Source: Psammoneis japonica (Eukaryota). Taken from it: a stretch of DNA of 33,100 nucleotides. Below, piece by piece: positions 1 to 33,100 of the stretch. The translations under genes were made by a program, and so were the position numbers. The notes under the pieces are model-generated. The model made no database searches, was not told where the DNA came from, and worked only from the letters and a program-made list of their open reading frames with translations. The DNA is taken from assembly GCA_008632985.1 (NCBI GenBank), contig QPGO01000231.1, forward strand, positions 28,013 through 61,112. Direction: 5' to 3'. How positions within the stretch are numbered: position 1 is the first letter of the stretch; the number at the start of each line of letters is the position of its first letter.

Positions 1-526
1 TGTCATGGCTTGCTGGATGATTCATTGCAAGACTGGCTTTGCTGTCACTCAACCTCTCACTTTTTTTGTCTCACTCTTTGGAGTGAAACATTTGGTGGTT
101 TGTGTGATTTGTCATTTGGCATCAGCATGGTGCTTGTTGTTGTGCAAGTTTGCAGTTTGCATTCACACCTTTGGCAACCCACCCACAGCCATCACAAACT
201 GCCAAGGCAAGTGCATCAATGAGGAGCACAGGCAGCCCAGTGGGATGATCTTTCAGCAACATTCACTTGCTGGTTTAACAATCATTGAAGGCCACCAAAA
301 TGACAAAAAAGTGCAGTCCCACCATGCTGACCATGTTGGCAGCATCCACAATGCAGCAGTGCAAGTTTTCTCCCTTGTGCACAACTGCTGCTCTTTGTGA
401 TTGTCTGTGGGGGTCACATGATGTGTCATTGTTGTGCCATTGTCCAGAGCAGAAATCCAGCATGAGCACAGAAAAAAGGCAAAAAGCACTTGAGTGGATT
501 GACCCAAGCATCAAGCAAAATGACAG

Positions 527-1860
527 ATGGATTCCAACAATGTGAATCAGTGTGGCAACAAACAAAAAAGGCACAGTTTGGCGTTGGTTTGGCAGAAGTC
601 TCTTGGCCTCAACAATCCATGCCTGCCCATGTTGGTGCTTGAGAGTGAAGCAGATCATCTGACAACTTGTCACAAAGAAATGAAGCAGCAGATGGTGGCC
701 AATTTGTGTGTCATGGCTGACACCACACAGCACATGGCACCACAAGAACAGTCTGTTGTGGATGGTGCAGCGCTCACAAGAGGCAGAATGCTGATGACAC
801 ACCAGGCAACAGGATGGCATGCAATGAGGCAACAGTGGATTTCAAAGGTGACTTTGAAGATGAGGGCCACATTGTGGATGACTCACCAACTGATCAGTCA
901 ACAGACTTTGAGTCATGCACTCAGGATGTTGTTGAATGTTCTGACAACATGGAGGAGGAGACCAAAGGGGCAAGTTTTGAGAAGCTGCACTTGTGGAATT
1001 TCCCAACAGCAAGCTCAACAACCCAACCAACTGACACCAAGACACCTTCCCAACAAGTTTTAGCTCATTCACCATCAAAATGTGTCAATGCTGGGAATGG
1101 TGTGCTTGCTGCTGCTCAACTCCTCCACTGCCATCAACAGTGTGAAGGAGGCAACACTGAACAAAAAGCTGCTGAAAACTGTGGGCAGGGACACTGTGAA
1201 GCATTTGTCAAAAAGAGTTTCAGTTGACAAAGCAAGAGCAATGGCCCAAGCCAAAGTGGAAAACCCAGCCATTGAGCCAACTGGATTGTGTGTGTGTTGA
1301 CAGCAAGAAATGTGGACTTGGGCCACGAAGAAGTCCTGGGGCCAGCAGCTTGATTCGCACATGTTGATGCAAAGAATCGGGTGGGATGAGAGGCGCCAAT
1401 GAAACAAGGTCAAACAACAAGTCTAGAAGACATGTCTCACAAAATGAGACAAACCATTGTGGCACAGAAACACAGATTTGTTGGTCTAGAGACAAGTCTT
1501 GTTGGCCCTGAAAGCACTGGTCATTCCACTCATTTGTGTCAAGACTGTTCTGCAGGGAGCCCATGACAAAAGCTTTGATGCTGCAACAATGTTCCAATGT
1601 GACATTTGACAGTTGCGATTGAAACCAAAATTGAACAAAAATGGATTGTGCCACGTGTCATGTTTGACAACACCAAATCAGCATTTTTCAACAAATGAAA
1701 ATGGCTTGGCACAGCACACTGCTTTTGAAGGGTGCCACCAGCGGCCCACACAAACTTTGGATGATCCACTTGTGCCTGTGCTGTAACATCATCAGGCAGT
1801 CCACACTGGAAGTGTGGGTTTGCCGGTGTTGCAGGGCAAAGGCACTGACAACACTTTAAA
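527..1860 (+). pseudogene. Unidentified decayed coding sequence inside the hypermutated block
   Basis: Consecutive overlapping + frames (527.., 814.., 1082..) read as protein-like, including an acidic tract (DFKGDFEDEGHIVDDSP...DNMEEE), interrupted by TGA codons and frame changes. No family recognised. Confidence 0.3.
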
Positions 1861-2384
1861 AAACAGGTCTGTGCTTTTTTGTCATGGTTGAAATCACACT
1901 CATTGCACCATTGATGTCATGGCAAAACAAATGAAGACAGTGAATTGAAGAAGCATCCCAAATGCAGCCCTCACTGAAAGATCCAGCACGTGGAGCCAAA
2001 GTTCATGTCGCCAGTGCCGCCAAAAGCACCGAGATAAAAAATGAAAAGCAATCTTGTCTCCAATGCTCATTTTTTGTCCCCATGCATCTCATTCGTCAAA
2101 TTGACATGTCTTTCAGATTCTGCTCAATTTTTCTTGGAAACACCCAAAATTTCCAGCTAGAAGGAAATTTGACATGCAGCGGTGGTGACCTCAGAGGGCA
2201 ACAAAAGCCACCAAGGCTTGTGGAGAAGCTTTTGAAAAATGAAATTGTGGGCCAACATGTGAATCTGTCATGGGAGACACAAGCAGTGGCAAGAGCTTGC
2301 TCCTTTCATCAACCACTGAGATTAAACTGCCTGGCTCTGCATCCAAAACAGCCACTGCACACTTGACACCAAAGAAGAGCAGAG

Positions 2385-4975
2385 TCAAAATGTGTGTGTG
2401 GTGTGTGTGGGGGGGGGGGGGGGGCTGGAGAGGACAAAGCTGAAGTTGAGACTGAGGATTTGAGAGGCCCAGAGTTGGGGGGTTGCAGTGTGATGGGAAG
2501 AGCCAAAGCAGTCTGGTGAAAGTTGTTTCCAGGCCTCATTGGAGTGGGCAAGGAGGTTGGAGGGTGCAAGAAGTGAGTTGGTGAAGGCGGAGAAGGATGC
2601 TTGGGAATCGGACAGGGAGGATGGGCTTGACCAGGGCAGTTTGGGAGGAAGGGTTGGGATGGAGGAGGAGGCAGTGGTGGAGGTGCCAAAGAAGAAGACA
2701 TGGAAATGGCACCCAATTCCTCCAAGGTGGTTGAAGGTGAAAGGGAGGGGGAAGAGTCTAGCTTGGTTGATGGCATCAATGATGTTGGAGCCATGAGCAG
2801 ATGATGCAAAACTGCCAAGGAGCTTGTCCCGTGCACTGCTGAGGTGAGCCTTGCTTGACAGGTTTTCAGGGATGGGCAAACCAGGTGCAGGAGGTGGGGG
2901 AGCTGGTGGTGCGGTGATGTTGATGGCCAAGAATTGATGGGTGGATGGGGCATTTGGTGGTGTGGAGCGGGGGTGAGTTGAGTGCCGATGTTGGCAGGGT
3001 GTTTGAGGGGGTGGTCATCTGAGATGCCGGCAGGGTTGAGGCATGCTTGTTGGCGAGAGAGGCACAGACCGCAGAGTGGCCCCAGCATTTTGGTGACGGC
3101 GCAGACAGTGTCTCGGATGTGATTTGACAGATGGCCTTTGTGCATTTTAGAGCAGGCAAAGGTGTGATTGCCACATGGGTCTGGGTGGACGTGGCCACAT
3201 GGGCAGTCATGTTGGAGGAGGTTAGAGGAGATGATTGGAAACAGAGCTTCCGCAGAGAAGAAGCATGAACAAGTGCGGTGGGAGCCGTTGGAGGCATGAG
3301 CTTGGGAGAGAGAATGAAGGCACAGGCTTGCCAGTGGAAATGGCAAGGATGGAAGGGCTGGCTGCACAGAAGGATTGGCAAGGATCAGAGGGAGAGTGCT
3401 GTGCTTGTGATGACACAGATGAAAGCGTTGTGAAAGACCCCAGAGGTTTTGGTGTTTGACAGTGTGTGTCAGGGAGGTGAGGGAATGGGAGTCAAACTGA
3501 AGGAGGGTGGGAGCACAGTGGCGGAAGATGCAGCAGAGGGAAAGGGTGGAGTGTGGGTTGGACCATGAGCCAAGAGCAGTGGAGTGGCTTGAGGGAAGGT
3601 GTAAGATGGCACCGCTGCTGAGTGGGATGCTGTGTTTTGTGTGCCGCACAGATCTGATGAGGGAGGTCACAAGAGCTGGGACGGCAATGGCAGAGATGTT
3701 GTGACAGCTGGTGCTGCCTGAGGAGACAGGTGAGCTGGTGATGAGTTTGGCAGCAGAAGGGAATGGATTGGTGTGTTTGGTTGGGTGGGCAAGAAAATGC
3801 AGGGAGTGGCCAATGATTTTGTCAGCAAAGGGAGATGTCCATTGAAAGGGGAGTGGGAGGGTGTTGGATTGCATCAGGTTGCAGCATGCATCAGCTGCCA
3901 GAAGGTGGGTGATGGAAGGGATGGAGCATTTGTGGAAGAGTGTGCTTTGTGTCTGTTTGTCGGTTGGGTGGGTGGCAAGGCGGCGAAGGTCAGTGGCAAA
4001 GGAGGTGACCTTGTCATGGAGAAAATTGAAGGCAAAGGTGGGTGAGCCGATGGGTTGGCCGAGAAAGCAGACGCCGGTGGTGATTTCAGGTTTGATGTGG
4101 GGGTTGTTGTCGCGGGGGTTGAGGAAGGCAAGGGCTTCAGAAAGAGCTGCAGCATTGGCGGGTGGGAGGCGGTTGTTGGGAGAAGTGCCGGTGATGGATG
4201 CAAGGTTTTTTGTCTTGGAGGCATTGAGCTTGATGCCAAATTGGGGGCCGCAGGTGGAGATTTGCTCAAGGAACCAAGGAAGCTGAGAAAAAGGAAAGGA
4301 AAATGTGGGTGTTGCAGACACATGAGGAAGTGGCAGATTTGGAGCAAGGAGAAAGTCAGTGATGCAGCTCATCGTTAACAGGGTTGAATGCGTGGACCAG
4401 AACAAGGCAGGAAAAGACTGAGCTGAGGGGGCAGCCTTGAGCAAATCCTTGGGTTGAGAAAAGGAGGACCATTGCAGGTGATGGTAATGACACCAGCAAG
4501 TGTTGGGATCTTGTCAGAGTGAGTCAAAGAAAGGCAGTGAAGTGTGGCATTCATCGGAGTTTGCAAGGGTGTCACGGCAAGTGTCACGGGAGCATTCATC
4601 GAAACAGTTGGATGGGTCAAGGAAGAGGAGAGCTTTTGTTGGTGCAGAGTCCGGTTGAAAGAAGCATTTGATGTTGGTGCAAGCAGCATTCACAAGGTGG
4701 TTGAGGCCACCTTTGATGCCAACTCCGAATTGGCCAGAGAGCAGGAGGTTGGAGGCAAAAGTGGTGGCAAGGAGGAACATGACAAGGGTGCCAATGATTC
4801 TTTGAAGGGCCATGCCAACACCAATTGGCCAGAGTTTAGAAAGGTTGGATGAATCCTTGTACAGGGCAAGGAAGCAGTTGGATGAAAAAGCAGGTTTTTT
4901 TTTGATGTGGGGATGTGCAGGTTGGTTGGATTGGAGGATGGAGGGAGGGACAACAGAAAATCTTGGAGTTCAGAG
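2385..4975 (-). mobile_element. 5'-truncated, decayed non-LTR retrotransposon with RT and C-terminal restriction-like endonuclease (CRE-like RLE clade)
   Basis: Minus-strand motifs in order, across frameshifts: LALYKD..SKLWPIGVGMALQR (=LRPIxVG), QFGVGIKGG, LDPSNCF..CSR (=LDxxNxFN..SR), GFAQGCPLS, MSCITD (decayed YxDD), GPQFGIKLNASKT, GVCFLGQPIG, zinc knuckle CPCG...DPCGNHTFAC...H, HIRD, HPANI (=RPADI), AINIT (=AIDIT), PFTFNHLGGIG. End coordinates are approximate. Confidence 0.88.
2391..2424. repeat. (TG)n microsatellite plus G homopolymer at the 3' edge of the retrotransposon
   Basis: tgtgtgtgtggtgtgtgt followed by a run of about 16 G. Confidence 0.85.
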
Positions 4976-7509
4976 CTTGCAATGCTTGCAAATTTGGCTG
5001 ATGTCTTTGGGGTTGTCGCAGCTCGCATCTGCACTGCACAAAATGCAACAGTGAAATTCCGTTGGTTTCCTGCCACAATTTCCTCTGTTTTGAAATGCAT
5101 GGAAGGGACATTTTGAAGATGTCTAACAGCTTGCAGGGCTTGGAATTGATCCAAAGCAGGATGGCATCAACTCATTGCTTGGCACACCATTTTCACATGG
5201 CAGCCAAGTCACGTTGGAAAAAGACAGAATGTTGAGTTTTGGTGACCCTCAAAACAGCCCTTCCATGACTTTGTGAAGCTATGACATGTCTTTGCTTGCC
5301 TGGTGGAGAATGTGCATGATGTCTCCATTTGTCCCAGCAACAATGCCTTGCAAATGCAAGGATGTGAGTGTTGCAGTCTGAGTCTGCACAACACAAACAA
5401 GCAGTTTGCAAAAGAAGAGTGCAAAACTTTTCCAGCACACATGCATTGGATGCATGCATTGTTCAAGCAGAAGAAACAACACACACACAGTTGTGTGTTG
5501 TTGCAAATGTCAATCTTGTGTGACAATCGTGGATGCCTGTGAATGGCAGATTGATTGCACAGAACTGATCAGAAGTCTGAAATTTCAAATGCAATCAACA
5601 GATGATGTTGACACACAAGGCATCAATGTCAGTTGCATCTGGACAATCTGTTGTCATGATCACATTCTCCAAAAGGCCTTTGCTCTGTGGGAGCAGCACA
5701 AACACTTTGGGCCATTGAGAACTTGTTCAGAGAAACCCAAACTCACAGAGCAAATTTCAGTCTCACAACTTCCACTTTTTGTGATTTGTTCCACTTTTGT
5801 TTGCACTTGTTCTTCAAGTGCAGCGCACATCACTGTCCTGTTCCCAGCATTTTTGGTTCTGCTTGACTTTTTCCAAAGAAGACGGCCACAGAATTTGTTG
5901 TCACATCTTTGTGGTGCAACACTCTGAAGCTTGCTTTCTGCAATTTCCATTTCAGCATCACTTCTTTCATCTCTTCAGCTTTGCCACCACTGCACATGCA
6001 GCAACAACACCTTTTCCAGTGCTTCTTAAAATCATGTGGGTGGGAGACTCTCCATCCACAAAGCACCATGGATTTGTGGTCTCCAAAATGACATCCACAG
6101 GAGGGCAAGAAATGCAAGCACAAAGCTCATGACAAAAAAATGTGGCAACCTCTGATCCAGGCTTGGCTTGAAGCTCACAGCTCTGTGGCAGATGAGCTGC
6201 ATGCTTCAAAGGAGAAAGGGACAACAAGGATTGTGAGATGAGAGATGAAATGTTGCACATGCATGCCAGTGTGCCTGCAGCCAATGAACTCAAACAAACA
6301 AAAGTCAGTTCAAGGACACTTGCACTCCAAATGTCTTTGGCAGGCACCAGGGCAAGGAGATCCAGGCCTGGAGTGTTTTCCCATTCTCCAGGGCAACAAA
6401 GCATGGTTGCCATCATGTGTGTGAACAAACCAGCAAGCACTTGAACAGACCAACTGCACCAGAAAGTTTTGAGGCTCACAATCCATGAGAGGCTCTTGCA
6501 CATTGACTTGCCTGCACTGCCACAAGAAAAAAAAAGAATGGCACCATTGGAGTGGAGTCATGCCCAATTTTTGTGGCATGTCCATGGCTTGAATGTGAGC
6601 TGATTGTGGCTGCATTGGCTCCAGATGATGCTCTGACCATTGCAGGAACTGGACAAATGCTGCAAAACTCATTTTCTTCTTCTCTTCAGGCACCCTGTTC
6701 TTTGTTTTCAGTCTGTGTTCATTTTGACCTTCATTGTCTGATTTTCGGTGCTTCAATTTGTTGGGATTGGTGATTGTGATGGCTCCAGGGTGCAGGTGGC
6801 TGAGGTGCAGTGCGCTGCTGCACACTTTTGGGAGAATTTTTGGAGCTTGGGCTTCAACAAGATGTCACAGTTTGAAGTTTTTTGTGTGCCCATTTTTGAT
6901 GGCTGAGGACCAACAAGGCAAGCTTGCAGTGACATGAAGTTGTCAGCCCTGGCACCTGTGCAAAAGATTTGGGACTCACTGAGGTTGTGTTGTGCTTCAC
7001 AACAGCAGAAAATTCCAGTCAATGCAATGACAGTGCACCTGACTGCACCCACTGGGCATTTGGTCTTTGTCCATGTGCAATCCATGCTGTGCATTGGGCA
7101 AAGCCAATTTAACAAAGAGTGGCACCAAAATGACACTTGACAAACAAAGCAAGGATGTCAACATGAAAAAGCCACAGACTGCCTTGCATTTTGTTGGACA
7201 AGCACGTTGTCATTCTGTTCAAGGTGGGCACACTCCTAAAAAGGCATTGTGTTTCTCTCTGGATGGAGCATCAACATTGTTGCCCCTTGTGTCATTTTTT
7301 GCATGGTTGCTTTGTTTCACAGCATCCATGCTTGACCAAGACAGACAAAAAACTCAGGCACTCTTTTGTTTGTTTGGCAGGTGTCAGCATAAATGAACAA
7401 GCTGGTGGCTTCACCATCACAAAAACAAAAGAGCTCCATCTTGTGGCAGCCCAACACACTCTTGTTTTATTCGGGGCAGGATCCTCCATGAGTTGACAAG
7501 CCTGGCATT

Positions 7510-8340
7510 CACATTGACGCACCAAACAACATGCCAAGAGTGCCAACACAAATGCAACACAGAACCGTGTGTGCCACAATGAGCAACAAACCATTTGTGG
7601 CAAAGGCACCCATGTTGTCAGACAGATGAGATCATTTGCAATGATTGTGGTGTCTCAGCAGTCTCACATCAACTTGACTCACTCACATGACAGCAAGCAA
7701 CTTGCCATCAAAAAACAGTGCAGATGCCCAAAGAATTGCCAACGTTGTTGTTGGCATGATTTTGTGAATGCTTGCATTGATTCAAAAGAGAGTGCAGGGC
7801 ATGCAGCAGTGCCATTGTGCTGTGATGAAGAAATCAGACTGCACAACCCAATGGGGCACAGAGAGATGGTGCAGAGGACAGGAAAAGGAAGCCATCGTCA
7901 GCGCCGTTTGCCCTCGGGGTGTTTCCCAGCTCAAATGCCTCTGCACATGAGTGGTGAAGGCAATCTTGTCAAAGAAAACAAGTGAGAAAGTGAAACAAAA
8001 GCACTGCATGATTGGATTGCAACAGAGAGCGAAAACGGGCATCGAGCCGTGTGGTGTGTCAGCGCAAAAATCTGTTTTTTTTTTTCCATCTTGCGGGGTT
8101 GTCAGCCGATTGCCTTCCAACAAGCAATGCATGTTCATTCCACATGACAGCAAAGACCAGTGGACAGCGTTGGCGTTGTTAAAAGGATTGCATCTGGTCT
8201 AAAAAGCCGCTCCGATTCATTCTCATGGTGTGTGGTGTTTTGAGTTTCGAGGTGTGATACGCAAACGTGACTGATGAGTCCCGTATACGCTCATAAAATC
8301 GCGCGGTCTGAGCTCGTCTCGCGCGTCTCAGTCGTTACCG
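7510..8340 (+). repeat. Diverged ~0.85-kb segmental duplicate, copy A (hypermutated); paralogue at ~18255-19010
   Basis: Colinear matching blocks, e.g. acattgacg (7511/18255); tgcttgcattgattcaaaagagagtgca vs tgcttgcttgatccaaaagacagtgta; ttctcatggtg; acgtgactga(a)tgagtcccg; ctcagtc(g/c)ttaccg. Confidence 0.85.
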
Positions 8341-10043
8341 TAAAGTGTACGTAGGACTTAGTAATAATTTTGAAAGTACCAAGATCTCACGAATGTTCTA
8401 CATACGAAGTGATAGTATCGATTATACAAAGACACACAAAAATGATAGTGTTTGAGAAAATTAGCAACGGTCGGTCACGACACAAACAAAATCTCTCGAA
8501 AGCTTGCTCTTCGTTCGCTTCACAACTCGTTGTCTCGCACGATGTGTTGTTGTTCGCCAAGCAACGATTGCCGCGATCGCCCAGGATGGCTCGCCCTTCT
8601 TGCGGATAATAGAGAGCTAGCTCTTGTTTGGTGTTCCACAACTAGTCATGCTTGTTGACGTGTTGTCTCTAGGTGGCGTAGGTGTTGCCAGTTAAGTCCA
8701 GAGGTCGGGGCAAATCGAATGCGTCTCTCCGGCCTTGAGTCCATGTCACTCTCGTGTCTTTGAGCGCAGGAAGTTGCCTGTTCGCTTGACCCGTCAGGTC
8801 ACGGCTGTTGAAATAGACAGCAGCGTTCGTCTGTGAAGCAGCAAAAGCTCGCCAAGCAGATCATGCCGTTGACGGAACGCGGGTTTGGGGTTCCGTCGTA
8901 TCAGTGACATGATACGGTAAGTCTTCACTCGTAGGGAGTGTTGATTTAGAACGCGGTTGACTCGCAAGTTCTCTTGTTGTTGCCGTAGTACGTCCCCCCT
9001 TTTTCTTTTTTTTGGATGGTAATCCACCCGGAAAATAGGAGAAAGCTTGAGCGCCATCTCTTGGTGGTGCTCTTGAGGCAATATACCCTACGCAACCGAT
9101 TCAATTGCGACTTTTGAGAATGGTGTGCTTCAATTGCTTGAAACACCCCTTGAACCTTTACAATAGAAGTAGAAATACTAAAAGTATGATGTAGCAATCT
9201 TTCTTGCATGTAATTTATTCCGTACGTGTGTCAATGGACTACGATGACGGTCGTAGCGCTTGAGATGTCGTTGCATATCTTGATTTCATCGTTTTTGTGT
9301 TTGTACCATGCTGCTCTCTTTTTTTAGATGGGTTCCACGATGGGGTATTTGTTACGGTATGCCCCAACACGATATGTGTACTGGACTGTTTCTGCCAGCG
9401 AGTTTTGCTGTGGTACTTCTCAAAACGCGGCAAGTTGCGATACGATGAAGAACGGAGTCTATGTTGTGAACAATGATAAATCGAGTGATGCTGACATTAT
9501 TTGTCATTGTAAGCTACAGTACTAATTGTTGTAGGTGTAGACTACAATCCGGTGCCGACTACTCGCATGTTTCTGCTTGCTACGGCGGCAGCCTGCAATG
9601 TAGCAAGACCGGGAATGATGTGGAAGGAGTTACCAGACGACATTCCTCGCCACGACTATTTCCCCCGATATGGTCCTCTGAGTATGCTCCTGTTGACGCG
9701 GAATTCGGTTCGAGCATAACGAACGAAGTTGATTTCCGCACCTATGTTTTCTTTCTTGGACGTGCGTGACTAGTCGTCGGAATGCCAGGGCAAATCTACG
9801 GGGAAGCGAGCTGGAAGAAAGAAAAGGCCGCTCGTGTCGTCGGCTGGCAACAAAGAATACGGTAATAAGCCCCAGGTACGGTCTGCTTGGGCATAGCCCG
9901 AGAAAACAGCTAGTGAAAAGTAAAGAATACTGTAGGTAGCAGCCTATATGTCTTGTGGGAGCTCACACTACTTTGTCGACATGACAGTACTCTCTATAGT
10001 CAGCATTAGGCATGTCCTGCACCAACTTCTTGTGGAACGATAA

Positions 10044-13000
10044 TTAAGTTTCTTCTGAGTATCCCAGTGAGTGAGCGTGTCTGGGCTCTATTATCTCCTC
10101 GTCGATGCTTTCTATTTCTATTTTTCTGTCACCCAGCATCAAAACAAGACCCTTTAGCTGGGAAACATCCTGTCCGTAGCGCCTAAGTCTACCACAACCT
10201 TGACGGCGAGGAGTATTGTACAGGTCCACTGGGGCAAGAGCGCTCGCCGCCCCGCTCCCCCTTTAAAGACAGAATTGCATCAACCCCGGAATGGTTCTCT
10301 ATTGCGTACGATAGGGTGGTAGTCAGAGAGCGTGTCCAACTCAATGCCTTCTCTCTTGCTTTTGCTGAAAGAGCGACCACATACATTTTGCAGCGCCAAT
10401 GCCATCAAAGAATTGCTCTGAGAACGACACGTGACACGGGAAAGATTCTATGACCACAGCAGTGGACATTCTTTGAGAGTTGAATCTCCAACTGACGCCT
10501 CGAGCGCTGTTCATTGTGATTACCCACGGTTTCCCCAAAAGTTGTTGCCACATGTTCGTGGAAGTATCAAAATAGTCTGCTAGAACGGATGTATTGACAT
10601 GACACTCAAAGGTTACTCAAAGGTAACTTGGTGTGTGGATCTAGCCTATGAACAACGCCGCTCCTGACCTGAGCACCGGCCACAAAGTTCCTAGCTTTTG
10701 TTCTGAACAGGGCTTCATCCATACCTTGAAGATCATTGATGAAGGTTATCGTTGTTTCTGGCATGGTCAAACTTAGCGAAGCCGTAGTCTTTTGGGAACC
10801 GGGCGATGTCACCGAAGACAACACCGCCGCAGACTGCTGATTATGCAATACCTTCCTGTCGCTCGAAGCTTCGATACCACCATTAGATTCAAGTTGTAGC
10901 GCCAGTCGTTCAATTCGTGATGCCTCTTGCTCGCTGATGTGGACAACTTGCTCGTCTTCGGCTTCCGACCCGAGAGATTGTGAAAACCCGGAACAAATGG
11001 CTTTCGCGAGAGCTGGTTCTGCATTGAAAACACCATATTATATATCGGCGACAAGATGACGAGTTTGATGTCAACGTCAATAAAACTCCTTGCTCTTGAC
11101 TTCGTCGAGACTACCAAATTCACCTTTGCGGGTTCCACAATTTGCAGCGGACTCTCTAGAAACCTTCCATGTGCACTGTATATCTCCATTCCTTCGCCAT
11201 GCATTTCTACATCAGTGCTGAAAAGTCTGCCGCCTTCGATTTTAGACGCACGAGACATCTTGGCTTTCCATGCCCCCTGAAGGGCGATCGCCTCCATTAC
11301 CCGCCCCGTACAACCTGGAGTTGATAGAACCATAGATGCTCTTCTCACTGCATTGGACGAGTATCCAACATCAACCAGAACGACGCTGCAACTTCCGGTG
11401 GATATCGAAGTAGAAGTCGATGAAACATCATCTTTGGATGGACGAAGGACGTTTCCGCAGCCTCCCCATGCTCGTTGAAGTGAACCTCAATTTCTTTCTC
11501 GTCGTGCGAAGAGTTTTCTGACCCTGTGAGCTTGCCCTCTTCCGTAAGACTGCCACTGCTTGCAAGTGATACGAAGCCCAGCACGTCAGCCATTGCATCC
11601 GGAATGAACACAAGGCGTAGTGACCCAATGCGCAAAAAAGTTCGCTTGATTTGTTTCCTTTCTTCACAAATTCAAATCGAAATACATCATTTTCAACATC
11701 CTCTTCGCGATTGTCCACCCGGGATACAAGGGATCGGAAGTCCCTATCCACCGCCTTCAACCTTCGATCGTCGCAATCAAGGCATAGCAATTTCATGTCC
11801 ACGAGCTTTGTTTCTTCGTCCGGTATCACAGAAAATGAAATGGACGTCTTCGCGGCAGCTCATCGCACAATGCGAGCGTCGATATCATCACCACAAAGCT
11901 CGAGCGACATGACGTCCACCAAGAAATATCTATTACAACAACGCCAGCATGAGAAATGCCCTGCCTGAGATTTCCTTCGCGCAAGGTGCGACGCCTACTT
12001 CAGTTGATGCGCTAGACGCATCGCCAATTTCATAGAACGTTCCTCATTTTCATCGACGAGGCTTGTGCGGTCGCCACCACCACGCAGAAATGAATCACTT
12101 AGGCCAATGTTCAATTCAAGCGTATTCATCATCTGTTCACACTGCGCCTTCGACATTAGAAATGAAGCTTGGGAAACAAACACATCGTCTGTTGTTGTGC
12201 TGTCCCTTCGCCAATTGGTGGAAGTTCCACGTCGATAGAAATTGCGGTCGGCGTTTCTACCATCGCCCTTCCAGCGTTATCTTGCAGCGACAGCTCTGAA
12301 AGCCAGAGACTTGCTGTTGAAAGAGCACCCGAATCAGGAGGAGAATGGTACCGTACGTTGAGGTCTCCAGCGTGGAGGGTAAGGTGTTCTGGAGAGTAAG
12401 CGGCTTGCGGTATAATAAGGTCGGCGCCGATGGCTCTTATGGCAGAAATTATCTCCCCCCCCCCCCCACTTACAGAACTAGCAATCTCAATCGCAGCATC
12501 TTTTACCGATGAAGCAGCTTCCGCAAAAAGCGCGCTCAAAATGACTTCCGTAATATATTCAACCAGCGTCAATACCTGCGAATGTATAGACGGGTGATAG
12601 GTTGATCTTCGCGCAAGCGTCGCAGGTATCGACACCCTCGTCCTGAAGTGATAATGATAGGATTGCTTGACGCCCTATGCTGTATTGAACAGAGAGCAAA
12701 CTACTCGTAGTTGACTGGTGCGGGGCGAGTCCAAGAAGAGTTTTGTACGATTGCCGCGTTTTCCATTTAGCACTTCGAACATCCCCAAGCTCAAGCGAGG
12801 CCTTCGTATTGCTCTGCTCGTCGTTCTCTGAGGAATGAAAACTCACTTTTGTGTCAGACATTATATTGTCATCTCAAAAAGCGGTAGATCTTCTGTGGCA
12901 GAATTCAAGGATACTCGAAGTGCCTCATCTCGGCCTTCAAAACAAAGAGCCGAGCTTTCGCCTTGGATATCGAAAACTCATCAGACTCGAAGCTTTTCAT

Positions 13001-15630
13001 GAGAGATTTCTCGTTGAGGCAAAGGTAATGGTGACTCAATCGCAGACAGCCGCGGCGACACCTCGGCGAGCGACAGGCGCTTCTGTGGCAGAGAGAATTT
13101 CGACCGTACCGCTCTCACTGCCTGGATTGCTTTTGGATTCCACTGAACATATAAACTCGAAAATGTAGCATCGACAAAATTAAGCGCCACGGTTTCATTC
13201 TCTTTCCGAAATTGTGTAATGTCAACAAATTCAGTACAGCCAGAGAAACTGTCATCAAAGGCACCAAGCTTCTCTAATTCCGCAAGAACATTGCACTCGT
13301 CGTTTTCCGCAAATGACGCTGCTGGTTTTGGGAGGTTTGAATGAGCCAACAGTCGCTGCTCCCATGGAAAGTCACTTGATAAACGGTCCAAAGTCCAAAA
13401 CCATCCCGTTTTCAGGCGGCAAGAAGCACCTCGATCGCCCGTCGAAGACGCAGACGATGACACGGAAACCAGGTGCGCCTCTAAACCGCCCCCCGTCATA
13501 AGGGACGGCACATATTAATAGCAGGTGCAACACGATAGCGAAGTGCAGAACAATAAGGTCATAGAGACCACCTTCAAGTCCTGTGGTTTTCACTCATGGT
13601 TGTTGCTTTCGAAGTGTCTTGAAACCCAGCAGACGACCTCTTCAAGATAGAGCTCGTCACTGATGTTGATCTCGCATCGCGGCCTCCGTCATGTTCGACC
13701 TCATCGAGAATGGACATACCGCCCGCATCGACGACAGTTTTAACACCTCTCTTTGCACTTACATCTTCTATAACATCTCGCCAAGTACTGAGCACAGATA
13801 CGGTCCTTTTGACCTGAGTTGGAGATATACGAAGCGAATCCGTAGGTAGAACGCCACACGTACAGGTACGGGGCGCTCGTCATTGGGAGCTATTTCTAAC
13901 CCCATTTTGAGATTGAGTGAGAGTGGCTCAATTACAGCATCGGCCTGCTCTTCTTAAGGCAACTTGAGTTTTGTCATAGGGTCATCCCAGTTCAACTGAC
14001 CCGTTTTCCCTGTAACAAACATTAGATTAGACACCACAAGTTCGCTATAATCCTTGAGAGGATCCGGTTTCGTAGTGCTTCGCTTCGCTTTACTTGAGAA
14101 CCATTCCATAACACTTTGCGGCGGCTCAATCTTGCCGTATTTTAAGCTGAAGTGCCCCAAATCGAAGACAAGCACATCGGTAGTCGGATCAACACAACTT
14201 TGTGGAAGGATGATGATGGGGGCGAAGACGTCGAAATCAACCATCCAGATAGTATTCTTCTTCGTTTTACTTTTCCAGGCATCTGCAAATGCAGTAGATA
14301 GCTGGTCCGACACTGCAGCACTTGCTGCCCTCGCGGCTGCGGCGGTTTCGTCAACAATGTCCACCGCCCCAGCCTCCATAGTATGCGACCCGGCGTCATA
14401 AAGAGATCAACCGAACCACTCAAAGACTTTTCTAAGAGTGGGTTCTGCCGAAAGTGTTGCGACGCGGATACTGATACGGTATTGGAAAGCGAGAAGAAGG
14501 CCTGTACATCCTTCAGAAATACCGATGAGGCCACCAACGAAAAGCTGCCATGCGCAGAATCAATTGTTGAATGCACCAGTGGTTGAAGCCCCCTCCTTTT
14601 GTGACGAGTACCGCAAGCTACTTCGCATGACAGTAGTAGGGAACAAGCTCAAGGTCTCATCCCACGTGTGATCAAGTCGATTTTTGAATGCACCCAGGGT
14701 AAACTTGATGTCGTCAAGCTTTAAATTTGTTGAGACTTCCGATTCAGAGGTTTGCTCGAGACTAAATGCTTCGAGCTCTTTCATTTCTTCTACTGTCAAG
14801 AATATTGGAGGATCTTCCTCGTCCAGTGACACATCTTCGCCCTTTGAAGCCCCCCAAAACGACGGCAGATACGACTTTTTGGCGCCCTATTCTGAAACCT
14901 TTTTCGTCGACTCGTGTTTTTTCTTTTCTCGTTCGACTTGTGCATCAGTATAATGTTCCGCCGTGTCATTGCCTTCCAAAGAGACAACCCGAACTTGTTC
15001 TGTGGTTATCACGGTCTCCACTTCTTGTATCGACAAAAGGCTTCAACCAAGGGCAAGTCTCATGATGAGCATGGCGCTTGTAATGCGATAGGGCCTCTAT
15101 ACTTGTTGCGTTTTTGAAAAGCTGTGTAAAACTCGACCCAAGAGCGCCTGCCAATGCACCGCACCGCATATCTCCACCATTCTTTGGCTGTTTCTTCGCT
15201 AACCCTATTTAAGGGACGATACTCTGGAAAAAGAGGTATGGCAAAGCTCTGAGAATGCCTTATGCCACCGCAATCTTGTTGCTCAACTCCAGCTGATTCC
15301 GCGACAGGAACATTGAGAGCTGTGAGAGCTCAGAAGACTGCAAATATCGGAAATCGATACACTCGAGTTGATCGAATCAGAACCATCCGATTGTCGCCCT
15401 TCCGGGACAGACTTTGGGATTGAAAAACTGTAGGTCTCATCATCAAGACATGCTCAAAGACATTGAATGCGCAGCACTTTGCAAAGGAACGACTTGACGA
15501 CATTCTTGCTCGTTATCGTGCGGTCTACAAAACTTCTGTTTCCATCCTTGTCGGTGGTAACGAGAGAAAGTGAAGACAAAACGACGCCAGCCGAGCATCC
15601 TGCACCTTTGACACATGCAGACTCTCCAAA
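10044..15630 (-). pseudogene. VPS13: VPS13-family lipid transfer protein, truncated at both ends, with frameshifts and stops
   Basis: Chorein-N-adjacent SAGVVLSSLSLVTTDKDG...KVLRIQCL; IWMVDFDVFAPIIILPQ...VLVFDLGHF; SLYVQWNPKAIQA; DYFD...MWQQLLGKPW. In-frame TAA at ~13954 and single-base losses in short homopolymers near 14400 and 13870. Confidence 0.85.
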
Positions 15631-16312
15631 TAGCGATAGTGTACGGTAATAGTCCATGTAAAAGGCGTCGAGTGAACGTAAGGAGGATAAAAAGGATCCG
15701 CAGAAGGATGTGTTGTCGACGATGTCATTTTTGCTTGCAACTTCGTTGTGAAAGTTGCAGTGACGTTCTTATGCTCTTTTAGTTGCTGCTTTTCCGCTGA
15801 CAACAGCAATATCACTCGCTTTACAGCAGATGAAACAAAGATGTGATTCAAACACAGTGCGATTGTCAAAAGATGGAACTCAAGTAAAGTATGTACAGCA
15901 TGTTCAGGAGCGCGCTTTATGAGCAACGGGCTTGGATTCGACAGGGCGACGTAGAAATCTACGAAAGTTCTGTACTAGCGAAACCAAAATTGGCTTTTTT
16001 CTCGACGATTTTCATTCGATCTATATTCATATACTTTAACGGTTAAGATCCTACCGTTAAGATTACTTATGAGAGTGAAACCATTGTCTTTTATCTGTTG
16101 GAAAAAGCTCGTAAAATTTTCAATCCGATCGAAGCTTTCGTCGATTGGAAACACGCGTAAAATGCATGAGTGGTGGTCTTCATTTTGTCAATGACAAAAT
16201 CAAAAAAATTCAAAACGGAAAAATCGAGCTCGTGTGCGACCTCAGTCCCGCCTCACGCGAGGCAACCGTCGCTCGCAATGGTGATGGCAAACAACAACCG
16301 TAGCCGTACTGT

Positions 16313-17958
16313 ATGGACGAATTCAAGAGACGCTTCAAAGAATACACTCCTGAACAACATCGAGCAGTGGCTGACAGGTATCTGGCCACAGCCGACAAAC
16401 ATCGAGCCGCTGTTGGACAAGCAAAAACCTCTGCTGATCTGAAAAGAGCTCAGAGCAAAACTAATTATCACAACCGCCTTTCACGGATGCACAAGGAAGA
16501 AGCCAAGAGGAAGGCAACCCTGCAGCGACGACGGACTTTGCGTCACGTGAAGAGCGAACAAGAAGCCGCTATGCCCACGAACAATCCCACTTCAGCTTCT
16601 AAAGCCAATGTAAATGCGAGTGGCGGGGATGCCTTCAGCACTCCTTTTGTTGCCCGTAGCCGCAGCACAAACAATGATATACCGAGCACCGGAGCATCGC
16701 CCGCAGGAGTGCGAATGTCTTCTACGCCCATAAATGCTGCCGGAGTGGAACTTCTAATGAAGTCTCCTGTTGGCCAGAAATCCATGGCGCGTGGTTACAC
16801 TGATCCGAGATTGCAGTTCCAAGCCATGTTGCTCGAAAACTTGAATAAGCACGGGGCTCTCTTGGACAAAAAGGCCGAGAAACAGGCGGAACAGGAAGAG
16901 ACTGCCAATCAACGAATCAACGTTGTCCTGGCAGAGCAAAAATCATCTGTGAATTGGCTGGGCAACCGAGTGCCTTTCTTGGAGTAAAGCGAAAGATGAG
17001 TAACGTCGAATGCGACGACAATGAAAATCAAGATCCGAACTCGGCTTCTCCTTTCTTGGGATCTCATTCACAAGTCGCCTCTCCCCATGTGTTGGGAAAC
17101 CCAAGTGCAAAGCGTCGACGATGCGTTAAGGCTTTGAGGCCCATGCTGGTGGACTCTCCGCCGAAATCCGAAATGGAGCCTACTGTGAAGAAGGAGCTTT
17201 TCCCAGGATCAAACAATTCTTTCACTGGCACGTCATCAGGATTTACAGCACCTTCACCTCCCACTGGAACCCCTTCTGCATCGACTTCGTTTGGAGCTGC
17301 TACCTTTGCTTTTCCTTCTTCTGCTACAAATTCTACTGGAGGAGCTACGACTGTTCCTGGAGCTCCTGCTTTCCATGTAGACATAACGAATCGCGGCACC
17401 CCGAACAGCAAACGGATTCGCAAGCCAAAAGCATCTGCTTCACCAGGAGCATTTCCATTCAGCATGCATCAAATCCATGCTCCTCTCACCATGTCAGCAC
17501 CTCAAGTCCCTGGCCACCAAGTTCCTGCCGCCCAAGTTGCTGGCGGCGGCCAGTCTAATGTGTACGATAACGGCAACGTATTATTTGCTCAAGTTCCCGC
17601 TGGAGGACCGACAGATCAAGTCAGGAAACCAAGTGTTGAAGAAGTGCGTATGCGGGATTCGCAAACCTTTGAAACCCAGTATTCTGACCTCGTTCAAAAT
17701 GCACCAAAGTCGGTAGAAGCGGACATTATTGTGAAGGAGATTGATGAATGTAAACGAGAGCTTGTAGCACTCGTAAACCGAAGCGACTCGCTCAGCAAAG
17801 ATGAATTTCAAGAGTTGTACGGTATTCTTCAGTCGAATCGGATGGACGCAATCAACTTCGATTCCTTCGTTGGCACTGTGGAGGACATGACAAACCTCAA
17901 GATGATCCGCAAGATTCTAAACCACTATGGCGATTATGTAGAGGACCACTACTGGTAA
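16313..17958 (+). CDS. Orphan low-complexity (S/P/A/T-rich) protein, split into two overlapping ORFs (16313-16987, 16954-17958) by a probable frameshift, or two adjacent genes
   Basis: Two long same-strand ORFs (224 and 334 aa) overlap by 34 nt with no obvious GT-AG intron at the junction. The first has a helical basic N-terminus and the second a helical acidic C-terminus. Confidence 0.55.
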
Positions 17959-18210
17959 GGAGAGGCAACCAAATCTTTCATCAATGGGAATTTTCGGTGC
18001 ACCTGCCATGGGAAGTATAAAACTTCTTAGTCGGCACGCCTGCCCTGAGAAGTTTGAAACTTCTTAGTAGGCACGCATAAAGCACACGCGGTGCTTCCAA
18101 CCGCTACTTATGAATGTAAACTAAAAATGTTGTTAGTCTAGATTGCGTTTGAAGAATTCTGGTTCTACGGTACATTTCGTCTTAAAAGCGTCCTTCGCGC
18201 TGCTCGGGGG
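17895..18210 (+). repeat. Direct repeat copy 1 (last ~20 codons plus 3' flank of the orphan gene), containing two tandem 37-nt hairpin units
   Basis: Aligns with 20530-20820 (about 19 substitutions and 3 small indels by eye) and more loosely with 20975-21150. Confidence 0.92.
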
Positions 18211-18254
18211 AGTCATCCCGATTTTTACCGTGAGAAGTCGAGACGACAGATTGG

Positions 18255-19010
18255 ACATTGACGGCTAAAAACGCAGTGTAGAACCGTAATAAAGCGATAA
18301 GTACCTAAAGCTTTCAATAATGAGTAAGAAAAATGCAAAATAGCAAGAAAGTGTCGTTAGTTGCTTGCGTTCGAGGTGAATATCATCATTTTTCGCGGCA
18401 GCAAGTTGTGAGCTCCACAAATCATACACTTACCGTTGTCTACCATCAAATAATGCACACCATAATCCATATTATCAATGAAATCGACCATCCGTTGCTT
18501 GCTTGATCCAAAAGACAGTGTATGACACGCAACAGCCCCATTTCGATTGATGCAGAAATATCAGCCGCAGACAAATGGTTCAAATGTCGACATGAAACTA
18601 AGAGCCGGTGTTCCTCGTTAGGGATTTTAACATGGTCGAAATGCTCCCTATATAAGTGTATGAAACGAGCGTATCAAATAAAAAGAACGAGTCAGTGACA
18701 CGAAAGCGCAATGCGATTGTATCGCGACAGCACACGAAAAAGAGCAGCGGATGGTGATGCAATTACAAAATCCATTTTTTGACCTTTCGATTGAGCAATT
18801 ACCTTCAAACAATCGATGAAAATAGTTTCTATATGATGGTAGAAACTATTCTAAAGCCCTGCTGTTGTTGAAAAGGTTTGGCAATAGCATGAAATGCCGT
18901 TCCGATTCTCATGGTGAGTGGCGTTCGGAGGGTGTGCGCATACGTGACTGAATGAGTCCCGCCTAACTTCATGCAGCCGCGCGCTCGCTCCGCTCGCCTC
19001 AGTCCTTACC
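18255..19010 (+). repeat. Segmental duplicate copy B (unmutated); upstream/promoter region of the 5-phosphatase gene
   Basis: Colinear with 7510-8340, retains CG and TA dinucleotides, and ends about 30 nt before the ATG at 19039. Confidence 0.85.
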
Positions 19011-19038
19011 GGCGTAGCTGCAGTGACACGCATCGACA

Positions 19039-20413
19039 ATGACAACAACAACAATGGATGAAGTGCTACCCCTGATTAATTCAATTTTCGTGGGTAGCTT
19101 CAATATGAACAACGAGGACTTATCATACAACGATGCTGCACGTTGGTTGCAAGAGGCGAAACATGCCGATCTAGTCGTGCTCGCCATGCAGGAATGCGGT
19201 TCATGCCGCTTGGACGGCTCCATGCCGTTGCCAGAGAATCAACAACAGCAAGAAAGTTGGTGTCGAAAACCTCAGCTTGATCGAAGCGATACTGTTCTCC
19301 ACAGCATACAAGATGCATTGAATGACGGCTACAAAATTGTTGCTGACGTTGCCATGGGCGAAAGCGCGACTGGGAGAAAAATTGCTATTGACGGGGAGCC
19401 CGATACGGAGTGGTATGGATATATACGAATGATTGTTCTGGCAAGGACAGGTATGTGAGAAGACCGTTACTTTCGATTCCGGACGTGGTCTTCATCTCAT
19501 ATTTCGATAACTTCTTGTTCACAAATCCTTCTTTCTTTCATGAAGAACTCGCAGACAAACTATCTCCGCAATGCAGGACGCTGGTCTGTCCTGTTGGGTC
19601 CAAGTCGTCGGTTGATTCTCTTACATCTCAATCACCGGATTATCCTGTTGATGCGAGTCCTGATAAGGGTGCCGTTTGCGTAGCTTTAGGAAGCGACTTG
19701 TTGCTTGTGAATGTTCACCTCGCTGGTACAAACCAGTATAATGTGAACGAGGAGCACTTTGATGAAATCAGAAAGCACCAGTTAACGCTGATTCATGAAA
19801 TGTGTCAACCTTACGGGCATTGTATTGTTGCTGGGGACTTTAATTTTCGATGCGAAATCCATCCGAATGAAAAGAGTCGCGGCGGACTAGACTTTCAGGC
19901 TGTCCACGACATTGTCAAGTCAGCTGATTGTGAGGCTATTGGCAACTTGTATCGTAAACATGATCGACTTATTCAGCTCATCAATAGCAATGGCGATACT
20001 GTGATCCCGTTACTTTTGAAGGACACAAGTGATTCCTTTTGTTACGGATTCAAGGATAATGAGTACGTCATGCCTACTTTCACTTTTACACGGGATCTTA
20101 AGCGAGAAGAGAAGAGCGGCAAGAATTGCCGATCCTACTCAGATAAGCGTACGCCATCGTGGACAGATCGGGGTAGGTGGGCTCAGTTTCAAAGTTCCCC
20201 TTGTTGGTTTTCCGTGTCCGTAAGGTCTCACCAACCAGTCGCTCTCTTTCTTGTGCACGCCCTCAAACAGTTCTGTTCTCGAACTCGTTGCGGGACAAGC
20301 AGGGATTTTATATCATATCCGTCAAAACTCACCCCGACATTGTAGTAAGCGACCATATTCCGGTACATTGTCTATTCTCTCGCTCGAGAAGCACTTCAAA
20401 TCAGCTGGACTGA
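19039..20413 (+). CDS. Inositol polyphosphate 5-phosphatase family protein (IPPc/EEP fold); exons 19039-19450, 19555 (or 19546)-20172, 20271-20413
   Basis: Family motifs IFVGSFNMN, DLVVLAMQE, KGAV, NVHL, GDFNFR, HDRL, PTF, RTPSWTDR|VL, SDHIPV. Two phase-1 GT-AG introns (GTATGT at 19451; GTAGGT at 20173 to AAACAG at 20270) join the ORF pieces in frame. Confidence 0.92.
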
Positions 20414-20529
20414 AATCGGAGGAGTGACATTTCTAGTCGGATGTGGCACGCTTCGGACAAACAAAAATACTCCAAGACTCCATCGGTCAATTTGTTGCTG
20501 CTCCAATCCTGCCGATCGAACCTATTGCG

Positions 20530-21195
20530 CCTCGAGATGATCCGCAAGATTCTAAACCACTATGGTGATCATGTAGAGGACCACTGCTGGTAAGGAGAGG
20601 CAACCAAATATTTCGTCAATGTGAATTTTTGGTGCGCCTGCTATGAGAAGTATAAAACTTCTTAGTCGGCACGCCTGCCCTGAGAAGTTTGAAACTTCTT
20701 ACTCTAGGCACGCAGAAAGCACACGCGGTGCTTCCAATCGCCACTTATGAATGTAAACTAAAAATATTGTGGTCTAGATTGCGTTTTGAAGAATTCTGGT
20801 TCTACGATACATTTCTTCTTTTCGGCAAGCCCTCTTGCGGATATCATTGCTACGTTTGCCTTGAGAAGTTTAAAATTTCGTAGTCGGCACGCAGAAAGCA
20901 CACGCGGTGCGTTCTTCTCGCTTCGCGGGTGCCAAAAAAGTTCGGTGAGTCCTCTAGCGATGTCATTGCTACGGCTGCCTCCAGAAGTTTGAAACTTCTT
21001 AGTCGGCAAACAGATAAAGTACACACGGTGCTTAAACCCGCCACCTACGAATATAAATGAGAAATATTGCAGTCTAGATTGTGTTTGAAGAAGTCTAGTC
21101 CTAAGGCATGTCTCTTCTTAAAAGCGTCCTTCGAGCCGCGAGCGGGGGGCTTTAGTTGTTATGGGATAGCTGTCAAAAGTTCGCCGAGTCCTCTC
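20530..21195 (+). repeat. Direct repeat copy 2 with internal amplification: four 37-nt hairpin units and repeated flanking modules
   Basis: 20530-20820 matches 17895-18183. Hairpin units start at ~20638, 20675, 20856 and 20975. A ttcgg-x-agtcctct-like module recurs at ~20821, 20941 and 21180. Confidence 0.9.
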
Positions 21196-21475
21196 ACGTA
21201 TAGTATTTAATCTCACGCGACCAGTGGCCTTGACCTACGTGTAGCTCTCCAAGCTTTGACGGCTTCACGGAAGATACAGCCCAACTTTCTTGTCGGGAAG
21301 GGATAGCAGAGGTGATGACTAAGGGTCACGTGCTGGCGTTCCCTTTCTGCGTGTAATACTCTCTACTTATGTGATCTAAGACAAGTATCATGCCGGCAAC
21401 AGGGCTGGATTAACGCTAAACTCGTTTCCCTTCGCTGGTTGTCCTCTCGGAAGACGGCGCGGGTGATACTCATTT

Positions 21476-23810
21476 TCAGGAAATCCGACTGACTTTCTTC
21501 CAGCAAATTCCTTGTCCCTCTTCCTTTGAGCGCAGCATTGAACGATAGATGTCCATCCAAAACTCTTTAACTTCTGCGCTCTCAAAAGATACTCTCCCCC
21601 TGTATTCCGCATACCGATTGCGTGCGCCCACGGGCATCATTACGCAAGAGTCAAGATGCTCTAGGCAAAGAACGCATGCGTCTCTCAACACCGCATTTCG
21701 ATCTTCTGGAAAGCAGAAAGACCCACTAGCACCAAAGTGGTCGTATTTACTGCAAAAAAGGCACCTCAATCCAACTTGGCCCACAAAATGAGGAGATACT
21801 GGAGAAAACCGAGGTTCAGTCGATAATACTCCTTGCATATGAAGCCCTCTTGCCTGTTGGAGTTCGAACTCGTCCACCTCAAATAGCTCGATCGCGTAAT
21901 CTAACAGATCAACAAGTTGTCGAATGGTATAACCAAGCGAGGAACAAGTGTTGGCATCTACTCTTCCTACTAACTCGCCGTCGTCTTTTCTGCGCCACAT
22001 TGAGGGGCACAATGCATGTTGCTCATTGCGAGGAACGTACTCAACATGCGAGTAGACGCCATGGCGGTGAAGATTCCGCCAAGACCTGGTGCCACCGCGA
22101 CAACAGGATCTACAGCACTTTGAGCCATTGCACTGCTTTGCAAGATAACTTCTCTCCTTGGCATCACGTAAAGTAACCGGGACCCACGACATTTGATGAG
22201 AACGGTGCGCCATTTCAGTGTTAAGACCTTTCCGAGAAACCGCTTTTCGACAACCAAGCACGCACTGCCTACCGCGGGTGACTTTGGGCTCTTCTCAAGC
22301 ATCAAAGCACGCATGAGCTCAAGTCCATTATCAAATCCGTATGTCAGATCGTAATTGAGTCCTTTTACCAAACACATGGACACAGTCTCGCTTACACTCT
22401 CTTCAAGATCGCGTAAACGATTCATTTCATAGGTCAAGATACACAATCCGCCAACGTCGCGAAACATGAACCGCGAAGAAAGAGCTCGTTGAAGACATGG
22501 TATAATGGAATACAGTTTCGAGATCGACGCGCGAAGCACGCCAAATGACACGTTGTCTTTGATGCCCGTTCTAGATTGACGTTGAATCTTTTCATGCTGA
22601 TAAAGAAAAGCGACGATTTCGTTGTAATCCAGCGATTCGGTTTCCCTGGTGATATCATCCCCCGCGGAAGCACCAGCCTTTACCCTCCCGTCGTTGCATA
22701 CGCCAATCGCCAACCTATTGTTTCTCTTGACAGCTGCCATATGTTCTTCGTTTTTGTCTGTCATGTATGACATGAAGATGGACCTCGAAATCGCGATCGC
22801 AATCCAAGGGTGGTTCCCAACAATTGGGCACCAAGCAGCATTCCCCAAGGCGATTACTGCGTGTCTGATAATTATAGAACGTGCTCCGCATGCTTCGATT
22901 CGTTGTCCCTTCTCTTCGGGAGTCTCGTAGTTCTTCGAGTCCTTGACAACTCCTCGTCGTGGTCGTTTCTTGGGAACAATCCCATTCTTTGTCTTTGAAT
23001 GAGATCCATTTCGTTGAGAAGCTGTCGACGACTCTGCTTGTTCCATTTGTCCCAATCTGTCAGCTATCCATACCAAGGTTTGAGCGTACACGCACCACAT
23101 TCCTGCCACGCACGTCCTTGCCGAATCGAGTGATTCCAACACTTGCTCGTATCCCTCGTTGCATGGTTGGATACTTTGGATGAGGTTGGCTCTCTTGGAA
23201 ATTTCAGAATACCCCGATAGCAATGAGTCAATGCAAACTTTGATAGCCGAGCGATACATACCGGCATTCACCTTTGCTCGTGCAAGACACTGATCCACAC
23301 TAAAGCTATAAATTGACGTGCTCGGCAGTACTAGGTCGGGGGGTGTCAAGGTCGGTTCCAGTCTTGGAGACACTTTTGCATTTCTGCATATTTGAATCTT
23401 TGGCCGTGGCGGGTTGTTACTGTGTTGTACATTGGCTTGATTGACGTGCACGCAGTCACCACCGTAACAAGCATCACCAATCCGTTTTCTTTTTCTGTCT
23501 CTGCGTTGCGTTGGATCCTGCGTTGCGTTGGATCCATGCTTGAAATGCGGTTCCTATTACGAGACCTCCTATCTCTCCGCTGCTTGCGTGCCAGAGCTTT
23601 ATTGTTGAAATCTAGCTTTGAAATTATCATTCGACGAAGGCATGTCAATCCAGTCGCATATGGCATAGTAGTTTCGATGCAATCATCATTGTCAGTCTCC
23701 GAACTATCGCTGGATTCCATTGATTCGTCCTTGTCGTTACCACGGGAGAGTATCGTAGGAGGCACTTTTCTTGGGCGTTGAGTTGGTGAGTAGCAATGGC
23801 AGTTGATCAA
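21476..23810 (-). pseudogene. Large protein with a C-terminal diatom-type 'GQVGxRCxxC...GSxxFP...HL..C..MP' domain, broken by two frameshifts
   Basis: Three overlapping minus ORFs (23346-23810, 21970-23451, 21476-22261). The last contains IELFEV...VGQVGLRCLFCS...GSFCFP...EHLDSCVMMP...EFW. Frame switches near 23480 and 22260 have no intron-sized GT-AG gap. Could be an intact gene with assembly indels. Confidence 0.65.
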
Positions 23811-24989
23811 GAATGAGGCTTCCGAAGTCGGTTAGCGGCTCAACTCTGATGAGGAATGAGGATATGAGGATTGCGCCGCCTTTTTTTTTATTGTTTCAGA
23901 AAATAGAAATAAGGCAGGTCCTACGCTTGAAGCTGTAAGATGATAATTCCATGGAATAGTCTTTCGACTCGTTGTCGCGTTTTACTATTGTATATGTCGC
24001 TTGTTAGCGATTTGAGAAGATACTGTAACCAGAAGATGACACGGCTTACTGTCAGCGACCTTCAGCGACGCCATCATATCTTTTTTTTTGCGATTTTCGC
24101 ACCGCCTTCAGAGCGTTATCAAAAGCTTCAAGGATGTAGATCTAGATATATATCGAAAGATCTACAGTACAACATTTTTTTCGAGAATTCCGGATTCCGT
24201 CCACACGCCAGACGAGCTTCATGCCAATCGACCATGGCGACACCGCCAAGCAAGCGGCAACGGCGCACAGCACTGTAAGAAACAGCGGCAACAATAAATA
24301 CGGTGATTCAATCACGACCGAGTGTAAGAAATATGGCAACGCCTGGTTAAGCTCTACCCCAGCAGTGGAGCACGTATCCTCCCGTGGCACCCATCATGGT
24401 TCCTCAGCCTGCTTTTCGAGTTATCGAGTTATGCCGGGGGCCGGGGCACATACATGCCAATACCTCCTCCTTATCCGCGGCCGCCACAACAGCAACAACC
24501 ACAGCAGCTTCAGATGACATCAAAATCACACCTTCCATAAGAGAAACGAAGCAGCTCCACCAAGAGCAAGCGACGCAGATCTTCGGTGGTGTCACCCACT
24601 GATACCACGGACGGACAACCTACAACCGAGCGACGAGCCGCGGTAACCAAGAGGAAGTGGGGTCGACAGAAAGTAAACGTCCTCGACTGTGGATGTACAG
24701 ACAAAACGACAACGGCTAGGCAGGATTGACGAACGACTTTCCCAATTGCTGGATTTACCACAGTTCCCTCTAAATCATACAAACCCTCGACCGAGTGTAT
24801 TCCCAACGGTGCCGAATTGTACAAGTGGAGTGAGTTGTAGGAGCCACTACCCGATACCTTTTCCTTGATGTACTATGCGAGGCTTTTGGGATTTGATGTT
24901 CCTCCCGTGGCTCCCAAGCAAGTTTTGGAACTCGACCCGGACACGGCACAGCTCGTTCAAGACAAGGTCCACCAAGTTCCGTAACCGAG

Positions 24990-25670
24990 TCGTCAAGCCT
25001 GGTACGATCGGTGTGTTCGCAGCAGTCACAATCTCTCTAGCGAGGACAATGCTGATTCAAACAATGATGACACCACGGACCGCTTGTTGGATTATCTGGA
25101 TCCTGTCTATCGTGAGATTTGCACATCATCTGAGCTGTCACGTTTGACACCGGCATCCGCGGGTTCGCATGGCAACATCAAATACTTTGGCCGGGACAAG
25201 GATGGTCAAACCCTCGCTAAGCAACTAGAATGGTGTGTACCAGCGGTATCCACACGAAACTCTCCGCTCCCAGTCCGTTGCGAGCTTTGCCTAAGAAAGC
25301 AAGGAGGCTTTTACCGTACATCCACAGTAAAGCCAGACGCAGGTGACAACAGTGACGCAGTCGATGCCAAGTGGATTCACGTGCTCTGCGCAAAACGGCA
25401 GGGCTTGGGCTTCGTTAATACTGAGGACAAACTCGTGGAGAGTGTGAAATGGTTTCGCGAAACGTTCCGCTATTTGTCTCTGAGGCCGAAATGTACTTGA
25501 TGCCTCAGCAAACGTGGTGCATTCAATCATTGCCGAGTTGGGAGTTGCTCAAAGTGGCTACATGCTAGGCTTGCGCAAGAGCCATGGGCCTGTGTACGGT
25601 GACACACGGCGAAAACGCGAGTGGACCCGTCGAGAACAAGCCCTGGACTCTCTGTTGTCCGGCTCAGAAA
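24990..25670 (+). pseudogene. Zinc-knuckle/extended PHD (PZP-type, BRPF/JADE/AF10-like) chromatin-reader gene fragment
   Basis: CELC...GGFYRT...KWIHVLCA...GL...KCT*C..KRGA..HC....CSKWLH, then after a frameshift CARAMGL...WTLCCP. In-frame TGA at 25498-25500. Decayed coding-like sequence probably extends on both sides (~24230-26840). Confidence 0.78.
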
Positions 25671-25724
25671 TTGATCATGATGATGCCCCGCCTGGAAAGA
25701 CAACAGAAGAGCAGCTCATTCGAG

Positions 25725-25775
25725 CTGCGCAAGAGCTACCAGCTGAAATGACCTGCGCAAGAGCTACCAGCTGAA
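25725..25775 (+). repeat. 23-nt direct repeat separated by 5 nt
   Basis: ctgcgcaagagctaccagctgaa-atgac-ctgcgcaagagctaccagctgaa. Confidence 0.9.
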
Positions 25776-27120
25776 CTGGATCCCCCGCCGCATCCGCCAA
25801 AGTTCAAAAAAAAAAGACTGATAATGAATGAAAGCGATTCCTTGCAGATCCGCATTGCGAGAGAGGATTTCTCGAGAGCCTCTTGGTGGAGAAATTGCCA
25901 TGGAGTTCGATGCACCACTGCCACAGGTCGAGATTGATTTCTTTGCTGAATGGCGTAAGTTTTCTTTGTTGTAGTTCCGTTGTTGTCGACATGCTCTGAC
26001 AATTGTAATGTTTTCTCTACTTCTTTAAGTTGGTCGCGCCTATCGGTCTAAAACCAGATTGCTGGGCTCAGTGACAACAAGATCCCGGTCTCTCTTATAG
26101 TGGAGGCTGTATCCATATGAGCAATAAAAACACCAATATATGAACTCGGAAGCCGCCCATTGAAACAGGATCTGTCCGAAGGAGACGTGTTTGAAAAATC
26201 TGCGTCCGAGGCCGACGACTTCCGAGCTCGAAAATGCGAAAGTGTTAGGTGACGCGGTCGAGGAATTGAATTCCAATGCAGAAGCAACACTTGATGTTGA
26301 AAAAGAGCCAGTGGCTAAGTCATCTGAGAAAGGATTAGACGCCGCGGGTGCGATGTGGAGTCTCAATACGGAGCCGGCAGTGACCCGACGCAAAGAGAAG
26401 GAGGCTGCGGAGATGAATGACGATGTTGACAAAGAAGTCCCCCCGGAAAATGTTGGGAAGTGGATGAGCAGATTGCTATTTACTGTGTGACAATGTGCTT
26501 GGTAGCCTAGACTGCATGGGAGATTTTGATCCTAAAAATTGCGCAAGGATGACGGGTGATAGTAATCCGATCCCCACAGTGCTTGGCATATGCCCCCGGC
26601 ACTGTCGAGTACGCACGGAAGTGAATGCGTCGTTACACCAGCCTGTGAGGCTACTCTTCAATCATTGGGGCGGAGAATGAACGAGTGGTCTTATCCCATC
26701 GATATTTTCGATCAAGAATTCGTTTCATTGTCAGATCCTTTAACAAATTTGCAGCGGGAGCAAGGACGAGAATCCTCTATACTGAGTGGTGTCATTGTAG
26801 AGAAGAGCTTCAAAGTAGATAATATACATTATGAATAAATCCAGCATTAGTCTCGGCCTCTGATTGTTTCACCTGGAGAGCCTACTACGAGGAACCAAAT
26901 GCAAACGTGCCCAGCCTCCCGTCAAAACTTGAAAAGCGTGACTGACTGCCGGCTTTTCTACAGGCTTCTCCAGTACAGTTTCTACGCATTCACGAATGGT
27001 GTCAGCCGCAACAACGAGCGACCGTGTCTCGCTCACCACAAACCACACAAAAATCCAACTTTGTTGAATTGAAACACACTCTTACCAATCTCTATCTTTA
27101 TTGATACTATTACCCCCATT

Positions 27121-29125
27121 ATGATTGCATATATTGCACTAATCATACTCTTTATGAATCTCCTGCTACGTGTATTGCACGGTAAGCAGAACCACGGCCG
27201 AATCATCAGCGGTTTCCTTTGGAATTCGTGCGTTGCTGTGAACGAGATTCGATGCACGATTCACGTTGTCGTGTCCTTTGTCCTTGCGGTCTGTAAAGTT
27301 CTCCTCACTTTATATGCTGTGATATTCATATACTTGGTGTTGAAGTCAATTGGCAGTTATGTCTATTACTTGTTCCGCCGAATTATGGACATTGACGACC
27401 TGACGACTCTTCTTTATGATCGAGCGTGCGATGCTGTTGCGGCTATTCTTGCGGTTGCAGTGGTTGTATGGACCATGTATTATGCCGTATACGTTCCCTT
27501 GCGATTTGTGTCCCCATGGCTGCTACTCTTGAAGCGTAAGCTATTTTGTCGCGGTCGGATCAGATGGAGACCGGACAGAATGCTGCTTCGAGACGTTTAC
27601 GTTGGTGACGCTCCTCCAGTCCCAACCGGTGTGGTTGCTCCACGAGGACTTCGGATCCCTCGATACACTCGTGTAATACCCGTATTGGATAAACAACGAT
27701 TGGCTGCAGCTCTGCGTGAGTTTGAATGGAAGCAGTGACCAATGCATTCGTGAATGTCAATCGCACCCAAGATATGATCACTGGCGTGGATGGGAACTGA
27801 CTCCAGCGGCCATTGAACCAGCTGATGCCATGGGCAACAATCCTACTGTGGTGGAGGATGTAGCTCCTGAAGCTGATGATACTGTTGATCCTTGGGATGC
27901 CTTGAACGAGCCTGCTGTGGATGTTGACGATGCTCCAGTCGATGTGGAGGTGGGCGTTCCTGTTGCCGTAGTAAAGGAACCTGTGGCTGAAGCATTAGAC
28001 GATTCTGCAGTAGCTGTTGACGACGCCAAGCGCAAAGTATGTGGTAGCGGTCGGATCAGATGGAGACCGGACCGAATGCTTGTTCAGGGCATTGACGTTG
28101 GTGACTCTCCTCCAGTCCCAACCGGCGTGGTTGCTCCAAAAGTTGTTCGACATCCAAAGTATACGACAAAGATTCCAGTGCTATCGGGTCAGAGGTTGAA
28201 CTTTGCTTTGAGACGAATCGACGAGAAGCATGACAAGCTGGCTCGGCAGTATCGTCAGCGGCATTTAGAGTGGCTGCCGGATGAAGACCTGATAAAGAAT
28301 ATCTTTGTCGGTGACCTTCCTCCAATCCCAACCGGCGTGGTTGCTAAACCTGTTCTTCGACGTCCACGTTACACTCGAGTTATTCCCCTCCTGAATGATC
28401 AGCAGTTGACTGCGGCGCTGCTTGAGTTTGACTTGGAACAAAACCTATACATTCATGGATGTCGAGCTCACCCAAGATATGATCATTGGCGAGGATGGGT
28501 ACGGACTCCAGCGGCAATTGAACCGGTCGAGGCCATTTTCGGAGTTGCAGTGGTTGAGGAACCCATTGCTGATCCTGCTATTGCTGTTGATGATGATCCT
28601 GTCACCGAGGAGGAAGTTGTTCCTGTGGATGTAGTCGTTGAAGGGCGTGAGGAGCCAGACGATGCTTTGGATGCTCCACCAGACGAGGAAGTACCGATGG
28701 ACGATTCAGAGGATCCTGTGGGCGTCGGGTTACTGCAACACGACCTTGTTCCAGCAGGAGAGGGTGAAGAGGAACCCTTGGGGGAAGTCGTTCCGGCAGC
28801 TGACGAGGAGCCTGATGATGCCTTGAATGATCCACCAGATGTGGAACAACCGATGGACGATTCGGAGGAACCTGTGGACGACGGGTTTGTGCAACATGAC
28901 ATTATGCCAGAAGGAGAGGATCAAGACGTGGAGAACGCGGAGTTGCCAGACGAAAACGTCGATCCGGTGGACATTGTTGTTGTTGCAAGAAACGAGGAGA
29001 AAGTAGCCCGTCCTGTCTCTTTGAGACGCTCGCCTAGGCTCGGTGGAGTAACGGGCAGCGTCTTCCTTTCGTCTAATACTGGGCGTGTCGTGCGTAGATC
29101 CGCAAGGATCATGAGTCGCCGCTAG
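27121..29125 (+). CDS. Orphan protein: N-terminal hydrophobic helices, three ~55-aa repeats, acidic linker, C-terminal RRSxR motifs; one frameshift at ~27736
   Basis: ORFs 27121-27738 and 27716-29125 join if one extra T after AAGCAG is removed. Repeat 1 then reads EFEWKQ-DQCIRECQSHPRYDHWRGW, matching repeat 3 EFDLEQNLYIHGCRAHPRYDHWRGW. Confidence 0.7.
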
Positions 29126-29896
29126 ATTCATTAACTGCTTGTTTTGTACTGTTGGACATCGTGCATGCATGGGGGCATCTCTTGGTTCCATTTCACGGTA
29201 CAATGCAGCTTTTGTGCGCATCAAAGACTCGCCAACATTGCACGAGTATGTCGTGCAATTCAAATACCATGGGGTGCGCTCGTTGTGCTACGCTACATTC
29301 GAATGCACCCCCAATGTAAGTCGATTTCGTGTCTATTTTGCTTTTCATTCGAGATTTGTTTACTGACATTGCTTTTCATCTTCATTTTGTCGACAAAGAA
29401 ATACACCCTCACACCGGTTCGACCACCCAACTTGAACGATGCGGCAGTCAGTCTTTGTTGAAATACCAAGGTTCAAGTAACAGTGGGTCCCGCCCCGCGA
29501 CTTATGTTTTCCGGAACAAAATGTGTACCAGGCATGATTGGTGCTTCAACGATATGACGACTCTGTTTGTATTTGCTCGAGACCCGCGGTAGTCAATGAA
29601 CCAAGCCCTTACTTATTTCGGACGCGGAGAATGAATTGTGGAAGAATGAAAGAATAAGGTAAGTATTGGCGTCACAGAATGGTTCTGTCTATGCGCCAGG
29701 AAGGATAGCGGCTCCTCTCTATGGTAACAAACGATGGAAAGCATCCTGTTGCGTCTAGAATAAATATAGAACTTTGTTATTCATGTAGCTTTTCAATCTT
29801 CTCGTTCAAATGGATCCCCATACAATCTTGTTGTTGCCAAACATAACCATTGCTAGGAGGCTTGATCCACACTCTGCATCGCGGTTTTTTGCTATG

Positions 29897-30185
29897 GCCC
29901 GTTGCCGATTGGCGTCAAGTTGTAGCCATGGAAATCGAATTCAGGGAGAGAAGCCTATAGAGTAGGATCAATACATACCGGGCTAGTACATGCAGTGTCA
30001 TGCTAAAGTTCTATTTTGTAGTTCAGAATATATTTTGTGTTCTCTACGGCCTGTTCCCGATTGGCGTCAAGGAAGCGATCGGCCCTAGTAGTAGTAGCCC
30101 GCGAAACCAAACCGAAGGAGAGAAGCCTAGAGAGTAGGATGAAATACATACCGGTGGGGCTAGTTCATGCAGCGTAATGCTTAAG
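29897..30185 (+). repeat. Diverged tandem duplication (~115-140 nt units)
   Basis: ccgattggcgtcaag...ggagagaagccta(t/g)agagtaggat..aatacataccgg...gctagt(a/t)catgcag occurs at ~29897-30009 and ~30048-30185. Confidence 0.85.
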
Positions 30186-30689
30186 AAGTGGTAGTTTTAA
30201 TCGTTTGTTTTACTGCTTGGCTTCGGGCATTTATCTCTGAACGATGGTGATGCGACCTCCCAAACTCAGAGCAATGCAATGTATCTTGGAACGAATCTGT
30301 TTGTATCCAGCCAACTTGCGGTCGTTGTCATCCTTCTTCCTATTAACAGCGGCGTCTTCACCAAAATCACTACCAAAAACAACAATAGCACGCTTGTGTT
30401 AGTTCACGGTTTAAAGACTACGAAACTCGAGCTCTATCAGCAAATAGACATGATACACCACTGCGCTAAAGTACGCCTAAGGATTGATTCCACACGGGTA
30501 CGCACCCGTGCTTGCAATAGTGCTGCATACGTCGCAAGGTACCTTGTCGGTGCCAACAGTTTCGCGAGAAGTTTCTTTCTCCCGGTAGTGACAGTCACTG
30601 CTCGTGAAAAAGCGTGTTACAGTACGCAGTATTCAACACGAAACCGCGCCGGGAAACAATCGGAAAGCGCGAATCGAGAACAAGCACTG

Positions 30690-32075
30690 TCTTACTTGCG
30701 TAGAGATTGGCGGCAAGGAAGTTCACCGTTTCCGAAGTGTCGTGCGGAGTGAGGCAACGCATGTGGTCGACTCGACAACGCGTCCTTGAGTAAAGCCTTG
30801 GATTCCAACAGCGCACGGCAATAGTGTAATGCGTTCTGAACAATCAGTCACGGCGGGACGCTGAGCTGAAGCGCTGACCTCGGCCATTTTGACTACACCA
30901 CACATGATAAGCAGCGTATCGGACGTCATTTTCGTAATCACCAATGGGTCCACTAGAGGCAGATCCGCAGCCCTCAAACACAAAAAGAAGCTAGAACGGT
31001 TCACAAGACATCTTGCGCAAATGATCTCATTATCTGACTCGTCCGGAAGAACGGCTTCGGAGTAGACGGTCTGGGTTGCATAAGTACCGTCGGCCAACAC
31101 AACGTTCTTGGTAATCATTTTGGGAGCCTCTCCTTCTTCGTGCTTCCCTTCATGGTTGTCTTCCTTGGCAATCAAGAATAGGGTCGGACTTAACTGTTCC
31201 CAAAATAGTTTCAAAGGTCACCACTATGGTTTCCTCCGTATCCGATTTTTCACCAAAGATCGAGAGGCATACCGGTACGCACAGAACGTTGCTAGAAGAA
31301 ATGTCCTCATCGGCACCCAACAACTTGGGCAAGATGGATCCTGGCAGTGCGGGGTACTGTTTGACAGTGGCTCGTGACAAAATAGCAACCTACATGCCAC
31401 CATCAGTGTCCAAAAAGTCCATAAAGGTAAAAACAACCGACTCGGCAACATCAGCATGTTCCGGTAGGCCATGCCTTAAGCTTCCGCCATGGTGAAGTCC
31501 TGATGTTTGAGCCGTCTTAGCAATCTCGCGCTTGAGCGTCGATACCACATCAGCGATATTACGAGGGGTGACAATGTCCATTACAACATCGAGGACCTTC
31601 TTGCAGATATCAGCGCTTGGGGACCTAAGAGCACGAGGAATGTCCATGAGCAGCTCCCGCAAGATCTTGCAATGACGAGTCTTGAGGTCTCCCCCAATCG
31701 CTCAAGAACAATAAGCATGATATTTTGTCATTCTTGCTATTCAGAAAGTTCGTAAACGTGACAGCGGCAGCCTGAGTGGTAGTGGGCGCCAAAGAAAGCG
31801 ATACTAGAGTCCAAACTGCCTCGTAGGACACGGCAGCAGACGTGCTGGAAAGCATCTAACACAAGACCCGGACAAATCGTGACTTTCGGGTAGGATCACG
31901 ATGACACATCTTACAAGTTAGTTCCAGAACAAGCAAGGCGAATCAATCTCCGCAGCCCTATTTGCCAACGTCGTCCATGTTTTGGGCCAAGAACTGAATG
32001 GCCAAATTCTCCGACTGACTGAAAAGCACGAGAAAAGCGTTTCTCCTCGCAGCCATTTCTGCTTCGAATGCTTGG
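30690..32075 (-). pseudogene. COPB1: Coatomer subunit beta (beta-COP) fragment with stops, frameshifts and a large internal deletion
   Basis: ARRNAFLVLF..SENLAIQFL; LLVLELTCKMCHRDP..KSRFVR; AAVSYEAVWTLVSLSLAPT; MDIPRALRSPSADICKKVLD...TPRNI; VVLADGTYATQT; DCSERITL; then a jump to C-terminal MRCLT...FLAANLYA followed by a GTAAGA donor site. Confidence 0.9.
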
Positions 32076-32079
32076 AAAC

Positions 32080-33100
32080 GACGGCATTTTCTTTTTCAAA
32101 CCCAATTCGATTTCCATGTCTTCCTTTTCGTCGCAAGCGTCGGCATTTAAAATCAAAATTTGGAGTTTGACTGGGGCAGGACCAGAGCTAGTAGCGAGAG
32201 CCTTCAAAATACCACATGTGCACATTATAGACGGTCTGAAAGCAGGAGAGGGGAGATCAACGACAACGAACGGACAGATTCTATGATAAGGTCGGCATGC
32301 TCATCGAATCGGTACCTTGGAACACGAAAGAACTGTCTGGTAAGGACGCAATCCGGAGGACACAGTCGATGGCGCCGTTTTCTGTGGCCTCGGCCGGCAC
32401 ATCCCTCAAGCATCTCGCTGTTGGACTTCAGGATTCTCGAACAGTTTCAAGAATGTTGGCAAGAGCAGCCAATGCGTGATAAAGTTCGATCCGAATGTCC
32501 AGCTCTGCGGAAACACGGGAGCCTTCGTTCCTCGGTTCGCGTGAAGTTACGCGGGTCCGCGTGTCATGTGTCATCCAGATCTTCCACATCCTTGCACAGG
32601 ACCACAGAGCTATCGCCTTGGCAGCTTTGTCTCTGCAAAGATGCAACATAGCGTTTCTTACAGGGTGAAAGTCTTACTAAATAGCCTGTATATACAAGCT
32701 AGCCTCAACGGCCCACGGCTGCGTGATTCCGCAATCGATGCGAAAGATGGAATTGCCGATAAATTGATTTTTTTCCCTTACTGCGTCGACGAGCATTGGA
32801 AATGTGTGTTAAACACGAGAATAATTGAAAGGGGAGGCAGTCTGAAGAATCTTCAACAACGCAGCAGCACTCACGAGATGCTGTAACGTCGTCAATTGAA
32901 CTTGCATCTTTTGTGACTTCGTATCTTCACCTGACAGCACAGCTCAGCATCATACTGTATACCGCAACCCCTCCTTTTCTGCATCAAGAATGAGGACTTT
33001 GTATTCTGCCATTTCCCACGTGTTACTATTGACTTTATTAGACTGCCATGAACGATCGCAACCTCTCTCGTCAAGTGGATAATGCTGTTAGGAGTTGAAA
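32080..33100 (-). pseudogene. Unidentified decayed helical-repeat-like gene fragment abutting the beta-COP fragment
   Basis: Amphipathic segments ELYHALAALANILETV, ENGAIDCVLRIA and GILKALA...VKLQIL, with stops and frameshifts. They do not read like the beta-COP N-terminus. Confidence 0.3.

Follow-up and report, generated by a model that had tools for sequence, protein, structure and literature searches.

Probable TpA-targeted hypermutation, separable from CpG decay, in a repeat domain of a diatom-like alga

Introduction

In Bigelowiella natans, giant-virus and virophage insertions undergo TpA to TpG/CpA hypermutation (Mettrop et al., bioRxiv 10.64898/2026.01.13.699255), and this is the closest described counterpart of the locus reported here. 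According to the main text of that preprint, 231 of the 302 new mutations in mutation-accumulation lines fell in two viral regions, and 230 of these 231 were A>G or T>C on TpA, without C>T. The same text describes 124 clusters of TpA-poor, CpA+TpG-rich windows, finds TpA-poor genes to be enriched in RT, endonuclease-RT and DDE domains, and favours DNA adenine deamination by a TadA/ADAT-like enzyme as the mechanism. Three other systems are relevant to transposon-rich DNA of skewed composition. Repeat-induced point mutation (RIP) of ascomycete fungi is described as converting CpA into TpA, thereby lowering GC content (RIPCAL, PMC2621366), a TCG-targeted, RIP-like hypermutation has been reported in Pucciniomycotina (Horns et al. 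2012, PMC3318451), and DNMT5-dependent CG methylation of transposons is reported in the diatom Phaeodactylum (PMC9998398).

The window analysed here, a stretch of 33,100 nucleotides, opens with a domain from which both TpA and CpG have been erased. The author of an earlier note on this DNA knew of no described system with such a signature; the B. natans preprint (bioRxiv 10.64898/2026.01.13.699255) describes one. As far as a literature search for a TpA-erasing signature found, this 2026 preprint is the only such report. The window looks diatom-like and B. natans is an unrelated alga, so that the window is probably a new member of the B. natans type of TpA-targeted hypermutation.

Results

The domain at positions 1-8255 contains 26 TA dinucleotides against 549.3 expected from base composition (observed/expected ratio, o/e, 0.05), exactly the number that the earlier note had reached as 'about 26' by manual count. 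CG occurs 88 times against 465.2 expected (o/e 0.19), and the reported flood of TG and CA is borne out at 1.7-2.0 times expectation (CA o/e 1.97, n=880; TG o/e 1.69, n=966). Relative to flank-like dinucleotide ratios, TA and CG together are short by 710 and TG and CA together are in excess by 687. GC content is 48.3%. The remaining 8256-33100 has 48.0% GC, with o/e values of 0.62 for TA and 1.04 for CG. Other dinucleotides ending in A are undepleted: AA has an o/e of 1.19 in the domain and 1.14 in the flank, CA and GA are undepleted too, and AAA, AAG, AAC and AAT reach 0.93-1.31 of their flank frequency. Because the window begins within the domain, the domain's left end lies outside it.

The cut-offs for TpA-poor, CpA+TpG-rich windows defined in bioRxiv 10.64898/2026.01.13.699255 were applied to consecutive one-kb windows. 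All eight windows of 1-8000 pass the combined cut-offs (Rho_TA 0.01-0.07, Rho_CA+TG 1.56-2.06), as against none of the 25 windows of 8001-33000, where the minimum Rho_TA is 0.39. TA depletion is uniform along the domain (o/e 0.03-0.065), while CG o/e is 0.28 in the retroelement region at 2001-5000 and 0.09-0.10 elsewhere.

The few surviving TA dinucleotides are not a random sample. Of the 26 in the domain, 18 lie in YTAR and one in RTAY; in the flank, YTAR holds 166 of 1039 TA (odds ratio 11.8, p=4e-9). A preference for T-A-pyrimidine (T-A-Y) as target is implied. Retention relative to the flank follows the same order: 0.02 for TAT, 0.03 for TAC, 0.11 for TAG and 0.17 for TAA. CpG loss is strongest in TCG/CGA, with a retention of 0.09 compared with 0.25 for CCG/CGG. 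A search of the domain for runs in which TG or CA is coordinated by strand gave none (z=-0.27), so nothing points to processive action on a single strand, although saturation would blur such runs.

A 5'-truncated remnant of a reverse-transcriptase retroelement lies on the minus strand at 2424..4912, identified by protein matches (tblastn E 1e-64 to 1e-91) and aligning to residues ~368-1215 of relatives of ~1250 aa. Its C-terminal part is the open frame at 2312-4513 (P0001, 734 aa), which matches 247 public-library proteins at E<=0.001 and shares 33% identity over 454 aa with an RVT_1 protein (E 3e-50). Its 3' end is adjoined, at 2385..2425 on the plus strand, by a (TG)n tract followed by a run of ~17 G, read directly from the sequence. 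An RVT_1 scan detected the domain in nine of the ten long relatives scanned and in P0002, and did not find it in the window copy. Cys/His and 'RPAD...DVT' stretches are visible by eye; these may be the C-terminal Cys/His motif and the PD-(D/E)xK-type, restriction-like endonuclease motif that accompany a central RT domain in R2/NeSL-like non-LTR retrotransposons. Positions 2000-5000 also show a strong G/C skew. Thr, His, Pro, Leu and Ala are abundant in the relatives, which makes the skew look like a property of the family. Outside 2424-4912, the domain contains no RT-family match and no recognisable gene, and its depth is multi-copy. The earlier note's placement of the domain in repeat DNA agrees with this content, dead mobile-element DNA made up of a truncated RT element and a multi-copy remainder.

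Most relatives have Tyr at ~2-3%, Arg at 5-7% and Cys at 1.5%; in P0001, Tyr stands at 0.1%, Arg at 2.0%, Cys at 4.4% and His at 7.9%. In a 33-row alignment, the cells in which relatives carry Tyr (n=394) are occupied in P0001 by Cys in 21.8% and by His in 14.2%, Tyr falling outside its seven commonest residues; four control members retain Tyr in 22-32% of such cells. Arg cells (n=888) are retained at 13.3% in P0001 and at 35-44% in the controls, with His as the commonest P0001 replacement. Where Tyr makes up 30% or more of a column (11 columns), P0001 has Cys in five, His in two and Tyr in none, and in 5 of 11 changed columns His, Gln or Cys stands in place of a conserved Arg. Polarisation is based on distant relatives (~25-35% identity), on one 67%-identical paralogue with few sites, and on 40 listed rows of 1589 differences between copies.

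That paralogue, at 18798-19011, is homologous (67% over 234 nt) to a repeat unit on the plus strand at 8109..8340 that spans the domain boundary. The paralogue is unmutated, and the repeat unit has lost TA solely to the left of 8255. Left of this position, none of the eight paralogue TA is retained (four are now CA and two TG), and paralogue CG corresponds to TG or CA at two of six sites. Right of it, two of five paralogue TA are retained. Since the repeat homology spans the boundary and TA loss affects only the part inside the domain, the process most probably worked on this DNA where it lay, within limits set by position; a boundary within a repeat could also stem from gene conversion or a mis-join. 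The adjoining DNA at 8256..9338 is repeat-rich by contig depth, with the highest summed depth among the 20 kb examined, and normal by dinucleotide counts (TA o/e 0.72, CG o/e 1.25). Because this repeat-rich DNA is unmutated, repetition alone is probably insufficient for targeting.

Taken together, the replacement of Tyr by Cys/His, the change of six of eight paralogue TA to CA or TG, and the balanced deficit and excess are indirect signs of A>G/T>C change at TpA. Judged from these and from the loss of Arg cells in P0001, the composition of the domain appears to have arisen by mutation rather than ancestrally, as had been proposed.

The return to normal composition near 8255 is abrupt, as noted previously, but it is staggered: CG density is near-normal again from ~7896, and TA remains near zero until 8258. 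Dinucleotide counts accordingly delimit an edge segment at 7890..8255 in which TpA is erased (2 TA, o/e 0.08) and CpG is kept (16 CG, o/e 0.78). Among library relatives, the Tyr-poor proteins P0041, P0073 and P0029 carry Cys or His in 26-44% of Tyr cells and keep Arg at 36-40%, and P0072 and P0042 have lost both Tyr and Arg. Altogether, at least eight further distinct elements in the public protein library carry the Tyr to Cys/His footprint. The two losses, of TpA and of CpG, can be separated, because the edge segment and several related elements lack TA (or Tyr) and yet keep CG (or Arg). The same two observations sustain the earlier proposal that a second process, beyond CpG decay, removes TpA.

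Contigs of public run X1 match the domain at a depth of ~120. They cover 4723-5668 (word depth 122.6, 11 differing letters), 6427-7242 (128.5, five differing letters) and 7245-8390 (123.2, four differing letters), the last bridging the boundary as one contig at single-copy depth; contigs of the unique flank have depths of 89.6-115.7. This read support is not independent, as the three public runs represent one sample of one study and are possibly the source of the assembly itself. Summed contig depth, a rough proxy for copy number, varies from 130 to 4361 along the domain and is near single-copy (130-223) in 6004-8004. Transitions prevail between X1 copies: A>G, G>A, C>T and T>C occur 277, 271, 216 and 237 times, and each transversion type 40-81 times. 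Among the 40 listed of 1589 differences, YpR interchange accounts for 14 of the 34 within 1-8255, including two CA-to-TG double changes.

Discussion

We consider it probable that two separate in-place transition processes, a TpA-targeted A:T to G:C hypermutation and CpG decay, rewrote a mobile-element graveyard. This graveyard, the first 8.2 kb, would belong to the nuclear DNA of a diatom-like alga. The hypermutation would be aimed solely at TpA and be near saturation, with 95% of TA gone; it would strike both strands, favour A before a pyrimidine, and cease over ~100 nt at a boundary that is set by position and falls within a repeat copy. The second process would be ordinary CpG decay, most simply deamination of 5-methylcytosine in CG-methylated repeats, with a putative role for 5mC; it would be slower than the TpA process and have a slightly different spatial footprint. 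The TpA step may be enzymatic DNA adenine deamination in which a TadA/ADAT-like enzyme is recruited to foreign or silenced chromatin, and the whole system may serve genome defence. Such a deaminase was the first candidate named in the earlier note, and it is also what the B. natans preprint proposes (bioRxiv 10.64898/2026.01.13.699255).

It is unlikely that a single enzyme or pathway, such as a dual A/C DNA deaminase, acted on the amino base of both TpA (A) and CpG (C). Such an activity would account for the common domain and common end product of the two losses and for their shared preference for a 5' T (retention is 0.09 for TCG and 0.25 for CCG, and the A always follows T), and amphioxus ADAT2 reportedly edits A as well as C in DNA, according to a citation in bioRxiv 10.64898/2026.01.13.699255. 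It does not account for the divergence of the two losses, with TA at 0.08 and CG at 0.78 in 7890-8255, CG at 0.28 under uniform TA loss in 2001-5000, and several related elements without Tyr codons that kept Arg. The 230 of 231 viral-region mutations that were A>G/T>C on TpA in B. natans (bioRxiv 10.64898/2026.01.13.699255) likewise speak against a single activity.

A thymine origin is just as doubtful. Here a TET/JBP-type hydroxylase would modify the T of TpA to 5-hydroxymethyluracil or a J-like base, and mispairing or misrepair would give T to C. The same sequence data fit this reading equally well, because T>C at R-T-A is A>G at T-A-Y on the other strand. In its favour, enzymatic 5hmU has been linked to transposon silencing in dinoflagellates (PNAS 2024, PMC11572971). 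What counts against it is that 5hmU, which pairs with A, is not known as a strong mutagen. The B. natans authors prefer adenine deamination (bioRxiv 10.64898/2026.01.13.699255).

The earlier note had also named error-prone repair of T:G mismatches as a candidate mechanism. In one form of it, polymerase-eta-like patch resynthesis near deaminated CpG would write A to G at WA, the motif that polymerase eta prefers. One trigger in a methylated domain would link both losses. The fit is nevertheless poor and this origin improbable, because TpA is gone where CpG persists, both in 7890-8255 and in the Arg-retaining, Tyr-poor relatives, and because AA is undepleted (o/e 1.19 against 1.14 in the flank). 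The TpA mutations of B. natans also occurred without C>T (bioRxiv 10.64898/2026.01.13.699255).

Slightly less probable again is an artefact, whether modified bases that were systematically misread or a misassembled region or boundary. The supporting runs come from a single sample of unrecorded library type, perhaps the assembly's own data, and the boundary lies in a repeat. Against this, contigs at a depth of ~120, equal to that of the unique flank, bridge the boundary and match the domain with 4-11 differences per ~1 kb, a word depth that would be unexpected from noisy long reads. The Tyr to Cys/His footprint in at least eight other distinct library elements and the measurement of the same mutation type by Illumina in an independent laboratory (B. 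natans, bioRxiv 10.64898/2026.01.13.699255) point the same way.

Very little credence attaches to an RNA origin, by which ADAR-like hyperediting of double-stranded transcripts would have been fixed by reverse transcription before insertion. The sole identified element is a retroelement, and the 5' U/T preference is ADAR-like (bioRxiv 10.64898/2026.01.13.699255). However, the erasure is unbroken over 8.2 kb, across depths of 130 to 4361 and beyond the retroelement at 2424-4912; the footprint ends inside a repeat copy, and TAG is kept more than TAY. ADAR, an animal family, prefers a 3' G, opposite to the TAG retention here, and removal of 95% exceeds usual hyperediting levels. An ADAR-type footprint limited to single retroelement insertions was rejected, as only 2424-4912 of the 8.2 kb matches the RT family.

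That the elements had always been without TA and CG is next to impossible despite the family-like G/C skew at 2000-5000, since most relatives are normal in Tyr and Arg where the window copy has Cys/His and His/Gln, the paralogue has TA where the domain copy has CA/TG, and the TA+CG deficit equals the TG+CA excess, a refutation that applies to the retroelement at 2424-4912.

The probable combination of TpA hypermutation and CpG decay resembles several known systems in part. Like ascomycete RIP, it hypermutates mobile or repeated DNA alone, by transitions, and leaves an extreme dinucleotide skew and unrecognisable genes. Unlike RIP, it destroys TpA (o/e 0.05), creates CpA/TpG (CpA 1.97) and leaves GC unchanged, and duplication alone is probably no trigger, the adjoining repeat-rich 8256-9338 being untouched. 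Fungal RIP by C>T at CpA was accordingly rejected, with neither a TpA excess nor a GC drop relative to the flank. Decay of 5mCpG shares the loss of CpG with gain of TpG/CpA in transposon DNA and would account for the 88 CG against 465 expected; it cannot remove TpA, which is also erased here. Animal APOBEC3 and ADAR likewise leave deaminase-type transition clusters with a 5'-base preference in mobile elements. These enzymes do their work ahead of integration, on RNA or cDNA, and their footprints are element-limited, whereas the footprint here is domain-wide, ends inside a repeat copy, and targets A in TpA at the DNA level with a 3' pyrimidine. CpG loss strongest at TCG/CGA recalls the Pucciniomycotina system, whose abstract describes no TpA component (PMC3318451).

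The comparison with B. natans (bioRxiv 10.64898/2026.01.13.699255) is the closest. There the host is a chlorarachniophyte, and here it looks like a diatom or relative (stramenopile); the target is a viral insert there, and a retroelement with repeat debris here. The B. natans evidence is a measured mutation rate, and the present case is known from its footprint. Erasure is near saturation here (Rho 0.01-0.07, against 0.45 in the B. natans viral region), and CpG is co-eroded, a dinucleotide that occurs zero times as 'CpG' in the main text of that preprint. The 3'-pyrimidine preference and the boundary inside a repeat are likewise features of this locus that were not found in its main text. Shared by both are clusters of TpA-poor, CpA+TpG-rich one-kb windows (eight of eight here), the confinement of the signature to blocks of foreign or mobile DNA, RT genes among the TpA-poor sequences, TpA as the target, TpG/CpA as the products and both strands as the substrate.

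Composition of the erased domain

Dinucleotide counts across window positions 1-8255 confirmed the erasure of TpA and CpG with a flood of TpG and CpA claimed in the earlier note, and showed it to be extreme. This domain contains only 26 TA where base composition predicts 549 (observed/expected ratio, o/e, 0.05) and 88 CG where it predicts 465 (0.19), together with an excess of CA (880 against 446, 1.97) and TG (966 against 573, 1.69). The corresponding ratios for the remainder of the window are 0.62 (TA), 1.04 (CG), 1.17 (TG) and 1.10 (CA), at an equal GC content (48.3% in the domain, 48.0% in the remainder). All eight one-kb windows within 1-8000 have a Rho_TA of 0.01-0.07 and a Rho_CA+TG of 1.56-2.06 (Rho being the same ratio), and none of the 25 one-kb windows beyond the domain comes near these values on both measures. 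With flank-like dinucleotide ratios as the reference, the domain has lost 710 TA+CG and gained 687 TG+CA. Because loss and gain nearly balance, conversion of TA and CG to TG or CA explains its composition.

Recovery at the edge is staggered. CG is back from ~7896, and the segment 7890-8255 holds 16 CG (o/e 0.78) and 2 TA (o/e 0.08), with TA back at 8258. With TAA and TAG gone, many long spurious open frames arise in 1-8255 (37 stop-to-stop frames of at least 90 aa over the six frames), and gene finders would probably make false gene calls there.

A retroelement remnant in the domain

The frame P0001 (2312-4513, minus strand, 734 aa) shares 33% identity with a 1265-aa RVT_1 protein across 454 aa (E 3e-50). 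Searching 1.84 billion representatives in full with HMMER identified 247 relatives with E<=0.001; 85 of them reach 1e-10 and 13 reach 1e-30. When the family was compared with the whole window by tblastn, a remnant was located at 2424-4912 on the minus strand (E 1e-64 to 1e-91), with no match outside these positions. The remnant aligns only to residues ~368-1215 of the ~1250-aa family proteins, and is therefore a 5'-truncated retroelement. RVT_1 is the sole Pfam domain in nine of ten long relatives; the family also has a C-terminal cluster of Cys and His residues, plus an 'RPAD...DVT' stretch, and these may correspond to the restriction-like endonuclease of R2/NeSL-type elements. A metagenome scan with P0001 alone found no relative, and one with the library relative P0041 gave a single match, of 23 residues, on a contig that is unrelated and has 64% GC. 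Pfam searches of 14 + 37 domain frames gave no credible match, the window's own retroelement copy included; domains of this kind thus conceal transposons from homology-based annotation.

A strong skew of G over C is also seen on the plus strand at 2000-5000 (0.35-0.51). Since Thr, His, Pro, Leu and Ala are abundant in the relatives, it is apparently a family trait: their residue makeup implies a C-rich coding strand, and the skew appears not to be a mutator product.

Loss of TA is mutational

Tyr makes up 0.1% of P0001, Arg 2.0%, His 7.9% and Cys 4.4%, against ~2-3% Tyr, 5-7% Arg and ~1.5% Cys in most of its relatives. P0001 was also aligned with 32 long relatives of normal Tyr content and compared position by position. 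Of the 394 cells where a relative has Tyr, 21.8% are Cys and 14.2% His in P0001, whose seven commonest residues there do not include Tyr; in the four control members, 22-32% of Tyr cells remain Tyr. Similarly, P0001 keeps 13.3% of Arg cells (n=888), compared with 35-44% in the controls, and His is its commonest replacement. In the 11 columns with at least 30% Tyr, P0001 has Cys five times, His twice and Tyr never; where Arg reaches at least 40% (15 columns), its residue is Arg four times, His three times, and Gln and Cys once each. Judged from the alignment, these replacements are the products expected of TAY -> TGY or CAY and of CGN -> CAN or TGN. The presence of both Cys and His at Tyr sites indicates that both strands are targeted.

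A paralogue pair, which surfaced only by blastn with short words, links 8109-8340 to 18798-19011, a copy of normal composition, at 67% identity over 234 nt. Left of 8255, none of the eight TA of the paralogue is kept in the domain copy (four have become CA and two TG); to the right, two of five are kept and one is TG. No hidden homologue emerged when the domain was compared with the remaining window sequence by 30-mers in purine/pyrimidine code.

Differences from X1, a public sequencing run whose contigs were aligned to 1-20000, are of the same kind. Among the best 40 of 1589 differences, 14 of the 34 in the domain are YpR interchanges (Y, pyrimidine; R, purine): window TA against TG elsewhere (2), window CG against TG or CA (4), window CA or TG against TA or CG (4), and four that make up two CA-vs-TG double changes. 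The latter are as expected of one ancestral TA or CG resolved differently in each copy. The normal Tyr and Arg content of the relatives, and the TA found in the paralogue where the domain copy has CA or TG, identify the loss of TA as mutational, as the earlier note had held, and argue against ancestral composition.

Support from sequencing reads

A search for public runs found three, all from one sample and one study, with no library type on record. X1 contigs with word depths of 122.6, 128.5 and 123.2 match 4723-5668, 6427-7242 and 7245-8390 with 11, 5 and 4 differing letters, respectively, and the last of these alone spans the domain boundary. Contigs of the unique flank have depths of 89.6-115.7. 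X1 thus supports the bases and the boundary junction over an artefact, but it is possibly the assembly's own data, so this support is not independent.

Overall, 1741 X1 contigs match the 20 kb at a likeness of at least 80%: 221 at ≥99%, 331 at 95-99%, 526 at 90-95% and the remaining 663 under 90%. Most mismatches in these contigs are transitions, with 277 A>G, 271 G>A, 216 C>T and 237 T>C, against 40-81 for each type of transversion. Summed contig depth within the domain ranges from 130 to 4361, an unevenness that marks it as a mosaic of repeats and near-single-copy pieces.

Sequence preference of the TpA step

Eighteen of the 26 surviving TA lie in YTAR and one in RTAY, compared with 166 and 319 of the 1039 flank TA; for YTAR the odds ratio is 11.8 (p=4e-9). 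Relative to the flank, strand-symmetrised retention falls from 0.17 for TAA and 0.11 for TAG to 0.03 for TAC and 0.02 for TAT. Because survival of a TA requires a refractory A on both strands, the preferred target is an A with a 5' T and a 3' pyrimidine. AA is not depleted in the domain, and CpG retention relative to the flank is 0.09 for TCG, 0.13 for ACG, 0.18 for GCG and 0.25 for CCG. A runs test gave no sign of strand-coordinated TG/CA outcomes: the order of TG and CA is no more clustered than local composition predicts, with z=-0.27 for the domain and between -0.3 and -1.5 for pieces of the flank.

Loss of TpA without loss of CpG

CG o/e is 0.28 in the retroelement region (2001-5000) against 0.09-0.10 elsewhere in the domain, and TA is uniform at 0.03-0.065. 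Among the Tyr-poor library relatives, eight of ten have Cys or His at 18-44% of Tyr cells, compared with 0.7-13% in eight controls. Arg persists at 36-40% of Arg cells in three of these relatives (P0041, P0073 and P0029), and two (P0072 and P0042) have lost both Tyr and Arg. Taken together, the edge segment, the variation in CG and the Arg-keeping relatives indicate that TpA loss occurs without CpG loss, and it seems to be the faster of the two. The second process at TpA postulated in the earlier note is real, separable from CpG loss, and known in print for one alga.

Eight public-library proteins (P0041, P0045, P0072, P0073, P0108, P0132, P0029 and P0119) are distinct members of the RT family that are Tyr-free or Tyr-poor. 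All have Cys or His at Tyr positions, with Arg retained in some and gone in others. By their residue patterns, Tyr-poor library elements show that the footprint is not confined to the window locus.

Positional limit of the erasure

The homologous stretch of one repeat unit spans the boundary and is TA-free on the inner side only. The erased sequence also includes stretches of very unlike copy depth and sequence outside the retroelement, and repeat-rich DNA outside the domain (8256-9338; TA o/e 0.72, CG 1.25) is untouched. Within the small numbers available, this fits a DNA-level process limited by position, for example by a chromatin domain. Gene conversion or a mis-join could also produce a repeat-internal boundary. 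A rule based on copy number only fits poorly, given the untouched 8256-9338 and the varied depth of the erased DNA, summed depth being a rough proxy for copy number. Editing of each element before insertion does not fit, with the boundary inside a repeat and erasure reaching beyond the retroelement.

The segment 8256-9338 has the highest summed depth of the 20 kb (bins 1187 and 5662). It is a high-copy element of normal composition adjoining the erased domain, and its frames have no Pfam match.

Flanking genes and other features

The flank contains ordinary nuclear genes. One is VPS13-like (~9600-16000, minus strand), with a Pfam VPS13_N fragment in 13957-14406; another encodes coatomer subunit beta (~30700-32300, minus strand). 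Both have introns and normal composition. A phosphatase-fold frame lies at 19392-20342 (Pfam Exo_endo_phos2, E 8e-07). The best named matches of a coatomer exon are all diatoms, with Attheya first (61%), followed by Triceratium, Odontella, Cyclotella, Stephanocyclus, Coscinodiscus, Fragilaria, Entomoneis and Epithemia; over the coatomer segment, diatoms are 69-94% identical to one another and 56-67% identical to the window. The phosphatase frame best matches, among named sequences, Bolidomonas and Triparma (33-38%). These matches point to an ochrophyte host, probably a diatom or a near relative of diatoms. Protein searches with the coatomer exon and the phosphatase frame yielded no near-identical protein for either, which speaks against Bigelowiella natans as the host, provided that its public proteome and transcriptomes are among the sequences searched.

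A direct repeat of ~290 nt (17895-18183 and 20530-20820, 92% identity) flanks the phosphatase-fold frame, with shorter additional matches to 18004-18094 at 20857-21000. This arrangement could represent a small unit of normal composition, either LTR-like or duplicated. The plus strand of 27073-29122 has two long frames that overlap (221 and 482 aa). Each contains RIRWRPDRM, then several copies of a 'GD.PP.PTGVVA...P.YT..IP' stretch and finally a very acidic tail; neither frame has a Pfam match. Rho_TA in this region is 0.39 (28001-29000), with normal CG and a CA+TG of only 1.21.

Proposed mechanism

The target, the products, action on both strands, the flanking preference, independence from CpG loss and the positional limit are established here. 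The most likely mechanism is a deaminase acting at T-A-Y alongside a separate, 5mC-based decay of CpG. A deaminase directed to silenced or foreign chromatin would act on the A of T-A-Y in either strand and turn it into hypoxanthine, which replication would then fix as G. Separately, CG methylation of the same repeats would lead, through 5mC deamination, to a slower erosion of CpG. Bacterial TadA has T-A-C as its natural context in the anticodon loop. Rivals to the T-A-Y deaminase are a thymine-modification route, a single enzyme of dual specificity and error-prone repair of T:G mismatches. ADAR-type editing fits poorly, because the 3' G preference of ADAR does not match T-A-Y.

RIP has long been regarded as a fungal speciality. 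The broadest reading, a 'reverse RIP', would be a chromatin-directed T-A-pyrimidine DNA adenine deaminase common to stramenopiles and rhizarians and maybe ancient in SAR, which outpaces CpG decay and covers silenced domains at any copy number with sharp positional boundaries, up to complete TpA loss of mobile DNA; we consider this unlikely. In its bolder form, the same enzyme would deaminate C at CpG too. The T-A-pyrimidine target, both-strand action, independence from CpG loss and sharp positional boundary provide handles for an enzyme hunt, and a natural, context-defined DNA adenine deaminase would be of interest to both genome-defence biology and base-editing technology.

Comparison with Bigelowiella natans

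Mettrop et al. (bioRxiv 10.64898/2026.01.13.699255) have described TpA hypermutation in Bigelowiella natans, using mutation-accumulation lines. According to the main text of this preprint, 231 of 302 new nuclear point mutations fall in integrated giant-virus and virophage regions, where rates are ~1000x background, and 230 of these 231 are A>G or T>C, all on TpA. The same text describes 124 clusters of TpA-poor, CpA+TpG-rich 1-kb windows and 324 TpA-poor genes enriched in reverse transcriptase, endonuclease-RT and DDE domains, and proposes an ADAT2-like protein as a candidate DNA adenine deaminase. In a full-text literature search that took in a minority of subscription journals, this preprint was the only report of a TpA-specific mutator, and none was found for a diatom or other stramenopile.

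The proposal of a new system was thus right in substance, but with the B. natans precedent it is no longer new as a kind. The window is best filed as a case of B. natans-type TpA hypermutation in a different eukaryotic lineage, saturated, and superimposed on ordinary CpG decay. The main text of the preprint has no mention of CpG, whereas CpG loss here accompanies TpA loss; nor does that text use 'context', 'trinucleotide' or 'downstream', whereas a 3'-pyrimidine preference is described here. To that text the window adds this preference, the separability from CpG loss, a repeat-internal boundary and the same footprint in related elements from public data. A TpA-erasing mutator has been in print only since 2026, for one chlorarachniophyte, and a saturated footprint in a diatom-like alga would make the system more than a one-species curiosity.

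Follow-up and report, generated by a model that had tools for sequence, protein, structure and literature searches.

The RIP of Neurospora and other ascomycetes converts the C of CpA (or of another CpN) to T, making TA and raising A+T, and acts on both copies of a duplication over the duplicated length, while basidiomycetes show a TCG-type, RIP-like decay. Methylated DNA decays at CpG through deamination of 5-methylcytosine, which turns CG into TG or CA. The closest known case to the locus described here is the TpA-specific hypermutation of integrated giant-virus and virophage DNA in Bigelowiella natans (Mettrop et al., bioRxiv 10.64898/2026.01.13.699255, 2026 preprint). According to the text of that preprint, A>G and T>C changes, all at TpA, account for 230 of the 231 de novo mutations found in two hypermutable regions, and the long-term footprint is low TA with high TG+CA, transposon-like genes included (10.64898/2026.01.13.699255). 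An ADAT2-like adenine deaminase is proposed there, reports of DNA activity for the ADAT2 of amphioxus and Trypanosoma are cited, and RIP is named in the discussion (10.64898/2026.01.13.699255). As for sequence context, a table in PMC10661471 gives 5'-ACG for TadA/ADAT2 and 5'-UAG for ADAR, and a YAC context is given for the A48E variant of TadA-8e (PMC13109818).

We analysed a stretch of 33,100 bp (the window), whose left part, referred to here as the domain, is almost free of TA (Table 1). In the domain, TA o/e is ~0.05, CG o/e 0.16 and TG/CA is raised 1.6-fold; per kb, TA o/e ranges over 0.01-0.07, CG o/e over 0.04-0.35, and TG and CA over 1.4-2.2. Compared with background, the dinucleotide share is 0.32% vs 4.18% for TA, 1.04% vs 5.99% for CG and 22.4% vs 14.1% for CA/TG. 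The CA/TG gain of 8.3 points approximately matches the summed TA and CG loss (8.8 points), and A+T is constant (51.7% in the domain vs 52.0% in background). The remaining dinucleotides stand at 0.83-1.19 of background, with AA/TT at 1.10 and AC/GT and AG/CT near 1. Among dinucleotides, TA and CG alone are affected, in a base composition that is the same as background.

Table 1. Features of the window (R, purine; Y, pyrimidine; mixed, the remaining flank combinations).
Feature	Position	Strand	Remarks
TA- and CG-stripped domain	1-8201		Open at the window's left end; complex sequence without a recognisable protein family
Surviving TA steps (26)	276-8201		18 YTAR, 7 mixed, 1 RTAY
TTAA (7)	276, 1857, 2323, 4376, 6027, 7110, 8180		
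TTAG (4)	1061, 3148, 3223, 4837		
CTAG (4)	1424, 1487, 2158, 2759		
CTAA (3)	5124, 7237, 8200		
Mixed survivors (7)			GTAA x3, ATAA x2, CTAT, TTAT
Single RTAY survivor, GTAC	T at 4860		
G-rich, purine-rich block in the domain	2400-5000	+	G 39.8%, C 13.7%, purines 64.7%
Highest-copy piece of the domain	5541-5817		Summed contig depth 10194 vs ~130-290 in most bins
Mutated copy	7501-8244	+	Purine/pyrimidine-coded blastn, 759 columns, 74.7%; unmutated counterpart 18217-18930
Unmutated paralogue of 7501-8244	18217-18930	+	Bin 18001-19000: TA o/e 0.73, CG o/e 1.28
Right margin, TA gone but CG mostly retained	7881-8255		TA 2 sites, o/e 0.08; CG 16 sites, o/e 0.76
Right boundary of the TA-erased domain	8202-8257		2 TA in 8001-8201 vs 13 in 8258-8400

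Normal TA density is back from position 8258, which gives a boundary width of ~50 bp. TA o/e is 0.39-0.87 in the remainder of the window, where no other strongly TA-depleted 300-bp window with raised TG/CA was found, and 38 metagenome loci (259 kb) held no comparable TA-erased window. A neighbouring gene has its best named homologues in Triparma and Bolidomonas.

Pfam gave no usable match among the 40 stop-free frames of at least 88 aa in the domain (out of 61 listed at 70 aa or more), an Rfam search of the domain gave no match, and the only tandem repeat in it is a short one. Parts of the domain are multi-copy, as indicated by contig depth, which is also raised (~2000-2457) at 2494-3047. The domain is best explained as a silent, partly repeated part of a eukaryotic (ochrophyte-like) chromosome.

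The likeness to B. natans lies in TA being turned into TG/CA in sharply bounded, apparently silent or foreign-looking stretches; here too the changes lie at TpA, give TpG/CpA and are confined to a region beside normal DNA. The two cases differ in organism and in degree, with near-saturated erasure here (o/e 0.05) against a Rho of 0.45 in the virus region of B. natans (10.64898/2026.01.13.699255). CpG is lost here as well, whereas the term 'CpG' is absent from the preprint's main text; that main text also reports no 3' context ('context', 'trinucleotide' and 'flanking' occur 0 times), which a supplementary table may hold. Hypermutation of the B. natans type is further marked by a silent, foreign target (virus, transposon) and by a measured de novo rate ~1000-fold above that of the genome. 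Here, the 40 frames gave 0 family matches and parts of the domain are multi-copy. RIP likewise disables repeated or foreign DNA where it lies, in a burst of transitions that is specific to a dinucleotide and resembles a genome defence, yet TA is destroyed here, not gained, and A+T is unchanged.

CpG loss behaves differently from TA loss. CG o/e is 0.16 over 1-7880 and 0.76 in the right margin, where TA is already gone, and CpG survival is flat across the purine/pyrimidine flank classes (21 of ~121, 44 of ~266 and 20 of ~104). CpG loss is without a purine/pyrimidine flank effect and trails TA loss at the right margin. The CG to TG/CA change resembles the decay of methylated DNA, which leaves the TA loss unexplained; CpG would be removed by a route of its own that is slower and indifferent to the flanks, presumably deamination of 5-methylcytosine.

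The right end of the domain has an unmutated paralogue within the window. In a transition-tolerant alignment the homology extends to ~8300, beyond the domain boundary, so that the mutated state stops ~50-100 bp short of the homology end and one of the two copies is affected. This differs from RIP, although the copies are too diverged for a fair test. The 33 TA sites of the paralogue correspond in the domain copy to CA (13), TG (10), CG (2) and other dinucleotides (8), i.e., 23/33 are CA or TG; since in purine/pyrimidine code the two copies share only ~75% identity, many of these 'ancestral' TAs are doubtful.

A recount of 1-8201 returned the same 26 TAs, flank classes and tetramer tallies that had been given in a reading of the sequence alone. 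That sequence-only reading had put the chance share of YTAR at about 25%, which proved too high, and the excess is larger than it assumed: in the normal DNA of the window (8256-33100), 166 of 1039 TAs (16%) are YTAR, 554 (53%) mixed and 319 (31%) RTAY. Against a share of 0.16, 18 YTAR out of 26 has a binomial P of 1.9e-9, and sets of 26 TAs drawn at random from background never reached 18 in 200000 trials (maximum 14). The same excess, had it been general, would have spoken against the proposed TAC/TAT preference; it is absent from background TAs, both in this normal DNA and in 19 metagenome loci (1407/7347, 19.2%; 15-24% by locus). TA-poor portions of the normal DNA have 26/167 (15.6%), and 24 background 1-kb blocks range from 3 to 29%. 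Within the domain the bias is present in each third (7/9, 5/8 and 6/9). By tetramer, survival is 0.53 for TTAA, 0.27 for CTAA/TTAG, 0.26 for CTAG, 0.07 for ATAA/TTAT, 0.06 for GTAA/TTAC, 0.05 for GTAC and 0.02 for ATAG/CTAT, and zero for ATAC/GTAT, ATAT and CTAC/GTAG.

We consider it extremely unlikely that the pattern is not real, i.e., that it stems from chance, from an unusual ancestral composition, or from an artefact that modified bases cause in base calling or assembly. The sole run that holds the stretch may be the window's own source sample, and it contains 0.62 of the sampled words. Against this, P is ~1e-9 versus several backgrounds, contigs of the same run match 2574-8300 piecewise with 3-11 differences each (58 in one piece), real divergence is seen in the paralogue, and such a window occurs in 0 of the 38 metagenome loci. 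The step classes Y[YR]R, R[YR]Y and mixed number 55.7, 55.7 and 63.0 per kb in the domain and 56.9, 57.3 and 64.4 in background. Because these counts equal background, an odd ancestral composition does not explain the YTAR bias, and many transversions are not indicated.

Survival, expressed as -ln of the surviving fraction, is 1.11 for YTAR (18 of ~55 expected), 3.26 for mixed sites (7 of ~183) and 4.66 for RTAY (1 of ~105), where all expected counts take the 24.8 kb of flanks as the ancestral state. For mixed sites an additive expectation is 2.89, compared to 3.26 measured, so that loss is near-additive over the two strands. A half-site model with two rates gives k(TAR) = 0.57 and k(TAY) = 2.59, a ratio of ~4.5, and is favoured over one rate by a likelihood ratio of 2dLL = 38.7 (1 df). 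The maximum-likelihood per-strand rates are 0.31 for TAA, 0.89 for TAG, 2.52 for TAC and 2.67 for TAT, and four rates gain only 3.5. The mutator is ~4-5 times faster when C or T follows the A, a ratio whose size depends on the model. The TAY preference is a rate ratio and no absolute rule, as about two-thirds of the YTAR sites are gone too.

The 4.5-fold figure treats the 26 TAs as leftovers. It is improbable, in our view, that they are instead new sites, arisen at the abundant TG/CA through ordinary G>A or C>T transitions, so that their context reflects supply. The domain does contain 1836 TG/CA sites, each one transition from TA, and such sites vary: contigs of run X1 show T for the window's C at 254 (CA vs TA, in a TTAG frame). 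However, just 418 of the 1836 (22.8%) lie in Y..R flanks, against which 18/26 has P = 6e-7. Should a process that is still active be clearing such new TAs again, it would require the same TAY preference in a stronger form (~11-19-fold when the TAs are taken as an equilibrium), so that the size of the ratio changes and the conclusion stays.

Survival of YTAR is equally predicted by a preference for a pyrimidine after the A (TAY) and by one for a purine two bases before it (5'-R-T-A), an alternative that the sequence-only reading had overlooked. Survivors alone therefore cannot separate the two, whereas the way in which mixed-flank sites were resolved, which is evidence independent of the survivors, can. 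In the blocks 1-2400 and 5000-8202, YTGY+RCAR stand to YCAY+RTGR as 424 : 292, i.e., a share of 424/716 (0.592). Simulations with bootstrapped flanking DNA as ancestor gave 0.532 +/- 0.016 under no preference, 0.589 under a 4.5-fold TAY preference and 0.478 under a 4.5-fold RTA preference. In neither the first nor the last did any of 500 runs reach 0.592; with no preference plus a fitted, non-significant CpG context effect, 9/500 did. An RTA-reading mutator would leave the same surviving class (simulated survivors 11.8, 5.2 and 0.4), but its products should lean the other way (0.478-0.502), and in the class model a ratio of 0.25 falls behind the best fit by a 2dLL of ~36; we give it hardly any credence. 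Product direction agrees with a pyrimidine following the A, not with a purine preceding the T.

Over the entire domain the direction statistic falls between the values for no preference (0.534) and TAY (0.588); at 0.564 it is just 2.1 sd above neutral. It is stable inside the window (0.541-0.571 in four 5-kb blocks) but spans 0.335-0.613 in 20 loci of other organisms. In the G-rich block the products stand at 130 : 135, with no preference visible. A strand polarisation of this block was considered and proved to be apparent only: purines at untouchable positions are already 59% G, and after correction for this G share, conversions to top-strand TG amount to 0.44. At mixed-flank paralogue sites with concordant flanks, 6/11 are TAY-wise (P(<=6) = 0.03 if the true share is 0.82).

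These last results bear on a further reading, in which an enzyme, or the structure of the TA step, recognises the whole palindrome R-T-A-Y in the duplex and a random strand is then altered. It predicts the survivor classes alone equally well, and the 6/11 of the paralogue is what random strand choice would give; the G-rich block and the modest whole-domain statistic are also on its side. We nevertheless hold it to be unlikely, since neutral simulations seldom or never reached 0.592 in the composition-matched blocks, and a ratio above 1 was favoured in 100/100 background bootstraps of the class model (best ratio 3-20 in all). The proposal of TAC/TAT as the preferred substrate is supported by survivor rates and product direction, with the preference being relative. 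The flank-simulated products favour TAY, and the diverged paralogue lends no directional support.

DNA polymerase eta is prone to A>G errors at WA, most strongly at TA. Error-prone repair synthesis of this type, or unrepaired TA-specific damage in poorly repaired chromatin, would match the preferred site, and the CpG also lost in the domain could start repair patches. This origin seems very unlikely: AA/TT at 1.10 of background shows WA in general to be untouched, and the step classes give no sign of many transversions. Moreover, the near-complete TA loss (0.05) lies next to normal DNA across a boundary of ~50 bp, and TA is erased in a margin that keeps CpG.

ADAR-type editing of the double-stranded RNA of a retroelement, fixed in DNA via reverse transcription, shares the A to G change and the preferred U before the edited A (table in PMC10661471; B. 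natans preprint discussion, 10.64898/2026.01.13.699255), and the domain is partly multi-copy. However, its substrate is RNA, it is not UA-restricted, and by the same table its motif has G after the A (5'-UAG; PMC10661471), whereas TAG is ~3 times slower than TAY here. In addition, AA is not depleted, and Pfam recognises neither a reverse transcriptase nor any other element protein in the 40 frames. The change extends over 8 kb, partly single-copy and partly multi-copy, ends inside a homologous segment and affects the two strands about equally. We regard this route as highly improbable.

TadA and ADAT2-ADAT3, with the base editors derived from them, turn A into I (read as G) where T/U precedes and C follows the A, and the preceding T agrees with the loss of TA alone here; but their natural substrates are tRNA loops, whereas the substrate here would be chromosomal DNA, both strands of it, over kilobases. 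The match of context noted from the sequence alone is suggestive: a T before the A and a C after it suit TadA/ADAT, but TAT is as fast as TAC here, unlike the natural UAC(G) target of TadA, and a pyrimidine rather than C specifically is favoured.

We propose that a locally targeted mutation process rewrites TA to TG or CA across a silent stretch. It would act strand by strand, changing the A of 5'-T-A-3' to G, and would do so ~4-5 times faster where the A is followed on its own strand by C or T instead of A or G, so that YTAR, which is TAR on both strands, would be lost last. The chemistry may be that of a TadA/ADAT2-like polynucleotide deaminase that turns DNA adenine into hypoxanthine, recognises both the preceding T and the following pyrimidine, and is directed to silenced or methylated chromatin. 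The erasure, its flank dependence, the near-additivity over strands and a product direction fitting TAY are direct observations. We consider a strand-wise, TAY-favouring A to G mutator at TA, with such a deaminase and a separate CpG route, to be the probable explanation.

More tentatively, a natural DNA adenine editor at 5'-T-A-Y-3', directed by chromatin and reading its neighbours as TadA does, may defend the genomes of ochrophyte algae, beside but separate from cytosine methylation. It is possible, though less than even in our estimate, that this is the same kind of system as in B. natans, which would make it old and widespread among these eukaryotes.

In composition, the leftmost 8.2 kb of the window stand apart from the remaining 25 kb. 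Per kilobase, the observed/expected ratio (o/e) of TA is 0.01–0.07 versus 0.39–0.87, and that of CG is 0.04–0.35 versus ~1. Expressed as a share of all dinucleotides, TA drops from 4.18% in the background (the normal DNA of the window, 8256–33100) to 0.32% in this TA-erased domain, CG makes up 1.04% instead of 5.99%, and CA/TG 22.4% instead of 14.1%, TG plus CA being nearly doubled. All other dinucleotides remain at 0.83–1.19 of the background and the A+T content is constant (51.7% in the domain vs 52.0%). The domain sequence is complex and is no simple repeat. Pfam returned nothing usable for its 13 long ORFs or 40 stop-free frames, matches at E 0.02–0.1 being disregarded as weak, and an Rfam search of the domain returned no family.

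Features of the window (positions in the window, forward strand)
Feature	Positions	Strand	Remarks
TA-erased domain	1–8201	none	continues past the left window end
G-rich, purine-rich block	2400–5000		G 40%, C 14%, purines 65%
Right margin	7881–8255		TA erased (o/e 0.08), CG largely kept (o/e 0.76)
Right border of the TA-erased domain	between 8202 and 8257	none	from TA positions and counts
VPS13_N match	13957–14406	-	E 5e-8
Adaptin_N match	31393–31701	-	E 3e-4

Only 26 TAs survive in the domain, exactly as listed in the sequence-only reading: 18 are YTAR (TAR on both strands), 7 have mixed flanks and 1 is RTAY (TAY on both strands). The one quarter of YTAR which that reading expected by chance was too generous, since the window's own normal DNA holds 16% (166/1039 TA), with RTAY at 31% (319/1039). 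Compared with this background share, 18 YTAR among 26 has P = 1.9e-9; when 26 TAs were drawn at random from the background 200000 times, 18 was never attained and the maximum was 14. YTAR accounts for 15.6% (26/167) in the TA-poor parts of the normal DNA, 3–29% in single 1-kb background blocks and 19.2% (range 15–24%) in 19 loci of other eukaryotes from metagenomes. A similar YTAR excess in the background, named beforehand as the finding that would speak against a preferred target, is thus clearly absent from the window's normal DNA. Moreover, the bias is found in every third of the domain (7/9, 5/8 and 6/9). Because the process makes transitions only, no position changes its purine/pyrimidine class, and the densities per kb of Y[YR]R (55.7 in the domain vs 56.9 in the background), R[YR]Y (55.7 vs 57.3) and mixed steps (63.0 vs 64.4) are alike in domain and background; an unusual ancestral make-up is therefore not the cause of the YTAR bias. 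These findings confirm a survivor bias far beyond chance.

Five of the 26 survivors (1424, 1487, 2759, 5124 and 8200) share the hexamer frame GTCTAR, which may reflect chance, protection of a longer context or the remnant of a repeat. Among sequencing runs, a single one contains the stretch and may be the source of the window itself. Its contigs, placed on the stretch at 80% likeness (944 pieces, 779 variant places), carry, among the 40 variant places listed of the 779, G instead of A at 277 and 2324 (TTGA vs TTAA in the window), T instead of C at 254 (the window's CA being TA there, in a TTAG frame) and C instead of A at 4486. Allelic or paralogous differences at YTAR sites are a possible explanation.

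To estimate the size of the flank effect, the background densities of the normal DNA were taken as the ancestral state. Expected and surviving TAs were then ~55 and 18 for YTAR, ~183 and 7 for mixed flanks, and ~105 and 1 for RTAY, which corresponds to -ln survival of 1.11, 3.26 and 4.66, respectively; two independent half-sites predict 2.89 for the mixed class, near the observed value. Poisson fitting with one rate per strand gave 0.31 for TAA, 0.89 for TAG, 2.52 for TAC and 2.67 for TAT. Splitting the rate by the base after the A (R 0.57, Y 2.59; ratio 4.5) improved on a single rate by 2dLL = 38.7, and four rates gained only 3.5 over two, so that the order TAY > TAG > TAA is a trend rather than a result. 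If the 26 TAs represent an equilibrium of slow re-creation and removal, the implied ratio is ~11–19. The preference is real, and its magnitude is model-dependent.

YTAR survival is equally expected whether the mutator reads the pyrimidine after the A (TAY), the purine at the second position before the A (RTA), or the duplex R-T-A-Y as a whole without a strand rule. It is the mixed-flank sites that discriminate: TAY reading turns YTAY into YTGY and RTAR into RCAR, RTA reading yields the opposite products (YCAY and RTGR), and duplex recognition yields both at 1:1. Simple trinucleotide gains (TGN, CAN) do not separate TA-derived from CG-derived products. The direction test was limited to blocks 1–2400 and 5000–8202, where the untouched positions are background-like in composition, and here YTGY+RCAR and YCAY+RTGR stand at 424 : 292, a share of 0.592. 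For each model, 500 simulations were run on bootstrapped pieces of flanking DNA mutated in silico. A 4.5-fold RTA preference gave a share of 0.478 and never attained 0.592 (0/500), which argues against RTA reading. The absence of any strand-wise preference, as duplex recognition would have it, gave 0.532 +/- 0.016 and likewise never attained the observed share (0/500); with a fitted, non-significant CpG context effect it gave 0.557 and did so in 9/500. By comparison, a 4.5-fold TAY preference gave 0.589 (211/500), and with the same CpG context effect 0.611 (428/500), the observed share lying within range. A class-based likelihood over three blocks, in which the skew of the G-rich block is taken up by a block parameter, preferred a ratio of 3–20 in 100/100 background bootstraps.

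Other observations speak for duplex recognition and against strand-wise TAY reading. The G-rich block 2400–5000 carries no direction signal (130 : 135), and the whole-domain share of 0.564 lies between the neutral 0.534 and the 0.588 of TAY. The direction statistic is 0.541–0.571 in the window's normal DNA and 0.335–0.613 among other organisms, and given this wide range the test depends on how well the flanking DNA represents the ancestor. The sole ancestor proxy in the window is an unmutated paralogue (18217–18930) of the domain's right end (7501–8244), 75% alike to the domain copy in purine/pyrimidine code. Polarisation against it covered 33 TA sites, of which 11 were usable mixed ones, too little for adequate power; 6/11 had changed TAY-wise, which is consistent with random choice, as duplex recognition would predict, and has P = 0.03 if the true share is 0.82. 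Of the claim that the mutator's preferred target is TAY, the strong flank effect stands, with direction evidence for the base after the A, and the paralogue, the whole-domain share and block 2400–5000 count against it. Strand-wise TAY reading is therefore best supported, yet not settled.

Within block 2400–5000, top-strand TG is twice as frequent as CA. Strand-polarised editing, at first read as ~90% top-strand, was rejected since positions beyond the reach of the process show the same G-richness: purines outside any Y-R step are 59% G. Taking this composition as ancestral, 0.44 of the conversions go to top-strand TG. The G skew is ancestral and no strand polarity is seen. The long minus-strand frame 2312–4513 is a by-product, since TAA and TAG stops are missing. 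At 2385–2436, on the block's left edge, a (GT)n tract passes into a G run of ~16.

CpG loss is a matter separate from TA loss. Across the purine/pyrimidine flank classes, CpG survival is flat (21/~121, 44/~266 and 20/~104), and at the right margin TA loss precedes, or extends beyond, CpG loss. The least-surviving tetramers are TCGA (2/~51) and TCGT/ACGA (5/~85), at 0.04–0.06, and the best-surviving ones are CCGG, GCGC and CCGC/GCGG (0.26–0.31). A T-C-G preference of CpG loss is possible; block 2400–5000 accounts for the low survival of TCGA and TCGT/ACGA, which lacks significance in the remaining blocks.

In a comparison of the domain with the remaining window sequence, plain blastn matched two short pieces only, and purine/pyrimidine-coded blastn revealed the paralogue; the other matches of the coded search are regarded as noise, because E-values are invalid for a two-letter code. 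Mutation is confined to one of the two paralogous copies, and the mutated state stops 50–100 bp short of the end of homology. Contig depth reaches ~10000 at 5541–5817 and ~2000–2500 at 2494–3047, compared to 130–290 elsewhere, indicating that both are members of high-copy families; a large part of the domain has single-copy depth. At 5623, a loose-end consensus points to copies elsewhere in which CG and TA persist at places that read CA in the window. Since one copy is affected, the border lies inside the homology and depth is mostly single-copy, targeting by domain is favoured over RIP-like homology. This speaks for a chromosomal domain, such as silent or methylated chromatin, as the unit of targeting, although the divergence of the copies makes them a poor test of a homology rule.

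The paralogue lies, together with an Exo_endo_phos2 ORF (19392–20342), in 2.3 kb flanked by direct repeats (17895–18183 and 20530–20820) of ~290 bp each, 92% alike; more decayed copies occur at 20671–21146. The two repeats differ from each other in ordinary ways, with no TA-specific changes. The best named homologues of the Exo_endo_phos2 ORF come from Triparma and Bolidomonas (33–38% identity), which makes an ochrophyte alga the likely source. The VPS13_N and Adaptin_N fragments mark ordinary eukaryotic genes on the right side of the erased domain, and the VPS13-like gene, being on the minus strand, would turn its 3' side to the domain border. The long ORF 27677–29122 is probably a gene for a repeat-containing protein: diverged internal repeats (27532–28926; 70–83% identity, units of ~120–230 bp) lie within it, and it gave no Pfam match and, queried as 27716–29125, no usable protein atlas match. 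No TA-erased window was found in 38 metagenome loci (259 kb) around homologues of a neighbouring gene, which were used only as controls. Nor did a search of the other genomes in the survey return any look-alike of the stretch.

The process is TA-specific, transition-only and domain-limited, and its rate depends on the flank. Its chemistry would be deamination of adenine in DNA. Errors of the polymerase-eta type fall on WA hot spots, which does not fit, since AA is undepleted in the domain. ADAR, with its motif 5'-UAG (PMC10661471), does not fit either, because TAG is slow here. TadA/ADAT-type enzymes, which favour T/U before the A and C behind it, do fit the pattern of neighbours: the table of PMC10661471 gives the motif 5'-ACG, and a YAC context is reported for TadA-8e A48E (PMC13109818). 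In the domain, T behind the A is equally good.

The closest precedent is Bigelowiella natans, where A>G or T>C changes, all on TpA according to the text, make up 230 of the 231 de novo mutations recorded for two virus-derived regions, and where both low-TA, high-TG/CA clusters and transposon-like genes bear the long-term footprint; an ADAT2-like protein has been proposed (Mettrop et al., bioRxiv 10.64898/2026.01.13.699255). The words 'context', 'trinucleotide', 'flanking' and 'CpG' do not occur in the main text of that preprint, and the base after the A and CpG go unmentioned there. A full-text literature search for such a process in diatoms yielded nothing beyond this preprint. Fungal RIP is alike in purpose and differs in chemistry and outcome, as RIP creates TA while the domain loses it. 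Overall, the data partly support TAY as the preferred target, and a deaminase may be the agent.

To date, hypermutation directed at TpA in silent DNA has been reported for a single alga, in one preprint whose main text gives no neighbour preference beyond the T. The three-base fingerprint described here, a T before the A and a pyrimidine after it, ~4-5-fold and on either strand, argues against ADAR-like and polymerase-eta-like routes and offers a concrete test for candidate enzymes. Should an enzyme come to light, chromosomal DNA would have a natural adenine editor, an A:T-directed counterpart of fungal RIP.

Follow-up and report, generated by a model that had tools for sequence, protein, structure and literature searches.

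The first 8.2 kb of the window analysed here, a stretch of 33,100 nucleotides, are nearly devoid of TA and poor in CG dinucleotides, and the DNA that follows is not. This locus raises the question of which process removed the two steps, in which direction the change ran, and whether the affected DNA was chosen by its place or by its being repeated. The first-pass annotation had approached the question through two related segments, here called copy A and copy B, in which TA and CG of B appeared as CA or TG in A; it took B for the unmutated copy and proposed that targeting was positional rather than based on pairing. The features on which our analysis rests are the following.

1..8199, no strand: TA/CG-erased domain, defined by composition, mass balance and the contigs of sequencing run X1; continues past the left end of the window
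2424..4951, minus strand: dead, 5'-truncated relic of a non-LTR-type retrotransposon, from the reverse-transcriptase domain to the C-terminus (phmmer, tblastn)
7471..7759, plus strand: leftward extension claimed for copy A, in collinear order with B 18204-18486; homology unsupported by its score of 72.5
7760..8199, plus strand: hypermutated part of copy A, homologous to B 18487-18889; last 440 bases of the domain
8196..8258, no strand: where TA conversion ends, within the A/B homology; from the alignment and the positions of TA and CG
8200..8340, plus strand: unmutated part of copy A, 81% identical to B 18890-19011
8334..9338, no strand: high-copy repeat adjoining the domain, not hypermutated; control for repeat-triggered targeting
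18487..19011, plus strand: copy B, with normal TA and CG, just upstream of an Exo_endo_phos2-type gene starting at 19039

Composition of the depleted domain

Positions 1 to 8199 form one domain, part of a block whose length is 8.2 kb or more; here almost all TA steps, and the majority of the CG steps, now read CA or TG. TA occurs at 3.0 per kb against 41.8 per kb in the rest of the window, and CG at 10.4 against 59.6 per kb, a CpG depletion of 83%. Over these 8 kb and more, TA has an observed/expected ratio (o/e) of 0.03, or 3% of expectation, whatever the frame or strand, while CA and TG together reach 224 per kb, raised by an amount that matches the loss of TA and CG. In 500-nt windows over 1-8000, o/e ranges from 0.00 to 0.12 for TA, from 0.00 to 0.51 for CG and from 1.3 to 2.4 for CA and TG; in those from 8251 onward it is 0.19-1.05 for TA and 0.69-1.47 for CG.

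The total of pyrimidine-purine (YR) steps is practically the same in the domain (237.5 per kb) as outside it (242.9 per kb), and loss and gain balance within each flank class, with 22.6 TA+CG lost and 21.2 CA+TG gained in RNNY, 16.9 and 15.6 in YNNR, and 24.2 and 22.8 in RNNR. The changes in the domain are thus a pure transition conversion. Both strands are represented (878 CA and 959 TG over the whole domain), and the order of CA and TG along the domain is random (runs test, z=-0.97), without patches.

The domain retains no more than 25 TA beside 1837 CA/TG steps, every one of the latter being a single transition away from TA. Seventeen of these 25 survivors stand in a YTAR context, against 166 of 1033 TA outside the domain (chi-square p=3e-10), and for the surviving CG no flank preference is seen (p=0.95). 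As a test of which flank matters, RCAR/YTGY were compared with RTGR/YCAY in the domain, and no significant excess of the former was found (p=0.78; p=0.09 without the relic). The 22 open reading frames of the domain matched no Pfam family except for a chance-level match to HIPIP (E=0.09). The segments 1-2390 and 4951-7759, which have no recognisable origin in Pfam and no detectable repeat in the window, are converted to the same degree as the rest.

A 317-aa open reading frame has 21 matches with identities of at most 38%, its named relatives including Bolidomonas and Triparma; Bolidophyceae are the best named relatives of one window gene, at 33-38% identity, and no near-identical protein was found for it. 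A protein search with exon 1 of the gene at 19039 gave no matches, and a VPS13 fragment had no match among longer proteins.

The repeat copy across the domain edge

The significance of the A/B alignment was assessed part by part, by comparing transition-tolerant Smith-Waterman scores with those of composition-matched real segments. As a whole the alignment scores 473.5, versus a mean of 153.4 (sd 14.8, maximum 194.5) for 60 shuffles, and the two copies are significantly alike only over 7760-8340 versus 18487-19011. Indeed, the core (A 7760-8199, B 18487-18889) scores 267 against null maxima of 90.5 and 89.5, and the right part (A 8200-8340, B 18890-19011) scores 123.5 against 48 and 52, whereas the left part (A 7471-7759, B 18204-18486) falls short of its null maxima of 75.0 (n=98) and 95.5 (n=154). 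The first-pass annotation had extended copy A leftwards over 7510-7759, which is not significantly homologous to B. The eight pairs of short strings that it quoted are all present at the places it gave; six of them (A 7791, 7944, 7995, 8016, 8109 and 8138) lie in the supported alignment, and the other two (A 7576 and 7612) belong to the non-significant left part. Ordinary blastn recovers only 7769-7834/18496-18559 and, at 67%, 8109-8340/18798-19011, and recoding into purines and pyrimidines brings out a 79% match between 7927-8240 and 18633-18926 (93.7 bits, the runner-up having 54).

Over the 398 aligned columns of the core, none of the 18 TA sites of B is TA in A, which has CA at 7, TG at 4 and another dinucleotide at 7; the 19 CG sites of B read TG at 7, CA at 7, CG at 3 and otherwise at 2. 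The systematic replacement of the TA and CG of B by CA or TG therefore stands for 25 of the 37 core sites, and breaks down right of about 8200, where A keeps 12 of 15 (TA 2 of 3 and CG 10 of 12 over 8200-8340) against 3 of 37 in the core (Fisher p=8e-7). Within the core, retention of TA and CG is also lower than that of the other 14 dinucleotides (142 of 344; p=2.6e-5), and single-transition products are more frequent at TA+CG (25/37) than at AT+GC (16/60; p=1.2e-4).

The two copies are old. Their identity in the core is 63.1%, with 61 transversions and 86 transitions, 30 of the latter at TA/CG sites of B; transitions are modestly enriched per site (odds ratio 2.8 both for TA, with p=0.009, and for CG, with p=0.016), and identity at non-target sites is 65.7% inside the domain versus 78.4% outside. 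In view of this modest signal, of the 30 in 86 and of the lower non-target identity in the domain, part of the A/B contrast may reflect neutral decay on one side and a conserved, promoter-like end on the other. The age of the copies, their many transversions and the modest enrichment also mean that B is not an "unmutated ancestor". It is instead one member of a multi-copy family, with a summed contig depth of 466-792 versus about 115-125 for single-copy DNA, and it differs from A at about every fifth position even outside the domain. Within the window, blastn of B and of the right end of A matched only each other, and tblastx revealed no paralogous gene downstream of A. For the conserved block 8200-8340, which contains CTGATGAG, a small RNA or ribozyme was considered and dropped, the window holding no Rfam match at gathering thresholds and no tRNA.

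The last converted TA lies at 8195-8196, the first kept CG at 8208 and the first kept TA outside a YTAR context at 8258; the border is about 60 bases wide or less, and the A/B homology runs past it to 8340. Conversion of CG fades earlier, from about 7890-8030, and CG o/e is graded, with 0.58 near the edge and 0.3-0.5 in the reverse-transcriptase relic. Immediately beyond, the depth of the repeat at 8334-9338 is some 70-fold that of single-copy DNA, with a peak of about 9000 at 8814, and there are loose ends at 8334; the TA o/e of this repeat is 0.57-0.78 and its CG o/e 1.1-1.4. Since the edge cuts through the A/B homology, and since both the repeat of about 70 copies and the multi-copy B family are unmutated, the data support targeting by place and not by repetition, as the annotation had proposed. 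The "chromatin domain" to which the annotation ascribed this is an inference.

The hypermutation could be real and the sharp edge in A nevertheless stem from an exchange, by gene conversion or recombination, with a family copy that is itself unmutated. The A/B family is multi-copy, and one X1 contig joins A-like sequence up to 8218 to B-like sequence from 18939 across 28 other letters, as in a mosaic-like third copy. We consider such an origin of the edge unlikely. The right part of A is only 81% identical to B, hence a donor, if there was one, must have been another copy than B, and the exchange must lie some time back; moreover, the unrelated sequence that follows 8340 is unconverted too, which places the domain edge at or before 8340 in any case.

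Direction of the change

The A/B pair holds no information on direction, because an alignment of two sequences has no polarity. The direction proposed in the annotation, from TA and CG to CA or TG, does not follow from that pair, and is borne out by the mass balance of the domain and by a protein outgroup, the relic on the minus strand at 2424-4951. In phmmer the relic has 328 matches at E<=1e-3 (best 1.1e-53), and RVT_1 was present in all 15 of the top matches tested (E<=7.5e-5), above the Pfam cutoff in 11. The relic itself, including its read-through version, matched no Pfam family, and its homology came only from the exhaustive phmmer search. In tblastn, the 38 matches of at least 800 aa converge on the single block 2424-4951, and find nothing upstream of 4951 on the minus strand; the N-terminal part is absent, and the matches start at residues ~130-430 of the homologues, with the exception of P0012, which matches from residue 1. 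The relic carries one in-frame TGA, and its YxDD site (consensus columns aYmDD) reads HVSA, which indicates that it is catalytically dead.

With 31 homologues as leave-one-out controls, the relic keeps none of 7 Tyr columns (residues C, C, H, X, F, F and N), versus 118 of 226 in the controls. It keeps 3 of 11 Arg columns, and 5 of the 8 changes are to W, Q, C or H, against 25% of the changes in the controls. At the codon level, reversion of CA/TG to TA/CG restores the consensus residue in 19 of 95 cases versus 23 of 378 for transversions (p=1.4e-4); compared with other transitions (11 of 94), the difference is not significant (p=0.16). At the sequence level, the relic and the mass balance thus show that TA and CG gave CA and TG.

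Alternatively, the block might be DNA of a foreign or specialised type in which TA and CG were avoided from the start, for instance to escape a nuclease or sensor. CpG/UpA avoidance occurs in viruses, according to the parts of PMC3781069 and PMC3829696 available to us, and mobile-element DNA is present in the block. However, the family of the relic has conserved Tyr, Arg and YxDD, and the relic, which is dead, shows exact single-transition products at such sites; the other family member compared with copy A has normal TA and CG; and the purine/pyrimidine pattern and the flank classes equal those of normal DNA. Together with the depth of the depletion, found in every frame and on either strand, these observations make a native composition very improbable.

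Nature of the process and relation to known systems

RIP of ascomycetes turns C into T, mostly within CpA, and depends on duplicated sequence and on a sexual cycle. Like the process seen here, it acts in the manner of a defence, inactivating mobile elements by a burst of transitions, and leaves blocks of strongly skewed dinucleotide content, and a RIP-like, homology-triggered mutation of duplicated DNA, with B escaping by chance, would fit the purely transitional changes and the repeat-derived DNA in the block (the reverse-transcriptase relic and the A/B family member). Yet fungal RIP changes CpA to TpA and raises TA, as stated in the portions of PMC2621366 and PMC3318451 at hand, whereas TA is destroyed here (3.0 versus 41.8 per kb; o/e 0.00-0.12 instead of an excess), which requires A:T>G:C. 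Duplication is the trigger of RIP, but the high-copy repeat next to the block and the B family are untouched, the edge falls within a homologous segment, and 1-2390 and 4951-7759, without detectable repeats in the window, are converted equally. We therefore give this explanation very little credence. The contrast drawn in the annotation, that RIP typically mutates both duplicates, was overstated; what separates the two processes is that RIP makes TA and the present one destroys it.

Modified bases can give systematic miscalls. A sequencing or assembly artefact of this type, or inosine read as G, would be favoured by the fact that the read sets found all come from one sample, possibly the assembly's own; as X1 may be the sample from which the window was assembled, it is not independent support. 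Nonetheless, X1 contigs carry the block at a depth of about 123-128 versus 114-116 for normal single-copy DNA, and one of them (record 3, 7245-8390) bridges the edge with 4 differences in 1143 bases. Strand-specific misreading predicts read-length runs of all TG or all CA and a halved depth, in contrast to the random order reported above, and an artefact would not end within about 60 bases. We regard it as highly improbable.

Run X2, from the same sample as X1, has almost no cover over 1-8004 and covers 8005-20000, the uncovered part being no evidence of silence or absence. The 33 X1 difference rows shown for the domain include four adjacent CA>TG doubles (777/778, 807/808, 1397/1398 and 1431/1432), and residual TA at 276/277 and 2323/2324 are read as TG in X1; one row pair, CG>TA at 2609/2610, is the opposite double change. 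The CA>TG doubles and the two residual TA read as TG fit independent conversion in other copies or alleles, and we count them in its favour.

APOBEC3 converts C to U on cDNA and ADAR converts A to I on dsRNA, both leaving clustered changes on one strand. Both edit against foreign nucleic acid, and ADAR also favours a 5' U/T; here, in contrast, the changes lie in resident DNA of the chromosome, are spread equally and without patches over both strands, and end at a fixed border. That ADAR-type A>I hyperediting of a retroelement transcript was fixed by reverse transcription and insertion is scarcely credible: the 5' U preference of ADARs fits the TA motif (bioRxiv 10.64898/2026.01.13.699255, text available in part) and a retroelement relic is present, but such editing would give A>G on one strand, whereas TA>TG and TA>CA are intermingled here and as common as each other; the block also reaches beyond the relic in both directions and has its end within a repeat copy unrelated to it, and C>T at CG does not result from ADAR.

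The explanation that we favour, and hold to be probable, is a location-targeted, DNA-level TA hypermutation of a discrete genomic domain, accompanied by CpG decay, in which the TA process resembles that of Bigelowiella natans. A strand-symmetric process acting on DNA would have turned essentially every TpA into CpA or TpG by A:T>G:C transitions, and most CpG of the domain would also have decayed to TpG/CpA. The target would be a silenced or foreign block, selected by location and holding a dead retrotransposon. Copy A would be an old dispersed-repeat member straddling the right edge of this domain, with its left 440 bases converted, and its right 140 bases and B, 10.7 kb away, left unconverted. 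Adenine deamination in TpA on either strand could be the underlying reaction, for which YTAR-flanked TA would be a poor substrate. The TA process may be still active or have ended very recently, the few residual TA being counted as an indirect sign of recent activity.

Deamination of 5-methylcytosine causes CpG decay in methylated repeats of vertebrates, plants, and some fungi and protists. Its signature, CG>TG/CA with an excess of CA/TG, is present in the domain, and the likeness extends to its graded course and to its being strongest in silenced mobile-element DNA. Such decay cannot account for the loss of TA. The CG loss is probably methyl-cytosine decay, which would be a separate and slower process in the same silenced block.

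The closest precedent is the region-limited TpA>TpG/CpA hypermutation described in mutation-accumulation lines of B. natans (Mettrop et al., bioRxiv 10.64898/2026.01.13.699255). In the parts of that preprint available to us, the two hypermutable regions show 231 mutations, 230 of them A>G or T>C and all of these stated to be at TpA; the mutations are limited to two regions of integrated viral DNA, where the rate is some 1000-fold above background, hypermutation is active in only some lines, and an ADAT2/TadA-like DNA adenine deaminase is proposed. The TA part of the present process appears to match this hypermutation in kind. In both, the target is TpA and the products are TpG and CpA on either strand; the affected DNA forms discrete blocks (here uniformly depleted over 1-8199 and normal from 8258 onward) and includes sequences of reverse-transcriptase type. 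The same parts of the preprint describe long-term TpA depletion with CpA and TpG enrichment in clusters of at least 3 kb, and a giant virus (NCLDV) region that is single-copy, and thus copy number is no trigger there either. The affected DNA is foreign or mobile in B. natans; here it comprises the relic at 2424-4951 and the dispersed-repeat copy at 7760-8340, the rest being without recognisable origin.

Differences also exist. The changes in B. natans are AT>GC only and CpG is unmentioned in the preprint text at hand, and therefore the CG loss found here, an 83% depletion, is not covered by this precedent. The NCLDV region keeps 3.3% TpA according to the same text, whereas conversion here is essentially complete; the sparing of YTAR and an edge of at most 60 bases inside a repeat copy are not described in those parts. 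Furthermore, the rate stated for B. natans was measured de novo, and the organism studied here is probably a different one.

For chromosomal DNA, programmed A:T>G:C editing has hardly any precedent; our literature search found a single report, the 2026 preprint on the alga B. natans. The window illustrates the end state of such a process, with TA at 3% of expectation, a border of at most 60 bases, a YTAR rule and a parallel loss of CpG, and the dead retrotransposon inside the domain supplies the direction of change. Since only TGA stops can arise, converted blocks keep long open reading frames, and since ordinary similarity searches are also defeated, such blocks will be mis-annotated. The border and the context rule are concrete handles toward the enzyme and the guiding mark. 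If the organism is not Bigelowiella, the mechanism would be common to distant eukaryotes. We see some chance, though a rather small one, that in a non-Bigelowiella lineage one machinery, which might be a DNA deaminase acting on both A and C or a reader of steps with a 5-methyl-pyrimidine on each strand (T in TpA, 5mC in CpG), turns both self-complementary YR steps into CpA/TpG in blocks of marked chromatin, leaves YTAR contexts alone and halts at the border over no more than some tens of bases. If this were true, such editing would be a widespread eukaryotic genome defence and not the curiosity of one species.

A block erased of TA and CG

The dinucleotide profile shows that the stretch flagged in the first-pass annotation is the right end of a larger block, which extends beyond the left end of the window and stops near position 8200. 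Every 500-nt segment from 1 to 8000 contains 0-4 TA (observed/expected ratio, o/e, 0.00-0.12) and 0-13 CG (o/e 0.00-0.51), with CA and TG at 1.3-2.4 times expectation, and from 8251 on the profile is ordinary (TA o/e 0.19-1.05, CG o/e 0.69-1.47). TA density is 3.0/kb in the block (1-8199) versus 41.8/kb in the rest of the window, CG density 10.4/kb versus 59.6/kb, and CA plus TG density 224.1/kb versus 141.6/kb. The total of pyrimidine-purine steps is equal (237.5/kb and 242.9/kb), and the loss of TA plus CG matches the gain of CA plus TG in every flanking purine/pyrimidine class (lost/gained per kb, 22.6/21.2, 16.9/15.6 and 24.2/22.8). On these two balances the block reads as DNA altered at TA and CG by transitions only: it looks exactly like the normal DNA of this genome with these two steps swapped for CA or TG. 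Since TAA and TAG cannot arise without TA, long spurious ORFs abound in all frames of the block (33 of 90 aa or more, including one of 711 aa), and gene finders will over-call within it.

The block is present in the contigs of X1, a read set whose sample may also have supplied the assembly of the window, at a depth of 123-128 versus 114-116 for normal single-copy DNA, and one X1 contig covers 7245-8390 across the edge with four letters different. Strand-specific misreading of inosine or modified bases would produce long all-TG or all-CA runs and a halved depth; instead, the order of the 878 CA and 959 TG along the block is random (runs z=-0.97) and the depth is that of single-copy DNA, which speaks against it.

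Reverse-transcriptase remains and direction of change

2424-4951, minus strand: remains of a reverse transcriptase (phmmer and tblastn homology)

An exhaustive phmmer search with 3701-4900, its stop read as X, gave 328 matches at E<=1e-3 (best 1.1e-53); RVT_1 was present in all 15 top matches tested, in 11 of them above Pfam's cutoff. Pfam did not detect the relic itself. When the 38 matches of at least 800 aa were searched with tblastn, a single block was covered, 2424-4951, starting from their residue ~130-430, except for P0012, which aligns from its residue 1; the relic is a 5'-truncated copy.

The direction TA>CA/TG and CG>CA/TG had been proposed from a pair of repeat copies, A and B, but two sequences cannot polarise a change, and the relic is the better outgroup. 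Aligned with 31 homologues, with leave-one-out controls, it retains 98 of 161 conserved columns. None of the seven tyrosine columns is kept (residues C, C, H, X, F, F and N), versus 118/226 in the controls, and the catalytic YxDD block reads HVSA. Three of 11 arginine columns are retained, and five of the eight changes lead to W, Q, C or H, versus 25% of control changes. Reverting CA or TG to TA or CG restores the consensus residue in 19 of 95 possible cases (for example TGC to TAC, CAT to TAT, TGG to CGG, CAA to CGA, ATG to ACG, TCA to TTA four times and CCA to CTA twice), versus 23/378 for transversions (p=1.4e-4); against other transitions (11/94) the excess is not significant (p=0.16). Thus the proposed direction is borne out, by the relic and the mass balance and not by the A/B pair: together these settle TA and CG as the ancestral state and CA/TG as the derived one, the codon test alone being moderate evidence.

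Further support comes from X1. Among 33 listed of the 578 differences for the block, four are CA>TG changes at two adjacent bases (777/778, 807/808, 1397/1398 and 1431/1432), the trace expected where two copies or alleles resolve one ancestral TA or CG differently; the opposite double change occurs once among those listed (CG>TA). X1 contigs also read TG at two of the rare TA kept in the window (276-277 and 2323-2324). Conversion seems to have taken place independently in other copies or alleles of the block.

A (TG)n tract and, after it, 18 consecutive G lie at the 3' end of the relic (2390-2424; a C-run/CA repeat on the relic sense strand), and reads are cut around this stretch, at 2385-2436. 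The plus strand of 2400-4800 is 40% G and 14% C, with a GC skew of up to 0.5 and TG twice as frequent as CA; this skew may reflect either the native C-rich coding strand of the element or a strand bias in part of the conversion. Among the 150 relic homologues listed, 16 contain less than 1% tyrosine, eight of them none, and cysteine is mostly raised; they include P0016, P0053 (320 aa, no Tyr, 3.4% Cys), P0063, P0094, P0115, P0131 and P0144. As a lead from protein composition, the TA-erasing signature may also be present in other public assemblies.

Repeat copies and the position of the edge

The first-pass annotation described 7510-8340 as mutated relative to an unmutated paralogue at 18255-19010. 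Its eight quoted string pairs are all present, and the whole alignment scores 473.5 versus 153.4 +/- 14.8 in 60 shuffles and at most 162.5 for other real segments. When the parts were compared separately with composition-matched real sequence, homology was significant for the core (7760-8199 with 18487-18889; score 267, null maximum 90.5) and the right part (8200-8340 with 18890-19011; 123.5, null maximum 52). It was not significant for 7471-7759, which holds two of the eight quoted blocks (72.5, null maxima 75.0 and 95.5). Only short pieces are detected by blastn, whereas after purine/pyrimidine recoding 7927-8240 matches 18633-18926 at 79% (93.7 bits, noise at most 54), the pattern predicted by transition-only damage.

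In 398 aligned core columns, the 18 TA of copy B are CA (7), TG (4) or other (7) in copy A, never TA, and its 19 CG are TG (7), CA (7), CG (3) or other (2); right of the edge, A retains 2/3 TA and 10/12 CG. Retention of TA plus CG is 3/37 inside the block versus 12/15 outside (p=8e-7) and versus 142/344 for other dinucleotides inside (p=2.6e-5), and single-transition products account for 25/37 TA plus CG versus 16/60 AT plus GC (p=1.2e-4). The picture of a mutated and a pristine copy is too clean. Identity is 63% in the core and just 81% outside the block, the core contains 61 transversions, and only 30 of its 86 transitions fall at TA/CG sites of B. Moreover, B has a summed contig depth of 466-792, versus ~115-125 in single-copy stretches, and in one contig A-like sequence (8218) is joined to B-like sequence (18939). 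A and B therefore both belong to a dispersed repeat family and form no simple pair.

In the conserved right end of this family (8262-8340 and 18940-19011) lie CTGA(A)TGAGTCCCG and, 28 bases before the gene start at 19039, a CTCAGTC.TTACCG block. This end has no match in Rfam and could be a promoter-like or small-RNA-like element. Other repeats of the window are:

17895-18203, 20530-20820 and 20971-21139: hairpin-containing short repeats, 79-92% identical
27532-28926: several direct repeats of 94-122 nt, 82-83% identical, within the long ORF 27677-29122

The hairpin repeats look like MITE-type insertions; they lie on both sides of an Exo_endo_phos2-type gene (19039-20345), and B begins right after one. 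The direct repeats make the protein of their ORF, which matches no Pfam family, internally repetitive. The window is eukaryotic, with a canonical GT-AG intron at 19451 and VPS13_N, Exo_endo_phos2 and Adaptin_N gene fragments. Two ORFs have no near-identical protein in the libraries searched, and for one gene the best relatives with a name come from Bolidophyceae (33-38% identity). This speaks weakly against Bigelowiella as the source, since its proteins would be expected in these libraries.

Going rightwards along copy A, conversion of a TA of B is last seen at 8195-8196; the first shared, retained CG follows at 8208 and the first retained TA outside a YTAR context at 8258. As A/B homology runs on to 8340, the edge falls within a repeat copy. 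Next to this copy on the right lies a repeat of roughly 70 copies (8334-9338; summed depth up to ~9000 at 8814) with normal TA and CG, and block stretches with no detectable repeat are converted as much as the relic. Hence repetition is neither necessary nor sufficient for conversion, and position is decisive, in agreement with the positional targeting first proposed; the unit of targeting would be a chromatin domain, as the first-pass annotation suggested. The sharpness of the edge could also stem from gene conversion with another family member, for which the mosaic-like third copy joining 8218 to 18939 speaks. Single-copy depth is ~120 for comparison with 8334-9338, and loose contig ends pile up at 8334; neither a Pfam family nor terminal inverted or direct repeats were found in this repeat. 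Overall, the initial observation is partly confirmed and its interpretation partly supported.

Processes and known systems

Right up to the edge TA conversion is all-or-none, and 17 of the 25 remaining TA lie in YTAR (TTAA 7, TTAG 4, CTAG 4, CTAA 2), versus 166/1033 outside the block; one of 25 lies in RTAY, versus 316/1033 (flank bias, chi-square p=3e-10). In contrast, CG conversion is graded: o/e ranges from 0.00 to 0.29 in most of the block and from 0.07 to 0.51 over the relic, and is 0.58 in the final 450 bases. Remaining CG show no flank preference (p=0.95). We read the sequence as the product of a fast, context-selective TA process together with a slower decay of CpG, both within one silenced block; alternatively, one system of dual specificity may account for both. 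As only 25 TA exist alongside 1837 CA/TG steps, each one ordinary transition from TA, the TA process is probably still active or was so until very recently.

Fungal RIP makes TA, the wrong mutation type for a block that loses it, and is excluded. Strand symmetry, together with how far the block extends, excludes ADAR-type RNA editing. A literature search for similar hypermutation found one relevant report, on mutation-accumulation lines of Bigelowiella natans (bioRxiv 10.64898/2026.01.13.699255). According to its available text, 231 of 302 nuclear mutations fell in two integrated viral regions, at a rate ~1000 times background, and 230 of the 231 were A>G or T>C, all on TpA. TpA-depleted coding sequences were enriched in reverse-transcriptase, endonuclease-RT and DDE domains, and an ADAT2-like adenine deaminase was proposed (same preprint). 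The TA half of our block agrees with that text on every feature testable. However, the text does not mention CpG and its spectrum is AT>GC only, whereas the block is also CG-depleted.

Thus the window contains the border of a genomic block stripped of TA and CG, a fresh case of a hypermutation described only this year and probably in a lineage new for it, which adds three features: loss of CpG alongside TA, the sparing of YTAR and an edge no wider than 60 bases within a repeat copy.
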